DNA of 63,713 nt, the filler included, from Kipferlia bialata (lineage: Eukaryota), in NCBI GenBank assembly GCA_003568945.1. It is 3 parts of 3 records of this genome, joined end to end, with 100 filler letters (N's around TTAATTAATTAA, not from the genome) between each part and the next. Parts side by side here need not be neighbours in the genome. Positions count along the whole stretch, not along the records: positions 24,173 to 48,241 come from BDIP01000240.1; 2 more parts are not named here. One strand, written 5' to 3'. The translations under genes were made by a program, and so were the position numbers. The notes under the pieces were generated by a model, which was given only the letters and a program-made list of their open reading frames with translations, was not told the DNA's origin and ran no database searches. Positions within the stretch are counted from its first letter, which is position 1. The number at the start of each line of letters is the position of its first letter. Below, one piece after another: positions 1 through 63,713 of the stretch.

Positions 1-48
<48 letters not shown>

Positions 49-176
49 GAGAGAGTACCTTGGGTCCACGGCACTGTCCAGGGCCGTGTCCATATATCTG
101 AATATATGATACATACACTTTATATATACCAGTATCAGTATCATCACTGACATATACTCATTACTGATATATATAC

Positions 177-1239
177 CTTGGGTCCACCTCACTGTCCAGG
201 GCTGTGTCCTCTGCCATCTCATGCAGCATGGCATCTGGGGGTGAGGGTATAGAGGTACATACACAAGTATATCCATATACACAAGTATATACATATACAA
301 GTATATATATACACCTTCAGGAATGTATGGTTTGTAAGGTATATATGTCTTGCGTCAACTCATGCAGCATGGCATCTGGGGGTGGGGATAAATGTATATG
401 TATGTATATAATTGGATATTAATTTGTATATATACTCTACGCCTCATGCAGTGGCATCTGGGGTGAAGATAGATGGGTGTATACAGACAGATCTATAGGT
501 CCATATATATAGCCTGAACTTCGTGCAGCATGGCCCCTGGGGATGGATATATACATATGGGTGTAACAAATGTATATATATTACTGCAAATTCTACGTCA
601 AGATAGAAGGAGAGGGACACAATGTATCTCTATGGATGTGTGAGAGAGTATGATAGAGGTGTGTACCTGGTCCAAAGTGATCACACATGCCCCTCATGTA
701 CTCAAAGATGGGCCGGTGGTCACGGGCAAGGTCATGGAACTGAGGTTAGAATGGAGAGAGAGAGAGAGAAAAAGCAAGGGCAATGTCGTGGAACTGAGGG
801 GTAGGAACGATGGAGAGAGAGAGAGAAAGCACAGGAAAACTGCACCCAGGACTCATAGGTCACATGAGAGTAACTGCAGAGGGGATAGAGTGGAGAACAT
901 ATTGGAGAGTGGAGATCAGTGAGTGGACTGACACCTGCTTCCCCTCTGCCATCAGGCCATGTAGAATAGAGTATTGACTGACCACTATATATACATTCTG
1001 GTGACTAATAGTACCAATATGGTACCGATATGATAACGTATGTCTCCCTGCCTCCCCTCTGCCCCCATCAGGCCATGTAAGACACAGAATCATAGCTAAT
1101 CGATAGTATACCTATATATATACAATGCTTACTGATACCTGCCTCCCCTCTGCCCCCATGAGGCCATGGCCCATCAGCCACCGCTTGAAGGCAGCCCACC
1201 TAGGGGGTGAGAGACAGAGATGGATGGTGCATAAATACT

Positions 1240-1276
<37 letters not shown>

Positions 1277-2362
1277 CTTGAAGCAGTTCATGGGGATGAG
1301 AGGTACACAATGTCAAATGCTGGAAGATCAGAGAGAGAGAGAGAGCAGGGGATGGAGACGAAAGGGACAAAGAGAGAGGGAGAGAAAGAGGAATGTAGAC
1401 GAAAGGGACAGAGAGAGAGAGAGAGAACAAGGGATGTAGACGAAAGGGACAGAGAGAGAGGGAGATACATACCTCCCTGGCCCCTCTGGGTCGTATTCTG
1501 CCAGGAAGGATACGCTGGACAGCAGCATCTTGCGCCACATCTTGACCTTGCCGGTGTTGGCCTGGACCTAGGGTGGGAATAGAAATAGATAGCCACAGGT
1601 ATATATCAGAATACACATAGACAGAAGCTGTATATAGATGTATATCAATCTATATACAGGAGTATAGTGTGAAGCTATGTGTATATACAGAGGAACAGAG
1701 TAGATAGTCGCACCCCAATCTAGAAACGTATGGAGAGTTACAAACACAAGATATAGACATGTCATATGTGTGCATATGAACCCGCACCTCCTCACTCTTG
1801 GGCAGCGATGGCTGGCCCTGCTTGAGCCCCAGCTCATTGGACAAGGGCCTGGGCAGGTAGGGGACCCGGAGGCCAAGGGCACTCACTCTGTCCTGGGATG
1901 TGAGTCAATAAACAATGAGTCATACGCACAAAATTCACACATACATACACATCATGATGATCCAACCTGTGTCAGGGGGTGCGTGGCCACTGCCATGGCG
2001 TAGTGCGCCCCTAGGCTCCCTCCCCAGAAGCAGAAGGGTACATCCACCCCCTCTGCCTCTAGGACAGGTAGGAGGTCAGTCTCGGGCCAGTCAGCCACGC
2101 AGTGCCCGAACTGGGGGCTGGAGTGGCCGAGGGAGGGGAAGGATATGGTGATGTAGCGTATGTTGAGCCTCTCCAATGCCTCAGTATGACTGGACAGAGT
2201 AGGCATCAGACACCCGGCCACATAGGCACTCACAAGCACAGTGGCATCGGGCAAGGTGCTGCCACACACAGAGTACTCCACAACACGCCCATCGGCTACA
2301 ACCACGTACTGTCCCCCGCCCTCCTCGATGGCGGCTATCCTGGCGTCGTGGGAGAGGTTCAT
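177..2362 (-). CDS. Alpha/beta-fold hydrolase, at least 6 exons; 3' end runs off the window
   Basis: Exon 1 contains DGRVVEYSVCG, ISFPSLGHS and the nucleophile elbow GGSLG (GxSxG). Later exons join in frame through GT..YAG introns (DRVSALGLRVPY, VQANTGKVKMW, WAAFKRW, FHDLARDH, DAMLHEM). Confidence 0.75.
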
Positions 2363-2502
2363 TGTATGTGATATGGAGACAATACTCTATCGGTGTTCAG
2401 AACCCTACACCCTTTTATGTTTTTTGACGTGAAACCAAATCAAGATTGTCAGATCAAAGATTCGCGTACCCTGCTGTTTCTAACCACGGACCCTCTCTTT
2501 CC

Positions 2503-5500
2503 CATGCCCTATTGGACAACGTCATCACTGGATCATCCAGTTACTCCAGTTCTCACACTGTAGAGGTCCGGATTCCTTTCCCAATAGGAAGCTCCCATGC
2601 ATCATCCATATTGATGCCCTCACTGTAGTATGGTCAGTCTCCTGGGTCTGTATGGTATACGTCAATCACCCTCTCTCTAGGGTCTGTCTTAGAGCCTACG
2701 GTACTGGCTGTGCATGATGGGGCACCCGCGATGGTACACACAGCCCCAGATGTTGGAGAGGTGCGTCTATACCTATATCTAGTGTATGCTAGCCACTCTG
2801 GACAGCCCTTAGTACTCTGTAGATACACTGTAGTATTGGACACCCCACTCATATTGTACCTACCCACAGGCACTTCGACCTCATCAAGTATGCCCTGCTT
2901 GCATACATTGTCAGTGTCACAGTGCTAGTGCTCCAGACACTCCTCTCCCTTGTAGGTTATAGCCCGAACTGGCACCCTGTGACTAACCTGCTACTTAGGG
3001 TGGGTCTCTTCTGGCTACCAGCGTATGAGGCATACTTTGCTGGTGCCTTACTGTCCCTAGTCATGACAGAGTCTACCAAGAGGTGTCAGAGCAGGGTGGA
3101 GTATTCCCCCACTGAGCTGCCAGTCTCTAGGGACGCTGGGTCTCCGCAGCTCAGTGAGTCTAGTTATGACCTGGGGAACGTGGAGCGGTAAGTATGCAGC
3201 ACTGTCTCATGGTCATAGTGTATGGAAATCTCCTCATCCTTCAGACATATCATGAGTCTACCCATTGAGGGGTATGGACTCATGGTACTCTCTCTGTTAA
3301 TCAGAGACATCACCATGTTAGTATGCGGTCAGTCCACCCCAGCTTGGGTATTCAGTATCTTCACCACTACTGCACTCGCTGGACTCTCTGCCTCCACTGT
3401 ATACATGATGTATGTCATGATGACCATGCAACTGGGGGATGTGGCTATAGCAAACACAGTCTTCGACGCCCTTCTTCACAGTGGGTGTGAGAACAAGCAC
3501 ATGTGCCGCTGCCTTGTCAGGCCGGCATTCCAGGTACATTCACTGCGAGTATGTATATATGTGTGTATTTCTAACCTAGACATATTGCTCCTAGATGTGT
3601 TTATCACCATAATCCAGGTCTGGAGCATCCTTTCTCTCATGGCCACTCTAAGTGTCACCCTACCATGGTGCCTGAGGGGTATAGACCCTATGCGAGATAG
3701 CATGGCCCCCCAGACTGCCTCTCTCCCCCTCCACATCCTCTATGTGTTTGTTGCCCTGTTCCTCCCCTGCATGCCAGACCCTTTAGTACATGGCCTGTGT
3801 CTGTGGGTGGCATCGCCAGAGGGGGCAGCGACAGTGGCCAAAGAGGTTAGAGAATGTATCGTGTAGCAGAGTGTAGTTATGTATGCTACTTTGACTCACC
3901 CACCCAGGTCTGCCCCTCCTACTCAGGTGCCGCCTCCCGTCTCCATGCGTACCTTAGATGGGTATTGGTAGATGCAGACTTTGACAAGAGACCCCCAGTC
4001 CCTGTGGCAGAGGTCAGTATCACATTGCTTAGTGTTAGTTTAGCTTACGCTCATTATGTTACTAAATCTATCTCTCAAGGTGACAGTCTCACCCCAGATA
4101 TTCGACCTGATGGTGGGCGAGGAGGGTGCCTCTTTGGAGTCATATCGGATACACAGGAGGCGGCACCTGTCCATATGTATGTGTACTGCTATAGCAAGAT
4201 ATATGTACCGGTACTGACACCTTAGGCATGTTCCCAAGTATGGGTGCTCCTGTTGTGTCAGCTGGTGGGCTCACATTAATCACCATAGCACTAAAGCTCC
4301 CCAAGCGATACAGAGACAGACTGTTTCAGCACCTAGTGTCACGAGAGAGGTCTCTACGGCTCAGGTCAGTGAGTAGAGTACATAATGTGATTCCGCTGTT
4401 CATACTTGTAACTGTAGAAAGTGGCTCCGACAGACTCGTTTCGTCGCCCCCTACTCATCCGCCCTCCATCCACCTCTGGACGCGCTGTCCCTCAATGACA
4501 CTGGTCTAGCAGTCCATAGCGGGTACAAGCTGATGCAGAAACTACTCGATGACATGCTGCATGAGGTTTCTGTGTCACACTTCCACACGGCAGTCAAGCT
4601 ATGCGCCTTTCACCTTGGGACAGGATTGGTACTCTCACATACTACGTACAGACAGCCATGCACACCGGCAGAGGTAGAGGACACCAGGTGGCTTCCCATT
4701 GCCATGACCAGTAGACTGGAGGCGGTCACATACCCACCAATGCCGGTACCTATACCTCCACCAATGAGGAAGACCTTGATGTTCCCACCTGTAGCTGCCC
4801 CTCCGATGGGAGCCCTGGCTAGATGTCTGCAGGTAAGACATAAACGACATGGACTGAAGGAATTATTGAAGTATACTATGTAATGCTACCATAACTGACA
4901 CAGGCTCCGTTTCTCACGTTCAACCAGGAGAAGTACTCCCTAGTTACTCTGCAGTGGTTCAGAACCCATCAGATGCCTCTCAATGTATGTGACTCCTAGA
5001 AAGAACTCGTGATGTATCCTGTAGTAGACACGTCTTCACTCACGACTCTTTAGCATGTGTATCTCTTCCATATCCCCGACAACAGTCTAAAACAGCCTGG
5101 AACACTGGTCTATCAACAATGACCACAGACACAGCCAGACACACAGCTAGGTGCGGTATTCTCCCCAACTGTCTGATTAGTCTATCGACAGCAGAAATCT
5201 GTATGTATTCAGTATCCGTAGTGTAGTATCATACGACGTCTGTACTATTAGAGATCTGACCAAGCTTTGTGGAGAATATGCATCGAAAGGACATCCGTGA
5301 CTCAGTGTATGCAGTGGGTCTAGCTAGTTTCAATAGTGACGCCAAGACAAAGGTGGGGTGTTTAACAACACTACTTCAATCTATCTGAATGGAGTCTCCA
5401 GTCTCCTCTTCGGGACCTCAGGAACGGGTTTGGATATGAGCCACTATTCCCACCCACGACTGGAGATATGTCCTTTTTGATGTTGGGTCTCTGTATTCTC

Positions 5501-7705
5501 CAGTATCAGACCTTCTTAGAATACAGGCTTAGTAAGCTTACTCACAATGCAGATTGTGACGCCTTACTCCTTCGGGCAATTTGTCGACTTAAGAGCCTCC
5601 GATGGAACACCATTACACACATATGGTGAGTGTAGTCGTGAATTCAGTTTTCTAGTCAGACTGATATTCGTGTTCATGATCATACCTGATCAGGCATCCT
5701 CACATCTAGGTTGTACCACCCTCTACAACTTCAGACTGCATCTTAAGGCCCTGGGATACACGTTCTCTAAGAGCATTGACCCGCACCGTTCATGCTACCA
5801 CTATTCTGACCGTAGTACTAGGAGTGGGGAAGAGAGTAGTGACTCTGGCAGCCTAGTCAAGTACATTGTACAGGACACAGACCCTCTTAGTATTACACCT
5901 GACGTCCTGTTGCCATCGGAAACGGACCTGTCTTCTCCATCCAACACAGTGCCATCCTTGCCGCATTCTCTGTTTGTGAACCCCATTCGCATATGTAGCA
6001 ACACCCAGAGAAAGGACTTTGTATACATCTACCAGACACTGTTAGCGTCCAGCAGCACTAGGTGGGGTGACATCTTTGTTATATGGTTCAACTACCTTAC
6101 TTGTGATGATCGTCCCCCTGTGACTACTATTATTTTGCACGTCCACTTCTGTTCTATATATAGCTATTTCTCAACTCATGCAACAGATGCTGTCTTGCAG
6201 TTGTATAGCTCAAGTAGTATGTCTATTTATCATAGACTTTTGTTATAGTATAGCAAGTATAACTCTCTCCTTCTCTATATAACACTCCCACCCCAGGCAC
6301 TCCATGCAGCAGATGCTGTCTGACGTCCAATACGACACCAGACTATTGATGCATGCCACACACGGATACGGACTCCCGGCTGCTGCAGTCTACCTATTCA
6401 TATGCTCGGGACTACAGGCCACAGGGGTGGCATTGCAGGTGGATACGCATTCATACATCACCAATGCCTAGTGGGTACTCCTCACTCCATTAACCTCTAG
6501 GCATATCTGACATACACCCTATCCCTGGAGGGTATGTACCGTAACAGCCGTCGTCCCTTGTCGTCACAGCACTGTCTAGATACACTGTCCCTGGCCTACC
6601 ACCTAGCACACTCCGTGTCATCAAGCGCTCAGGGTGGTATGTATATGAATAACCACCAGGTGGGTATAAGTCCAACATGTTAGGAAGTCTGAACTGGGTT
6701 AGAAACCTTTGCAGGTTGATTCTCAAGAGTCAGGTTCTAACGCTGCAGTTACTTTACATATTCGTGGCCTGTGTGGCGCTCGGCCTCGAGACTAGTACCG
6801 GTACATATGACGGCAGGGTGTCCACACCCTCATGTCTACACAGGGGAGAGGCGCAATTGAGCCACGCAGCAGGGTGGGTATACTTCTACTCGATACGTCA
6901 TCCTAATGAAACTGTTGTTTGAGTTGACGTTCTCAGAACGTTACTCTCACATGCAGGCTCGCATTGGTAGTGGCTAAGCAGTGTGGTGTGCTCGAATACT
7001 TGCCCCTGGGGTCAAAGGATATCATAAGGGATTTGGTCACAGCTTCGTCCGGTAGAGGTGTCTGTGGCCTTGCAATTGAGGTATGGGTGGTATTTGTGTT
7101 AGCGGTTAGGAAGACTCTTACGAGCAGGTCCAAGCCATGTGTCTATGGTTCGAAAGTCTTTCTGAAGACGATAGGGCAGAAGTGCTGTTTGGAGCGCCTG
7201 AGGTGAGAAGAAGTTGTGTCTATACCTCTTTAGCAGTAAGTGTAACTCTATGACACTCTCTTCAGCGATGGCTGTCCTACTTTACCCTATCAGGTTGAAT
7301 CCACGCTCCCCTCGTGTATATCGTTCCCATACAGTGTGCTGTCCCGGGTCCAGACGGTGCTGAAGAGGGCTATCATGGCTATGGCAGTTAGTGTGCACTG
7401 TGGATCACACAGAGAGGTCCTAGGGTACGTTCTGTAATCATGTACAGATCAATTCTCCTACAAAACAGGTCAGTTAATAGCTGGTCATAGTTATCAATAC
7501 TCTAGGAATATAGGTTTCCCTGACACATAGCTGGATCGAGAGTGAGAAACAAGCGAACGAAGTACACAACCATGCCTACGGAACAGGCATAGAGTGGTTA
7601 GAGTGTGGTGGGTCATGCCGACACACATACACCGCAGCTAGATACAACCCCCTAAAGATACAACTGGCGAGACTGGCAAGGATTCTCAACCTAAAGAACC
7701 TGGTA
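2503..7705 (+). CDS. Multi-exon membrane protein with a highly degenerate C-terminal class I PDE-like domain; boundaries approximate
   Basis: N-terminal exons at 2900-3800 are hydrophobic. Exon 6501-6659 (AYLTYTLSLEGMYRNSRRPLSSQHCLDTLSLAYHL) aligns with the PDE segment TY..TLE..Y....YHN..HAADV.Q. The later IIRDLVTASS matches the 'idlvlaTD' helix. Confidence 0.45.
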
Positions 7706-7932
7706 ACATTGCTGGAGAGCTTAGAATAGAGTATCACACTGCGAATGATTCACACTGTGAATTTCACAGTCAGTCTATGACTCATGAATAGTATATGATA
7801 TGTTCACTGTCCTGATGTCTAAGTCATACTGTCTTCTGCTACATACTCATTTGCAACTAGGAAGGCTCTCTGTCCTCCATACTAATGCAGACTTCGATGG
7901 AATGCCAACAACCTCTATCATCGATACTTAGC

Positions 7933-8819
7933 TCAGAGACTTGTAATAACCTCCTCCAATGAGTGTATCACCCTTTCCCTATCTGCATCTGCGTCTCTAC
8001 CGTCTCTCCTCTGCCACATGTACGGCATGCCACATGAAATAGCACCCTGGACGTCTGACTTGTAGCTGTCACCTACCATGAGGGTATTGGCAGGTGTCAC
8101 TCCTAACCGGTCACAGCACATTTGGAGGATAGCAGGGTCTGGCTTACGCAGCCCACACTCACATGAAAACACACACACGTCTACAACCTCTGATATACCC
8201 AGTGTGTGACATGGTGTTATGTAGGGAGTGGCTACATTAGACACCACACCCACCCTGATACCTTTCTCTCTCAGGGTGGATATAGTGGAGAGTGCATCTG
8301 GGTAGAGGGAGAGGCTGGATAGGTTGTTGCAGAGCCTCTCTTCCAGCTGGGCAGTCTCCACATCGCCGAGACCAATCTATCAGTCAGAGAGAGACACCTG
8401 TCATGTAATCTGTTGCACTCTGAAAGCGCTGAAGTGACCCATACAGATATGGGAGGAAGCTGAATACACACAACGAATATAGAGGACATTGTGTATACAT
8501 TCGCAATTCATTTTATGCTGCTGCTACATTGAGTAGTGTGTGTAAGTGGGGGGGGGGATAGATATATGTGTCATACACTGGGATTGAGAGGATAGAACAG
8601 TCAACATAGTGATACATATACAGATACAGCCATTACCTTAGTTGCATACTCTGCGAGAGTGTCTGTACGCTGTGTGAGTGCCATGTCTATGCACTCAGCC
8701 CTATCCATGTCAGCTCTATCCATGCCAGCCAGTGTCAGGTATGGGTCTACACTCAGTGTGGACCTGTCTATCAGAGTGCCGTACAGGTCAAACAGAACTG
8801 CCTCAATAGGCCTAGTCAT
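7933..8819 (-). CDS. HAD-superfamily hydrolase (subfamily IA); exons 8819-8637 and 8376-7933
   Basis: Motif I VLFDLYGTL, motif II VVSN, motif III KPDP and motif IV MVGDSYKSDVQGA. One GT..TAG intron joins YATK|IGLG in frame. Confidence 0.88.
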
Positions 8820-8940
8820 TGCGGGTAGAAAGAGAACATCAGTGAAGACTATTGTTGAACCCTTATTCTCATCCTTACGTCTATTTCTTGACACAGCCTG
8901 TGTCACACAGTTTTGACGCAGTAGTGTGGGTATCATAGTT

Positions 8941-10204
8941 TTAGCGAGTGTCCCCAGTGTTGTCAGGAATACCCACTTCACCCGGTGTTACAACCCCCCA
9001 TATGTGTGGATACACCATATATTGGTCCAAGTGGGTTAGAGTGCCGGGGCCTGACTCAAAGGCCAGAGCAGGGAGGAATACCCCATAACTCAGGTTAAAG
9101 GGATAATTGTCTGGGAGGGAACGCCTCACCATCATCTCTCCGGATATTGTATCGTACAGCGTGTACCCGAGAGATATGTAGAATGAACCCGTGGCTGCTG
9201 GAGCAACCATGGACTTGTGGATTAAGAGGAATCGACCGAGAGCAACCAGATAGAGTGGAATCCCACCCTCTAGGAATGAGTATGTCTCTGGTGTCTGTGT
9301 CCATCCAGTGTCCCTATTGAAACTGACAATGCGACCATCACTGACACCATACACCCTGCCACCTATAGCAGGGAGACCAAGGGGGGTCCTAGGGAGTGTG
9401 GGAACTGGAATACTCAGCTTGATCCACCCTTATGTCTCTCTCCCCGGATCAAACACCCACAGCTCTGATATAACCTCATCAAGCCAACGACGAGGCCCTC
9501 TATGAGGGTGGTACTGCACTACCATGTATAACAACCCATCTAGGGTGAAAGACTGGTACTTAGAAGTGCTCTTGGAGGGGGGCAGAGGAACTGACAACTG
9601 CCTTGGGGCGTACTGTACGCCGCGTACACTGTAGCATCCAGGTCCAGTGCCCAGAAGGAATTGTCCCCATAGCCGTATAGTACGCTCCCTACATGGAACA
9701 GGTTCTGCCAGTGATTGTCTGACAGTATTAGAAGGAGAAGTATATGTATACTATACATACATGAATACATTGATACATGTATCACATATATCACATGCGG
9801 TACATGTGTATATGTGTATATGGACCACAGGCAAACAGAGACAATACGTAAGGGGCGGGTCACCCGACATTCACACATATATATATGAATGTGCATATAC
9901 ATATGTGTCTGAGTGTACTACCTGCCAGGTACTCATCTTGATGTACAGTGCCAATATCTGATGTAGAAAGAATTCTTGTGGAAACTGGAACACTAGGCTA
10001 TATATATCATACACATATACCTGCCAATAGCAGCTCCTGACGCACAGCGCCATCCTCTAGCAACTGATGTATCCAGAGACTCCTACTCCTGTGGGAGTCG
10101 GTAGCCAGGAGTACGGAGTTGTGACCGATATGGCCCAGGTATTCCAAGTCTTCCCTAGTGGTATTGGTGGCGCTGTGCCCACAGAACACAGAAGGCAGGG
10201 TCAT
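8941..10204 (-). CDS. Hypothetical multi-exon protein, possibly kelch/beta-propeller-like
   Basis: Spliced segments with beta-strand-rich motifs (VGSVLYGYG, ELWVFDP, GGRVYGV...SFNRDTGW). Confidence 0.4.
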
Positions 10205-10490
10205 GCTATCTCTCTACAGTTAGCGACAAGACACAAGTAACAAAGAGCAGGCAATACTCAATCATCAAAGAGGAAGAAATGGGTATGGTCGAGAGTGGTG
10301 GGGGTGTAAGGGTGATAATGGAATGGGGTGTATGGGGAAGAGGAGGGGGCGTGGCACCAGAGCAAACAGGATGGTTGGATGGCTGGGTGAATGTGTATAC
10401 TAGGCCTAGCAGTATCTTCTCTAAACCACACACCTTGGAAATATTCTCCAACGTATGCAGCTCCCTTCAGAGTATGAATGTGTTCCACGG

Positions 10491-10604
10491 ACAGGTTAAC
10501 TAGGGATACAGGGTGAAAAAGAGCAAGGTGCAATTTGTGACCGTACAACAGGTTAACTAGGGATACAGGGTGAATAAGAGCAAGGTACAATTTGTGACCG
10601 TACA
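10491..10604. repeat. Tandem direct repeat, 2 x 57 bp
   Basis: ACAGGTTAACTAGGGATACAGGGTGAA(A/T)AAGAGCAAGGT(G/A)CAATTTGTGACCGTACA at 10491-10547 and 10548-10604, with 2 mismatches. Confidence 0.95.
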
Positions 10605-10772
10605 ACCAACTGCCACCGATCTGTGTTTGTCAATAAGGGGTTAGACAGTTCGCTGCGAAGTAGCCTCTCTTCTGAGAGTGCATGGGAAAAGCAGGGTAAG
10701 AGAGTGCATTGAATGTCGAGTGAGTAACTGTACAATATTGAGACAGTGATATGTCTCCGGGCAATTCACCAG

Positions 10773-11605
10773 TCAGGAAATATTCTCATGTATGGTACTG
10801 TGTATAGTTATAGTGTGTATATAGTGAGTCTCTGCCTCTCTCTTCCTCCCCCACCCCTCATCCCCACCCCCAGTGCTTCCCCTCTGGGCAAGGTGCTGCG
10901 TGACTTAGTGCATATCTTTCTCTCTCTCTCTCTCTCTCTCCCCCCCCCCTTCTTCCCCCCCCCCCCCCCCCCCCCCCTTTCTCTTTTCCCCCCCCCCCCT
11001 TTCTCACCCAGGTGGTGCCCCAGCCGACTTTGCATTTGTGGTTGTCTTCCAGTACCTGGGTCTCTTCTGCCTCAACCTCTGGCTCCAGATGCCCTTCCTC
11101 GGTCATGCCTTCTTATCTGCCTTAGTCTATGTATGGGCCAGACGGTACCCCGACGCCAACGTGTCCTTCTTCGGGCTTTTCAAGTTCCCAGCCCCCTTCC
11201 TCCCCTACGTCAATATCCTAGTGGCCATAGTGACAGGAGCCAGTGCAAAGGTACACACTATCTAGCTTCTAGAGCGTTCTCGTTAAGTATCCCACTAGAT
11301 GTTCACGCCAGGCCGACATATTCGCCATTCTTGTTGCCCACACGTACTACTATTTGGCTGACATCTACCCCCCCACCCACATGGGAAAGGAGCCTCTCAA
11401 GCAGCCCGTGCTGCTCTGGCGGCGTCTGGTGGCGCCTATCCTGCAGATGAGACAGTCACATGCACCCAGGAACAACCTAGGGGGTGCTGCCCAGAGCCAG
11501 GTCAAGGTCAAGGCAGAGAAGCCACGGTTCACAGGGAAGCCACGGAGTGTGAGTCCCACTAGACCCCCAAGGGGGGTGAGGGTGAAGAAGGAGAAGCAGC
11601 AGTAG
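10773..11605 (+). CDS. DER1: Derlin (Der1-like ERAD membrane protein); the middle part appears missing at a poly-C tract
   Basis: Exon 11012-11250 encodes GAPADFAFVVVF...FLGHAFLSALVYVWARRYPDANVSFFGLFKFPAPFLPY and exon 11312-11605 encodes DIFAILVAHTYYYLADIYP, both typical Derlin motifs. Putative 5' mini-exons at 10773-10794 and 10874-10892 give YVLPLWAR. Confidence 0.85.
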
Positions 11606-11980
11606 CACATAGAAACACACATTACTAGTATGGTATATTTCGGGTGGGTAAAGTGATGAATATTCTCTTTATTGATAGATAGAGCCATGGGAGTTCCCCT
11701 GGGTGACCCATAGTATATCCACTACTGACCTGGCCTCTCACTCACTGATACTTGCCGAAGAGATATACACAGATTTACTCGACACTAAGTAGTCTTCTTG
11801 ATACCACAGAGGATACTACGACGATAGACAGTTGCGTGGCCCCATATGTATTGAATGGTATGTATACTAGAAATAATGAAATGGGACGCGACAGACACTG
11901 TACGCAGGGTGTCGTCGTAGATTATGTAGAGAGAGATACTCGATCGTGGACTGTGTATGCAGAGGCATGACGGGTAGTGA

Positions 11981-13082
11981 TCACTCGATCTGGGGTGTGA
12001 ACAGCATCGACTTGACGGCATTGGGGTTCTTGCACAGCTTGTCGAAGTAGGACATTGTGAACTCATCGAGAGTGCCTGGGGGTGAGAGGGGAAGATACGT
12101 AATATATGACTATACTACGAGACACCCTCTACCTTCGTCGCTGGACAGTATCATCCTCGCCTCCATGTCTCTCTCGTATACGATCTGCGCCCGTTGCCTC
12201 TTCTCCCACACATCCTGGCCCAGTGCCGCCTCACACATGTGGAGGGCATCGTTGAGGGCCTTGCGCGGCAGAGCGGCACCCCACCTCTTGAGCCGGGTAA
12301 GAACGGCAGATCCTGGGTGAGAGGGGGGGGGGGAGGGGGGGAGAGAGAGAAATATAGAGAAAGTAGCACTGATATGATGGTAGGATCTGTCATAGTTTGC
12401 ACCACTTGGATGTTGCGTCAGTATCTCCTAGCAGCATACACCCACCTGCCCCTGCCATCTGGACATGCTTCTGGGCAGCCACCCCGGCACTAGGCTTGAC
12501 CAGGCCCACAGCCACCCCGGTCATCACAGTCAGGTGGGTCACAAACACACTCAGCAGACGCTCCATGGCCTGCAGGGTGAGGGGCAGCAGAGGGCGATAT
12601 AGGATATGTGTAGAATTGTACTTGGATTGGTTGTACATATGCATATATATATTAACCCACCTGGTTCTTGTCCTGGTTGACAGCCCTGGTAGCCAGACAG
12701 TTGTCAGCCACAGACTCCAGCACGAGGAAGAAGCAGAACCGACAGTCAGACGGCATCTAGGGTGAGGATGAATAGGGTAGTTCCATTAGGAGACAGAAGA
12801 GAGACAGAGACAGAGAGAGAGAGAGGGGGGGAGGTAGGGGGGGGGGGGCTTGACAAGAACTCATACTCTCTGCAGTAGCACTGGCTAGTGTCCCCCCACC
12901 TCAATGACCCCCTTGAAGAACTGGTATGCGTATGTCTCCACCATCTCGGGGGCATGCACTACAGCCTCCTTGAAGAGCTTCATCACGTCATACGTGATGT
13001 TGTTGGCGTCTGCACGAGGGTCTGCATTCTCGAGATAGTGCACGAATGTCTGTAGCTTCCCTAAGGACTCCAGAGCACCCAT
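11981..13082 (-). CDS. Hypothetical all-helical protein, 5 exons; weak CID/CTK3-like resemblance
   Basis: Exons splice in frame: MGALESLGKLQ...VIE|MPSDCRFCFFLVLESVAD...NQ|AMERLL...|GSAVLTRLKRW...DE|GTLDEFTMSYFDKL...QIE*. Confidence 0.6.
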
Positions 13083-13375
13083 ACAAGGAGATGTCCTGTC
13101 CCACTCTCAAGAGACAAGGAGACAACACCCCAAGACAGCGAGGGTGGCCAAGGGCGTCAAGAGGATGAGGGGGGAAGCAGCGGAAAGGCAGTGGATCAGA
13201 AGAGACGATATGGCTACTCCCTCAGTACTTGTCAGAGTCGAAAGAGAATGTGTGAAAGATCTGTACACGTACTGACGGAAGAGGGTCTATCCATTTTTGT
13301 TGCTCCGACCGACACCGATATATGATATATATCATATATCCAATCAAGGCTTCTTCTATACAGCCTATCCGGTGC

Positions 13376-14357
13376 ATGGATATCCTTACCCCAACATGTG
13401 AAGAACAGGGGCACGTGTATGAGTTTGTGTCCTGCAAGAACCAGGTTTCTGTGACGTATACATACAATGAGGAGTGGTACTGGCAGTTCATTCACATTGT
13501 TAGGGATGGGACAATTCAGACACCATTGCTGCAGCCACAAGGGGAGGGAGAGTCCGACACGTATCTTAAGGTCATATCTGGGAGTGTGGAGGGTGTGTCC
13601 CCGTGCCCTCCCCTCCAGACCTCCAGTGCCCTGTACACCCTGTCCACCATCAGGGCAGGGGGGAGGGGGGCAGTGTGCTGTGTGTTTAGGAGGATGAGGG
13701 ATGCCGCTGATATCACTACAGTCCCTGGGTGTGTGGATGTGGTGGATATACCGGAGGGTGTGTCTGTACTAGACTGGACACACTGCAATGACAAGTACCC
13801 AGGTGCCTTTGCAGGCCATGCCTTCTACAACCTGGCAGGGGTGGCACTCAGGCTGGACGGGGCACTCGTGTCATACTTCCAGGTGGGGGTGTCGAGGAGT
13901 TATTTGTGGTGGACTATATATATTGTGTACTCTCTTGACAATAGTCTATACATAGTGTTACATAGTGTAACTAGTCATTACACAGATCTATCCATTCTGT
14001 CTCTTACCCTAGATGTGGGCTGCCGGCCTGGGTGTGGACTGTGGAATGCACGACCACTCTGACCTCAACAGCGACAGTACCTTCTGTGAACAGCACTTCA
14101 CCCTGTACAACGGGAGTGGAGCAGGTGGCATGGCCTACCTCTCCCCCAGTGCCTGCACCCTTGTGTCTGTGCCCCTACCAGTAGGGTATGAGCACGGCCC
14201 ATTCTGGCACACCTCCCAGGATGGTAGGCCTCTGCTGAAGACATCGGGGTGTGTGTCCTATCCCCTCCACAAGTGGCAGGCAGGGGGGGAAGAGGGGGGC
14301 GATCAGCAGCAGTTCGACCTCTGGGCTGTGTTTGAGACTAGGCCACAGTATGTGTAA
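13376..14357 (+). CDS. Aldos-2-ulose dehydratase (AUDH) cupin-like domain protein
   Basis: FYNLAG...YFQ|MWAAG.GVDCGMHDH...FCEQHFTLYNGSGAGGM...EHGPFW...YPLHKWQAG...FDLWAVFE matches the motif series of the AUDH C-terminal cupin as I recall it. Intron at 13883-14012. Confidence 0.65.
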
Positions 14358-14526
14358 TAATAGAATACCAAGTGGGTATTTGTATAACCAACTCACTGGT
14401 GCGTTGGAGATATTGAAGCCACCGACTCTAGTGTTCTGATGTGTATAATGAGGACTCTGTACAAGGTGGTCTTGGGGACAGAGTGTCGGAAAGAGTAATA
14501 ACAAAACTTCGGTCTTTGTCCACACC

Positions 14527-17467
14527 TCAAGTCTCTGGGGCGACGAGACCTTTGGGGGATCCCTGAACCGGAGCGCCATCACCCACGTCCACCGTCCTGG
14601 GTCTCTTCCCATACTTGACTGTATCCTGCTCTGTCAGACCCGGGCAGAGTGCCATCTGGAGAATGGACCCTGCGGGCTGGCGAGATACGATGCTTTGAAC
14701 GGACCAGTCCACATATCGGTTGGGGGGAAGAATGAAGACGAAGGCGCAGGGGACATCCCGTGGCACAACATCAAGGAGTGTGTCGGAGAACAGCGAGGGA
14801 TTGAAGGGAGTGGAGTGCTCGGCCCTGACAGTGCACCGAAGGAAGAGAACACAGGGCTTGGAGTCAACGTGGAGTAGGAGAACACCCTCAAGCGCCGAGA
14901 TGTTGGGCTCATGGGGTCGAAGCAGGACGGGAGAGGTATCCCCAGCGATCATCGCCTTTAGTGGTTCCTTGAGTTTCCGCTTCATGTGGGCAAGCGGGTA
15001 CCAGAGACGCTTTATGGGCGCTGTTAAGGATATATCCTGGAGATTGAGTACTGTGAGACTTAACTGTTGAGAATGAGAGACGAGTGTCCGGCCATATCCA
15101 ACCTCCTACCTGAAGCGTCTCATACACTGAGTCTGGGGTTGGAGCGGAGGGATAGGGGCCAGAACATGATGTGCGATACCGGCCTATCTCCTTGACAGAG
15201 AACATAGGGTGTCTCGAGTCACCACAAGAGAGAAGGAGGAACCACTGGAACCACAACTCCTCCAGTATCAATCCACTGGGAGACTGAGGATGCGGGATAT
15301 CTTGGTCATAGAGAATCGACCGTACTCGGGACAACTGGTTCGTGACAGCAATCCTGGCTGCCTTGGCTCTGATAGCAGGGGTAGCCCAATGGTAGCTGGG
15401 AAGTGAGATGGGGTCCGAATACACTCTGCTCACTCAAGCAAAATGATTCTGATGGATACAATACTAGAATATATAAATACGACTTGAATATACAATATGT
15501 ATACACTTATACACCCATACTACATATTGAGGACCTGGGCAGGAAGTCACCGTCGGCCTCGATGTGGAAGAGAGAGTCGCTGTATTGGGCAGCCAGCAAC
15601 GATTCACCTCCCTCATATATCATATCCATCAGTACTGTTGTGTCCGTACTCAGTCTCACAAGGGCCTGATCAATGGCCAGAGAGACTACAGCCGGCTTGT
15701 CTAACACAGCTCTAGCGGTACCTGGAGGGAGAGAGAGGGGGGAGGGGAGAGGGAGGGGGGGGGGATAATATACCTCCAAAGAGCCTAAAGCGGTGCTCCA
15801 GTATCTGACTGTCTGTCATGGACTCAGGATCACTGTACGACATCTCCCCTCTCCTCCCTCGCACAGGGACAACTCGGAGACCCAGATTCCTCACAGCTCG
15901 TTTGATCTCTGCTAGGGTCCAGAGGCCCATATACAGGTTGACACCATCCATCTTGTTCTTCGTGGTGTTGCAAACAATGAGCTTGTGGGGGGAGGTGAAG
16001 TACCAGTTGTGGTTGCAGAAGGCAGGAACCTCAGTGTACTTTCCATAGGCCACGTCGGTCAGTGACACAACAAGGTCTCCCTCACTCTGCCATCCCTCCA
16101 CGAGGGCAGACAGAGGTTGATGGGACCCAGCTCCGACTCGTCTGACAGTCACGTCAGTGCATGTCGCATCGGGCCGGGCATCCAGAGAGATGATAGTAAC
16201 GGGGACGTCCTTGCCATTGGTGGTGCCCTTCTGGAAGAGAACCCTCCCCCTGAGCTGCTTGTCCCTGAGTGAGTCACACTATACAGAAGGATATAGAAGT
16301 AACTGTCAAGTGGTGGAAGCGAGCCGTGAAAGAGAGAATGTGTCTGCCAGATGATGTGTGTGTCAGGGAGAGGGGGAGTCAGAGATCGATAGAGAGAGGG
16401 AGACAGAAACTATATGGGTCAGAGAGAGTGTTTGTCTGAGAGAGAGGCTGTGTGTTTGTCTGAGAGGGACGGGGTGTGTTAGAGAGAGAGGGACAGGAAT
16501 ATTCCAACATGTGAAAAATAGAAATGATATCAATATGATTAAGCTTGGGATCCAGAAGATGACGCATTGTGAGACCAATACCCGTGTCTGCATTTGACAA
16601 CCATGTAGACGAAGATCGTGTTGACACATGGAGATACGGGCCAAGATGGTTACCTAATGTGGTTCAGGAGTCTCCAGCAGGAGTACACGCGGAAGAATGT
16701 CTTGCCACATCCAGGGGTGCCCGTAATGAAGACGGGTACTGGAGAAGACGTCTTGTCGAACATCTTGGACTCCTTCACTACTCTCTTGAACAGCGGACCG
16801 TAGCACTTCCGTATATACACCTGGGTCAGGAACTCAGATGAGGGAGGACCTAGGAGTAGAGAGAGACAGCAGAGGCCGCAAGTCTGTTCCCGACCTTAGT
16901 CACGCCCTTCTTTATGGAGTTGCTCATGTCTATGAGGCCATAGGGAAACTCTAGGTGTGTCTTCTTGGAATCATAGGGAAGGGCACAGACGCGGGCAAAC
17001 TCATAGTCCTGATCGACCTGATAGGAGTTGAAAGAGAGAGCTATATATAATGAATTGCAAAAATGAATACCACCAAGGTACCGTTTCGATTGATGACCCC
17101 ACTGATCTCTCTCACAGACATCAGCTATACCGTATACAACACTCAGACGATTTATCTATAGTCACAAACAAAGACACTATAGAAACACACTATATACTGA
17201 TACCTTGGTGGCCTCTCTCTCTCTAGTGGTCTCTGCCTGGGAGTGAGATGAAGAAACATACATACAGCTCTGACTGTGAACGTCGTGTCACAACAAATGT
17301 CATCTCAATCATCACCCAGATACCCATTTCACAATATCACATCTATACATTATACAGACAGCCGATAGTAAAATCCATCTACGAACCAGTATCCATTCAA
17401 CAGCATTTGCAACCAAAACAAAACATGCCGAGGCCGCCACCGAGGCTAGAAGTGTCGGGAAGTCCAT
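14527..17467 (-). CDS. Crinkler/RHS-type protein: P-loop NTPase plus C-terminal restriction-endonuclease-like domain; 5' end uncertain
   Basis: YIRKCY...VFITGTPGCGKTFFRVY (Walker A at 16698-16721), then LYMGLWTLAEI and RFRLFG|GTARAVL, then C-terminal LRP..PN.SALEG...LFLRCTV...H. This is the characteristic CR-NTPase + REase order. Confidence 0.75.
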
Positions 17468-17519
17468 ATCGCTGGATGGTGAGACATGAGCGGAGGTAGA
17501 ATATACTAGTGATCAGTGA

Positions 17520-17520
<1 letters not shown>

Positions 17521-17550
<30 letters not shown>
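17521..17550. repeat. (AAT)10 microsatellite
   Basis: Perfect trinucleotide run. Confidence 0.95.
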
Positions 17551-17551
<1 letters not shown>

Positions 17552-18574
17552 TGGGTGCATACCGTTGAGTTGAGAGAGTGTGTGGATGGTGTATATTCGC
17601 GGCAGGCACAGAGAGGGAGATAGAATGAGAGGGCTGAAGTGCTGGGCTACGCAGTGTAGGTGCAGAGAGGGCGTGTGAGATACACTCAGGATTGGGTACT
17701 TTCGAACGACAGGTATAGATAGAGACATAGAGGGTAAAGTGTGTATACACTGCAGCCACACCCAGAGAGAGAGAGTGTGTCAATGCAGTGTATATACTCT
17801 CCTGAGTCAGCAGAGTGGTGGGAGATTGTATGGCAGATATACATAGAGAGAAAGACGGTAAATGGTTGTATACATGACAGTAAGGTCGACCCTATAGTGA
17901 GTGAGACGAAGGGATGTATAGAACTGAGTGAATACCACACGTGTAGGGAAGACAGTGGAGTGTGCATGATATGGAAGGAGTCAGAGGGATGTGGGCAGCA
18001 AAGGTGATCAAAGTAGGAGAGAGGGCACGACAAACCTACAGACTTGGGGGCGGAGCTTCGGTGTTTGCAGTCCTAGCGTGAGATATGGTGAGTATGCAGG
18101 AGCATAATGCATGGTGACACTCGACAGAGAGAGCAGAGTAGTAGTCGATGAACCAGCTGACACCCGGGAGTACTGGTGGGGTAAAGTGGGGATATGCTCG
18201 AACACTGTCATAGTCATCTATTACTACTAACACCACCGTAGTATAGATCATTACCTTCCTGTCAGCATACACACGAGTTGCCAGTAATGGGACCTGACGC
18301 ACTGATGAGTGTATCGTGAAGAGAGGAAAAGATCAGTGTACATTGTCGTAACTATCGATAAACCCTCAGACGGACACAGCAGGTCAGCGCCTCTCCACGC
18401 CCTTTTCTCACTCACCAGCGAGGGTGCTTGGACTACAAGCCTTGGAGTATTACCATACCTACTCCCGAGTACCCACCGCGGCATAGGCCCCTGTCTATAT
18501 CATCCCCCCCACTCCCAGTGCACAGATAGGGGCAGTGGCAGTGTCCAGAGTGTGAGAGAGGGTCCCTCCACAGC

Positions 18575-21500
18575 ATGGACTGGTCAGATATAGATATAGA
18601 TATAGATGACCCAGGGGGCGGCCTGGGGCTAGATGATGCAGACTACGATGATGACCTAGACTACCTGCAACAGGGTACGTTGCGTATATGCTATACTCAG
18701 ACAGTGAATTTCAATTACTCACTGTTCATTCACTGTCACTATCACTGTCTCTTGTACCTGCCTGTCTTTTCTATTACTGCCATTCCACCCCTCTTCACTC
18801 TACTCCCCTCACCATAGCCATTGGCCAGCGCACTGCCTCCGGTGTATCCAGTGGCTATGTGTCAGATGGAACCAGTCTTGGTATGGACCACGGGTCAGGT
18901 GACGCATTGTCTGCCCCCCTCCCCACCCTAGATGGGAGTGGGGTTGCCCCTGTGGCTGCCTTTGATGACCTCCTGTCCTACCTGGATGCCTCCTGTGCCG
19001 ATATGCTCCAGGACGATGACCAGATGCTGATACCGGACGAGGGGGAGGGGGAGGGGGGGACACAGGTTACGGGGGGAGGGGGGACAGATGGGGAGGAAGG
19101 GGAGGCCCCGTACTCTTTGGAGATGCCGCGCATTGTGTATGATGCTGTGTTCGCTGATGTGGACCCCTCTCCTGACACTGAGGAGACACCCCAGACACCA
19201 TCTCTGGAACACTCACACTCCTCTGTAGCTGAGGGGGGGGAGGATGCCGGTGTGGCTGATACCACTGAGGCAGCCTCTGTCGTAGCGACAGAGGGGTCAG
19301 GTGATGCCGCATTCAGTGGTGGTGATGTTAGAGGTGTGCCAGAGGATGAGGCATCTGACCCTGCCCATGTCCCCGCTATCTCCCCCCCTGCTCTGCTTGA
19401 TGCCTACAACGCCTCTGAGCGGGTGTGGTTTGTGGGTATCATAGAGTCAGAGCTGGCACTGATGGCTGCCTGCGATGCATACTCCCAGCAGTATGAGGAG
19501 CAGTGTGCCCTGGAGGAGGGGGTCAGACAGGAGAGGCAGAGAGCAGGGGCCTGTCTGCAGAGTATGACTCAGGCTGACAGAGAGGCAGAGGGGGTGAGAC
19601 AGGCAGAGAAGGACGCAGAGAGAGCCCTCGAGCAGCAGCGTGTACTCTTAGAACAGCAGGCACATGCCGCCAGAGAGGAACAGGCACGGAGGGAGGCCGA
19701 GGTGGATGGTCTCTTCCACCGTGCCCGTACTGATGCACTGATATCCATGCCCAGGTTGGACAGAGAGGGTCAGGTCCGCAGGGTTCGTGAGAGACCCCCT
19801 GCCCCCGGCCCTGCCCCCATGGTCTGTGGCAGTGGGTACAGCCCAGAGGCCCTAGTGCCGGGTTATGCCACTCTAGCGAAGAAGGCTGACTCTTATGTGG
19901 CCCCGGTGTCTCGAGTCACGCTGCCTGATGCAGGCAAGGCCAGTAGAGAGAGGCACTCTGCCATGATGAAGAGGCAGGGGGAGAGAGTGAAGGAGCAGGA
20001 GGAGAGGACAGAGGAGTACATGGGTAGGGTCACCCAGTACCAACAGGGTATGGTGACTCTAGGCAATGCCCTGGCCTACCCTGCTGCCCTGGCATCTACC
20101 AGTGAAGGCCAGGAGCAGCCGGCAGAGACTGCGTCAGCGCTCTCCGACACATACCACCGGGGAGAGTACATCCCCCACCGCCCCCCTCCCTGTCTGAGTG
20201 TGATGGAGGTGTCTGCCAAGGGCAACAGGGGACAGATCACAGTGCCACAGGGGGTATCCCCCTCCAGGCCTGCCTTCCCCCACCTCTCTGTGCTCAGGCT
20301 CAGCCACCTAGACCTGACCAACACCCTGGGACCCCTTCTGCAGGGCATGCCCTCCCTCACTGTCCTAGAGATCACCCACTGCACCCTGCCCCTTGCCCTG
20401 ACGCCTGCCTGTGCCCTCCCCCCCTCCCTGAGGAGGCTGAGGGTCAGAGACTCAGGGGTGGGGGAGGTCGCCCCGGCATTCCTCGCCACTGCACCTGGTC
20501 TCCTAGAGATTGACTTCTCAGGCAACGCCTTATCTGCAATACCCCCTCTGCAGAGCCTGCCCCTCCTCAGAGCGGCAGCATTCAGACAGTGTGGGGCCAC
20601 ATCATGCCCATCAATTGCACTTCCCTTCCTGCAGGTGGGGCACGCTAATATGTACATTATATATACTATATATTACCGTTCCATGTTACTAGGCCTAGTA
20701 TGTAGGTCATACTCCCAGCAATGTCTCACAACAGGCCCTGGACTTGCGCCTTAACAGCTTCGGGTGTCTGCCCCCCCTTCTCTGTCCATCCCTTGAGGTC
20801 CTTGCCATTGACTGTCCCCGCATACATGCCAGACAGGGCCTCATACCCTGCACATCCCTCCGTTGTTCCTCTGCACTAGTGTCTGTCATAGACCCAGAGG
20901 GGCAGAGGGGCCTAGCCGCTGCCTTTCGGTGTGTGGAGTGGTTAGACGTGTCACCTTCAGACGCCACTCCCCCCCTGTCCTCTCTCTCTCCCCTCCTCCC
21001 CTCCCTGCACTTCGTCAACTCAGAGGCTGTGTCTAGGGTGGCAGGTGGGGGGGTGGGGGCAAGGGTGAGGGGGGCTAGGCATACAGGGGCAGACAGGCCC
21101 AGGCAGTGGCTGACAGTGGGATCATCAGGAAGTACAAGTGGGTCAGATAGCCCTGTCTCTGGAGTAGAGACAGTGGAGGATATGTGGGAGAGGCGCATCC
21201 AGTATATCTCTCCCTCTGAGAGACACAGGGTGTATGCCTCCCTTCCCAGCCATGGGAGGTACCATAGGTACAGGGCAGTGTCCAAGGGTCTAGCAGGGTG
21301 GAGCCGCATGAAGGTGCTGCCCTACTCCAACCCCGCCAGTGTGTGTGCCATGCTGGGTAGGGTGGGTGTGGCCGTAGGGCAGGAGGGGTGTGGAGGGGTG
21401 TCCCAGGATGACAGGTGGTGTGTGTCTGAGTTAGTGATAGCTGATGCCCTGGATGTGTCAGCCCAGAGGCTCAACACAGCTCTGTCAACTATGGACACAC

Positions 21501-23320
21501 AGGGGTCTCCCTCCTCCTCTAGTGACAGTGAAGGGCAGGAGGCATCCACCGCCATCCCCCTAGTACTCGGGTCCTGTGGAGCCTACTCCACAGACAGTGT
21601 CACAGACCTCTACACCACTTCTGCCGTCTGTATACAGTCTGCTCTGCGTGGGTATCAGGCAAGGGTACGTGCCAAGTATATGAGGGAGGCCGTGCTTTGT
21701 ATGCAGAAACTGGCCAGAGGTACGCGAGACAAGTCACTTGCGCTGAAGAGGGTCCAGTGTACAGTGCACATGCAGTCTCTGCTTAGAGGTAGGAGAGACA
21801 GACACCTGTATCAGCAGAGGTGTCAGGCTGTGTCCACCATACAGAGAGTGGTGAGACAGGCCAAGGAGGATAGGGAGAGAGAGGCCAAGTGGAGACAGTA
21901 CATGCTGCCCTACATGGAGGGGCTAGTGGCACAGTACAAGAAGACAAGGGCGGCAGAGAGAGAGAAGGAGAGGCAGAGAGAGGAGGAGAGAGAGAAGCGG
22001 AAACAGAGGGAGGCAGATGAGAGAGAGGAGAGGTTGGCCAGGGAGGAGATGGGTACTAGTCGTCGCCTTCTGTCTGTAAGGCAGGAGGGAAGAGTGGCAG
22101 GGGTAGGTTCAGACTCTGAGAGTGAGGATGATGAGTACTCACCCCCCATCCGCATGCCTACCGTGTCCAGAGGTAAGATGGGAGGGACGTCCCCCTCTAG
22201 AGGTAGGGTGACACCTCTGCGTGCTGCATTTCGGCCACCGCCTGTTCCGAGGCCAGTCAGATACAGAGAACCCACACCACCCGAGAGGGAGAGGGAGAGG
22301 CCTAGTGGCACATCCACGACAGAAGAGCCTCGGCTACCCCTTCCGTTCCGCCCACTCCCTCCCCCTCACACCACCGACAACATTACACCCACTGGGTCGG
22401 AGCAACAGGCAGGCCCATATCAGAAGACTTCTGGTCAGCTATATGCACTGAGTGATGAGGATGAGAGTGATGCTGACCTGGACTGGGTGGATAATCTGTC
22501 AGATGGGGAGTATGGGATAGGAGAGGCGCCCAGGGTGGAGCTGGATCCTGGCACGGAGGAGTGTCTCTTCCACACAGTGTCGAGGTCCAGTTCTAGGACA
22601 CCCTCTCGGTCTCCCTCCCCTCTTAGTACTCCCTTGTCTCCATCGCTGAGGGACCCATACTCAGACACCCGGCATCACTCTCCATACGCCGATACCTACA
22701 CCTCCCCCCGTCCCCTGTCCCACGCACCCTCAGAGGGTGCCGTAGGGGTGTATGGAGGTGGTCATGCGGCTGCCTCCCCCAGCCACTCTGTCAGGAGTGA
22801 GCCCGGCCGCAGACGCCCCTCCCCCTCCGATGGTATGAGTAGGGCCAAGCAAGTGGCCAGTAGCAAGGGGTGGCACTTTGAGAAGGGCGCCACTGCTGCT
22901 GCCTATCTGGCCAAGCAGAGGCGGGACAAGAGGAGGGCCAAGAAGGCCACAGAGGGGGAGGGGGACGCAGCAGCCAGGCTCCAACGGTTCAGACGGGCCC
23001 AGAAGAGTGCCGCGTCGCAGCCTAGAGCAGGGGAGGACCGAATGGGTGTGGGTAGACGCACAGTGAGGGTACAGCCAATGCCGGGGTCTAGGTCTGGGGG
23101 TGGGCGCAGTGGGGACAGTCGGGTCCGTGTACCCACCGTATCCCCTGGTATGCAGGATCAGGAGCAGAGGAGCGGGATTCGACTCCCCCCTCTAGGTCCG
23201 TCCCATACCAGTACCAGCACTATGAGACAACCCAGTAGAGGGGGGCAGAGGCAGACACTGGATAGGAGAAGGACCACCCGGCAACGCCCACCACTACACA
23301 ACGCCTCCATACAGTGGTAA
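18575..23320 (+). CDS. Leucine-rich-repeat and IQ-motif protein (LRRIQ1-like architecture); exons 18575-18674, 18818-20634, 20735-23320
   Basis: Coiled coil, then LRRs (LSVLRLSHLDL, LRRLRVRDSGV, LLEIDFSGNALSAIPPL), then IQ motifs (IQSALRGYQAR, MQKLARG, MQSLLRGRRDR), then a low-complexity tail. Splice phases are consistent. Confidence 0.8.
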
Positions 23321-23500
23321 CGTTGCTGATCACTGGACAAGTTGTATACTACCTTAGATACTTTACCATTTGATGTCTACGCGATAAGATCCAGAGAACG
23401 TACAACGTTCGATCACAAATAGATCTACCCTTTTTCCAAGAGGACCCACTGAAGGTTCAGAGTGACTACCTCTTCTCACCTTCCTAAGAAATACAAGACA

Positions 23501-23902
23501 ATGTCTGTTGTCCCAGTTCCCATCCCCCCCAATGCCCTGCAAGTGGGTGATGTGGTTCTGAAGATGAAGAGGTATGGGCATGGTGATGAAGCAGCAGAAG
23601 GTTGTTTCAGAGTGGATGACACTAGTATTGACCCATGGTACTCTCACACTCCAGGAGGAAGGTGTCCGTACCCGGGATTGTCCACCTTCACCAGGGTATG
23701 TATTAATACGTATGTCTGAGTGTGAAATCAGTGTTCTCCACTGGCTTTTCAGAGCCTTGAACTCAATACTCCATGAATACTCGGTTACACCTCGCACTCC
23801 ATTGGCCCACACACATACACACGCATACCGGCTATCATATTGCTTTTCACCTGACCCCAGGTGGAGTTGCCTTTATGCCCGTGCCCCCCTGTCCCAAACT
23901 AG
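23501..23902 (+). CDS. 5' fragment of a hypothetical gene (3 exons), truncated at the contig join
   Basis: MSVVPVPIPP...KMKR|RKVSVPGIVHLHQ|GGVAFMPVPPCPKL with canonical introns, ending before the poly-C tract and N gap. Confidence 0.5.
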
Positions 23903-24030
23903 GTGGGGTCAGTTCACTTCGTGTATCCCTGCAGTTTAGAATGTGACTCTACCCTGATGGTTACCTCTAGTTAATGGGACCAATATGGTTTATAGGTCAC
24001 ATTCTCTCTCTTTGGGTACCTGATCCCCCC

Positions 24031-24064
<34 letters not shown>

Positions 24065-24072
24065 TTTCTGTT

Positions 24073-24171
24073 NNNNNNNNNNNNNNNNNNNNNNNNNNNN
24101 NNNNNNNNNNNNNNNNTTAATTAATTAANNNNNNNNNNNNNNNNNNNNNNNNNNNNNNNNNNNNNNNNNNN
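24073..24171. other. Artificial contig join: N44-TTAATTAATTAA-N43
   Basis: Six-frame stop linker at 24117-24128 inside an N run. Confidence 0.93.
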
Positions 24172-24277
24172 NCCCCCCCAAATACGACGCCCCCCCCCCC
24201 CCCCCCCCCCCCCCTTTGCCGGTCCAGACTACCTTCCATAGTATATACTGTATATATATATATATATATACTCTAAC

Positions 24278-24734
24278 CTTAGTCTTGGCACCCCTCTCCC
24301 CTTGCTGGTACATACTCTGAGGCAGCATCAGCATATATACCTACTGTATACACAATATATATTAATATACTATTACTATGTACTTACCTTAGTCTTGGCC
24401 TCCTTCCCCCCTTGCTGGTGCATACTCTGAGGCAGCATCAGCATCCAACCTGTTGATGACAAAGAACCTATTGATGACAAAGAACGGAGTGACCATCGGG
24501 GCAGAGGGCTCATTTGGAGGTATGTGCATATATATATAGTGTTTAATTACAATACAACATAGGTATATGTGAATCATTTACAACCACTTAACCCCAGTCA
24601 GCACCTCCTACAATGCTGCTGATGACTCTGATGACTCCAACTGGGGCCCATCCCTCTGGTTCTCGCACGAGGGTATGGATATGTGTACATAATCTCTTTA
24701 CTTAGTAATTAGTAGTTTTGTTGCATACATGTGG

Positions 24735-24771
<37 letters not shown>

Positions 24772-26638
24772 ATCTTCGTGTCTACCCTAGTCTTACCCCT
24801 CAGCTGACCCCGCTCTGTTCACACTGGGAGAGGGCACATCGACATCAGGTATATAGCATATTCATTAGAAACATTGGTATATATAAGTATTTATAATGAG
24901 AGAGTATTTGGATACGTGTTGTATGTCTATTCCTTCTATATAGATTGTTCACACTGGCAGAGGGCACATCGACATCAGGTATATATAGCATATTCGTAAC
25001 TAATATTGGAATATATAGATGTATAATGAGAGAATGTGTATAGATACGTGTAGGATGTCTTTTCTATCTATATTGATTGTTCACACTGGCAGAGGGCACA
25101 TCGACATCAGGTATAGGATTCATATGCATATTTCAATATATATGTATATATATATATAGGTTAGAATCATTCGTCTAGCTATATGTCTACTGGCGCCAGG
25201 TTCGTCCTTCTCCTTCAACTGGTAGTACTATGTGTACTACTTGTATCGATATAGCTATATGACTAAACCCAGGCTCTTCCTTCTCCTTCTCCAATGATAT
25301 CTATCTCTCTCTCTCTCTCTCTATATATATATACATATATACCATATGCAGGCAATATGTAACTGACTCTAGGCTCTTCCTTCTCCTTCACCAATGACGA
25401 TGACAGCGAGGGGGTGCACTACACTAACCGGAGATACAGAATGTACGTGCATATATATCTCTCATGCATCTTTGTCCTTTGAAAGTGTTTGAATCCGTCT
25501 TGTGTCATGTTCAAGCGTTCATTACTGTGTCCTTTGTGGTGTCTCTCTCTCTCTCTCTCTCTCTTTCTCTTTCTCTCAATCGGCAGTATCCCTCTTCTGA
25601 CTCTCCCACCTGGTTACAACGGTTTATCGTATGTTTGACATTTCATTGAATGTGTATGTTTCAGAAGTACTATATGCGTCAGTGTGTACCTAACCCTCAG
25701 CCCCCTTCCTTGCAACAACACTGTGTCTGAGACCACCTACCCATACATATATATATATCAGTTATAAGTCTGACCATTAGCCCCCCACCTGGTAACAACA
25801 CTGTCTCTGAGACCACCTACCCTCTGACAGATGTGGGTGGGACAGAGACTATGTACCTGACAGGGAACGGTTGCACAGGTATACCTATATGTATGTATAG
25901 ATTGCTGTTTACTCTTTACAAGTTGACAGATTCATGTACCTGACAGGGAACGGGTGCAGGTTACTATATATGTGTATAGTACAGATACATATTTACAGAG
26001 CTTCTCTCTTGTTGTATCCTCTCTCCCTCACCCTAGGTGTCTATGCCACTGCTGGCGTCGATGTCACTGACCTTGGCACCAGGGTGGGCACAGTGTTTGT
26101 GTCATACCTCGGTGCAACATATGCCACAGACGTTGCATTCGAGATTGGGTCATGCGCTAGGCTGCTAGTTGATGACAGGTGTGTATCTATACATGTATAT
26201 ATCTTAAATTAGTACATATCTTCTCTATACGAGGTTGGGTCCTGCGCCAGACTGATAGTTGACGATAGGTATGCGTGCGTCTGTGTTTATGCCTCCCTAC
26301 TCTCTCTCTAACCCGTAGGCACATCGACTCCGTCATCTCTTTCTCTCTCTATCCCCCTCTCTCTCTCACAATATGTATGTATATCTCTGACCCCTAGAGA
26401 CACCGACTCCGTCATCACTGATATGACCAATACCTCTCTCTCTATATATGTGTATATACAAATATGTATATATGTGTGTAATCCTAACTCACCTCTAGGG
26501 ATATTGACTCCGTCACCGTTGATGTGACCAATGCATCAGTCCCTCTCTCTACCTCTATGTATACAGACACCTACCTTACCCCTAGAGACATCGACTCTGT
26601 CATCATCGATCTCACCATTGCCTCTTATTCTCTCTCAT

Positions 26639-26684
<46 letters not shown>

Positions 26685-28604
26685 CCTCCCTTACCCCTAG
26701 AGACATCGACTCTGTCATCATCGACCTCACCAATGCCTCTGGGGGTGACGCTGCCTCTGCGTCTCTAGTCCTCGAGGCACTCTTTGCACCCAACGTGGCA
26801 CCCCTGCTCGTGGGGGGGACCAGTGTCACAGCCAGGTATTGCTGTTACTGAATGTCATATATGTATGGTTATAGTGTTATACCGACGTGGCACCCCTGCA
26901 AGGGAGAGGGACTAGTGTATCAACTAGGCACGTCCAGGATATATAGATAGTACATGTAGTAGAGTACGTATGGACCTAATACCTAATACCTAATGTGTTG
27001 TGAGAGGGACCACCGTCACAACTACGTATGCTAATGTGAATGGTATATAATCTAGAACGGTGATTGTATTCACTAACTGTAGAAACATCCAGGGTGGCTA
27101 TGACATGTTTAGTATCGTGTATAATGTGTGTGAGTATTTAGTATTCGTGTGTGTGAATATGTATGTTTCTATATCTACTTACCCCAGGAACATCCAGTGT
27201 GGCAATGACCTCTCCTTCACCTTTGGCACAGAGGAGTACCAGAGGTCACTGTACATCAGCAGTGCTGGCGTGTCATCCTGCATGGGTGTGTATCTGTGTG
27301 TATACATAATGTATGAATATACAGAGATATAGTGATTGTGAGCAGTATAGACCACTGCGCCTTAATGTTAATTAACACTCATCTTCGTGTACAGGTTCCT
27401 CTATTTTGCCCAGTTACCTCACCCTCAGTCTCCTCTGACGATGGCTCAGCCCTCTCTCAGAACAATACCCTTGTGTACGGGTCAGGGGACGTTGCATGGT
27501 GAGATAGTGTATATGTATAGTGCATTCATTCTGACGATATCAGCCTCGGACCTCTTTCTACTCGATGAACACTACGATATATGCGTATATACTGGAAGAG
27601 AGTATGTAATTTTATACCTGCCTATCTCAGCAGTGATGTCTCGGACCCCTCCTTCTCTATATACACTACTTTCTCTCTCTATATATATATGCTACTCATT
27701 ACTAGTGTAGATAATAGTCTTATCCTACGTACTTACCCCAGGGGTGATGTCTCGGACCCTTCCAGCTACTCTCTAGGATTCCCCCAGATGCCCAACTCCC
27801 TTGGAAAGGGTAAGTGCTGGAATCAAGTGTTAAGTAATCTTTTCATACATGTTTAGGGTAATGTGTTTACCTCATGGTTGTATTTAATACGTTTACCCCA
27901 GTTGGCGATCTCGACTTCTCGTGGGTGTACGAGTGTATATGTATTTGTATATATATGTAGTGTGTGTATTATGTATATATATATATATAAATACATACAA
28001 ATGTGTCTTATCCCAGTTGGCGATCTCGACTTCTCCTGGGTGTACAGCCGCAAGGAGTTCGAGGAGTTCCCTCTGGTAAGTGGAGACTTTGCATATATTG
28101 TCTCGGTGTACATATTCTTCTAGTACCACCAGATACTCAAAATAATGTATGTTTCAGTGTATTCACATTGGCATGTTCTTTTAACTAGCAATTCTCTATC
28201 CCTCACCCTTAGGTCATGGACTTCCCTGAGATATACCCCTCCGATGACTTCTGGAACACTATCATGACGGAGGACGCCTCCGAAGGTAAGATTATCACTA
28301 CTATAAATACATTTACATACAGCGTATTCTATAATATACCCCTCCGATGACTTCTGGAACATTATCATGACAGACGACGCATCCGAAGGTACAGCATGCG
28401 TAGTATTAGTGTTGTTCATAGTCTATTTGTGTTTGTACTCTGCACTGACTTACGGGACCACTCTGACAAAGGACTCAATGCATCTTAGTGAGTGCTATAT
28501 ATTTGTGTATATGTAAGTGAGTACTGTATATATGTATAATAGTCTCCCCACCCGTAATTAAAATTGTATATACCTATATTGGAGTGTATCTATCTATATC
28601 TATG

Positions 28605-28660
<56 letters not shown>

Positions 28661-30506
28661 TGTGTATGTATGTATGTATTACTCTCCCTCCCACCCCCAG
28701 ATGACATTGAGTATGCCAATGCCCTTGCCGACCTAGCCTCTCTCACTAGGGTGGTCAGAATGCCAACACTAGGGGTCCAGGGATCAGGTACCAAAATGTG
28801 TATGAGTACACTAACTATACCTATACTGTATATGAACGTATGTTTATATTGATATAGTGTGGTCAGAATGCCAACACTCGGGGTCCAGGGGTCAGGTATA
28901 CATATAGATATATATAGACATACATATATTCATTTGGTAATACATGGAATAGCTAGGATTCCACCGGGTCAGGTAGGGACATGTGTGTAAGTTCGACAGT
29001 CTTCATTCGTATATATTGATCTCTAACACCCAGATGGCACTGAGAACCTCATGATGAACAGTGGACTTCTCAACATCCAGATTGGATCAGGTGGGGAAAA
29101 TACAGTGTCTATATACAGTCAAGTAGTCGTGTTCACACCAGGTGAGCTGGAGCTTGGTGCACTGAGCCGGATGGAGCCCAATCAGATCACAATCTTGACC
29201 AGGTATTGATATGGTATATAGTATTAATGAGTATCTATCCAGCCAGATCACAGTGTTGACCAGGTATAAATATGGATTATAGTGGTTTTGACTCTTTCAG
29301 TACCAAGGAGATATATGTTATCTTGGAGTTCATCTCACCCCAGTTCCTCATGTGCCGATGGGTGCTCCGCATTTGTACTGGGCGTTCAGGAGCAGGTAGT
29401 GTTTCATACTATACATGGAAATATACATGTTGTGACTCTTGGTCTGGATTTACTAACATATCCCTCTCTTCCTCTCTCTCTCTCCCTCTCACCCTACAGC
29501 GTCTAGGCCATTGATGTTGTCACCATTGGTGTTATATACTTGTTTAGTTACATATATAGAGCGTGACCTCACCCGTAGCGTCTAGGCCACGTTGTCACCA
29601 TCGGTTTGGATGGCCAGACCACAGCTGGTGCCAAGGCATCTGTCCTGGAAAGTGTTGGATACTCAAAGTCTCTCACCAACGGTACGAGGATTGATGTGTA
29701 AGAGTAGATGCACATATACATGCACATACTATATATATGTCTCATTCACTGGCTCCCTCAATGGTATAGTGAATATATATGGTAAAGTATTTGAGTGTAT
29801 AAGAGTGTAATCTCTATATCTGTTAGAACCAATTGGTGTATTTACATATTTCGCTGACTCCAGGTATGTACACTGTGCCCCGTGCCGTCACCGCTCCCAT
29901 CGCCAACTACGAGGTACAGTTATGTGTATATTGTATATATATGTATTGTAGTTCCTTTGTGGATCGCGTAGCTATTCTGACCCCTAGGCCTTTGCCGACT
30001 GGCAGAGTGAGACCGACACCCCTCCCTCCATGGTTGGATCCACCCCCTCATTCGCACCCAAGGCAGAGAATGGTACGGTCTCTCTCTCTTTTTCTGAGAT
30101 ACTATTTCTAGGTTCATATATGTTCATCTTTATACTAGTTTCGTCTAAAGTCGGCATTCTTCTTCTCTTCTTGTCTATACCCCAACGCGCTCTTTCAATG
30201 TAGTGTGTCCCATTTCCCATATTACCTATGTGTCTTTGTACCTCACCGTATCTTGATTATTTGACTTATTATAGTTTACTCATATCTCCATTAACTATTA
30301 TTTACCGCAGTGATACCACTGTTTGCATCCAGTGTGGCCACTAACCTCGTACTATTTACGTGTATTATACGTATATTATACTTATATATATCTTCTTATT
30401 AGTTATGTATATTATTTGTGTAGTACTCAGATATATATATAGTTATTAACCCCAGTGATACTCAAGAAGGACATCCAGTGTGGGCACTGTCTCTCTCTCT
30501 CTCTCC

Positions 30507-30545
<39 letters not shown>

Positions 30546-32860
30546 GTCTCGGTTCCTATCCTTACCCCAGTGATCCTTAAGAAGGACATCCAGTGTGGCC
30601 CCAGTTGGCCAACCAACGGTGTGGACTCTGATACCCCCAGTGCTGGGGGACAGATACACGCCACGGCAGTGCTGTACAGCGAGGTAACCGTGTTCCTACC
30701 TCTCCCAATACATCATTCTGATTCCATTTTAATACTAGTAGTACTATTGTGAATATCTTGTAAATATTCCTTACTCCAGGCCAGCCTGACCTCCTCCCCC
30801 CTCCCATCCAACATGGTCACTGGGGCAGAGAGGCTCATCCAGAACAGCGGGGAGGCAACTAGTGAGTGTACGTATGTATAGAATGTATAGATAGTATATA
30901 CTGATCATATATACTGGTACTGATGCTGATGATTATCCGGAACAGCGGAGAGGCATCTAGTGAGTGTACGTATGTATGGTGTATATATAGATATATAGTC
31001 ACTGTTACTGATACTGAGAGATCCCTCTTCAGAGTGTACGTCACTATTTCAATTCATCTGTGAGATTATACTCCTGAGCGTAGCTATAATACTCCAGACA
31101 CCAATGCCGTCAGACGCATCTTCTACGGCTTTATAAGTGTATATATATATATATATATAGTTATATACGGATACTATAGATGAGATGTCTACTGATCTTC
31201 AGACACCAATGCCGTCAGACGCATCTTCTACAACGCATATGCATATATATGTATATATAGTAATATACAGATACTAGAAATGAGTTGTCTTATACAATGT
31301 ACAATACAATATCTATAGTATTCTAATCTCCAGACACCAATGCCGTCCGACGCATCTTCTACAACGCAGACCTCGACAGCTCTGTCACTGTAGACACCAC
31401 CTCTGACAGTCTGGGTCTCCCATTCACATGCGAGGTATTACAATTATACCAGTATAGTAATAGTATAATGAATATATATATATATATATACATATATATG
31501 CACTGTCACTATAGACACCACCTCTGACAGTCTGGGTCTCCCATTCACTTGCGAGGTTTTATAATAGTTCTATTGTAGTAACAGTATAATGAATATATAT
31601 ATATATACTGTCACTGTAGACACCACCTCTGACAGTCTGGGTCTCCCATTCACTTGCGAGGTAATGCAATGACACATTTTTCAATTTTCATACTACCCTA
31701 CACAGTAACATAGTATTTTCCAGACATGGTAGGCATTTATATGCGAAATAGATCCAAATCATTGCCATTATGCTTCTCACCTCCTTAAACGCCCCAATAC
31801 TTCTCCTCTCACCCCTCCAGCCCGCTGAGGGCGAGACCTCCTACACCGTCAACCTGTGGAGCTGCAGCCCTGGCGAGGGTCTGCGTCTGATGGGCCCCAG
31901 GGCCACCTGTGACTACGAGCCCCAGTCGGTGTGTGCCAACATAGTGCCCACAAAGATGGAGGTATTGTGGCACCTCTCTTGTCTCTGTACTCCAGGATCT
32001 CATCGCTATTTCAACTCTTACTGTAGGTACTCCTCCTGCCTCCTTGCCAATATCAATGTCCTCTCCCTCTCTTCTTATTCTTCTCTCTCTCTCCATCTAT
32101 ATGTTAATATTAATAGTATGTTAATATATTCTTACTGTAGGTCTTCTCCTCCTACCTCCTTGCCAATGTCAGTGTCCTCTATACTCTCTCCTTCTATCTC
32201 TATCTATATGTATATATATCCTCTTATCTCAGGTATATATTCATCCTACCTCCTTGCCAATGTCAATGTCCTCTCTCTCTCTCTCTCTCGGTCTATCTCT
32301 CTGCCCCCTTTAACAGTAGGTCTACTCTTCCTACCTCCTTGCCAACCTCAATGTCCTGGTAGGCATGGCAGCTGTTGCCCTCCTTGGCCTCACCCTCCTG
32401 TCCATGCTGGTGATGGGTGTTACCAAGGCACTCAGGGTATGTAGATGTACTTAGCATATATATTATGTATTATATTGTATTCACCCTGCTGTCCATGCTG
32501 GTGATGGGGGTCACAAAGGCTCTCAGGGTAAGTATATATACTTTCCATTTGTATAATTGTATTGTTGTATACATTTACCCTCCTGTCCATGCTGGCCATG
32601 GGTGTCACCAAGGCACTTAAGGTACCTAGATATATACACACNNNNNNNNNNNNNNNNNNNNNNNNNNNNNNNNNNNNNNNNNAGATATATACACACATGT
32701 ATATAGTGTATCCTCTCTTGTGATATACCCATGCTGGTGATGGGGTTCACCAAGGCACTCAGGGTACGGATATGTATGATAGCATATAATTACTATTATA
32801 TATGTTGTATTCACTTGTGTTATCCATGATAGTGATGGGGGTCAGCAAGGCATTCAGAGC
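24278..32860 (+). repeat. Array of intronic exon-end echo copies (more than 30) in the S41-like gene
   Basis: Examples: donor echoes 24945-24980 and 25077-25112; four acceptor echoes 26315-26620; acceptor echoes 31098 and 31203; donor echoes 31503-31555 and 31607-31660; four donor echoes 32480-32860. Confidence 0.92.
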
Positions 32861-32980
32861 TCGGGAAGATAATTGTATATGTATATATATTTACTCCTGA
32901 TTGTTTTACTAACCCATTAGCGCAAGCGCTCCTGGAATGACGCAGGAAAGGTGGCTCTGGACCTGAGCATCGTTGTATAG
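24393..32980 (+). CDS. Type I membrane protein with a peptidase S41-like domain; more than 20 exons, 5'-truncated
   Basis: IDSVIIDLTNASGG (S41 IIDLRxNxGG motif) and EPNQITILTSSSCADGCSAF...RLGHVVTIG (compare the eukaryotic S41 motif IvILTDG.CASTC..F). C-terminal TM LNVLVGMAAVALLGLTLLSMLVMGV, then RKRSW...IVV*. Confidence 0.7.
32642..32682. other. Assembly gap (41 N)
   Basis: N run inside an echo-containing intron. Confidence 0.98.
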
Positions 32981-33315
32981 ATAGAGAGGGGGAGAGAGAG
33001 AGAGAGAGAGAGAGAGATTCCCATACTTCCGAATGAATCTCGAGTATTCTCCATGAACATTGGTTTTCCGGACGTCTCCCCTAGAGGTGTCAGAAAGATG
33101 ATTTTTGTGTCGTTGCATCTGCATTATGTATGTGTAATAGACTGTTTAGTGTGATCTCTTAAGCTTAGTTTCCTGACCTGATATAGTGATGAGAGATACA
33201 GATTTGAGCTATCAGGTCTTTGAGTGAGGGTATCTCTAGTCCCTCCCAATTGCGGGTTCGTAGTGCTGTTTGCAACACCACCTCATCCTACTCATGCCCG
33301 TCAGGCACACATACT

Positions 33316-35228
33316 ATGCAGCAACCTGTGCCAGTGATGTACACCACTCCCCTCCCTACCCAGAGACCCCCTCCTAAGGAGATGTGGATAGTACGTATCA
33401 CACATACACGCCTATCTATATATATCACAACACCAAGTGATACCCGCAAACATGCACTGATTATCAGACATTTAGCGATATCTATATATGGAGTAGAACA
33501 CATACTGCTGTGTTTTGAACTGACTCTTGTAGGTCAATGTCATCTGGTTCTTCAGTATATAGTTGAATATAGTAATGTATATAGTTACATACACGCCCAT
33601 GAATACATATGTTAATATACTCATTGTATTCTCATTGTATTGACTCCTTCAGGCCTATGTCATCTGGTTCCTCTTTGGCACACCTTAAGTAGATGACGTA
33701 CATATCTTCTATTACTGTCACAACACAGCACACATGTATTGACTTCCAGGCCTATGTCATCTGGTTCTTCTTTGGCACATTTGGCTTCCACAGACACTAC
33801 ATTGCATGGCCCGGTGTGTCTGTACCTGGCACTACACTGACTGTCCTCGCTGTAGCCAGCTGTATCCTCAAGTATGGTGCGTAAGAACATTAGTTTTAGA
33901 ATTGTCAATACTATATTAGTCTAAGATTATATTATTATATTATAATGACTATTTGTTTGTTATTCTGTGGCCAGTTGCATCCTCAAGTATGGTACGGTGC
34001 AGAGACATTCTTAGTTGTCTTCTCTAGGCACTCACCTACACTACATAAGGTGTGTCCTCAAGTATGGTGCGTAATAATTCATACACTCTATAGGAGACTC
34101 CTATTATGAGTCAACTTGCTATTAGCAAGTTGCTATACACTATTAGTGGTTGAATCTGTGGGTAGTTGTCTCCTCAAGTATTGTGCCTTGTGTACACAGT
34201 TAGGTGGTGTATATCAGTATACGTATACTATACGACGAACACATTGCGTTGGGTGATGCTCAATTACGGTGCGTATTACGCAGCGTAATTGTGATATGTT
34301 ATCTCTTCTTGTGTGACCCTCTGCTGCACTATACCTGGCTGGAAACTCTAGTGAGGAGGCTAATAGACAGTAGTTTGCCTTTTACTTCGTTAAGATAATC
34401 GTGCCTCACTCACTGTCAGTCTTCTACCGAATCCGACTGGCTCTGTACCTTGGTACAGGAATCCAGAGCGCCATAGGTAACACTAAGTTCTCCACACATA
34501 CATATGGCTGGATGCACGTATGTCACATACAGTTTATGTTGTCAATGACAATACACAGACAGGCTCTTCCTCAGCAAAGACAAACATCATCGCTATTCAC
34601 TCTAGGCATATGGTGGCTCATTGATGCCTGTCTCATTCCAACACTCGTGAACGCCGCCAACTTACAGGTAATATCACTCAGTGTTCAGACCAAATAGAAT
34701 TTAATTGAATAGTAGAATTACGTATAGATTGTTGTTTCCCACAACAAGAACCTGAGTGTGACATGTATATGGGAACCATTGGGTCTTTGATAGATAGTAT
34801 CTTCTTTTGCCTAGGAAAGATCTTGACCCCCAGACACAGGGACCTCCAGTCAAGACCGCCATTGTCGGTGGTGTTGCAACGGTAAGTGCGGGATCATTCG
34901 TATGACAATATATGTGACTTACCCCAAGGACTACCCCTCCTACCCACCCACCATGGGACAGCAGCCCCCACGCAACGCTGTTCTCAACTCTCAGCCCATG
35001 CCGCAGCCCCAGCCACCTGCTAACCCATATGCCCCTGCCACCGGACCTAACCCCAATGTTACTGCTAACCCATACCCTAGTGCACAGCCCAATCACTACC
35101 ACCCTCAACAAGAGCAGTACCCTGCTACTGAGGGACCGTTTGTGCAGCCTGTCACAGGATATGCCCCTGCTCCTATGCCTGTGGTACCAACATATGACGC
35201 TCCACCTCCAGCCAATGGTATGCAGTAG
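33316..35228 (+). CDS. TM2-domain membrane protein with a Pro/Tyr-rich C-terminal tail
   Basis: KEMWI|AYVIWFFFGTFGFHRHY (TM2 motif AY.LW.F.G.FG.HRFY) and GIWWLIDACLIPTLV. Last exon is DYPSYPP...NGMQ*. Confidence 0.82.
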
Positions 35229-35650
35229 AGAGTAGTGGTGGAATAGATAATTGGAACAACAGTGTGAGTCACTGTCAGTGACTCATCTCCAGATAGAGTA
35301 GGATGTCAATGTCTGGGTTCTACGATCCAGGCTCATCGCCACAATCTCTAATTATACCTGCAGGCCTGAGCCATGTTGGTTGGTTCTAAGTCTTAGTCCA
35401 GACCTTCTAGTCAACCATATAGGATTCTTGTGTTTCTACCTGTGCTGTAAAGTAGACGTAAGACGCTGTAGAGAAGAAATCTTCAAGAAACAAGGTACCG
35501 TTCCAGTGCATGCTGGAGTGAAGACCTCATACAAGGTCCCTAAGCAGTAGAGCAGCGAACCTGACTGTCTCTATAGTGGTGCGCGCCTGACTCCCCTAAC
35601 CGTCTTTTGAAGGCGTGTGACTTCTGGATTGCAGGCGCAGAGGAGTAACC

Positions 35651-38600
35651 ATGTTGGTAAATAGGGTGAGTACAGAAGCTCCACACTACTACACCGCTCC
35701 TTACCTGTATGGATACCCTCTACAGTCTTCATAGGATACTTCTGTTCAAGGCTTTGGCACAACAGATTCACTCACACATAGCCGATCCTCACAGCTGCAA
35801 TCGTGCATCTTGTGTGCACTGTGCTGATAGTTCCGTACTACCTGTCCTGTTCCTCCACCCTGGATGACTGTTGTGTACTCACTCTACACAAGGCACTTCA
35901 CTGGCTGGTTCGTCTGTCCCTCTCTCGCAGTGCGGTCTGGCACGGAAGAGCAGTCGTATTCTGGAGGAGGTACATCCTCCCCTTAGAGATGCTGGGCTCG
36001 CTCAGTGGAGTGTGTGGTCTGCTACTGTGTATACTTGGCGTGAGGGACTGGTCTACAGCTACTAACGTAGAGGCTCTACTCTGTGGGGTACCACTACTGG
36101 TATCATCTGTAGCACTTCCACTGCTAGCCAAGCCTGTCCATCCCAAGTGTCACTCTCACCTATGTGAGACATGTGGGACTCTACACGGAGCTGCAATACT
36201 GTACCCAATGGTTCTGTCTTACATTGTATCCATTGTCTCCATCACCCTTCCTGGCGACTCGCTACCCCACTTACCCCTCTGGTGTATGTTGGCCAATATG
36301 GTTATGGTATGGACTGCGCCCGTAGCACTCTACCAGCCAGCTCTGAAAGTAGCAAGGTTGCTTACACACGATGCAACTGCCGACTCTCCAAAGGAGTCAC
36401 GGTCTCCCTATAGCGAGGTGGTACTTCAGTGTGTGAGGATTCTGAGACTCTCCTGCTACACAAACCATGAAGTAGCAAGGGCCTCACTTGTGGCAGATAT
36501 ACACCAGAGACTCCTCTCTGCTGCAGAAGCGGACCCCAGTGGCAGACTTATGTTCGTTCTGTCCAACGGTTTCAGCGATCAGAGTGTTTCTGTCCAGGAG
36601 GGGAGGCTCAGACACACTGCTTGTTTGGTTCTGACTGAAGTAGAGACAGACTCACGGGAGTCACGCTCACACACTACACATGACTGTGTTGCTATCCGAA
36701 GAGTCTCAGTCGCTCACATATGCATCCTGTCTCTCCTATTGAGGGTTCACAACAAGTGGGGCTTTGGCGTAAACTACATTGTCCACAGTCTCTCTTCCAT
36801 CCTCTGGCCATCCCTGCATTCATGTATGTCTAGTCAGTGGGCCAGTGTAGCTACTAGTGAGACTAGTGTCCCAGACTCACGAGTAACTATTGGAGCAGAC
36901 GAGCTACTCCGTGTTATACAGGTAGCAATCACATTCTCTTTAGTACTATTCTGATTCTCTCTGCTGCTGAAATGACTTACTTTGATACTCTGTGCCAACT
37001 TCAAGTACTCGTTGGTTACCATATATACAAATATCAATCCATATTGTATGTATTTCGTTTCTTCCCTAATTGAACAGGAAATGACAGCAGATCCAACGTT
37101 TTTAGTGATGCACAGCAAGCTACACGCACTAGGGAAGTCGGTAAGGCGAGGCACACTGTACAGTTTGGAGCATCACGATGGGGAGTACCAGGGATTCCCT
37201 GATGCCATAACAGGGCAGCACAGACATCCGGACCTACTCGATACCAGCAAGGTAATGAGACTCAATGTCTGTCAATAATTACATGTTATATACAATTACC
37301 TAACAGTAGGAGAACATCGACAGAGCAATCTTGGCATCAGCCACTTCTGCTGACATGATATCCACTGGAACCAGCACCCTGTCTCTACACGATGCCCTTG
37401 ACTCAGAGATCAGTACCTCAGGGTCATTCTCCTGGTCACCGTCCTCAGAGATTCTCCTCTCTCCTGACCCAACCATGGAGTGGAAGGTTCCCTACCCGAG
37501 ATGCAACATACCAGAAGGGTACCACGACCATCACATGTCAATGGATCAGAGACCGGATGGGCCTATAGTGACAGCCAGACATAAGGTGCCCTGGGACAAT
37601 GCAAGGCCGCTCCGTGGGAGCTATATGATGGCATATCGTAAAGGTAAGAACACTGAGATAACTGTGGGAGTATGTCTCTTTCTGTATAGTTCCTTACCTA
37701 TACAGATGTGCGAGTGCATTTCTATAGTGCACGTTAGACACCAAGTCTGACCCATCTAGATGCTCGCAACAGCGCATGTATCACTGTGTACCGTTCATGG
37801 TTGGATCTGCTTGGGGTGCATGGCCACCTGAAAGAGATCAATGAACTCAGTGCATTCCCAAAGAACGTGCACCCGGAGGACCTCGCAGAGGTATTGACAA
37901 CAAATTCAGTTTAAGCTGACTGCCATACAATGATTATGGCTATATGGATACTGGTGCTATATGCAGAGGTAACACTCACTGTGGAGGCTACTTGGGTAGT
38001 AAGGGAATGTCTAATAGTTCACTTGTATCCCACGCCACTGCATTTCATAGGATTACAAACAACGCTCGCAGAATCCAACCTCAGACATATGCAGCTCTAG
38101 AGAGCGCTGAGAAGAATGGTATCTGGCTTGCACACTACAGACAGCTGGTACCGACAACATACCCATATGGGAAGTATGTCCACATGCGCTCAATTGGGTA
38201 CGTAGTGTGATACTACAGAGCCATGATCTACACTGAAGGTTACATCGTGTCATCTTAGTAATATAATGAGACTCTTACATCAGGCATGTAGTGCGCTACT
38301 CTACCAGTGGACGGGCGTTGTTGCTGGCGGGTTACGCTGAGAAGATGCCACACCCAGATGACTTCACCGTGACATCTGGGTCATCTTGCAGAGACTTTGG
38401 ATCAATCAGGTATATATGCATTATACAGTAGTTTACTACTCTGTTGTCCGGGTCCACCATGTAATTGTATTGTACGACATGATGGAGTGCGGTGTTGTAA
38501 CTACACAACATCTTACCCCCAGTGAGTGCATCAATGCCTCCTGGACAAGTGAGCAATCAGCAGAGACCCACCAGGAAGTGGACTCTGTCTTCTCAACAGC

Positions 38601-41184
38601 CGTGCTACAGAGAATGATGCGTCCTGCGTCGTGTCCATACTCCCCATCTCACAATGCTCTAGACCCAGATGCACATCGTAAGACATTCATGAGCATGTGG
38701 GCTCTGGAGGAGCGGGAGAAGCCACCTAGGCTGCCAGCGGACATGTTTAGGAGGTCTCCAGTTGTAACGTGTGACCATTGCGTTGACCAGCTGCTGATCA
38801 AGTACCACAAAATGTCAGGTAGGTTGTATGCTACATTATACCTGTATGTTCCAATATCCATAATGTACATCTCTCACCTATATGTATAGATTACTAATGA
38901 CAGTGAACAAGAAGATACGAGCCTCGCTTGTGAACGCTGCAACGAATGAGAACTTCGATGCAGCTCTGTTTGACAAGCAGCTAGGAGGCTTTGGATTCGG
39001 GTGAGACTCAATGATACACTCCACCACATTAAGCGAATCACGTTTAGCTAGTCAACGACTACTGCAAAGTGAAGAATTGACTATACGCACATCTAACGTC
39101 AGATGGTTGTATATCTTTGTCCACATCCAGCACTATGTGTTGAACCCTGGCCCAATGCGAGTGTCACTAAGGGACTTGGTTAGGCTGTTGTTCACTATTT
39201 ACAGGTAAGTGATTTATAGTTGTATTGAAATTTTTATCTCTTTCTTTTATTTTCATTCACTGGTAACACAACTTGGAAATTGAACCACGGTCTCTGAGTG
39301 TCTCTCAGTAAGACTCTATCTCTGTCAACACAACTGCGATTCGACGCCTGTGATTGAGGCACCTTCCGTACCCCTTACCCTAGTCTGCACCGCAACAACC
39401 CCTTTCATAACGCCATTCACTCCTTGGACACGCTCCAGATATCTCTTGTGATGATGTACAGTATAGAGAAGTGTCCGGGAGGCACTGTGTGGATGCCGTC
39501 AGTGCTACGGGCACTCACTATGCTATCAGCAGTGTGTCTCAACATAGACCATCCTGGTCTGTCTAAGGTATCATACACTGGTACTAATATTGATCACGAC
39601 ACTGATACTATTGATGATCCCGATCCTGATCCTGATACTGGTTCTGAATCAGAACTTCTGAGCCTGACGTTGATACAGTCTCTATCAACTTGATACTGAC
39701 ACTGATGCAAGGACTACCTAGTGGGTACTGATAACCCTGTGGCCACAGCCTATGGCAGAGAACGTCCTATCCAAATGCAGGTCAGTCTTCACAGAGGATG
39801 CATACTTCACTGCGGAAGACTCTTTGCCCATGAACGGTCTCAACATGTACCTCATATATGTGATCATGTCTCACTCTAGGCATCAACCCTCGCTGCAGCT
39901 GTGTTCCGCGGCTGCAACATACTCCCACGGTCAACTGTGGAGATCAACCTCGTCAGAGACCTGATTGTGTCTACGAGCTGTCATAGTGCCAGGGACACTC
40001 TCTTCCAGCTACGTAGACTCACTGCTCTGCCATATACTCCAGCTCCGTGGAAGGAGAATGAGCTAGTCTCTGCTCTGGTAGATAGAGAGAATGGGCTAGG
40101 TATACTATACATATTCATATGTATGTGTATTTGCACTATGTAATCTATATTCTGTAACAGCACTGACTACAGGACATGTGCAGTACTTGACTGCAAGATC
40201 CGTGCTCATGGTGGCATCTATGGGCTGTATGGCAAGAGAGTGGCCCATAGCCGAGGTAGGTGATCTTCGCAGTAAAGCAAGCGAGATTCTTCTTTAGTCT
40301 CTAAATCCATTGCTTGTGCTTCCTCTAACCACTGGTGTTTGGCATGCAAAGACTGAGATATATTCATTGCTGGAACTAACCACAGGTCTTTGGCAGACTG
40401 AGGATGAGGGAGGAGTATGCCTCTGGTGCACATGAGGCAGATGCAGGGCTGATAGTGCCTCCATGTAGGTACGAGACCCAACGCCTCTCTCTACTAGAGT
40501 TGCAGGAGTGTATACGAGCCTTACTCCAAGTATGAACTTTCGCTGTAACCTTCAGGATGCTGCAGATGAACCACAGCACCGAGCTCGATGCAGCCATGTA
40601 CCAGGCAGAGTATGTGAGGGAGAAGGTATATATATATGGTATAAATACATTATAGAAAGTAACACATATTGATATATAATACAATATAATATACAATAAT
40701 GTGTATAATAGTATATAGTAATGTATAATGATGTATGCCATGTACCAGGCAGAGTACATGAGGGAGAAGGTGCTGCCCCATGTGAATATAGTATATATAG
40801 TATATATAGTATATATATATTATATAGTGAACATGAGGGAGAAGGTGCTGATACTATAATACATATTGATATATAATACATTATAGTATTTTATAATGTA
40901 TATAATATATAATGTATATGAGGGAGAAGGTGCCCCATGTCAAGAAATACACCCACCACATATATATAGTATATATATGCAGCGCAAATTTATTAATAAT
41001 ATACAATATATATAGATTTCATTAATAGGAAATATATATTAATACGAAGGTGCTGCCCCATGTCAAGACATACACCCACCACATGCGGAGACTGGGAATT
41101 AGGGGTGCAGAGCTGGTGGGGGAGAGGCTGACAGAGAGGGCAGTTAGGAACAGGGAGAGGTGGTTGCATTGTAGTAGCCAATAG
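35651..41184 (+). CDS. Multi-TM protein with a C-terminal class I cyclic-nucleotide PDE domain, likely catalytically dead; start approximate
   Basis: N-terminal TM ORF 35803-36954. Later motifs NNPFHNAIHSLDTLQ, SAVCLNIDHPG, LVRDLIVSTS, VLMVASMGCMAREW, EEYASGAHEADAGL and RNRERW follow PDEase_I order. Confidence 0.75.
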
Positions 41185-41681
41185 TAGCAGGCCTTTCTTC
41201 GGCTCAGCGGTTAACACCACAGCATCAAGGAGGGTGTGAGATATAGACACCCTATCTCACTATATCTCACTACATCATATATGGTCCACGTCAAACTATA
41301 CAGAGTGATACCCGAAGTAATTGAATAATACATGCGACACAGTGTGAGATTGTACGGTGCATATGGGACCTAGTCATTCTCAGCAAGCATTATAAGACAC
41401 CGTCACAGTGTTAGGTTGCAATGAGAGAGACAGAGGCAAGTAATGACATTGTCACATCGGGTTTCACCAAACATTGTCACTGTGTCACAGTGACAATGTT
41501 GTCGTGGAAACAAAAAAATTACAGACCCTTTAGTCAGCTCCCTGCCTGTTTGGTGGCCAGGAAGCCTCTCTCCTCCAAAGGCCTCTGTTAGAGACAGAGT
41601 GACCTCATCAGCTTCATACCCACACCAATAAGGAGCCCTGCACTACTTCTATCTAGCTAGTGCAGCCGTTATTGTATCTAG

Positions 41682-41835
41682 ATGGCTGTGACCAGTCTCG
41701 ATGTCATTCAGACATGCCTGCCATTCTCAATCATAGCATCAGGTATATATATAGTGTATATTCACATACCGTATCAGGTAGCCTTTCTGTCTACACTTAG
41801 AATACTTGGTGCACTGGTAGGATCCCGTTCGCTAC

Positions 41836-41881
<46 letters not shown>

Positions 41882-44800
41882 TTCTCTCTCTCTCTCCCCC
41901 CCCCCTCTCCTCCTCTTATCCCCCTAGGTACCCCAATCCCCCCAAGCCAGGCTCGATATGCTGTTTGTGCCAAAGAGACTTCACAGTCAACATCCTTGAC
42001 GACCTGCCCCACCAGATACTGAAGTGCAGTTGTGGGGCGTCTGCCCACAGGTCTTGTGGCGTGGATGTCCAGAGAGGTACAATGCTGGTGTGTCTCTCTT
42101 CCATTAGCTCCTCTGTCTCACCGCAGGTCCCAGGCTGTTGAACTGGAGATGTCCGTCGTGCAGGAAGTGTGAGGTTAGTATATTGTTGTCAATTAGTCCT
42201 CTTGTGTCTACTGATACACACTCTTCCTGACCCCCAGTGCTGTGGGTGCCGGGACTCAGACTCCATCACCTGGAACAGCCACTACACACACTGCAACACA
42301 TGCTGGAAGATGCTGGTGGCAGGTGGGGATGGCATGAGTGTGGATACGGGGCTGAACCTATTAGATCTCATTGATTCAGTCAACGATATATATATACCCG
42401 TGTTGCTGTCCCTCCATTCTGCCTAACCTCCAGGGAACTACTGCCCCAGTTGCATGGTCCCCATCAAGTATGTCATAGATAGTATGTCATAGATAGTATG
42501 TCACACGCTGTATGTGTCGGTGCATGTGTATGTGCTCATGTCGTTTGACTGCAGTCTATATGCTTGCGTTGTTTCTTTCTCTCTCCAAATATATTTATCT
42601 CCCGCTCACCCCTCTCAGGTCTGGTGCCCTGGATGTATCCTGCTGTGTGCGTTGCCCTGTCTGTACTCAGTGCCACCACAGACAGTGTCTGAAGCAGGTA
42701 CCCGGCTCAATATCTGTAGCTGTATATACTGGTACCGCTTCTGTTCGAGTATGAGCCTTACCATGTATCTGACCCACCCCCAGCACACCCGACAGGGGGA
42801 CTACGTGTCTCTCTTCCTGGCTGCCTCTACCAAGTACACCCGACCTGTCGAGACCGAGGACCAGATGGACAGCCTCCCAGACCACGCTGCGTGTCCGTAC
42901 TGTGCCGGACTCTTGACACAAGCAGCCCTGCCATTCACAAGGAGGTACGGGTGTGTGTGTGATATTGGATTGGCCACATGCATACCCCCTCTGTTCTGAC
43001 CCCAGGTCCATGGCTGCCCAGAAGGTCACAGCAAGGCGGGCTCTGTGGGCCAAGAGGCTGGAGAGGAGGGGTAGTAGGGGACAGGGGAAGGAGAAGAAGG
43101 GGAGCGTGGCCACTATGGCCCCACCCATTGTGTCTGAGGGACATGCTGTAAAGGGGTCTGGCCGGATGAAGGTGGATGTGGGCATGCCCCCACAGGGCAC
43201 AGGGGCCAGTCACCTCAAGGGGACACGCCCTGACGATGTCAGCCGGGTTGTGCGCTCTGTACCTCCCTCTCAGTCTGCCAAGGTATCCATGTCCATGCCC
43301 CCTAGTGTTATGGAGGCGTCTGTGTCTGAGGCGTCTGTGTCTGAGGAGGTGTCCATCAGTGACACCGAGTCCAGCAGTATAGGGGACCTACTACTCGACG
43401 GTCTGCAGGCCCTGTCCCACAGGGGTCAGAGGTTGGAGAGGGCTAGTGGTACCCAGGGTAGGGAGGGGGGTGGGATGCTTGGGGAGCCGTCTCCCACGCC
43501 TAGGAAGAGACAGCCCATCGTGTCTGAGACCAGTGCCTGGGAGCAGGAGATGGAGGAGGGGGAGAGGGAGAGGGAGAGGGAGCTTGAGTTGGACGCAGAG
43601 AGAGAGCTGAGGCAAGAGGAGGAGAGGCTGAGACAGCTGCGGGAGGAGAGAGAGAGAAAGGAGAAGGAGAGAGTTCTACGACTGGAGAGAGAGAGGGCGG
43701 CGAAGGCGGAGAGGGAGAGGAAGGCTAAGGAAGAGAAGGAGCGAAAGGAGAAGGAGGATATTGAGAGGAGGGCGAGAGAGGAGAGGGAGAGGAAGGAGAG
43801 GGAGCGTCTGAGAATCATCCGACTGGAGAGAGAGAAGAAGGCTAAAGAGGAGAGAGAGAGACGAGAGGCAGAGAGACAGGCTGTGTTTGCGGCTGAGAAT
43901 GCCAAGAGAAAGGAGAGGCAGCGCCTTGCCAGACTGAGGGAGATAGAGGAGGAGAGAGAGAAGGAGCGGAAGGCTGCGACCATTCTAGCCAGCCCTGTGG
44001 TCGTGAAGATAGAAGGGGAGGCAGAGGGTGCAGAGGAGTCAGAGAGTAGTGTCAGTGACTCCTCGAGTGACTCCAGTTCCTACACATACACCTATGCCTC
44101 AGACACGTCTGGGGGACAGGACCCAGAGGCCCAGGCCAGAGTCCAGGCCCAGGGGCAGGCCGCCCTTCAGCCACCCCTGCCTGGGGTGGTTCCGGGGGGT
44201 GCCTCTCTCTCTCTCCCTCCCGTGTCGTATGCAGCCACCAAGGTCGGTGCCCCCCTCCCCCCCTGCCCCCCTGGGGTGGATACCACCTGCTACAGCACCC
44301 TCGCAGCCCATGTCGCCCAGATCGACAGGTATGGATAGGGATAGTGTTTATCAGATAGCTGTGGTTATGGGTATATAGTTCACTATTGGTCGCCCCAGAT
44401 CATTTATCGTCATTCACATATACTTAGGTATGGAACACCACCTTTTACATGTATGTAATGTGCATGGTTGAGATCCTCACATACGATACCAATGCAGCAT
44501 CTATTACCCGTGTCTCCCTCTCCCTCTCCCCCCAGGCTGTGTCAGGTGGAGAGGTCCCTTGCCAGACTCAGGGTGCATCTGGCCAGGTACATACCTGCTC
44601 AGTGTTGCCTTAATTGGGTCAACATTTTATTCTCTGTGATATGTACTCTCTCTCTCTCTACATATATATATATACACTCACCCGCACAGGTGTCTGCTGC
44701 AGGCCGTCCCGGCCAGCGAGCCCCTCACCCATGCTCTGTCTGTCCTGCCTGCCATCCGGACAGACACTGCGACGGTGACTAGGCAGGCAGAGGCTCTCTC

Positions 44801-46397
44801 CGCCCTATACGATGGCACCCAGGCAGGCGGGGGTCTGACTTCGCATCTGGAGACGGTGGGAGCTGCGCTGAGGGGGATCAGGATAGAGAGGGAGAGAGAT
44901 GCCTGGAGTGTTGCCCCAGCAACCCCAGCAAGGGTGACACCCACAGCCACAGCCAGTATCAGAGGGGTAGACAGGGGCACATCCAGTGGTATAGACAGAG
45001 GCAGTGTCGGTGACAAGGGAAGAGGTGGCCTGAGGGGGAGGGTGTCCGATCGGACCCAACCCCAACCCCCCACTGTCAGTGGTGGCAAGGCCACTAGTAG
45101 TGGTACCCCCCAGTCTGTGTCTGATGGACATGTCAAGGGTAGGAGTGTGGGTATGGGCCAGTCCCCAGGCTCAGTGGGTCAGTCTGTGCCCCAGACAGGT
45201 GTCAACGGAGGGCTAGGGGGGAGGCAGGCCGGCAAGGGACGGGGTCGCAACACCAGCAACAGCAACACGGGTGCACGCACTCCTGTCCCGTCATTCAGTC
45301 AGAGCACGGGTGGAGTAAGGGTGTCTGCCACCCCGGTGACAGGCAAGAGAGGGACTGCCAGGGCTACACCTAGGACCACCCCTAAGTCCACTGGCAAGGG
45401 AACCGCTAAGACCACTCCTAAGGCTGCTCCTAAGACTCCTAAGATGACTGGTAGGGGAACCCCTAAGACTGCACCTAGCAGCACTGGTAAGACCACTGGT
45501 AAGACCACTGGTAAGACCACTCCTAAGAGCACTGCCCCTAAGAGCACCCCTAAGACCACTCCAAAGAGCACCCCTAAGGACACCTCTCAGGGGGCGGGCA
45601 CTGCCAGCAGGGGCAGGGGAAGGAGGGGTAGGGGAGGGGCCACCAAGGGCCAGAGTACGCCCAAGGGTACTAGTACTAGTACTGCCAGGCTGGGCAAGGG
45701 GGCAGGTAAGGCCCCCCTATCTAGAGGCAATGGACAGGGACAGAGACAGGGTGTGGGATGCGTCGACGTCAAGAGAGAGGACCTAGGCCCCACCCCTGCG
45801 GCACGTGCAGTGGCCAGGGCCCACTCTCCCTCTGCCTCTGTGTCAGTATCTGTGGCACCACACTCACAGTCTGGGACAGGCCTGAGGCCTCCAGGGGAGA
45901 GGCCAGGCTCCAGAAAGAGAGACAGAGAGAGAGAGAGAGAGCAGGAGTGCGTCGGCAGGAGGTGGACTCCTTCGTCTATTCCTCCTATGTCTAGCAGGGA
46001 TGGGGATGGATCCCGGCCGAGGCCTCTGTCGGGTACCGGGAGTACAGGGATTACAGTGCCCGGGAAGATGGATGGGAGGGAGAGAGAGAGATACCCGTCT
46101 GCAGAGAGGATTGGTCGAGGTGACAGGGATGTAGAGATGGAGAGGGGGAGGGATAGGCGTTCAGACGTGGACAGGGGTTGGGATGTTAGGTATGAGAACT
46201 CTCGAGAGCCTGTTAGAGAGAGGCATAGAGACTGGGGTAGAGACAGGGACCTAGGGTGGGATAGCTACCGCTCTAGAGAGAGAGAATGGGATAGAGCCGA
46301 TTGGGCTCGACGTGGGGAGTCCGAGAGACGATATGTGCCCCCAAGGTCGAGAAACGCAGATCGGGAGGGTCGATATGAGGGGGGCAGAAACCGATAG
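41682..46397 (+). CDS. PHD-finger protein (MLL/trithorax-type PHD cluster) with coiled coil, TPK repeats and an R/D-rich tail
   Basis: CCLC...CSC..AH.SC...WRCPSCRKCE|CCG...W...THCNTC...GNYCPSC...RCPVC...HRQC...CPYC resembles the MLL PHD2-PHD3 pattern ending in GNFCPLC. No SET domain seen. Confidence 0.72.
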
Positions 46398-46717
46398 CAA
46401 GCTGTGTAGATGCCATAATTGGTACCAGGTGTGCAGAGGCCGGGGCTGGTGGCCTCTAATCTTAGTAACCACAAAGTGGTACCACTCGATCCATCACTCA
46501 CCACGGGTTGTTTCAGTGTCTCCAGACTCTTTCTAGAGGCGTATTTTCTTTACTCGCTCATTATTAATACATATTCCTCCGTCGATTTCTATACCATATA
46601 TATATATATACCCATATCATTGTCATATCATTGTTGGCATGAGCAGGTCAGTGGGAAGAAAAATCAATTGAATAGAACGTTACGAGAGATTGGCAATAAT
46701 ACATATATTCGGGCTGA

Positions 46718-47586
46718 TCACTCCTTGATGCTGTTACTCCGCTTCCTGTGCTTCCGTCTCTTCTCCTTGACAGGCCCAGAGGGGGGGGCGCTAGGGGGGG
46801 CGCTGGGAGGAGCGGTAGGCTTGCTAGGGGGAGCAGTAGGCTTGCTGGGGGGAGCAGTAGGCTTGCTGGGGGGAGCGGTAGGCTTGCTAGGGGGAGCGGT
46901 AGGCTTGCTAGGGGGAGCGGTAGGCTTGCTGGGGGGAGCGGTAGGCTTGCTGGGGGGAGCGGTAGGCTTGCTAGGGGGAGCAGTAGGCTTGCTAGGGGGA
47001 GCAGTAGGCTTGCTAGGGGGAGCGGTAGGCTTGCTAGGGGGAGCGGTAGGCTTGCTAGGGGGAGCAGTAGGCTTGGTTGATGCGGTGGATTCAGTCTGTG
47101 CTTCTTCAGTGAGACCTGACTCCGTCTCCGTCATGTCGCCCATGAGTATCTGGTCGATGAGGGCCTGCGTCTCGGCCTCCTTCTCTGATACCTGGTCTGA
47201 TACCTGGTCTGGGGTGGTGTCATGTGAGTCATGTGAGGATGGTAACTGTACATCCCAGGCGGCATCGGCAGCCGAAGCAGCCTGTCTCTCTGTCTCCCTC
47301 GCTGCCTCCTCTAGGGCCAGTTGACGATCCCTCTCTCTCTCCCTCTCCCTCTCCCTCTCTCTCTCCCTCTCTCTCTCCTCCTCCAGTCTCACTTCCTTCT
47401 CAACCTCAGCCTGGATCTCTCTCTGCCTCTCTGCCTCTCTCTGCCTCTCTGCCTCTCTTTCCTCCTGCTCTCTCATCCACTCCGCCTCGGCCTCTCTTTC
47501 TCTCTCTCTCTCCTCCTTCTCTCTCTCTGCATCTATAGCATCCTCTCCCTGCCTATCAGCAGCATCGGCCTCTCCTCGGTACATGC
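46718..47586 (-). CDS. Terminal exon of a hypothetical coiled-coil/Pro-rich protein; upstream exons not present
   Basis: Acceptor CTCACTTTCAG at about 47587-47597, then an open frame to TGA. E/R-rich, followed by KPTAPPS repeats. Confidence 0.65.
46802..47074 (-). repeat. Coding minisatellite, 13 x 21 bp (KPTAPPS)
   Basis: Unit AAGCCTAC(C/T)GCTCCCCC(C/T)AGC; variation is confined to third codon positions. Confidence 0.95.
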
Positions 47587-47799
47587 CTGAAAGTGAGATT
47601 TATACACACACATATATATATCCTGAATACCCATTGGGCCGGGGGGGGGGGGGGGAGGTTGTATTACTCTACCCCATCCTCTAAATACAGCAGGGCAATG
47701 TATGTTGCTGTGTATGTTTTATATGTATGTGTGTACGTATACAATGTGTATCACATAGTACATATGATGAATAGATGTAGTGTTTACGTCTCACGTTAG

Positions 47800-48135
47800 G
47801 TCACCGCCGGTGCCGACAGTGACATGCAGAGCATCCCAGAGGGGCTGGACCAGAGATACATCGGTATGTATAGAAATTATGATATGTATATGTATAACAC
47901 CATTGCATATACAAATACTAATATATGATATGTATATAGTTATTTGTGTATGTATACTCATACCAGTTGTGCACCAGAAGATGTGTTCATTGGTGTATAT
48001 TTACACTCACATATATATATGTATATATGTATATACATACCCTATACATACTCTAACCCCAGTTGTGCACCAGAAGATGCGTCTGGCTGTGTTCATTGCA
48101 TCTGTGCAGACAGCACTGGACCAGATCAGAGACAA
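47800..48135 (+). CDS. Two internal exons of a hypothetical gene (fragment)
   Basis: VTAGADSDMQSIPEGLDQRYI|VVHQKMRLAVFIASVQTALDQIRDK with canonical splice sites, and echoes at about 47963 and 48193. Confidence 0.55.
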
Positions 48136-48241
48136 GGTATATTATATATATATATATATACTGTATATATGTATAGTGTAGTTGTATATATATGCATCGG
48201 TGCAGACAGCACTGGACCAGATCAGAGACAAGGTATATTAT

Positions 48242-48341
48242 NNNNNNNNNNNNNNNNNNNNNNNNNNNNNNNNNNNNNNNNNNNNTTAATTAATTAANNN
48301 NNNNNNNNNNNNNNNNNNNNNNNNNNNNNNNNNNNNNNNNN
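48242..48341. other. Artificial contig join: N44-TTAATTAATTAA-N44
   Basis: Six-frame stop linker at 48286-48297 inside an N run. Confidence 0.93.
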
Positions 48342-48414
48342 ACAGACTCCTCACTCTGGTAACCATGGTATATATATTGTATCCCCCCCCCCCCTTCTCC
48401 AACTCTTCCCCCAG

Positions 48415-49163
48415 GCTTCGACCTCCGCAGGATGGGCCCCTGTGTGTCTGACCCCTCCAGCACCCCCCTCCAGGCTCTGCTCAAGAGGGGATACATCGCA
48501 GCACCACAGGTTAGATGGTTACTGGGGGTCTCTCTCTCATACACACACACTCTCTCTCCCTCTGTCTGATGCCAGTGGATGATCAGACTTGGCTGCCCCC
48601 CCGGCAACCTCAATGGCCTCCTTGCATCAAACAATGGCCCTCTCCTCAAGGCCCTCGAGGCCTCAGCCGCAGCAGCCCAGAACCCCAGCGAGTGAGTGGT
48701 TATCGTCATAGTGACCAACCTCCACCGTATTGAATCTCACCACCCAGCACCCCCCTCTCTGCCTACATGGCCAAGACCATGCCGTACATGCCGCCCCAGG
48801 CCAGACAGCCCATGGCACAGACCCCACTCCCAAAGTTCACAGGGGGGTACGGCATTCATGCTAGTATAGGGATAATGCAAGGTGGACCCACTCTCTTACA
48901 CAGTACTGACCCCCAGCTATGTCCCTGTCATCTTCAGCGAGACCGGCGGCTCCCAGGTCAGCAGCCCCCCCTCGCAGGCCATGGCGGTGAATGTACCCAA
49001 TGCTGTCAGCCCCGTGCAGGTGACACCCACCGTCACCCAGGCATCGGTGCGGCCCAAGGCCAGCACATACAGACCCCACCGAGACAGGTCCATCAACTGC
49101 GACATCCTCTTCCCCGCCATCTGCGGGTGCATCCTCCTGGCATCCATCATCGTGTCCTTCTAG
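48415..49163 (+). CDS. 3' fragment of a hypothetical tail-anchored protein (4 exons)
   Basis: In-frame exons ending ILFPAICGCILLASIIVSF*, a C-terminal TM segment. Confidence 0.6.
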
Positions 49164-49475
49164 GGGGAGACAGGTGTCGGTACAGTGGTTCAAGGAATGC
49201 AATAGCGTTCAGTGTAGGAATGTGTGCTTGGCACTGTGATTGAGTGTTTGTTTTGTGTTTTCGAAGACGTAGGAAGAATATATTTGATTGTATAGAGTAA
49301 CCATGGTTAGTATTTGTCTACCCAGCCTTGTGGCTGAGTAAACCCAGGAGTCTGGGTCATGAATAGGTCCTCCGAATATCACATTACATGGTATCTAGCC
49401 CCTTGTGCTACGACACAACAAAAAGAACAAGGTAGAGTCACGGTCAGTGCTTCCTTCAGACCGAGGCCCCCCACT

Positions 49476-52400
49476 ATGTCACTGGGTGGCCTTATCGTGT
49501 CGCTGGCTGTCCTGCTGGCTCTACTGGGAGGCTCGGTGGCACTGGGAGCGGACAGGGACTGTACACAGGACGACCTTGTCCAGGTATGTGCCACAGTAAT
49601 GATGGAGTCGATCATGTCATGTCTGTTCAGGTTGCAGTATGTTATATACATCCCACGTGGAGTACAGAGCCATCGTGGGTTATATATGAATGTATACTGG
49701 ACTCTCTGTTACCAGAACCAAGTACGCAGTTGTATTGATTCTCCATACACCTCTACCCTCAGTATGTCACTGCATGTGAGGAGGGCCAGCAGTACATCAT
49801 CTACGCCATCCCCTCTGCCGCAGAGTGCGTGGAGGGGGAAGGCTTTGTGGTGCCTCCCCCGGTTGGGGTGGAGTGTGGTATGAGGTATCAGTGTTACGTT
49901 GTCATATAGCTAGGGACCCAGACTGACCCTGACACCAGGTGTGACCCAGGTACGTACATTGACACGAGGGAGGGGGACCTGGCCGCAGAGGCTGTGTGCA
50001 CCCCTTGTGAGGGAGACGAGACGTCCATTGGGGGGGGTGATGTCTATGACTTCACCAAGCTGACCTCACTGCCACTGGGCTTCAACACACTCTGCTCCCC
50101 AGGTATCGACTGTATATATATGCAAATGCCACACCATGGGTCTGGTCCCTCTCTCTCCCCCTCTCTCCCCCTCTCTGTTACTTCCTTACTTGGTCTCCAC
50201 TCCATGTCCCTTACCCTAGATGAGACCCTCCCCGAGGGTGCCTCAGGGTGTGGGGAGGGCTGGTCTGTCCAGGACGGGTCTCTCGAGTGCACAGGCACAG
50301 GTATCAGTGTCAGCGCGTGTCTATGCTCTGTATCATACCCTACGTATGGTACTGTCCCCGTCACGCACTCACCCCAGGCCTTGGCTACACCTCCTCCATC
50401 TACTGGACTGCTCTCTTCCTGGTCAATGGAGAGCTCAGGGTGGACTTCCGCACCCTGGCAACGCCCTTGCTGGACCTTCTGGAGGTGCGTGGATTCCCTG
50501 GTGCTGGTTCTCCCTCTCTCTCTCTCTGTGTCCCTTCTGACCCCAGGTCCGTATCAACGGCGTCCTACTCGACAGCCTGTCCAGCGGGGCAGACGTCGGA
50601 GACAGCATAGAGGAGGTATCCACAGACACTATATACACAATGTGTATTACACATGTCCCCGCCCTCCACCCACCCCAGGTGGACTGGACCCGTGCCACCT
50701 ACCCCGTGCCCCCTGGCAAGCACCGCATCGGTCTGTCCTATGCGAATGAGTCAGTGGGGGACCTGCCAGAGCACGACGTCCAGATCAGACGCATAGAGAC
50801 ATACGGCACAGAGGCCCTGCCGGATAGATGCGGGCTGTGCCCCGCAGGCACATCCCCAGACCTAGCCCCCGAGACAGGGCCCGAGGAGGGGGTGGTCTAC
50901 ACGGGTAGCTGCACCCTCTGTCCCAGAGACACCTACTCACTCACGGGGGCTGAGTGTGTGCCGTGTGGAGATGACCAGTACGCACCGGTCGGGTCCAAGC
51001 AGTGCCTAGACAGGTATGTGGGTGTATGTTTATGCTATAGCGTGTGGGTTCGTACAATGATGCAGCTATTGTATCATTTCCCCACCATCAATATAACTCC
51101 CACCCCTAGGCTGGTGCCCTGCACCTCTGATGACTTCACCCCTGTGTATGGGGCATGTACTGAGGGACCAGTGGCATATGTGGGAGAGAGGCACGTGGAG
51201 GGCTTCGTCCCAGTGTTCCCTGTTGTGTGTGATGTCGATGCATACACACACCCTGCCCTGCCCTCAGTGCCATGTTCACTGTGTGAGGGCACACACGTAT
51301 ACGACAGAGAGGCCGGGGAGTGCGTCGAGTGTGAGGCAGGTGGGTCAACCAGGAGTATACCTGAAATGTTTTTTTACACGGTGTGAGCCCATTTCTCTAT
51401 ACCACCTTCGTTCGCTCACCACCCAGGCCAGTTTGGCAACCAGGATACCCACCTGTGCGAGTGGTGTCTGCCAGGCACTGCGGCTATGCCCCTAGTAGCC
51501 TACGAGGCCCTGCCCGCCTTCCCGGACACCTTCACGTCCCAGGTCTCTGACGAGGATGACCTAGGATGGTACATGGGGGGGGAGGGAGAGATTGTGTGTG
51601 GACCGATCCACAGGTGGGGGTTGGTGTGGATGTATCCCTGTTACTCACTGTTGTCTCTTAATACTATACTATAACCCCCCTCCCCTCCCTAATGATGCAG
51701 GAGTGGTCAGTATGCCTCCCTTAGCATCGATGTCCCAGCTGGGTCCACCTCTGTGGCCATCGACATAGACACAAGGTGCCCGGTGGGGGACCCAGACGTG
51801 GTGGCCCAGTGCAATGTCAACCTGGGTGGGTGCTGATGATATGGATGTGGATTTGGATGTGGGTTGATGACCATACCCCCCCCCCCCCCCTCCCCTCACC
51901 GCCAGGTGTCTCTGTACTGTTGAGTGGCCTCCAGCCCATAGCTGTGGTGGCTGCCAATGCCGTCTCCACCGTGACCACCCCTGTGTCCACCAAGAACAGA
52001 CACACCCTGACAGTCAGGGTGGCCAAGATCGGCTCAGATATGCAGGGTACGGTGGGGGCGGGTATCGGCTCTCTATACTCTTATGCTCTTCTGACACAGG
52101 TACCGATGGAGACAAGATACTCGATATGGTCGTGTCCGTTGGAAAGGTGCGTTGCCGATGGATATGGTGTTGTATGGTATAATATAGTGTAATATTCCCT
52201 GGCCTGTGTAAGCCTTTGATATCTACCCCCCAGGTTCTGATATATGGTGGTCAGAGTGTGGAGTGGCCTGGGGACCGGTGCACCACCTGTCTGCCAGGGA
52301 CGTACTCCTACGTAGATGCCACCCTTGAGTACATGGCACAGCACGCACCCTATACAGTGACCGAGATTGGTGACACCTCTGTCTCTGCCACCCAAACGGG

Positions 52401-53865
52401 GTCCAGCCTATGTAGATCATGCCCCAGTGGGTACTTCAGCAATGCCACTACGGGGACAGAGACATGTGAGCAGTGCGAGATCAACACAGTGGCCCCGTTC
52501 CTAGGGCAGGAGGGGTGAGGATAGGACTTCTCATTTCGTATCTCATCCTACCCCTCACCCCCCAGGTGTGTAGAGTGCCCAGCCTTCAGCTCCAGTGACG
52601 ACGGTGTCTTCTGTGAGAGTGTGACTGAGTTTGAGATGGAGGACGGCATGTCATTCAACGTCACAGGCCTCAAGGACCTCGGTGGGTGCCTATATGTATA
52701 GGACAGTGCATATGCTATGTCGTCTCTAATATACTACTAATATGTCCCCCTCACCCCTAGGCATGTTTGGACCTGTCAAGGATGACACTGATATGAAGTA
52801 CTATGTCTCCATCGGCCACAACTCAGACGCTGCCTCTCCCTGCAATGCAGGCAGAAGGGACCTCACGGAGGTGGGAGGCCAGCTCTCTACCCAACCCCCC
52901 CCCCCATCCTCCCCTTCCTCACCCCAGGCCATGGCGTGTCAGGTCGAGCCCCTCTCCCTGGGGCCCTACTCTGCCGTCACCCTGCGCCCCACCGTACACT
53001 CCACTGGCAACATGATGACATTCACGAGACCGGAGGGGGCAGAGCCCGGGGTGGACGTGACACTGTGGGGAGGTATGCATGCAGAGATAGTAGTGTATAT
53101 GTCTGTATGCGTCTCCCCGAGCCCTGACCCCAGGCGACCTTTGTGCCCACAACCAGCCCAGACAGACCCTGATCCACCTCCTGTGTGACCTCACTATGGG
53201 CACCGGCACCCCACAGGCAGGGGCTGGGCCATCGGAAGACGGGTCCTCCCTGGTGGAGACTGCGCCCTGTCTGTACGAGTTCTACTGGCGGTCAGTGTAC
53301 GGGTGCAGAACCTGCACGCCTGAGGACTATATAGTGACAGTGTCAGAGTGTGTGGCAGGTACTGCTTTGCATTGATTATATCACACCTTAGTTCATAAGG
53401 TCTAATACCCCAATCACTCTCTAGCCCACCCACCGCCAGGTCTTCAGACAGTCACCACCCAGTGGAACGAGGACTCTGTCCTACAGCCCAACGGACACTG
53501 CAACAGGTGGCTTAATCTGTCAGACTGTCTATCGTAATAATTAACCTAACCTCAGGTTCGCGTCCCCCCTCCCCGCCCCCTTCACCCAGTCCTGCAGCAA
53601 TGGGCCGGACCCCGTTGCCCTCTACATCTGCCTAGCCATCATCGCCATGTGCGTCGTGGCCCTGGTCTGTCTCCTCAGGCAGTACTCTCTGCTCAGACGG
53701 GACATCCTCTCGGGTGAGCAGGACTCTGCGCTGGTCGATGGCAACCAGAGCTCAGAGCGGTCCCCCCTTAGAAGGAAGGCCTCCATAGGACAGTCTCCAC
53801 AGTACGCCACAGGGAGTCCCAGCCTGCCAGAGCTACAGCCCAGGCTGGGGTCGGGGGACCTGTGA
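49476..53865 (+). CDS. ELAPOR/KIAA1324 (UPF0577)-like Cys-rich type I membrane protein
   Basis: Signal peptide, then CTQDDLVQ|YVTAC, CDPGTYID...CTPCEG..TSIGGG..YDF....LPLGF, CPAGT, CPRDTYS, CTSDDFTPVYGAC and CPSGYF, then TM ALYICLAIIAMCVVALVCLL. The Cys pattern matches ELAPOR proteins. Confidence 0.75.
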
Positions 53866-54055
53866 GGAGCCCTGTTTGACAATTGATTGATGGGTTTTGG
53901 TAGTATTGATTTCTTTGGCTTTGAATTGTTAGTTCTTTTGTAGTAACTGTAAGTAAATTGTAATGCATGTATTGCTTATGCTCGACAGTGTAGTGAGAAT
54001 TGTGGGAGAACACCCATTGTTACAACTGGACCAGGCCTAGTACTCCCAGCATTTA

Positions 54056-55053
54056 CTAGCAGCCCACCCCCCCTGGCATGGGAGACATGGGAGGGGGGGA
54101 GTGGGAGGGGAGGTCGAGGTAGGCCTCTACCAGATAGGGGTCGGCAGAGGCAGGCCGGGACTGGGGTGCACCCCCGACTATGACGTGGGAGGTGGACACG
54201 GGGTAGTGATCACTGTTGATATGGCCATGGGCCTCCCCCCCTACAACCGCGTTGCCCCCCACACCTCCTTCACTGACATCCCCTACCACACTCACCCCCT
54301 CCCCCACATCCGTGTTACCAGGGGTGGCTGCTATCTCTATCGAGGTCTTAGTCTTCCTCCCCTTACACTTAGTGAGGACCACCCCCAACACCCCCGCCAG
54401 CACTAACACCCCACATCCAATGCATACCACAAGCACTATCGACTCCTCCTCGGGGTAGCTGGTGCTAGAGTAGGCACACCTGAACCCTTCATAGTCATTC
54501 CCGTCCCTATCAGTGTCGAATATGATGTAGGCGCAGTTGTATCCCCCTTCAGAGAACTCCATAGCCTCAGACAGAGACAGAGTACCAGTATAACGCCCTA
54601 TGTACTCTTGGGGTTAGAGAGGCACACATACTTGTGTCAATACATATATAGAACATGCAACTGCAGTACCTTCATCCCCTGAGTCTGAGGGCAGTCCTTC
54701 CGAGCACTTGTCTCTGTACAGTCTGAGGTAGTCGTATGTGTCCTCCAGATACCCTGTGCAGGCCAGGTCAACCGTGAGGAGGCGGGCAGGGTGGATGACA
54801 TACGTGTCATACCTGGGGTGGGTGGAGGAAGCTGTACGGAGCCGGTATGTGACTCAGCAGATATATATATAGATGAGTTGGGCCGAGAGATAGAGAGACA
54901 GAATGAGGTGAGTTACTGCACTTACATTGTGCTCTCATATACTGTGCTATTGAACGTTCCGACTGCAGTCTCAAGGTGGAAAACCTCACATAGTACAGAG
55001 GATGCCAGTATCAGCAGCACCAAGGAGCTGGTCCCTGTGGGTGTCAGAGACAT
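54056..55053 (-). CDS. Hypothetical single-pass membrane protein (3 exons)
   Basis: Signal peptide MSLTPTGTSSLVLLILASSVLC, and TM IVLVVCIGCGVLVLAGVLGVVL followed by basic TKCKGRK. Confidence 0.65.
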
Positions 55054-55240
55054 GCCTATTATGATACATATATATACATATGCCAGAACCATTACCGTTT
55101 CACGATGGTGGGTACCTTGAAGAGACATAGAGCAGACTGGGCACTAGGTCAGAGTCTCTCGGAGGAAGTTGAAGAGTTGAGTTGCGGGAAATGGCAAATA
55201 TTGACTGATCGCATGCTTGGAAACCACATCAAGGTAGAAA

Positions 55241-55901
55241 ATGGAGAAATGGACGATGACGGTAAATGTGTTCGCTACACCCTCAAGTCTTTTTTAACCT
55301 GAAAGTGGACTGTGTCCTCTCTCAGCTGCTGAGTCAGCAGCCTTCTCCCCCCATTTACCACAAGGTAGAGCCGTCCAATAGCCGCAACGCCAAGTTAGAG
55401 TGCAAGACGAAGTGCTGCTCTTGGATATATATTCCTGGGAGCGGCACTCTGCTGTATCCAGTTAACAGCAGTCCAAAGAGAGCGACCCTAGTCAATCCCA
55501 ATGGGAAGTGAGGAAGAGGGGAGTCGTGAGGGGGAGGCACACAGTGAGGGTGTAGCAGATACCGTAGAAGCCACAGAGAATGTTGCCAGTGACGTTGCTG
55601 AGTGTGTTGGTGCCCTCCCCCCTAGTCTGAGTGTGCCCAGTATCACCTTGAGTGTCGATGGACCCCCACCCAACAGCATGGCCCGGTACGTGATACCGGC
55701 ATTTGGAGAAGGTGCTGATGTGGGAAGTGACTCAGAATGCTCTGACTGTGATGCTAGCCCAGAGGTGGTGCAGGGGGAGACACTCTCTACCGCTCTCACC
55801 CAGATGTCACCCACCTCCAGTGCTCAGCTGGGAGGGTCTAGTATGGGTGAGTGGGGTGTAATTGGGTGTCTGGATGTGTCTCAGTGAGTCTTCATTCTCA
55901 T

Positions 55902-55954
<53 letters not shown>

Positions 55955-58900
55955 TCCGCCTATATTTCGACTCACACTAATTAATATCTAATGTATATTT
56001 AGGTCTCTAATGTCAGGCCAAGTTGGTGGCACCTCTCTCTCTGGCACCAAGACAGAGGGAGGCGACGCTCCCCTCAGCCTGCCCTTGGTACCCAACCGGT
56101 ATACCAGGATGAGCCAGCCACTACACGAGGCAGCGGCCAAGGTGAGACACTATATGTATGAATATATGTATTCACATGAATTGTATTCGCTGATCTCTCC
56201 TCTATCGCTTCTTACCCTCAGGCTGATTCGACCACCCTCTCCGATCTCCTGTCCAAGGGATACAACCCATTCGCCAGGTGAGTGACATCCGAATCTCAGG
56301 AATACGTGTGGGTATAATTGTGACTGATACCCTCCGTCTCCACCTCTCTCTCTCTCTCTATCTCCCTTACCCTTAGGGACTCCTCCAACCGCACTGCCCT
56401 CCACTGTCTACTGCAGTCCAAGCTAGGGGGCAGTGACTCTGCCATGGCCTCTGCCCTACTAGATGAGATGGCTAGGGTGGCAGACAGACTGTTCGCAGGG
56501 TCTAAGGTGGGGAACTATGCCAAGATGTATAAGTATTCTTTGGCGCGCACAACTCCTTTCCTCACCCCAGGTCGAGGATGATGGCTGGCGGGACCTTGCC
56601 CCTGTATCTCTCCTCAAGACCCAGCCCCCCCTCCCCTCCCACTCTTCCTGTGGCATGAGGGGTGTGGGAGGGGTCGGGGTGGTGGCTGGGATGACTCTAG
56701 ATGAGCCTAACGGGGCTGTGGGTCTAGGCGGGTTCTCGAAGCTGGTACCAGTCCCCCCTAGTGTCGATACCACTTCACATGGCACCCAGATGGACATTGA
56801 TATGGGTATGGAGACCGGAGGCAAGAAGCACACCTTCGCGGACCTCCATGCCACTACATACAACCAGTCTGGTAGTATGGCTTCCCTTCCTGTCTCTGGT
56901 ATGGTCTCTGCCATGCCAGGTCCCCCCATGGGTACTCTCTCCCATACTGCCATGGGGGGTGCTTCCCACACTGCTATGGGAGGTGGCATGGGTGGAGTGG
57001 GTCAGATGCAGCAGTCCCTAGGAGTGCCTAGACAGACCTTCCCCCAGTATCAGCAGTCCCTCCCTATGCACCCCATGGGTCAGAGGGTGGGCATGGGTAT
57101 GGGAGGGCCGATGCAGACCCACATGGGTGACATGGGTGATGGATCTCTCAGTGGCCCTATGGGTGGGGTGGCTAGTGGGGCTGTGGGCCTCCCTGTGACC
57201 CCTGTCCCTGCCTCACTTGTCAGCCGCATCATAGACGCTCTGCCGCTCAGGTACCAATGACTACTCTCTTCACATATCTCGTTGCGTAAACTCTCTCTCA
57301 CCCCTCAGGGATTCTCTCGCTGTGTGTGGGGTGGACAAGGCTCTACAGAAGGTGTCAACTGAGTCTCTGGCCAGGCGTGATGTCCTAGACTTCAGCGACA
57401 CACCTCATGTCTCCAGTGCATCCATACTCAACCTGTGCTCCATGTGCCCACAGTGCAGGGTGGTGGTGCTGGATGGCTGTGTCAACCTGGATGACAGCAC
57501 GGCGCTGAAGGTCATAAGGTGGGGGAGAGGCACTCGCTACTTGTGTTCCACACTCTGGATATACATACATATTACTTAACCTATTGTTATATATACTTTG
57601 ATTGATATATATACTTTCATCGTCTGACCCCAGGCTGTTGGAGACTGTGCAGGAGATATCCCTCTGCCACACCCCAGTGACACCCTCTCTCATCAGACCC
57701 CTTGTGGAGGAGCTCACAAAGAGGGTGCGCGTCACGCCTGTGCGTAGACTGGCCATAGTGGGTACGTGCATGTTAACATATATATATCATATGTACTGGA
57801 TATGTGTACTTACCGCCAGGCACTGAGCTGGTCCACCCCCTCATGTTCACTGCCCTTCGCGCCTCGCCCGTCCTCCCCCTCCTTGACTGTCTAGACATTG
57901 AGTTTGTGGGGTGGGGGGGTAGCATGCACGACGAGCGTGGGCCTTCCTACAACGCCTCTGTCTCTGTGGCCAAGGAGGGAGAGATAGAGAGAGCCATGGC
58001 GAGGGAGCGCCGCAGCTGCATCCCCTTCCCTGCCCCTGCCTCTATCGATAGATGCAGGGCCACATTCCATCCAGGTTGGTATCAGTATACATATATATAT
58101 TGATGTATATTCTTGTTAGTATCAGTATGCGTATGAGTAGGAGTGTGATATATACCTCTTCCTGGTATATTGGATCCTCACCTCCAGTCCCTCTCAGTGC
58201 CAACTCCCTCCGGTCCCCATCTGGCAAGGACACCCAGTCCCCCACCACCCCCACCCCGCTACCACCGCAGCCAGATGCACATGCATACCCAAAGTTCGGA
58301 CAGCTCTTTAGCAGGTATGAATCAAAGTGCTGACCAAATCTACCTTTCTGATTTATGAGACACGTATGTAGATGCGTCTCACCCTCTCAGATACGCTGGG
58401 TGCCGTGATGTGGCAGATCTCGAGGACAGGATAGGGTGCACTCAGACTGTGTCTGGGGCTGACCACTCTGCCTCTCTCTCCCTGCCTCTCCACACCCTGC
58501 CACCCCATATACGTGTGGATAGCACTATGGGGCAGACAGGGGCTAGCCCCTCCACCTCTGGCCTCTCTGACCAGGGCACTGTGGAGTCACTGGCACAGGC
58601 CATGCTGAGGTGGGTGGAGACATCAATAGTGAAGGGAGCAGAGTACTTGGTAGAGTATATCAGTGCAGTAGTTCATTTATACTGGCACAGGCCATGCTGA
58701 GGTGGGTAGAGACACCAGTAGTGTAAGGGATTTGGTAATATGCGTACGGTAGTATGTGTATTCTCTGATCAATGACTCACTCTGTAGGACTGTCCCCTCC
58801 TGCCGCAAGTGCAGCCTGGGTGTGCTTCTGCCCTCCTCCGCCCTGGCCCAGAGGTCCCACCCCGTCACTGCTGCTGTGCTGGCAGACACTGTACACCCAG

Positions 58901-61493
58901 TGTCAGTGAGAGAGAGAGTCACGCTATACGGCAGGTATATACGCGTTATCGTATGTGTATTATTTCCCACCACTCTCCTCATACCTCCAGTGCGTGCACC
59001 AGTCTGCAGATTGTCCACCGCAACGCCCCCAGCCTCACACACGTGGCCCTGATACAGGTATGGGGTAGTATTGTCAGAATCAGGGGGTGGATGGTATTTA
59101 TAGACAGAACGTGAATGTATGTAGCCTGTACAGTGATATCCCACTCATTCCAGGTCCCTACCGTTGGTGGTACCACCATTGAGAACATCCTCAAGACATG
59201 CCCAAGGCTCACACACCTCCGGTACGTAGTAATCACACTTAACACACACAAGATTATAGTACGTATGCCTTTCTATCCCAATCTGCCTCTGACCCCAGTG
59301 TCGAGGGTGGGAATGCCATCCCCGGCATATTCAAGAACATTGTGTGCCCCACCCTGCGGTCTCTCTCTCTCTCCATGTGCCCCTGGCTCGGCTGCTCCCC
59401 CTCTCTCTCCACAAGCACCTTGAGTATATACCCCTCTGGGCAGGACCCCAACCAGAGTATGCAGGGTGGATACATGATGCACCGCAACGGTATGAGGGTG
59501 GATAAGCGGCGGGATAGGCTCCCGAACCAGTACCTGGCCCTGAGTGCCCTGCTGCAGTGCTGTCCCAACCTCACAGAGCTCAGGCTACACGGAGTGCAGG
59601 TGAGTGGTATGCCTGAAGATCATCTCCTCGTGTCAATTGTTCGTGACTCACACTCAGGACGTACGTGCTATCTCCCGCCTCCCTGCTCTCTCCTCCCTGT
59701 CGGTCTCCTTCCCTGACATGCCCAACGCCCCTTGCCATGCCCTGCCCCCCATCTCCTTTGGGGTGCTACCACACACACGGTCTCTGGAGCTGTCCAACCT
59801 CAGTCTCGTAGGGGTGTCCCCACTCACAAGGTAAGGGACATACATCATATAGCCTAAGTCACACTCTTGCTCTCCTCACGTCTCTTGTATCTCTGTCTCA
59901 CCTTTATTTATTTTTTATTATTCATTTATTATCTCACTCCCAGGACCTCCCATCCCACTCTTAGGAGTCTGACACTGAGGAATGTAAAGGCACAGGAGCT
60001 AGGTATGTGTCTCTATATTTACTGACTTGGTCTCAATAGGATGGTGAATTGAACAGTGACCACCTATGTATTGTTCCGTGCCTCACCCCCAGAGATTAGA
60101 CACGGCGCTCTGAGTAGCCTGACTGTGCAGATGTGCCCTACCATGAGCAGGTACGATAACACTGATATCTGCATCCTAAGGTGTATCACACTGAGGTTGC
60201 AATATACCTGTTTGATGTCTTTCTCACCCCCAGAGTATCTCTCTCCTGCCCCTCCCTCCTTAGTGTCTCTGTGTCTGGGTGTCCCCGACTGAGTGACATG
60301 GCCCTCATGGCAGCACCCTCTCTACACACGCTGGAGATGGACACACTCCCTGCACTCGGTATGTGTATGTATAGATACATGATAGTAGTGATACTACTCT
60401 AGTCTCCTCACCCTTGCAGGCGCCCTCTCTCTGACCCCCCTCCCCCCTCGCGTTGCTGCTCTAGAGAGATACCAGAGACTGCTGGGTGCCTCACATACCG
60501 TTCTTCTCCCTGGTCTGTCCCGCCTTAGCCTTGTGTCCTGTCCTAGACTATCCAGTGCGTCAGTGGCTAAGGTGGTGGGTGCGACATCCCACCTCACCCA
60601 TCTGTGCCTCAGAGAGACCAGGTAGGGAGGGTATATTGATGAGCATATTATGTACTGTGGCTATGTCTGTCTTTGTTTACCTCTCCCACCTCTCTCACCC
60701 CCTAGAGTGAGAGCTGAGGACCTGTCACAGATGCCCATGCCTGACCTTGCATCCCTCACATACACGGGTGGCAGAGGTACCTATAACTGTGTGGCATCAT
60801 CTATGATACTATACAGTCACTCTGCCTCCCCTCCTGACCCCAGGTGTTGACTGTGACTCTTCCTTGGCCTTTGTCCTGTCAAGCATCCGCCGTCTGTCCT
60901 CTCTCTCTCTCAGGGAGACTGAGATTGGCGCCCAGACCCTCTCTGCCCTCCTCCAGAAGCATGCCCCCTCCCTCGCCTCCATCGACATTGGGTCATGCTC
61001 TACCATGGCGGCAGGTCCCTTGGCAGAGCTTGTACTCGGAGCAGACAAGGCCCTAAGGCGGCTGATTCTCCCCTTGCCCACTGACTACACTGCTGGTGAT
61101 GGTGACCATGCCACACAATCCTTGGTTAAGGCAGTTACTGGTGCACTGCCTCACCTCGACTACCTCAGTGTCACTACATCCCAGGGCGCCACCAGATACT
61201 CTCTGTTCAGGCCATACGGGTCTGTGCCTGGGGTAGATACTCAGGCAGAGCATGCACTGCGTACCATAGTACACGAGGCAGCCACCCGGACACCCTCTGC
61301 ACCCACACCCCCTGAGACAGACAAGGGGGAGAGGGAGAGAGAGAGAGAGACTGAGGCAGAGGGGAGGTCAAGGGGCTGGGGTCCTGACCCTAGTGGTGCC
61401 TTCCCCGCACCCCCTGCCCCCAGGGCCAAGAGGGGCATGGGGCCACCTCCATTGGTAGGGGCAGACACCAAGGCTACGCTGGGTCAGCCATGA
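55241..61493 (+). CDS. Ankyrin repeat + F-box + LRR protein (FBXL-like), many exons
   Basis: Ankyrin: PLHEAAAK|ADSTTLSDLLSKGYNPFAR|DSSNRTALH. F-box: VPASLVSRIIDALPLR|DSLAVCGVDK. LRRs: CPQCRVVVLDGCVNLDD, CPNLTELRLHG, CPSLLSVSVSGCPRLSD. Confidence 0.72.
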
Positions 61494-61708
61494 GTGTTGT
61501 GTCGTGTGTGAAGAGTGATTGTGTGTTTCTATATGAAGTTCGGTACTTGTTTTCGTGTTTCAATGTCGAGAGTGTATGTTTACCTCTCCTGTACGTCAGC
61601 GGTGCATTGGTGTGTCTTTGTACACAGTGAATAGATGCATGGAAGTGTATAAGGCTAGATGTGGGGTATATACTTGTGGACCAATATGTATCTATTGTGT
61701 TGTGAGAG

Positions 61709-62011
61709 TCATCTGTTTCTCTTGGATCGGCGGTCCACTGCCTCCTGGAACTGTCTCGCCATTTCGGCCTGCTCCTGATACGCTGGGATGGCAATCTTCA
61801 CCTTCTCCTCCTCGGACAAGGCCAGGAACTCTTCCTTGTGCGTGATCATCCAGTGCAGATGGGGGAAGCTGGGGTGAAAGAGTAGTAGTGCTTGAGATAC
61901 CAACAACTGCTCGCATACAACATACCACATATGATACACTCACCGCTTTGACCCTTCCTCCTCAGAGGTGTCCTGGTTGTTGGGAGTATGCTTCTCGGAT
62001 GGATCCCTCAT
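61709..62011 (-). CDS. Small hypothetical protein (about 75 aa, 2 exons)
   Basis: MRDPSEKH...GSKR|FPHLHW...LSEEEK...RNR* joined by a GTGAGT..TTCACCCCAG intron. Confidence 0.55.
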
Positions 62012-62349
62012 TGTTGGAGACCGGTGAAGAGGAGGCTATAGGTAGTCAGTGTTTTTGCTCCCGCCCCTCTGATCATCAATCCGGATAGAAACCGGAGATT
62101 GAGGGTTCATTAATGAAAGACTTTACTCTCTATCACTCCACAACACTCAGCTGTTCAACTTGAGCACACCATAACTCAGAAGCAGAATATATTCCACCAC
62201 AGACACAACACAGCCCGATTGAGCGACACCACACATTACAAAGAAAACCGTAATAGTACACAAACATATTATGACACTTGCACAAGAACCCATTCTCTCA
62301 AAACACTAGAGAGATCATTCAAACCTCGTCTTGCGTGTCCCTGGCCGCC

Positions 62350-63713
62350 TCACTTCTCCTGCTGCCCCCTGAGCTGCATCTGCCGCATGAAGGCCCTCCT
62401 CTTCCTCTCCTTCAGAGCGGCGCTCTCTCCCTCCGCCTGGGCGGCCTCTCTCTCTCTCTCTCCCCTCCTGTCTCTCCTCCTTCTTAAGGGGGCAGGCGAG
62501 TTCAAGGCAGGTGCCCTCATGACTCCCCCTATGCGGCGCCTGGGCTGCCTCTGCTGGCTGGCTGCCTGTGCGGCAGCTGAGGAGGCATGCACACGGGTGG
62601 GGTGCGACTGCTTGGGTGGAGACTTGACAGAGACGGAAGAGCGGGCCGGGGCGTGGTTGCTGTTCACCTTCGCTGGTCTGGACCTGTCTCCAAACACCCT
62701 GCTGTGTACATCTGACACGTGGGGCTGTCTCTCGGCCCTGGCAGGCTGACGCTGCTCCCTCACACGCCGGACATCCCGACCCCTATGTTCCCTCTCCTGT
62801 ACAGGTGCCTCGGGGTGATGTCTTGCACTCTCCCCCTCTCCCTCCATGTCCACTGCCTCTCTCTCTCTCTCCCCCTCCCTGTCTTCATACTCATCGTGCT
62901 CTGGGATGGGTTCGTAGAGGGGTGCATCCTCCCCAGGGGGCGCGGCCTCTCTCTCTCTCTCTCTCTCTTCCCTCCGTCCCATTCCCTTGGGTGCCTTGAG
63001 CCCAGGTGACTCGAGGTTGTCTTGGCTGGGGGTGAGAGACTATCTATCTATATATCAGTGCATATATAGACAACGCAGAGTAGGCCTCGCCTTAAGAATA
63101 GAGACATCTCCATGTTGTACATGCACACATCTCTAACAACATTGATACACTGACACTAACCTGGTTAGGTAGAAAGGAGCGTATAGGTCCCTCAGGTAAC
63201 CAGACAGAGCAGCACCGCCCCCTCCTTGTCTGACCAGCACCTGGCCATTGATGAGCCTGGGGTCAGTATAAATAGAGCATAGACTGATAGTATCAGTACT
63301 ATACTATAAGATATACTGATACTGAGAGTACATTGATGGCCCTGGGGTGAGACTGTATCAGTACCAGTATCCGATAATGGAAGTATACAGCACATATACT
63401 GCTGGGACTGGAGTCACACCCACCTGAGCCTACTGATACTACTGATACTGATACGGAGTCACAAACACTGTGATACGGATACTGATACGGATACCTGAGT
63501 CTGAGCCTCCTGTCCACCAGGTACACGTCCTGACTGACCCTCTGGATGTCGATGCGGACAGGGCACCTCAGGTCGACAAGCACAGCACGCTGCACGTCAG
63601 AAGGAGTCCATATATATATATATATATATATCTTGGTATGGCGACGGTGGTGGTGTGTGTGTGTGAGGGGGGGGGGGGGTATAGGTATATCAACACTAAT
63701 GCGGACGTACCAC
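62350..63713 (-). CDS. 3' part of a hypothetical charged/low-complexity protein; continues beyond the window
   Basis: Long last exon 62350-~63026 with a CTCACCCCCAG acceptor, plus short upstream exons near 63200-63257 and 63525-63590. Confidence 0.55.

Follow-up and report, generated by a model that had tools for sequence, protein, structure and literature searches.

Most introns of a gene of Kipferlia bialata, a free-living protist, contain serial partial copies of the ends of their own flanking exons, which raises the question of what these copies are and how they came to lie there. The gene lies in a window of 63,713 nucleotides (the whole stretch of DNA analysed), whose contigs are joined by linkers that are filler and not biological (N44-12 nt-N44, at 24073-24172 and 48242-48341). 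It has 25 exons on the plus strand (24393-32981) and an open frame of more than 720 amino acids, with the 5' end missing at the contig start. Its product, with a single predicted membrane pass, belongs to a K. bialata protein family and aligns collinearly with two hypothetical proteins of this species, P0002 (142/330 identical) and P0013 (112/303). Exons 1 to 8 lie at 24393-24519, 24598-24672, 24804-24848, 25373-25442, 25781-25878, 26037-26178, 26701-26835 and 27188-27285, exons 9 to 16 at 27429-27498, 27742-27809, 28017-28075, 28213-28285, 28701-28787, 29034-29090, 29142-29202 and 29344-29395, and exons 17 to 25 at 29579-29681, 29864-29913, 29988-30072, 30571-30683, 30780-30867, 31334-31434, 31821-31961, 32320-32436 and 32921 to the stop. 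Exon lengths agree with the record offsets of spliced X2 contigs, to which the starts and ends of exons 9 and 21 were adjusted.

Anatomy of the exon-end copies

We use the word echo for a partial copy of a neighbouring exon end, together with its splice site, within an intron. An anchored scan of the host gene found 33 echoes (15 donor-side, 18 acceptor-side) in 16 of the 24 complete introns, with one further acceptor echo in the partial intron before exon 1 (34 echoes, 19 of them acceptor, in all). An earlier note on this DNA had claimed 1-4 copies of 20-55 nt in most introns; the majority stands, and the ranges become 1-5 per intron and 11-56 nt, at 72-100% identity. The arrangement that it described, exon end plus GT after the donor and branch point-AG plus exon start before the acceptor, was borne out: donor copies lay solely downstream of their exon and acceptor copies solely upstream, at a spacing of about 100 nt, and non-cognate exon ends gave 0/576 donor and 1/576 acceptor pairs (1 match in 1152 pairs), wrong-side controls no donor and no acceptor match, and the inverted control one. 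Unanchored local matches stopped no more than 3 nt from the exon end in 13 of 16 instances, and 18 of 19 started no further than this from the exon start. GT was retained in 13 of the 15 donor echoes and was GC in the other two; AG was retained in 18/19 acceptor echoes, and 4/19 begin with GT. All copies were partial, with no whole-exon copy bearing its own acceptor and donor (wrong-side matches 0), and the exon part was at most 56 nt at all 15 boundaries of exons of at least 87 nt (P about 1e-5 vs uniform breakpoints).

The echoes of the host gene are all on the plus strand. An acceptor echo of exon 1 (24283-24334, 52 nt, 90% identical) is bridged by an X1 contig. Intron 3 carries donor echoes of exon 3 (24946, 25078) and acceptor echoes of exon 4 (25200, 25273) within 24946-25297, the nearest spacer being 80% identical to its partner. 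Exon 5 has acceptor echoes at 25602 (without AG) and 25701 and a donor echo at 25933 with a 2-nt deletion (25602-25959 overall). Within intron 6 (26227-26625), an exon-6 donor echo (26227) with five synonymous and three amino-acid changes is followed by four exon-7 acceptor echoes (26319, 26398, 26499, 26586), with branch motifs that differ where the motif is degenerate; the exon-7 start had been reported five times, and five are found, at these positions and at 26701, as degenerate copies of which only the last two match the motif exactly. Intron 7 (26882-27104) contains a GC donor echo (26882), a weaker donor echo near 27000 and an exon-8 acceptor echo (27083); echo 26882 shows a weak 8/10 match running into exon 8. 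Acceptor echoes of exons 10 (27631) and 11 (27902) occupy 27631-27930, donor echoes of exons 12 (28334), 13 (28855) and 15 (29244) and an exon-17 acceptor echo (29500) occupy 28334-29510, and exon-20 acceptor echoes (30456, and a weaker one near 30311), an exon-21 donor echo (30935) and exon-22 acceptor echoes (31098, 31203) occupy 30311-31237. Two exon-22 donor echoes of 56 and 53 nt (31500-31660, 95% and 98% identical) follow, the far one with a flank unrelated to that of the working donor; all three reported occurrences of this exon end were recovered, the first at 31382, that at 31503 with one extra mismatch and the third at 31608 rather than 31607. Exon 24 has three acceptor echoes cut at one common exon position (32027-32272, inside the exact X1 contig 31893-32616) and four donor echoes (32481, 32577, 32729, 32823; 32481-32858), with a 41-N gap inside the donor array (32642-32682); the nearest of the four differs from the exon by five synonymous changes only.

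Introns were longer the more echoes they held (Spearman 0.88), by about 91 nt for each one, with means of 112 vs 345 nt, in keeping with the claim that the copies lengthen introns, and the repeat period was narrow (61-142 nt). The copies lie at splice boundaries far more often than in other places: 45 of the 49 non-low-complexity local repeats in the host gene involve an exon or echo, three of the remaining four being part of the weaker exon-20 echo; the filter removed 364 of 457 repeats window-wide as low-complexity. Far echoes were shorter than or equal to near ones in 7 of 8 arrays, and echoes of one array often have a common cut point.

Physical reality and splicing of the echoes

Eight X1 contigs, among those listed for this DNA run, match the window with no other letters and bridge 20 of the 34 echo truncation junctions by at least 31 nt, X1 being one sample and possibly the same from which the window was assembled. 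The matching pieces are unbranched and up to 1609 nt long, one exact contig containing the whole of 25586-26603, and their depths of 360-438, a per-contig figure and not a copy number, resemble those of unrelated contigs of the run. An assembly artefact is therefore unlikely, and the copies can be taken as physical.

For 13 of the 16 introns with echoes (all but introns 6, 23 and 24, which they do not cover) the spliced X2 contigs agree with use of the first donor and last acceptor; these are assembled contigs, from which rare splice forms are dropped by assembly. Echoes are skipped in assembled transcripts wherever those cover them, as had been proposed in calling them decoys, yet by weight matrix 7/15 donor and 5/19 acceptor echo sites are as strong as the site used. 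For 31 of the 33 echo sites, splicing there is predicted to lead to a stop.

Echoes in other genes and a candidate young intron

Clear echoes were present in five other genes of the window and most genes were without them, so that the suggestion of a pervasive genome feature is borne out only in part, echoes being clustered in some genes. An alpha/beta-hydrolase-like gene (56-1138, minus strand; Pfam match below cut-off) has donor and acceptor echoes in three introns, and a TM2-like gene (33533-34185, plus strand; Pfam match below cut-off) has two acceptor and at least three donor echoes around one exon. On the plus strand, an acceptor and a donor echo surround exon 48063-48136 (47963-48241, adjoining the contig end), and the copy in a donor echo at 58681-58723 takes in about 22 nt of the intron start. 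A tandem duplication free of any boundary, with a 57-nt unit, lies at 10491-10606.

A predicted intron of another gene (40626-41049, plus strand) contains the spliced junction in triplicate (33+17, 11+6 and 16+35 nt), the copies being separated by very AT-rich spacers. It has an AG|GT junction and an AAG acceptor, and the frame is open across the predicted splice. Its sequence suggests a candidate young intron, and intron birth by the echo process. The 24 introns of the host gene contain no spliced-junction copy (0/24), so there the process enlarges existing introns.

Divergence between echoes and exons

For the nearest echo at each of 21 boundaries we counted 37 changes at 198 synonymous sites and 28 at 530 non-synonymous sites, a pN/pS of 0.283 (P=0.015 vs 0.5, P=4e-7 vs 1), where 0.5 is the floor, derived in this analysis, for a cis copy decaying neutrally beside a constrained exon. 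The synonymous excess relative to 0.5 was modest (context-matched P 0.012-0.091), and it was not replicated in the five other echo genes (18 matches, ratio 0.49, P=0.54 vs 0.5; P=0.044 vs 1). Across all 34 echoes 68 of 117 differences were synonymous, with no stops, including none among the 47 unique non-synonymous changes. Set against random changes matched by type, the amino-acid changes were the more conservative (BLOSUM 0.13 vs -0.62, P=0.0014); changes private to one echo were also conservative (P=0.024), with a weak synonymous excess (15/38 vs 10.8 expected, P=0.08), and those common to several echoes, where the bias was strongest, comprised 11 synonymous and 2 others.

The exon part of the echoes was 90.5% identical, and the 30-nt flank 67% identical vs 64% for unrelated introns in gapped alignments, with 5/33 flanks above the control's 95th percentile; even for echoes 93-98% identical over 29-55 nt the flanks were no nearer than unrelated introns. 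Spacers could be aligned in 10 of 21 units, at 76% identity, and could not in 11, and the ten aligned units held 10 non-synonymous changes vs about 32 expected at half the spacer rate. Splice signals persist in the echoes (branch/acceptor score 4.1 bits, vs 5.4 for working sites and -8.5 for other intronic AG), the flanking intron being at least 24% diverged.

What is new here, as judged from these alignments, is that echoes differ from the exon in the way that working alleles would. Because the differences are mostly at silent positions, the echoes are likely once-working versions of the boundary. The earlier reading had passed over both this protein-level selection signature and the diverged, intact splice signals, which plain copying and decay fits poorly. 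It had also missed the junction copies at 40626-41049.

Distant paralogues agree with the echo residue at 3/20 and 4/20 differing codons (both at two of them) and with the exon at 5/20 and 1/20. Close homologous copies in X1 and X2 have a patchy likeness, with four tracts of at least 90% and loose ends far less alike, a pattern that we read as probable paralogue exchange. None of the homologous copies seen matches an echo, and the exon-24 echoes side with the host gene and not with paralogue letters. Microhomology or filler at the joins is at most putative: read by eye, several junction contexts merge into CT or TA repeats, without formal excess.

Origin of the echoes

Our preferred account, held tentatively and at a little short of an even chance, is that echoes are physical partial duplicates of about 100 nt, likely former working boundaries, produced probably by one-ended repair that took a diverged allele or paralogue as its template and filtered by splicing. 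A broken end would invade the diverged copy within the conserved exon, be extended past the splice site into the intron of that copy, and be rejoined by microhomology, putatively stranding the old exon end in the intron. Events would survive solely if the exon-joined copy keeps its splice site, that is the first donor or last acceptor, a choice such as exon definition would make and one under which mis-spliced forms would carry stops. Repeated events would shift older echoes outward, and echo and exon would have diverged mostly while both were under selection. Metamonads have neither Ku nor DNA-PKcs and are believed to depend on homologous repair (PMC8516963). Common cut points are not expected from independent breaks without later unequal exchange, and at 40626, where the copied junction is intronless, the spacers flanking the copies are AT-rich, so that spacers need not derive from a homologous intron. 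The boundary-centred mechanism first proposed is not established, since the survival of untargeted duplications would leave the same polarity and the duplication at 10491-10606 touches no boundary.

A serious, somewhat less probable competitor is that simple tandem duplications in cis, each some 100 nt long (from a sister template, flap mis-processing or a staggered break with filler, as proposed sources) survived only across splice boundaries, that AT-rich spacers turn over fast, and that allelic or paralogous conversion later overwrote the exon to give the synonymous bias. Homology along the length of 10/21 spacers, the narrow period, the shared cut points, the spacers at 40626 and the ratio of 0.49 in other genes speak for it, as do an 18-nt in-frame duplication in exon 1 and the 57-nt one at 10491, which represent untargeted duplication. 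The bias among shared changes (11 vs 2) is likewise expected from later conversion of the working exon alone. It requires, however, that within one silent unit AT-rich DNA evolve at 2-3 times the rate of exon-derived DNA, a rate that would account for the spacer contrast, and it is at odds with the conservative private changes, the lack of stops and the near-identical echoes flanked by sequence like that of unrelated introns.

It is unlikely that echoes are retained by a present function, either in minor alternative or stepwise splicing or as silent back-up cassettes recombining into the exon end (deletion between repeats would restore one boundary). Protein-like constraint, intact signals, echo sites that often score like used ones and the predicted membership of the host in a surface-membrane family would suit such a role, but X2 contigs fit inner sites only, echoes are half-exons without the other splice site whose use would nearly always lead to a stop, recursion needs the GT start that few acceptor echoes have, and far echoes are seldom the longer ones. 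Slightly more doubtful is a splicing-coupled process, such as an R-loop or splicing intermediate, that targets breaks or copying to exon boundaries. The concentration of complex repeats at exon ends and the short exon parts agree with it, and the junction copies at 40626 could derive from spliced RNA; against this, the same polarity is expected from survival under splicing, the low-complexity repeats of introns had been filtered out, host introns lack junction copies, and a cis RNA template would not yield allele-like divergence. Stacked haplotypes in the assembly are very improbable, for despite the allele-like echoes, a period close to short-read length, several arrays adjoining gaps or contig ends and the possible identity of X1 with the source sample, a separate contig set of reads is exact across the bridged junctions at ordinary depth, and copies that begin mid-exon are not a product of overlap assembly.

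Comparison with known systems

The closest known system is the human F7 IVS7, where a 37-bp minisatellite spans the boundary of exon 7 and intron 7 (PMC1557585). In both, the unit crosses the boundary and downstream pseudo-donors are competent yet silent; F7 uses the most upstream donor, and in the host gene the covering contigs fit the site nearest the exon. As described, F7 is one locus with donor-side copies identical at the site, whereas the host gene has 21 boundaries on both sides, units diverged in their intron part and an allele-like bias in the exon part; its units are not alike head-to-tail over their whole length. In human segmental-duplication genes, internal tandem repeats are known at exon-intron boundaries; these show enrichment in paralogue families and can give rise to introns (PMC2812944). 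Like echoes they sit at boundaries and modify introns; unlike echoes they are minisatellite expansions (27 intron cases), and a selection signature or donor/acceptor polarity is not described in that paper's account of them. Gao and Lynch (2009) reportedly addressed intron gain by tandem genomic duplication. In the Rogers model, reviewed in PMC3443670, an intron is gained when a genomic AGGT segment is duplicated in tandem. The predicted intron at 40626-41049 resembles this model in that AG|GT junction copies would supply the donor and an exon-derived AAG acceptor, and differs in its serial copies and its AT-rich spacers that are not exon-derived.

Daphnia neointrons are ascribed to staggered double-strand breaks and NHEJ (PMC4202315). 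There, as proposed here, the repair of breaks gives rise to direct repeats and makes AT-rich introns longer, but those repeats are 4-12 bp long and lie at the new intron's opposite end, and the Kipferlia lineage is reported to lack NHEJ. We rejected a Daphnia-type origin on the 11-56-nt copies lying on the same side as their source, repeats of 4-10 bp being below the scan threshold. Tandem exon duplication with mutually exclusive splicing yields whole exons with both splice sites, present in mRNA; such duplicates share with echoes exon-like copies with synonymous bias inside introns, and were rejected since echoes are half-exons absent from contigs covering them. One-sided invasion, or aborted synthesis-dependent strand annealing (SDSA), leaves one homologous and one non-homologous junction with the template copied beside the resident, and would match the echoes; Belmaaza and Chartrand (1994) are said to have treated it. 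To our knowledge it has been described for engineered breaks and is not known to make introns grow recurrently in nature. SDSA is treated in PMC4888836. Introners or mobile introns were rejected, as unrelated intron ends are 64% identical in gapped 30-nt alignments and an echo matches its own exon alone, and recursive splicing or stwintrons on the few GT starts.

Significance

Through the echoes, one route by which introns grow, and possibly are born, can be seen and counted. Kipferlia has 125,000 introns, and the studied parasites of its clade almost none. We consider it possible, if rather doubtful, that in a eukaryote without NHEJ exon ends are replaced again and again through one-ended homologous repair templated by diverged alleles or paralogues, with the old ends left buried in the intron, which would make introns an ordered fossil record of earlier working alleles, and that the same process of about 100 nt, acting at AG|GT within exons, gives rise to introns and may account for part of this number. 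The genome paper (PMC5874029), in which Kipferlia is the one intron-rich fornicate, favours ancestral introns over lineage-specific gain. The spliceosomal protein set of Kipferlia is reported as reduced (87/174; PMC6679479). Dozens of natural competing splice sites flanking short exons make splice-site choice directly testable, and gene predictors may mis-annotate echo-bearing genes. If echoes are former alleles, one genome would keep a time-ordered record of protein and splice-signal variation.

Copies of exon ends within introns of the main gene

The main gene of this free-living fornicate (24393-32981, plus strand), whose 5' end is cut by the contig start, was modelled with 25 exons and an open frame of more than 720 amino acids, its predicted product ending in a hydrophobic stretch and a short tail. 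The model is supported by two K. bialata hypothetical proteins, P0002 and P0013, which align collinearly with exons 12-24 (142/330 and 112/303 residues identical). No Pfam family passed the cut-off for four main-gene exons or for either paralogue, word-index protein searches with exons 23 and 7 gave no match, and no paralogue of the gene was found within the window. Exon 1 contains an in-frame 18-nt tandem duplication (24452-24487, plus strand; six codons repeated), and one contig of X2, a set in which introns are skipped, carries all 127 nt of the exon, duplication included.

An anchored scan of this gene revealed 15 donor-side and 18 acceptor-side echoes, that is, partial intronic copies of an adjacent exon end with its splice site, in 16 of 24 introns, with one more before exon 1 (length 11-56 nt, identity 72-100%). 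Non-cognate exon ends gave 1 match in 1152 pairs, and there were no wrong-side copies and one inverted copy; the copying of exon boundaries reported in the earlier note is real and non-random. When alignments were not anchored, 31 of 35 matches came within 3 nt of a splice site. Splice sites were spaced at a median of 100 nt (range 61-142), intron length rose by about 91 nt per echo, and multiples of three were not in excess among the unit periods (12/34). The splice dinucleotides were kept, with GT in 13 of 15 donor echoes and AG in 18 of 19 acceptor echoes. Among local repeats of the main gene that were not of low complexity, 45/49 involved an exon or echo and three more represented a weak exon-20 echo, although intron-only duplications are under-counted here because the complexity filter discarded 364 of 457 repeats across the window; output of a general repeat finder was dominated by microsatellites.

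Distribution across the window

Clear echoes were present in five further genes, of which one is hydrolase-like (56-1138, minus strand) and one TM2-like (33.5-34.2 kb); the other three lie at 40.6, 48.0 and 58.7 kb. Within the main gene, a model-free acceptor scan, which misses weak acceptors, found echoes at 8 of 34 motif hits; in the rest of the window it found them at 7 of 209, three of these being judged genuine. Echoes are thus recurrent but clustered by gene, and the earlier notion of a pervasive genome feature is supported in part.

Introns of echo-rich genes (24001-33000) are TA-dense, with 26-46 TATA per kb, compared to 4-10 in echo-poor genes (49500-57000), a difference that could be cause or consequence. 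Weak single acceptor-type repeats occur in two genes (6177-6321 and 40325-40395, plus strand). Intron-only duplication occurs too, as in the hydrolase-like gene, where a repeat of about 45 nt internal to an intron is present in three copies (1340-1460, minus strand). A 57-nt tandem duplication at no recognised splice site (10491-10606) lies upstream of a derlin gene, one exon of which (11011-11250) shares 100% identity with a protein named 'derlin [Kipferlia bialata]', and a coding tandem repeat of seven residues in about 14 copies is located near an ORF end (46780-47080, minus strand). Positions 24073-24172 and 48242-48341 are artificial linkers between the three contigs; contig ends or gaps adjoin several echo arrays, and echoes may fragment the assembly and hence be under-counted.

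In the predicted intron at 40626-41049 (plus strand), which has an atypical AAG acceptor, the spliced junction is present in three copies, set among spacers that are very AT-rich. We regard this intron as a candidate young one; its make-up points to a putative birth at an AG|GT site and to filler or fast AT-rich turnover.

Physical continuity and splicing of echo introns

Eight listed contigs of a DNA run, X1, matched the window without any other letter and bridged 20 of the 34 echo truncation junctions; as X1 may be the source sample, this is a check on the assembly and neither a second isolate nor a check on how many near-identical units there are. Contigs of X2, taken as spliced RNA solely because they skip introns, had record offsets equal to summed exon lengths of 288, 300, 135, 90 and 254, with two exon limits adjusted to this fit and two sums assuming the contig end position. 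Several bins had no X2 cover, 32226-33100 among them, and absence was not used as evidence. The contigs fitted use of the first donor and last acceptor in 13 of 16 echo introns, which upholds to that extent the proposal that the spliceosome skips echoes as decoys, but introns 6, 23 and 24 fall outside this count and such contigs drop rare splice forms. With 7/15 donor and 5/19 acceptor echoes scoring no lower than the site in use, splice-site choice is likely decided by position and not by strength alone. Use of an echo site would bring a stop in 31/33 cases. Programmed deletion between repeats was also considered, and no such joint was present among the joints listed.

Selection signature in the echoes

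In a copy silent from birth, non-synonymous sites would change at the neutral rate and synonymous sites in both lineages, from which we derived an expected pN/pS of at least 0.5. Across all 34 echoes, five of them trimmed by 2-8 nt at the splice end owing to indels, 68/117 differences were synonymous, none was a stop and pN/pS was 0.25-0.30, with amino-acid changes being conservative (P=0.0014). Taking one echo per boundary gave 0.283 (P=0.015 against 0.5), and context-matched tests of synonymous excess gave P values of 0.012-0.091. The exon part of echoes was 90.5% identical, compared to 67% for the adjacent 30 nt (one echo, whose flank contained N, was left out) and 64% for unrelated introns. 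Spacers were alignable in 10/21 units, at 76% identity, and these units showed 10 non-synonymous changes where about 32 were expected. Branch/acceptor motifs scored 4.1 bits in echoes, 5.4 in working sites and -8.5 at other AGs, their variation in echoes falling at degenerate positions, and at two codons the echo's residue was found in both distant paralogues. By these sequence comparisons, the profile of echo against exon appears to be that of two working versions of one gene. This protein-level signature and the near-working splice motifs had not been seen in the earlier note, whose observation is more informative than originally read.

Several results count against that reading. In the five other echo genes, pN/pS over 18 hits was 0.49, some hits entering on both sides, and synonymous bias in the main gene was strongest in changes common to several echoes (11 to 2). 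Changes private to one echo showed a weak synonymous excess (15/38 versus 10.8, P=0.08), yet were conservative (P=0.024). No template for the echoes was identified, those of exon 24 siding with the main gene and not with the listed paralogue letters. Echoes of one array share cut points, which requires either that unequal exchange followed or that echoes were themselves copied. The AT-rich spacers around the junction copies at 40626-41049 weigh on the same side.

Discussion

We tentatively favour, at slightly less than even confidence, an origin of echoes by one-ended repair from a diverged allele or paralogue, with survivors filtered by splicing. A break would arise near an exon end, and one broken end would invade the diverged copy within the conserved exon; about 100 nt would be copied across the splice site, and microhomology would serve for the rejoining. 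The copy now joined to the exon would work, leaving the old exon end stranded in the intron. As splicing would remove such a scar only in the polarity observed, selection would concentrate survivors at boundaries. In the accessible text of PMC8516963, metamonads are described as being without Ku and DNA-PKcs, and a dependence on homologous repair is presumed. X1 and X2 also contain further copies that are at least 90% alike at exons 25781-25879, 26708-26829, 28702-28788 and 31827-31963, with the ends of adjoining exons far less alike, and this patchy likeness suggests exchange (gene conversion) between paralogues.

The main rival, cis duplication with fast spacer turnover and later conversion of the working exon, is a serious though lesser possibility. 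Retention of echoes by a present function is improbable, and copying targeted by splicing slightly more so. An artefact such as stacked haplotypes is barely credible, given the identity of separate X1 contigs across those 20 truncation junctions, even if X1 is possibly the source sample itself.

Judged by the accessible parts of the sources, main-gene echoes work like the boundary minisatellite of human F7 IVS7 (PMC1557585), from which they differ in that their units are not alike over the whole length; repeats at the exon boundaries of duplicated human genes (PMC2812944), intron gain by tandem duplication (PMC3443670) and Daphnia introns from break repair (PMC4202315) are related. The literature covered, from which subscription journals were largely missing, held no account of gene-wide, two-sided, selection-marked echoes, nor of echoes in Kipferlia, and the main text of the K. 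bialata genome paper (PMC5874029), in its accessible part, gave 0 hits for 'duplicat'.

Exon parts of echoes never exceed 56 nt, a maximum that may represent a length scale or the loss of longer repeats by collapse. On a rather doubtful but conceivable reading, the introns of K. bialata would hold an ordered record of past alleles, left by a process that may also create introns.

Follow-up and report, generated by a model that had tools for sequence, protein, structure and literature searches.

The window, by which we mean the whole stretch of 63,713 nucleotides that was analysed, comes from Kipferlia bialata, and Kipferlia is a free-living single-celled eukaryote related to Giardia. Its central part holds a gene, here gene 1, that is split into 24 exons and has 744 open codons with one stop, at the end. 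The 5' end is lost at a gap (24073-24172), and exon 24 is assigned from the reading frame only.

24393..32980, plus strand: gene 1
24393-24519, 24598-24672, 24804-24848, 25373-25442, 25781-25878, 26037-26178, plus strand: exons 1-6
26701-26835, 27188-27285, 27414-27498, 27742-27809, 28017-28075, 28213-28285, plus strand: exons 7-12
28701-28787, 29034-29202, 29344-29395, 29579-29681, 29864-29913, 29988-30072, plus strand: exons 13-18
30571-30683, 30780-30861, 31334-31434, 31821-31961, 32320-32436, 32921-32980, plus strand: exons 19-24

The product has one predicted C-terminal hydrophobic helix (hydrophobic windows start at 690-706) and is 45% and 37% identical to two other K. bialata proteins. 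A profile search gave 30 matches, of which the two full-length ones were followed up. Word-based protein searches started from exon 22 or from the paralog P0001 found no further relatives, and a scan of metagenome contigs yielded 0 confirmed loci among 111 pattern matches. Pfam assigns no family to P0001, P0012 or the first exon of the minus-strand gene. In PMC5874029, K. bialata is described as diploid from k-mer peaks, and its genome is the only intron-rich fornicate genome described there.

The introns of gene 1 contain copies of the neighbouring exon ends, which we call echoes. An ungapped, codon-blind scan of all its introns (score of at least 12) identified 35 of them at 21 of the 47 exon ends; gapped or decayed echoes below this score, for example near 465, 545, 800, 34250 and 63300, are uncounted. 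Each consists of an exon end of 14-56 nt with a single splice site, and within an array one exon end can be present in as many as five versions. Echo units make up 3477 of the 6353 intron bases.

24283..24334, plus strand: exon 1 acceptor echo, 52 nt with 5 differences
24946-24978, 25078-25110, plus strand: two exon 3 donor echoes, common inner edge, GT kept in both
25202-25217, 25273-25297, plus strand: two exon 4 acceptor echoes
25605-25620, 25701-25742 (acceptor) and 25934-25958 (donor), plus strand: exon 5 echoes
26227..26268, plus strand: exon 6 donor echo, GT kept, flank not alignable to that of the exon
26321-26337, 26398-26437, 26500-26537, 26586-26625, plus strand: four exon 7 acceptor echoes, AG and branch motif in each
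26882-26918, plus strand: exon 7 donor echo, GT lost
27084-27104, plus strand: exon 8 acceptor echo
27633-27652, plus strand: exon 10 acceptor echo
27902-27930, plus strand: exon 11 acceptor echo
28334-28388, plus strand: exon 12 donor echo, 55 nt with 4 differences, unrelated flank
28855-28895, plus strand: exon 13 donor echo, containing a pair picked out in the earlier note
29244-29263, plus strand: exon 14 donor echo
29500-29530, plus strand: exon 16 acceptor echo, 4-nt insertion
30326-30339, 30456-30484, plus strand: exon 19 acceptor echoes
30935-30959, plus strand: exon 20 donor echo, flank alignable
31098-31126, 31203-31237 (acceptor) and 31500-31555, 31608-31660 (donor), plus strand: exon 21 echoes
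32028-32062, 32141-32178, 32238-32272, plus strand: three exon 23 acceptor echoes, all ending at exon base 38
32481-32527, 32577-32617, 32729-32763, 32823-32857, plus strand: four exon 23 donor echoes, GT lost in the farthest

Arrays share their inner edges (33/33, 38/38/38 and 40/39/40), and in the exon 7 acceptor array the middle branch base is successively A, G, C and T. The indels (-3, -10, +1, -1, +4) show no pattern of being in frame. The echo-bearing genes of the window also include a predicted hydrolase and a TM2-like gene, the Pfam TM2 match of which (33750-33875) scores below the family cut-off. A literature search, with subscription papers mostly outside it, found no report of copies like these in Kipferlia.

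The echoes are real, unspliced copies of exon ends together with their splice sites. Contigs of the DNA run X1, at the run's usual depth of 360-440x, match the region with 0 other letters. Twenty-one of the 35 echoes lie inside a listed X1 contig, 18 of them with 31 letters on both sides, and the contig pieces that cross echoes include some of 586-1609 nt. In the run X2, presumed to be RNA, two spliced contigs give 288 and 135 letters, the lengths predicted for exons only, and have exon codons. Echoes are thus absent from mature RNA at exons 1-6 and 16-19, the exons that these contigs cover, X2 being presumed RNA and contigs dropping rare forms; echo-only bins that lack X2 cover, as exon 23 does, were kept out of this evidence. 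None of the 48 echoes scored for splice sites offers an in-frame GT-AG route with a branch motif, so the use of echoes in ordinary splicing, one of three explanations offered in the earlier note, finds no support. Recursive splicing through the acceptor arrays was rejected from the sequence, as no donor is regenerated, and so was an origin of the gene 1 echoes from junction-spanning cDNA, as intron-like sequence follows the donor echoes.

On most gene 1 exons no second allele of at least 90% identity is listed in X1 or X2 for this strain, which implies that any donor alleles are not in it now. The 12 other letters found in X1 and X2 fall in four patches, on exons 5, 7, 13 and 22, that are at least 90% identical. 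RNA depth there is 420-1000 compared to 60-77, which points to paralogs.

The earlier note had reported from selected pairs that echoes diverge mainly at synonymous positions, and each of its counts is reproduced exactly: 5 of 5 differences synonymous at 32483-32527, 5 synonymous plus I>V and L>I at 26231-26268, 2 of 2 at 28859-28895, 3 of 3 at 30456-30484, and a CGA>AGA change in each of the echoes at 31098 and 31203. All 35 gene 1 echoes together carry 107 differences in 1163 sites (26, 18 and 63 at the three codon positions), 62 synonymous and 45 non-synonymous. The bias is therefore real, with a dN/dS of about 0.27, far below 1, but weaker than the hand-picked cases implied. Depending on kappa (1-8), pN/pS is 0.24-0.33, with P values of 1e-8 to 1e-12 against a dN/dS of 1. 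Without the six picks, the other 29 echoes give 46 synonymous and 41 non-synonymous differences and a pN/pS of 0.30-0.40 (P of at most 1e-5 against 1, but only borderline at P 0.01-0.16 against 0.5). Seventeen echoes in six further genes of the window have 12 synonymous and 13 non-synonymous differences (pN/pS 0.36; P 0.01 against 1 and 0.26 against 0.5). The 52 echoes of the whole window give a dN/dS of 0.28 (bootstrap 0.22-0.38), below 0.5 with P 0.0006 in a bootstrap over 32 families; gene 1 alone shows a significant excess below 0.5.

The value of 0.5 matters because the premise that dead intronic copies should approach a dN/dS of 1 is mistaken: the working exon keeps accumulating silent changes, so that a dead copy is expected near 0.5 relative to it. 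Simulated plain duplication, trimmed as the alignments were, gives 0.54 (range 0.30-0.93), with 1, 1 and 0 of 150 runs at or below 0.27; simulated retirement of working ends gives 0.32, with 45 of 150 runs at or below 0.27. We accordingly rejected 1 as the null, and also alignment trimming as the cause of the low ratio. Base composition and context were rejected as well, as a null matched for the same base, dinucleotide or trinucleotide context leaves the ratio unchanged at 0.27-0.28.

The polarity of the changes was counted, like the splice sites and flanks, in 48 of the 52 echoes, with four gene-D echoes left out. Changes common to the outer echoes are synonymous in 11 of 12 cases, so the null effect alone explains part of the bias. 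Those private to one inner echo are synonymous in 12 of 25 cases compared to 6.7 expected (P 0.014), and those confined to the farthest echo seem neutral, with 3 of 15 synonymous. The ratio is lowest, 0.17, in the nearest echoes of arrays; single echoes (0.34, P 0.13) and farthest echoes (P 0.19) do not differ significantly from 0.5. The 44 amino-acid changes are more conservative than random (P 0.003), and there are 0 stops compared to about 1.2 expected. Of 19 echo residues, 5 match that of a paralog, compared to 10% expected (P 0.03; P 0.09 without one edge case), which also favours the retirement of working ends proposed below. Avoidance of conserved residues by the changes is not significant (P 0.10). 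A pseudo-exon relic, neutral since birth, should show about 0.5 relative to the exon and about 1 among private changes. The echoes as a whole depart from this; in single echoes and in the other six genes such neutrality is not rejected.

A branch motif precedes 16 of 21 echo acceptors, compared to 22 of 24 true sites and 25 of 220 other intronic AGs, and its matrix score does not differ between echoes and true sites (P 0.55). The fixed branch T and A are the same as those of the echo's own exon in 33 of 42 cases, while the free middle base agrees in only 6 of 21 (0.24 at unrelated sites). The spacing from branch to AG equals that of the own exon in 9 of 10 families (chance 0.38, P 0.001). A motif that is kept but different is seen in 15 of 23 cases, compared to at most 15% under neutral decay. 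GT is kept in 19 of 23 donor echoes and AG in 19 of 23, with loss at roughly the synonymous rate.

Forty-four flanks could be used, those with N or out of register being left out. Eleven exceed the 95th percentile of unrelated introns, eight of them clearly, and the remaining 33 align no better than unrelated introns, at equal pS. In the eight clearly alignable pairs the flank mismatch (0.216) equals pS (0.205), while pN is 0.047 (10 of 212 sites, where about 23 would be expected at half the flank rate). The spacers, with a median of 60 nt, are shorter than echo-free introns (74-182 nt), and within the window they match only sister spacers or simple repeats (11 matches, 35 spacers). Of the 35 inner edges, 16 abut a dinucleotide run (background 0.28, P 0.016); micro-homology there is inseparable from the alignment edge.

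We propose, with a probability of about one half, that each echo once served as the working exon end of a diverged allele and was retired through one-ended repair and unequal exchange. In a first step, a break in an exon would be repaired by copying from the homologous chromosome; copying would pass the exon end into the partner's poorly matching intron, homology would be lost after about 40-115 nt, and the end would be rejoined non-homologously, in many cases at a run of TA or CT. What stays behind as an echo would be the previous exon end together with its GT, or with its branch point and AG. In a second step, an exon end could mispair with an echo on another allele, giving more copies that share one inner edge, each of them a working end that had just been retired. 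An echo with this history would have spent most of its time since splitting from the present exon under selection for coding and splicing, and would have decayed freely only since retirement, by about 4-5% per site. The branch-site pattern, the common inner edges of arrays and the lowest ratio nearest the exon make capture from diverged functional alleles the best fit among the three explanations offered in the earlier note, although part of the bias also arises under the null. Against this reading, the 33 unrelated flanks at equal pS call for introns that have diverged further than a synonymous distance of 0.2 can account for. We rejected conversion between an exon and its echo within one chromosome, as the arithmetic gives 0.5-1 and a contiguous tract cannot keep the branch T and A yet change the base between them.

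One of the closest known processes is one-sided invasion, homologous at one end and non-homologous at the other, described in plants in PMC4762383 (citing Puchta 1998). It predicts a homologous start, a non-matching run, a non-homologous rejoining and a direct repeat left behind, and the marks of past function expected of it are present: a dN/dS below 0.5, conservative changes, and a branch T and A kept around a changed free base. It is known there from engineered plant targets with Ku-type end joining, whereas the echoes arise naturally and repeatedly at exon-intron borders, in a lineage for which the loss of Ku has been reported. According to PMC8516963, metamonads have no Ku-based end joining and presumably depend on homologous recombination. 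Should the echoes prove to be retired alleles, they would amount to a dated record, within a single genome, of earlier working exon ends and splice sites. Such a record could reveal the allele diversity, outcrossing and repair habits of a protist that lacks population data. A route of intron growth could also be named, with over half of the gene 1 intron DNA in echo units, and tied to the reported loss of Ku-based repair in metamonads.

A possible though less probable alternative is plain local duplication of the exon's own end, with new AT-rich filler between and the echo dead from birth; extra silent differences would then come from the exon side through drift, replacement by other alleles or conversion by paralogs. 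Such duplication is evident at 40590-41085, where copies of an intronless sequence are separated by filler of 84-90% AT, which shows that duplication with new filler, and with no allele intron as template, also happens here. The spacers are TA-richer than echo-free introns (0.20 compared to 0.14 per nt), close paralog patches exist, the 11 of 12 synonymous changes shared by outer echoes are what change in the exon line predicts, and single echoes and the other genes do not reject 0.5. Against it stand the observed ratio, which lies in the lowest 1% of the simulation, and the synonymous share of the private changes. It also has no account of branch motifs that agree in spacing and in the fixed bases yet differ in the free one: acceptors that were copied would be expected to match everywhere, and those arising from filler would be spaced at random. 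Intron gain by tandem genomic duplication (the Rogers model; Gao and Lynch 2009, on internal gene duplication, as cited by others; the potato RdRp case, PMC4974935; review, PMC3443670) likewise involves short tandem copies with a splice site and part of an exon, in potato the 3' end of the intron plus the exon start. The 40590-41085 case fits the AG/GT form of this model directly, with both splice sites supplied as judged by sequence. Gene 1, in contrast, makes no new intron: its copies are absorbed into existing introns that use their outer sites, occur at nearly half of the exon ends, carry marks of past selection, and mostly have unrelated flanks instead of head-to-tail homology over the whole unit.

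It is unlikely that the echoes are used today, swapped in by DNA deletion or gene conversion or included in rare transcripts, and so held under weak coding and splicing selection. The conservative changes, the lack of stops, the retained splice signals and the strongest constraint in the nearest echoes would fit such use. The protein is predicted to be membrane-anchored, a kind for which silent-cassette systems are known. However, the routes and spliced contigs described above speak against use in transcripts, one echo has a 4-nt insertion, GT is lost in 4 of 23 donors, and echoes also occur in the TM2-like gene and the predicted hydrolase. A rate of collapse high enough to impose selection would probably remove echoes long before 20% synonymous divergence, and ongoing swapping at the DNA level is opposed only by this arithmetic. 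Silent-cassette gene conversion is known from chicken immunoglobulin pseudogenes, Borrelia vls and trypanosome VSG, where unexpressed, stop-free partial copies also lie near an expressed gene. Cassettes vary at the amino-acid level and serve one locus, whereas echo variation is mostly silent, with conservative replacements, and echoes are intronic, lie at splice sites and are found in unrelated genes. Tandem exon duplication with mutually exclusive splicing also gives adjacent exon-like copies with a dN/dS below 1 and retained splice signals; those copies each have an acceptor and a donor and keep the frame, whereas echoes are half exons with one splice site that spliced contigs skip. We similarly doubt the broader reading that echoes form a genome-wide living reserve, selected because it is swapped back in at the DNA level; if true, introns would be a rolling conveyor of interchangeable exon ends, building introns and shuffling alleles.

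Capture by the same mechanism from sister paralogs of the family, instead of alleles, seems a little more doubtful still. The paralog patches and the excess below 0.5, clearest in a family gene, would suit it, as would the 5 of 19 echo residues that match a paralog's. By eye, however, echoes of the exon 21 and 23 ends mostly side with their own exon where the expressed paralog differs, the echo lacks the variant that a paralog has at 28759, identity to the two named paralogs is only 45% and 37%, and unrelated genes bear echoes too. An assembly artefact, with alleles or strains joined head to tail, is very improbable and already largely refuted: the assembly has gaps, K. bialata has been called diploid, and the assembly may itself have been built from the best DNA run, but independently built contigs cross and bridge the echoes, and some exon ends exist in as many as five versions.

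The arrays also pose a problem for splicing. Of 174 surveyed proteins the spliceosome is reported to retain 87 (PMC6679479). It skips as many as four near-perfect decoys, whether acceptors or donors, and takes the two sites nearest to each other across the exon, which would suggest exon definition in an organism with short introns.

We scanned every intron of gene 1, a plus-strand gene in a eukaryotic, intron-rich window (GC ~49%), with a search blind to codons, for echoes, i.e. partial copies of an exon end and its splice site inside the neighbouring intron. Gene 1 holds 35 echoes of 14–56 nt each at 21 of its 47 exon ends; several echoes of one end form an array. Exon starts are copied upstream and exon ends downstream, at a distance of ~100 nt (61–146), and echo units make up 3477 of the 6353 intron bases. 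The features discussed are as follows.

24393-32980, plus strand: gene 1, rebuilt as 24 exons with 744 open codons and a sole stop at the end; start lost in the assembly gap
33364-35228, plus strand: second gene, weak TM2-domain match below the cut-off
1-2362, minus strand: echo-bearing gene, later exons with echoes at 59-91, 356-375, 935-963 and 1048-1077
47963-48241, 58589-58723, 6177-6321 and 63240-63330: isolated echoes in four more genes, the last by eye only
40626-41049 (locus 40556-41195), plus strand: intron apparently born inside a single exon, predicted from sequence

The six echo–exon pairs cited for silent bias in the earlier note were all reproduced exactly. The bias is present in the full census, with 62 synonymous versus 45 non-synonymous differences in the 35 gene 1 echoes and a pN/pS (differences per site from the echo's own exon, in the exon's frame) of 0.24–0.33, although the cited pairs were best cases: without them the counts are 46 versus 41. 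For 17 echoes in six other genes of the window the counts are 12 versus 13 (ratio 0.36), and all 52 echoes give 0.28 (bootstrap over families 0.22–0.38). Nulls matched for sequence context leave the ratio unchanged. The amino-acid changes in echoes (n = 44) are conservative (P 0.003) and include no stops.

The premise that dead copies approach a dN/dS of 1 had to be given up, since beside a conserved exon silent sites change in both lines and replacement sites in one, which puts the expectation at ~0.5. We ran 150 simulations of each model with the family structure and trimming of the data. Plain dead copies gave 0.54 (0.30–0.93), with just one run at or below 0.27; modelling every echo as an allele's working end gave 0.32, with 45 such runs. 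The shortfall from 0.5 holds firmly in gene 1 and in arrays (P 0.001) but lacks significance in single echoes, in those farthest from the exon and in the other six genes; the lowest ratio, 0.17, belongs to the echoes nearest the exon. When changes were polarised by echo rank within arrays, those common to outer echoes, assigned to the exon's line, were synonymous in 11 of 12 cases. Changes private to an inner echo were synonymous in 12 of 25 (6.7 expected, P 0.014), and those in the farthest echo only in 3 of 15, which is neutral-like. In eight pairs with alignable intron flanks, flank mismatch (0.216) equals pS (0.205), with pN at 0.047.

Splice signals also persist: 19 of 23 donor echoes still have their GT, and as many acceptor echoes (19 of 23) their AG. 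The branch motif YTNAY, our own reading of gene 1 acceptors, lies at the usual distance in 16/21 echo acceptors, 22/24 true sites and 25/220 other intronic AGs, and echo acceptors score like true sites. The motif differs from that of the echo's own exon in 15 of 16 cases, and neutral decay of a copied acceptor would leave such a kept but different motif in at most 15%. Echo and exon agree at the fixed T and A in 33/42 comparisons and at the free middle base in 6/21, no more often than unrelated acceptors do, and they have a common branch-to-AG spacing in 9 of 10 families. Read from sequence, this branch pattern is that of two related acceptors that would have diverged while both were functional. 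In the flanks beyond these signals, alignment was no better than between unrelated introns in 33 of 44 cases, regardless of echo identity.

We give a probability of about 0.5 to echoes being former working exon ends of diverged alleles, later retired; the simplest account we infer is that every echo worked until its retirement. A break in an exon would be repaired from the diverged homolog, copying would continue beyond the splice site into intron that does not match, and rejoining without homology would leave the old exon end behind as an echo. Arrays would grow when, later, exon ends pair out of register with echoes on another allele and exchange, which would explain why inner edges are common to an array, some inner copies have alignable flanks and the echoes nearest the exon have a low ratio. 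Spacers are shorter than introns without echoes, and dinucleotide runs adjoin the inner edges of 16/35 echoes. Ku-based end joining is reported to be missing from metamonads, with a reported dependence on homologous recombination instead (PMC8516963). Plants provide a known case of one-sided repair (PMC4762383), and Kipferlia bialata has been described as diploid from k-mer peaks (PMC5874029). Against retired alleles, flank divergence exceeds that predicted from a synonymous distance of 0.2, and the contig matches listed for gene 1 from X1, a DNA run, and X2, a second run taken as RNA by guess, include no second allele, just four paralog-like patches.

Plain duplication, with the silent excess coming from exon-side change, is possible but rather unlikely, given its simulated ratio and the branch motifs. 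It draws support from 40590-41085, which repeats intronless exon pieces: 40737-40786, 40831-40850 and 40914-40961, inside intron 40626-41049, span the unbroken exon–exon junction at an AG|GT site, with filler of 84–90% AT between them. Copies made here with fresh filler, and not from an intron as template, also count against retired alleles. The predicted intron fits intron gain by tandem duplication, which, like internal duplication with splice sites, is established (PMC3443670 and PMC4974935, citing Gao and Lynch 2009). The event type is known, whereas the literature searched described neither the echo density nor the twin marks of coding and splicing selection, and contained no report of such copies for Kipferlia, or of gene-wide half-exon copies with these marks of past function. 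The echoes pose a splicing puzzle for a reduced spliceosome (PMC6679479), likewise absent from that literature.

Use of the echoes at present is improbable. None of 48 echoes could take the place of the exon end by an in-frame GT-AG route that includes a branch motif, and two spliced X2 contigs join exons 1–6 and 16–19 at exon-only lengths (288 and 135 letters). The check for echo codons in RNA, suggested earlier, found the exon's codons in both, rare forms being invisible in contigs.

Paralogs are still poorer candidates, as donors: where the exon and the expressed paralog differ, echoes read by eye mostly agree with their own exon, although 5 of 19 echo residues are identical to a paralog's (P 0.03–0.09). 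Other contigs match gene 1 at ≥90% in patches 25837-25851, 26761-26785, 28732-28759 and 31847-31854, where RNA-run depth is 420–1000 versus 60–77 for gene 1; these are likely paralogs expressed more highly, their patchy similarity perhaps due to gene conversion. An assembly artefact is very improbable, since X1 contigs at 360–440x, built separately although X1 is perhaps the source of the assembly, run across echoes with no other letters and bridge 18 of 35 with 31 letters on either side. Within the donor echoes of exon 23, an X1 contig overlapping by 14 letters closes the N gap 32643-32683, which may be false or may conceal a collapsed copy, the depth there being 810.

The gene 1 protein has a single hydrophobic stretch, close to the C-terminus, and exon 1 contains an in-frame tandem repeat (24449-24487, NLLMTK twice, 18-nt unit). 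In intron 6 (26179-26700) an acceptor echo lies 50 nt beyond a donor echo, which makes a miniature exon 6–7 junction; its own short GT-AG intron could be nested and spliced out ahead of the rest. Searching with a profile of exon 22 retrieved two full-length relatives, named as K. bialata hypothetical proteins (45% and 37% identity over ~300 residues); neither matched a Pfam family. The gene 1 protein itself was not among the hits, and the organism is likely K. bialata.

In the second gene, exon 33750-33876 is echoed at both ends, by two acceptor and three or four donor copies, and a spliced contig of low depth links 33390 with 33750 and extends unspliced back to 33027. The 1-2362 gene shows further echoes by eye near 465, 545 and 800; its exon 1 has no Pfam match, and its predicted GxSxG motif is presumably alpha/beta-hydrolase-like. 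Echoes are concentrated in some genes, since those at 49450-53860 and 55990-61490, with ~20 introns each, are almost echo-free (one at 58681). A near-perfect 57-nt tandem duplication without filler lies in intergenic-looking DNA at 10491-10606, and coding minisatellites occur at 46802-47075 (minus strand, 21-nt Pro/Ser/Lys/Thr/Ala repeat) and 45350-45590 (plus strand, Lys/Thr/Pro-rich).

What the first reader, a model, noticed from the sequence alone, without database searches (positions are those of the whole stretch)
33529..34275. Polarised decay of echoes around one TM2 exon
Acceptor echoes at about 33529 (poor) and 33650 (good) precede the exon at 33750. Donor echoes at 33970 (AGC>AGT and TGT>TGC, both synonymous), about 34050, 34165 and 34262 become shorter and more degraded with distance. 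A similar gradient appears at 25196-25372, 26315-26701 and 30308-30571. This suggests repeated copying from the working boundary, pushing older copies into the intron and leaving an ordered record of earlier exon states.
Basis: partly seen in the sequence, partly recalled or inferred. Interest (0 to 1): 0.72.

Follow-up and report, generated by a model that had tools for sequence, protein, structure and literature searches.

The report
Exon-edge copies stacked inside protist introns
In this single-celled organism the edges of an exon, splice signals included, sit as several altered copies inside the neighbouring introns and are skipped in the one RNA assembly seen; they likely arose by repeated local duplications of about 100 bases, a known kind of repeat, but the nearest copies look as if they may have coded for protein until recently.

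Summary
The echoes are real: two acceptor and four donor copies flank exon 33750-33876 of a TM2-domain gene (protein named Kipferlia bialata KIPB_001637). An RNA contig splices past all six. The pattern is wider: 54 echoes versus about 0.8 expected, in 24 of 149 modelled introns, spaced 54-160 nt. They are 'mirage'-type tandem duplications of exon-intron boundaries, described in lancelets and human F7; this scan noted the kind before in a sea urchin and a bristle worm. The gradient is only statistical. The nearest copy is usually best (21 vs 6 pairs, p=0.009), but only 2 of 5 larger clusters are ordered, 11 of 21 neighbours share a breakpoint, and the TM2 donor array looks like a 190-bp block duplication. 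So it is not an ordered archive. Unexpected: nearest copies differ from the exon with dN/dS about 0.28, below the 0.5 floor for a dead copy (p about 0.01, but 0.11-0.16 in two variants), while their intron spacers are mostly unalignable. That hints at capture from other alleles. No report for a protist was found in seven searches.

The parts
33316..33390 (+). TM2 gene coding exon 1 (annotated protein starts at the second ATG, 33337)
33519..33553 (+). far acceptor echo: branch/AG ending 33532 plus 21 nt of exon 2 head, 2 differences
   Evidence: skipped by RNA joint 33390>33750
33639..33682 (+). near acceptor echo: branch/AG ending 33652 plus 30 nt of exon 2 head, 1 difference
   Evidence: skipped
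33750..33876 (+). working exon 2 (most of the Pfam TM2 match)
   Evidence: RNA contig lies on it with 0 other letters; Pfam PF05154 E=3e-8 on P0001
33965..33993 (+). donor echo 1: 27 nt exon tail plus GT, 3 synonymous differences
34048..34075 (+). donor echo 2: 19 nt plus GT, identical to the working donor over -12..+7; likely start of a 190-bp block copy
34156..34184 (+). donor echo 3: 27 nt plus GT, shares breakpoint and two synonymous states with echo 1
34257..34275 (+). donor echo 4: about 12 nt plus GT, weakest copy
34420..35228 (+). TM2 exons 3-6 (34420-34476, 34606-34667, 34834-34881, 34929-35228), no echoes found
24283..32980 (+). gene B: 25 modelled exons, open 723-codon frame when all echoes are skipped; 16 of 24 introns carry echoes
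   Evidence: three paralogues align to the model; no RNA laid here
177..1199 (-). minus-strand gene with three echo clusters (donor 1047, 934; acceptor 793; acceptor 375, 457, 536)
47963..48241 (+). acceptor echo at 47967 and a donor-side copy running to the sequence gap
58681..58730 (+). single recent donor echo, 21 of 21 exon bases identical, intron flank alike

Best explanation
The echoes are silent copies of exon-intron boundaries, likely made by head-to-tail duplications of about 100 bases with one end in the exon and the other in the adjoining intron. Shown: copies abut the boundary on the intron side, are spaced 54-160 nt, mostly keep GT or AG, cannot form in-frame cassette exons, and are skipped in the TM2 transcript. 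Inferred: with exons and introns near 85 nt, almost every harmless duplication of this size spans exactly one boundary, so no targeting is needed. A copy survives because the spliceosome takes the site nearest the exon body (first donor, last acceptor). Inferred: arrays grow both by fresh copying from the working edge and by unequal exchange or block duplication among copies, with conversion refreshing the exon-like part. This gives a rough, not ordered, age gradient and explains most long introns here.
For: 54 echoes vs 0.8 expected. Wrong-polarity controls: 0 of 97 and 3 of 98 trials, against 16 of 149 on each correct side. RNA joints 33390>33750 and 33876>34420 skip all six TM2 copies. The echo-skipping model contains the deposited protein letter for letter. 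0 of 49 echoes have an in-frame partner site at the level of real sites; 6 of 8 indels shift frame. Geometry: random units of these sizes span one boundary 49% vs wholly intronic 3% in two echo-free genes, and 61% vs 16% in gene B cores. Whole units alike where recent, e.g. spacers with 78 matches and 17 mismatches, z=12. Shared breakpoints 11 of 21. Echo introns median 358 nt (n=24) vs 85 (n=125); 18 of 26 introns >=230 nt and 0 of 98 under 140 nt carry echoes.
Against: Only 11 of 28 nearest copies have an intron flank resembling the working flank, whereas 97-100% should if flanks had diverged only 11-20%. Conversion or an older split must be added. Nearest-copy dN/dS of 0.28 is below the 0.5 that a dead copy beside a constrained exon allows. 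No clear microhomology rule was seen at junctions by eye. The floor of about 54 nt on unit size and the clustering in one gene (16 of 24 vs 8 of 125 introns) are unexplained. RNA evidence is two low-depth contigs on one gene, from a run only guessed to be RNA.
Confidence: 0.8

Rival explanations
1. Add-on to the best explanation: many copies were captured from a different allele by unequal exchange between homologues in a very diverse, recombining population, so exon and echo both coded for protein during most of their divergence.
For: Nearest copies: 47 synonymous vs 40 nonsynonymous differences, dN/dS 0.28, cluster bootstrap 0.17-0.42. A rule-based pipeline without hand edits gives the same share, p=0.008 against a simulated dead copy. 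Inner private changes 20 of 39 synonymous; amino-acid changes more conservative than random (n=51, p about 0.01); no stop among 72 changed codons. Spacers diverged more than exon parts while splice signals persist. Echo residue matches a paralogue in 6 of 41 vs 3.2 expected, p=0.085. Fornicates lack NHEJ and Rad51A and keep two Dmc1 genes (PMC8516963 passages); Dmc1 mismatch tolerance is in PMC8682777 (listing only).
Against: All 146 distinct differences: 46% synonymous vs a 41% bound, p=0.15. Unedited gapped alignments 0.35, p=0.11; 16 vs 12 clusters above the line. Without three clusters 0.36, p=0.16; TM2 alone 6 vs 8, not significant. Outside gene B 0.42, p=0.50; kappa 4 gives p=0.049. No allele data at all; ploidy and sex are unknown here.
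Confidence: 0.3
2. Add-on: the nearest copy is kept coding-compatible because array collapse or conversion often puts it back in the working position, so damaging changes in it are selected against (a spare boundary).
For: Inner private changes synonymous-rich, outer ones neutral. Synonymous share falls from the splice site outward: 22.5 of 36, 16.5 of 28, 8 of 23; rho -0.21, p=0.056. Selection acting on unexpressed cassettes has precedent in Borrelia vls, though there it favours diversity (PMC3828179 abstract).
Against: Three nearest copies carry frameshifts within about 10 nt of the splice site and three have lost GT/AG, where this selection should be strongest. Far-end mismatches may be run-on noise.
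Confidence: 0.15
3. Strict stack: each new copy comes from the working boundary and pushes older ones outward, so rank equals age.
For: Length and divergence trends; shared-by-all differences 10 of 14 synonymous; three nested shared changes in the 26315-26701 cluster.
Against: 2 of 5 larger clusters monotone; shared breakpoints; non-nested sharing such as ranks 2+4 and 1+3+4; TM2 block copy; private-change pattern reversed.
Confidence: 0.1
4. The echoes are alternative or cassette exons in use.
For: 44 of 49 keep GT/AG (the scan gave a bonus for this) and 16 of 49 score as well as the working site; synonymous bias.
Against: 0 of 49 cassette-capable; frameshifts; nearest copies cover at most 75% of their exon; skipped in RNA, though contigs drop rare forms.
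Confidence: 0.04
5. Assembly artefact (alleles laid in tandem) or pieces pasted in from paralogues.
For: Short-read-style scaffold with gaps; gene B has paralogues.
Against: Longest exact repeat in 33020-40770 is 21 nt. Run X1 holds all 940 sampled 31-mers of 33020-41800, but it may be the source and none of its contigs was laid. Up to five distinct states per cluster. Paralogues are only 29-54% identical in protein; no TM2 paralogue found (weak).
Confidence: 0.05

Closest known systems
Lancelet 'mirages' (Adh3, globins BflGb6/BflGb9, troponin C, PGBD5); PMC3087553 and PMC3902484, passages read
   Same: [quoted passage not shown]
   Different: Here in a metamonad protist, in 24 of 149 introns. 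Spacers are mostly unalignable while exon parts stay 70-100% alike (BflGb6 units are 81-100% alike). A distance gradient and a synonymous excess are not mentioned in the passages read. Copy-number polymorphism is untested.
Human F7 IVS7 37-bp VNTR; PMC1557585, abstract read
   Same: First unit spans the exon-intron border; identical downstream donors stay silent. TM2 donor echo 2 equals the working donor over -12..+7 and is skipped.
   Different: F7 covers donors only. Here the last acceptor is also preferred, in an organism with short introns and 87 of 174 spliceosomal proteins (PMC6679479 passages).
Intron gain by tandem duplication of an AG|GT proto-splice site; PMC2891723, passages read
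   Same: Local duplication produces intron sequence from exon sequence.
   Different: TM2 copies duplicate an existing boundary and lengthen an intron without creating one. Only the 40556-41184 cluster fits intron birth.
Heterogeneous duplications (mosquito ace-1); PMC6121789, passages read
   Same: Unequal exchange in a heterozygote would place two already diverged alleles in tandem.
   Different: Those are whole, expressed, selected gene copies; here silent 20-55 nt fragments, and allelic origin is only inferred.

Membership tests
mirage repeats | tandem copies spanning an exon-intron boundary | tested here: met
mirage repeats | both donor and acceptor boundaries duplicated | tested here: met
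   22 donor and 27 acceptor echoes among the 49 scored
mirage repeats | unit length within 10-160 bp | tested here: met
   54 spacings, 54-160 nt, median 99.5
mirage repeats | many units keep AG/GT | tested here: met
   44 of 49 (detection bonus inflates this)
mirage repeats | regular splicing undisturbed | tested here: met
   main TM2 transcript only; rare forms and gene B not seen
mirage repeats | minisatellite-like identity across the whole unit | tested here: inconclusive
   met for recent units (TRF finds 4 such arrays in gene B); flanks alike in only 15 of 49; TM2 arrays not found by TRF
mirage repeats | copy-number polymorphism or somatic instability | not testable with these tools
   one sample; no DNA contig laid
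F7-type silent pseudo-site array | most upstream donor used despite an identical downstream one | tested here: met
cassette or mutually exclusive exons | copy has both splice sites in frame | tested here: not met
   0 of 49
intron gain by proto-splice-site duplication | copies carry the spliced exon-exon junction | tested here: not met
   TM2 copies carry exon plus intron flank; met only at 40556-41184
heterogeneous (allele-capturing) duplication | copies diverged as two functional alleles | tested here: inconclusive
   dN/dS 0.20-0.36 by method, p 0.001-0.16
heterogeneous (allele-capturing) duplication | copy variants found as single-copy alleles in the population | not testable with these tools
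   no second isolate; metagenome scan found 0 matches

The most novel reading that the evidence does not exclude
The intronic echoes are captured alleles: unequal exchange between homologues deposits exon edges from other haplotypes into the intron, so one genome archives its population's coding diversity and gives indirect evidence of recombination in a free-living fornicate.
Probability: 0.3. Interest if true: 0.75.

Novelty: new variant of a known kind. Interest (0 to 1): 0.5.

Why it matters
It extends mirage-type boundary duplication from animals to a deep-branching protist and shows how its long introns grow: most introns over 230 nt here are stacks of such units. It is a natural splice-choice test. 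A reduced spliceosome working on short introns ignores an identical nearer donor and two upstream acceptors, which fits exon-side recognition or decay of other forms better than nearest-pair intron definition (inference). It warns that gene predictors take echoes for exons, as my own predictor did. If the synonymous excess holds genome-wide, diversity and recombination in this lineage become measurable from a single assembly.

Tried and rejected
No whole genome is held, so the genome-wide regression and trees with orthologues could not be run. No RNA holder was listed on record; run X2 is RNA only by guess, though its GT..AG joints behave like it. It covered only the TM2 gene; lack of cover elsewhere is no evidence. 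Run X1 laid 0 contigs. No reads were laid on gene B or on the 40556-41184 cluster, so their splicing is open. A metagenome scan for a TM2 exon word gave 0 matches. Word-index searches with a gene B exon and with P0003 found no further relatives. Pfam gave no match above its cut-off for 6 gene B exons. Codon preference has no direction between exon and echo (20 vs 21). Erosion of far ends was not seen. Exon-part divergence and flank identity are uncorrelated (rho -0.19, p=0.2). Copies are too short for trees, so site tables were used. The original mirage paper (Canestro 2002) is not held and is known only through citing passages. No supplement of any paper was read; those of PMC5874029 or PMC3087553 could bear on novelty.

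Full report
Gene and organism. Exon 33750-33876 encodes most of a TM2 domain. Its translation is 100% identical to a 215-aa protein that NCBI names Kipferlia bialata KIPB_001637, and my six-exon model contains that protein letter for letter. The DNA is thus from that free-living fornicate or a very close relative. Contigs of run X2 (RNA by guess) join 33390>33750, 33876>34420, 34476>34606 and 34881>34929, all GT..AG, with no other letters. The main transcript therefore uses the last of three acceptors and the first of five donors. Contigs cannot show rare forms.

Observation. All six echoes are present. To judge chance I built 21 gene models with 170 exons and 149 introns: four set by hand from the predictor's output, three edited, the rest as predicted, some introns doubtful. 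Left out: two small predicted models, the last exon of the first gene and two exons of the last. An anchored scan found 54 echoes at score >=24 against about 0.8 from foreign exons, in 30 clusters and 24 introns of 7 genes. Wrong-polarity controls were at chance. One 25-exon gene upstream (gene B) has echoes in 16 of 24 introns; its frame is open for 723 codons when all are skipped, and three paralogues align to that model.

Anatomy. A unit is 15-55 nt of exon edge, the splice signal, and a 35-124 nt AT-rich spacer; spacing is 54-160 nt. Echo introns have a median of 358 nt against 85. Of 49 echoes scored (the five of the 40556-41184 cluster set aside), 44 keep GT/AG, 16 score as well as the working site, and none has an in-frame partner site of normal strength. 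Six of 8 indels shift frame.

Gradient. In 16 multi-copy clusters length falls with rank (20 vs 3 pairs, p=0.001) and divergence rises (22 vs 10, p=0.04; common intervals 17 vs 9, p=0.11). On a fixed 16-nt window in 14 clusters it is 21 vs 6, p=0.009, with the nearest better than the farthest in 9, worse in 1, tied in 4. But only 2 of 5 clusters with three or more copies are monotone, and 11 of 21 neighbours share the far breakpoint. On the TM2 donor side two repeats lie 190 and 191 nt apart. Echo 2 is closer to the working donor than echo 1, echoes 1 and 3 share a breakpoint and two synonymous states, and spacers 0 and 2 are weakly alike (54 matches, z=4.0) while spacers 1 and 3 are not. A block duplication of the working edge plus echo 1 explains most of this. 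Position is a rough guide to age, not an ordered record.

Coding signature. A dead copy beside a fully constrained exon should give dN/dS of at least 0.5 (inference: synonymous sites change on both lines, the others on one). The 30 nearest copies give 47 synonymous and 40 nonsynonymous differences, 0.28 (bootstrap 0.17-0.42; p=0.014, or 0.049 at kappa 4), after I re-anchored or trimmed ten of the 54 alignments by hand. A gap-free rule-based pipeline applied alike to data and simulation gives p=0.008; trimming ends gives 0.20. Against: unedited gapped alignments 0.35, p=0.11, and 16 vs 12 clusters by sign; 0.36, p=0.16 without three clusters; TM2 alone not significant; outside gene B 0.42; all 146 differences pooled p=0.15. 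Inner private changes are 20 of 39 synonymous, outer 10 of 37; amino-acid changes are more conservative than random. Only 11 of 28 nearest flanks resemble the working flank, against 97-100% expected at 11-20% divergence. Spacer > synonymous > nonsynonymous is the order expected of two working alleles. Conversion from the exon would explain the spacers but not the ratio (inference). I put allele capture at 0.3 and selection through collapse-back at 0.15. The lack of NHEJ and Rad51A in fornicates (PMC8516963 passages) makes homology-driven, mismatch-tolerant repair plausible but proves nothing here.

Comparison. The closest known kind is the lancelet mirage (PMC3087553, PMC3902484; passages), a lead from e1-7908603. 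Five of seven features are met, one is inconclusive and one untestable. Human F7 IVS7 (abstract) matches the silent donors. PMC2891723 (passages) covers intron gain by duplication; PMC2812944 (outline and section 9) covers minisatellites altering human gene structure. Searches listed no report of this pattern in K. bialata or another protist; the main text of PMC5874029 has 0 occurrences of 'duplicat'. The library lacks most subscription papers.

Verdict. Real, window-wide but patchy, a degenerate variant of a known repeat kind. The sub-0.5 ratio is the surprising, still fragile part. Interest 0.5.

Noticed in passing
window 40556-41184 (+): Three intronic copies carry exon tail joined directly to the next exon's head, the spliced junction, shifting from tail-rich to head-rich. 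This fits an intron born by duplication of an AG|GT site, or an RNA-templated copy. The final acceptor lacks the usual branch motif and no RNA was laid.
   Followed up: partly
window 97-59 (-): A 39-nt copy of the tail of exon 234-177 has its own AG and GT and is in frame; possibly an echo turned exon. Left out of the counts.
   Followed up: no
window 24393-32980 (+): Gene B: 723+ codons, hydrophobic C-terminal stretch, no Pfam family above cut-off in 6 exons tested; three K. bialata paralogues (P0003, P0007, P0008) at 29-54% identity. Its introns are TATA-rich (45 per kb).
   Followed up: partly
window 24447-24485 (+): 18-bp in-frame tandem duplication wholly inside an exon (six residues repeated).
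   Followed up: no
window 42467-42503 (+): 14-bp unit, 2.6 copies, starting at a predicted donor: a very short boundary repeat below the echo scan's reach.
   Followed up: no
window 1329-1469, 10491-10606, 46802-47075: A 41-bp intronic repeat (3.5 copies), a 57-bp pair, and a 21-bp by 13 array inside a minus-strand reading frame.
   Followed up: no
window 24073-24172 and 48242-48322: N runs with an all-frame stop spacer, suggesting separate pieces joined end to end; echoes occur in all three pieces.
   Followed up: no
window 34926-34928 (+): AAG acceptor of a 47-nt intron, supported by an RNA joint.
   Followed up: yes
window 33020-33315 (+): The TM2 transcript contig extends at least 296 nt upstream of the first ATG, close to gene B's predicted stop at 32980.
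   Followed up: no
window 10874-11605 (+): Derlin (Pfam DER1, E=6e-16) gene.
   Followed up: partly
window 63341-63332 (-): Short acceptor-like echo upstream of exon 63256; not included in the counts.
   Followed up: no

Follow-up and report, generated by a model that had tools for sequence, protein, structure and literature searches.

A candidate intron gain by duplication and AT-rich filler in a phosphodiesterase-domain gene of Kipferlia bialata

How spliceosomal introns originate has long been debated, and for most of those gained no source can be identified (PMC4974935, PMC3443670). The question takes a concrete form in the Kipferlia bialata gene KIPB_001638, whose last predicted intron, one of 124,912 introns in the assembly (PMC5874029), contains the exon 13|14 junction in three copies, each uninterrupted by an intron. 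Was this intron created by duplication of a coding junction, or did an older intron acquire the copies later? We analysed a window of 63,713 nucleotides, filler included, which consists of concatenated contigs; the N-flanked spacers at 24073-24172 and 48242-48341 carry stops in every frame, and the focal contig spans approximately 24173-48241. Coordinates along the window are collected in Table 1.

Table 1. Location of intron 13, its internal parts, the host gene and one comparator intron.
Feature	Coordinates	Strand	Details
Host gene KIPB_001638 (protein P0001, 703 aa, 14 exons)	37081..41184	+	exon model translates exactly to P0001
Exon 13	40556..40625	+	last codon AAG (Lys659)
Intron 13 of KIPB_001638 (predicted)	40626..41049	+	last intron; 424 nt; phase 0; GT to AG; AAG|GT junction; from the gene model
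Intron 13 donor	40626..40633	+	GT = exon 14 bases 1-2; filler from +3; strength 41st of 82 (median)
Filler F0	40628..40729	+	GC 0.15; homologous to F2
Junction copy 1 (-39..+14 of the spliced junction)	about 40730..40783	+	46/49 over the aligned part; 14 nt rightward exact
Filler F1	40784..40830	+	GC about 0.11
Junction copy 2 (-14..+6)	40831..40850	+	identical to copy 1 over 20 nt; agrees with the junction at 17/17 positions (-11..+6)
Filler F2	40851..40913	+	GC 0.10
Junction copy 3 (-16..+35)	40914..40961	+	46/48, with 3 nt deleted after the junction
Filler F3	40962..41045	+	GC 0.15; contains the putative branch point
Predicted branch point (YTNAY, A at 41042 = -8) and AAG acceptor	41039..41049	+	last 4 nt = exon 13 end; acceptor 3rd weakest of 82
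Exon 14 (44 codons and stop)	41050..41184	+	P662, L686, N693 and W697 invariant in 9 paralogs
Comparator: neighbouring gene A, intron 7	26836..27187	+	second, weak candidate for a copy spanning the junction (26882-26937); GT-AG core of 57 nt further inside (27026-27082)

A query with the phosphodiesterase (PDE) exon returned a single protein match, K. bialata KIPB_001638 (P0001), at 100% identity. This protein has a weak PAS_3 match and a degenerate PDEase_I domain (Pfam) at residues 430-671, so that the exon 13/14 junction, at 659|660, falls inside the domain. The HD metal-binding motif of catalytic class I phosphodiesterases is missing, and because LN replaces these metal ligands in the alignment to PDE7A, P0001 is likely a pseudo-enzyme. 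Together with P0002-P0013 it forms an expanded K. bialata family of degenerate PDE-domain proteins, some of which have a PAS region. Just 5' of the annotated start lies a hydrophobic, stop-free frame of 390 codons (35782-36954) that gave no match to Pfam or the protein database; since the paralogs carry long N-terminal extensions, this frame may be a missing first exon of the gene. The interval that separates the PDE gene from the gene after it contains a perfect inverted repeat with arms of 15 nt and a spacer of 1 nt (41470-41500).

The earlier note had placed the intron at 40626..41049, at an AG|GT proto-splice site, and this placement holds; the intron runs from GT to AG at an AAG|GT junction. 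Splicing at 40625/41050 we infer from the public gene model, from the extent of the PDE domain across the junction and from conservation among paralogs. The model is no direct proof of splicing, since AUGUSTUS predicted it with the help of transcriptome hints (PMC5874029). Nine K. bialata paralogs (KIPB_001216, KIPB_005365, KIPB_000207, KIPB_004056, KIPB_001102, KIPB_002431, KIPB_003101, KIPB_000935 and KIPB_002874) align through the junction, and four of the seven invariant columns lie in exon 14. Retention of the intron would lead to a stop after 9 codons, and the inner AG acceptors would lead to stops after 29, 4 and 31 codons; the inner copies also have no branch-point motif within 16 nt before their AG. 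For both reasons we discarded the possibility that the inner AG|GT copies serve as acceptors. Only the acceptor at 41050 has a branch-point motif, and it yields the conserved C-terminus of 44 residues. With its GT-AG ends and a predicted branch point at the spacing that is usual in this organism, where the branch-point A sits at -7/-8 in 58 of the 82 introns that we modelled, intron 13 has the ends and the branch-point spacing of a U2 intron. Its acceptor, called atypical in the earlier note, is indeed weak, but the YTNAY motif lies at the usual -8, and AAG acceptors are present in two further modelled introns.

The composition of the intron sets it apart. Its GC content (0.25) is the lowest among the 82 modelled introns, the median for the 12 other introns of KIPB_001638 being 0.42; its initial 30 nt have the lowest GC and its final 30 nt the lowest C content of the whole set. 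About 130 of its 424 nt (approximately 30%) derive from exon sequence, and the remaining 70% or so is AT-rich filler without exon match. This filler contributes donor positions +3 to +6 and contains the branch-point motif (41039-41043), and the present donor scores 4.2 versus 0.9-2.9 for the donors of the inner copies.

That the intron contains three intron-free copies spanning its own junction, with AT-rich filler between them, had also been noted before, and our analysis confirms it. The copies score 90, 34 and 80 (copies 1-3), whereas the best of 2000 junction shuffles reaches 34; copy 2 by itself only draws level with this null maximum, and it is the 20-nt identity to copy 1 that supports it. 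Over the aligned parts the copies are about 94-100% identical to the spliced junction, a divergence of approximately 5%. All three read ATG at a position where exon 13 reads GTG, and they therefore diverged from exon 13 as a group. Among the fillers, F0 and F2 are homologous (score 70, maximum of 52 in 300 shuffles, none of the 81 other introns reaching 70; p = 0.003), which indicates that filler was copied together with the junction at least once, at the DNA level. The other five of the six filler pairs show similarity at chance level; an F1-F3 homology, apparent by eye, was rejected as not significant. Successive junctions are spaced 144, 75, 85 and 120 nt apart, matching the periods of repeats that we found in other introns of the window.

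These other repeats were characterised in seven gene models built by hand, with 82 introns in total, and counted when their score was reached by none of 820 shuffles. By this threshold 23 of the 82 modelled introns carry 'echo' copies, of approximately 100 nt, of the end or the start of a flanking exon, a figure that is not an unbiased rate because four genes were picked for showing repeats (two were picked as controls) and only part of the window was modelled. The load is uneven, with 16/24, 2/5, 1/13, 2/3, 1/1, 0/18 and 1/18 echo introns per gene, and intron 13 is the sole one among the 13 of KIPB_001638. The gene at 24393-32980, in our own model a membrane-anchored protein of 25 exons, has up to five echo copies in each of its 16 affected introns, in strong contrast to the gene at 49476-53865 with echo copies in 0/18. 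A protein search with an exon of gene A gave no match; as the protein searches with the upstream open reading frame and the gene A exon were both negative, the models of the non-PDE genes are our own. Introns with echo copies have a median length of 359 nt versus 86 nt for those without, each copy adding approximately 110 nt, and the echo periods outside intron 13 (n = 45) range from 54 to 142 nt with a median of 99 nt.

Outside intron 13 the echo copies are one-sided and keep the splice site: allowing for small offsets, GT follows 19 of 22 exon-end copies and AG precedes 22 of 23 exon-start copies. The usual template was therefore unspliced sequence. In 13 of 43 cases the filler next to a copy can be recognised as the end of the intron itself, in most of the others it cannot, and just 2 of the 67 other echo fillers are as AT-rich as those of intron 13. 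Five introns besides intron 13 are two-sided, and all five follow the same order of exon-end copies, GT-AG core and exon-start copies; this inner core measures 50-141 nt in the five, with a branch-point motif in two of them, and 0 nt in intron 13. At the echo acceptors themselves the branch-point motif is kept in 16 of 23 cases (echo introns across 24849-34419 and 235-1138). A scaffold gap of 41 N (32642-32682) lies inside an echo intron, and the number of echo copies there is therefore uncertain. The window also contains a tandem repeat of a 21-nt coding unit on the minus strand (PTAPPSK; 46809-47080) and a 57-nt two-copy tandem repeat away from modelled splice sites (10491-10606).

Differences between echo copies and the working exon are mostly synonymous, with a pN/pS of 0.31 over 48 copies after dropping matches scoring below 26 and two weak internal matches. 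When each change is counted once per family there are 63 synonymous and 75 non-synonymous changes (p = 0.2), and these counts, which like the pN/pS were obtained with one exon boundary of a modelled gene misplaced by a single base, fit neutral copies combined with evolution of the exon; coding selection on the copies, or an origin from diverged alleles, was not accepted. The data are compatible with the copies being snapshots of earlier versions of the exon. A possible second junction-spanning copy was found in intron 7 of gene A, where a diverged exon-end copy is followed by 8/10 matches to the next exon in place of GT; after the first base these are 7/9 matches, with p about 0.001 before correction for about 22 copies. 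Apparent junction-spanning matches in introns 5 and 23 of gene A were not upheld by a one-sided re-analysis.

What does the zero-length core of intron 13 say about its origin? When a duplication runs over a splice site, the original continuity stays in the innermost position, and as each copy here passes directly from exon 13 into exon 14, the site probably lacked an intron ancestrally. No remnant of an older intron is visible: both ends consist of filler, and their GC, C content and acceptor strength lie near the bottom of the 82 introns. Hence it is probable, though far from certain, that a duplication together with AT-rich filler created intron 13 at an AAG|GT site and that re-duplication followed. 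It remains a candidate gain because it is one unpolarised case with inferred splicing. K, Q or E precedes 21 of 26 other phase-0 introns and is found at the intron 13 column in one of nine paralog proteins, a weak indication that is confounded by protein constraint; the corresponding paralog counts are 6/7 for intron 9, 5/8 for intron 11 and, low as well, 2/6 for intron 8. A nested-duplication order test passes but is uninformative, as 30 of 36 permutations pass too. In metagenome contigs, 48 pattern matches included no confirmed relative, and the junction motif had no match. Finally, intron 13 is the 3'-most intron of KIPB_001638, where reverse-transcription events are expected, and this counts against a gain.

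The earlier note had proposed gain by tandem duplication, with the first copy supplying GT and the last AG. Gain at an AG|GT site stands as the best-supported reading, but not the pure tandem-duplication model, because some 70% of the sequence has no exon origin and because filler holds both the predicted branch point and positions +3 to +6 of the donor. The AAG|GT junction and the 6-nt direct repeat at the intron ends agree with the proposed supply of GT and AG, but with a terminal repeat of only 6 nt the part of the last copy in providing AG rests on 4 nt, and 3 of the 82 introns reach a repeat of 6 nt (10 reach 5 nt). The proposed tie between the window-wide echo process and this intron is supported.

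Intron 13 is best read as a hybrid of two known types. Like the introns of the Rogers tandem-duplication model, it sits at an AG|GT site and would leave the peptide unchanged, with GT and AG taken from a duplicated motif (PMC3265369, PMC3629103, PMC4974935, PMC3443670), and multi-copy Rogers-type cases in yeast contain internal proto-splice-site repeats as intron 13 does. However, a Rogers-type intron is a duplicated exon and inherits its branch point from that exon, whereas in intron 13 the exon-derived copies make up the lesser part and are parted by AT-rich filler, in which the predicted branch point also lies; on intron composition and branch-point origin it is not a member of this class. 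The break-repair neointrons of Daphnia pulex carry AT-rich inserts (78% AT, compared with 85-90% AT in the intron 13 filler) and terminal direct repeats of 4-12 bp, a range that includes the 6 nt found here, a length to be read with its occurrence in 3/82 introns; the 'staggered-then-staggered' later rounds of duplication and insertion described for Daphnia also resemble intron 13 (PMC4202315). Of the Daphnia-type features, intron 13 has a filler GC of 0.10-0.15 versus 0.42 and internal repeats beyond chance. The Daphnia repeats are nonetheless shorter, 4-17 nt against 20-54 nt on both sides of the junction here, and the Daphnia gains are polarised by intronless alleles and cDNA (PMC4202315), while the putative gain of intron 13 is unpolarised.

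Duplications of exon-intron boundaries in potato RdRp (PMC4974935) and in the 37-bp VNTR of human F7 IVS7 (PMC1557585) resemble the one-sided echoes of the neighbouring introns; these are single-gene cases, whereas the Kipferlia window has 23 such introns among 82 in genes partly picked for repeats, and the focal intron is without a parental intron. A further parallel is given by the local tandem duplications and multi-copy patchwork insertions of break-flanking sequence made through polymerase theta in C. elegans helq-1 mutants, which are attributed to aborted recombination finished by polymerase theta or to iterative template switching (PMC8654963). They differ in measuring from ~100 bp to 10 kb (median ~1 kb) and in arising in a repair mutant, and the available text describes no intron formation (PMC8654963).

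The following course of events seems most likely. An exon 13|14 site without an intron would have suffered a break or stalled fork that was repaired independently of Ku, possibly by aborted homologous recombination finished by alternative end joining. Metamonads are without Ku70/80 and DNA-PKcs, and hence without Ku-dependent non-homologous end joining, while alternative end joining is full, partial or absent depending on the species (PMC8516963). Approximately 40-80 nt around the junction would have been copied and filler inserted at the new joint, at ~75-145 nt per event. GT and AG would derive from the duplicated AAG|GT, whereas positions +3 to +6 of the donor would stem from the filler, as would the branch point; AT-rich filler can provide a YTNAY motif by chance. 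Such an event inside an exon would survive only when spliced out. More rounds may then have duplicated junction and filler through the same local process as the echoes of neighbouring introns, and could have swapped a weaker exon-derived donor for the present one. By joining the outermost donor to the sole acceptor that has a branch point, the spliceosome would produce the same mRNA as before the gain. This preference for the most upstream donor is assumed, after human F7, where the most upstream of several identical donors is used (PMC1557585).

Two alternatives keep an older intron at this site. The insertion of spliced cDNA, already raised in the earlier note, would mean that such an intron captured spliced mRNA or cDNA, by RNA-templated break repair or aborted intron loss through reverse transcriptase, and that the echo process later amplified the piece. 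That intron 13 is the gene's last and its only one of 13 with echoes would suit this origin, human cells can use spliced RNA as a template when they repair breaks (PMC12065846), and one capture followed by duplication would fit the F0-F2 homology. Yet RNA-templated repair is reported to delete whole introns (PMC12065846), an old intron should have left ordinary ends instead of the extreme filler found at both, and the 45 other echo copies mostly keep GT or AG and so point to an unspliced template; we retain cDNA capture as an unlikely explanation, its standing lowered by the filler ends and the unspliced templates. Without any RNA step, an older intron with 6-nt end repeats could have been skipped by microhomology in a template switch, or an allele lacking the intron could have been copied. 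In worms and flies, microhomology makes the loss of an intron more likely (PMC3698931). The 6-nt end homology of intron 13 is equalled in two others of the 82 introns, that of gene A intron 7 amounts to 5 nt, and on the left side intron 13 and gene A intron 7 are among only six introns in the set that reach 4 nt or more. Since a gain predicts end homology equally, and since a skip requires three switches in a single event or a separate intronless allele and leaves the loss of all ordinary intron sequence unexplained, we regard it as unlikely too.

Might there be no intron to explain? A recent duplication insert that is unspliced or poorly spliced would have left a broken or truncated allele, as the weak acceptor, the AUGUSTUS origin of the gene model (PMC5874029) and a PDE domain already without its HD metal ligands could suggest. 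All 14 exons nevertheless form one intact frame, exon 14 keeps four of the seven paralog-invariant columns, the branch-point motif lies at the usual distance and the copies are old enough to have diverged by about 5%, and we give this possibility little credence. An assembly artefact seems less credible again, even in a region low in complexity and in a draft assembly made from short reads with SPAdes (PMC5874029): substitutions and a deletion distinguish the copies, both among themselves and in comparison with the exons, the differences in the echoes follow codon structure, and with no exact match longer than 20 nt no long repeat was available for mis-joining.

If intron 13 was indeed gained by duplication plus filler, it keeps the pre-intron sequence inside itself, among many one-sided products of the same process. 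In the open-access literature searched, supplements aside, we found no report of echo introns in Kipferlia, and the string 'duplicat' does not occur in the genome paper (PMC5874029). That paper favours ancestral intron richness and allows for independent gain (PMC5874029), and a gain-loss analysis did not include Kipferlia (PMC6759080). The origin of intron 13 bears on whether the intron-rich Kipferlia represents the ancestral state of a group in which the parasitic Giardia and Spironucleus are almost intronless. As a speculative extension, which we consider doubtful, Kipferlia may have an active duplicate-and-fill process that, at ~100 nt per event, extends introns outward from their splice sites and creates new ones at exonic AG|GT sites, so that many introns would keep a nested record of their birth. 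If this is true, a sizeable share of the ~125,000 introns of K. bialata would be lineage-specific gains and not ancestral.
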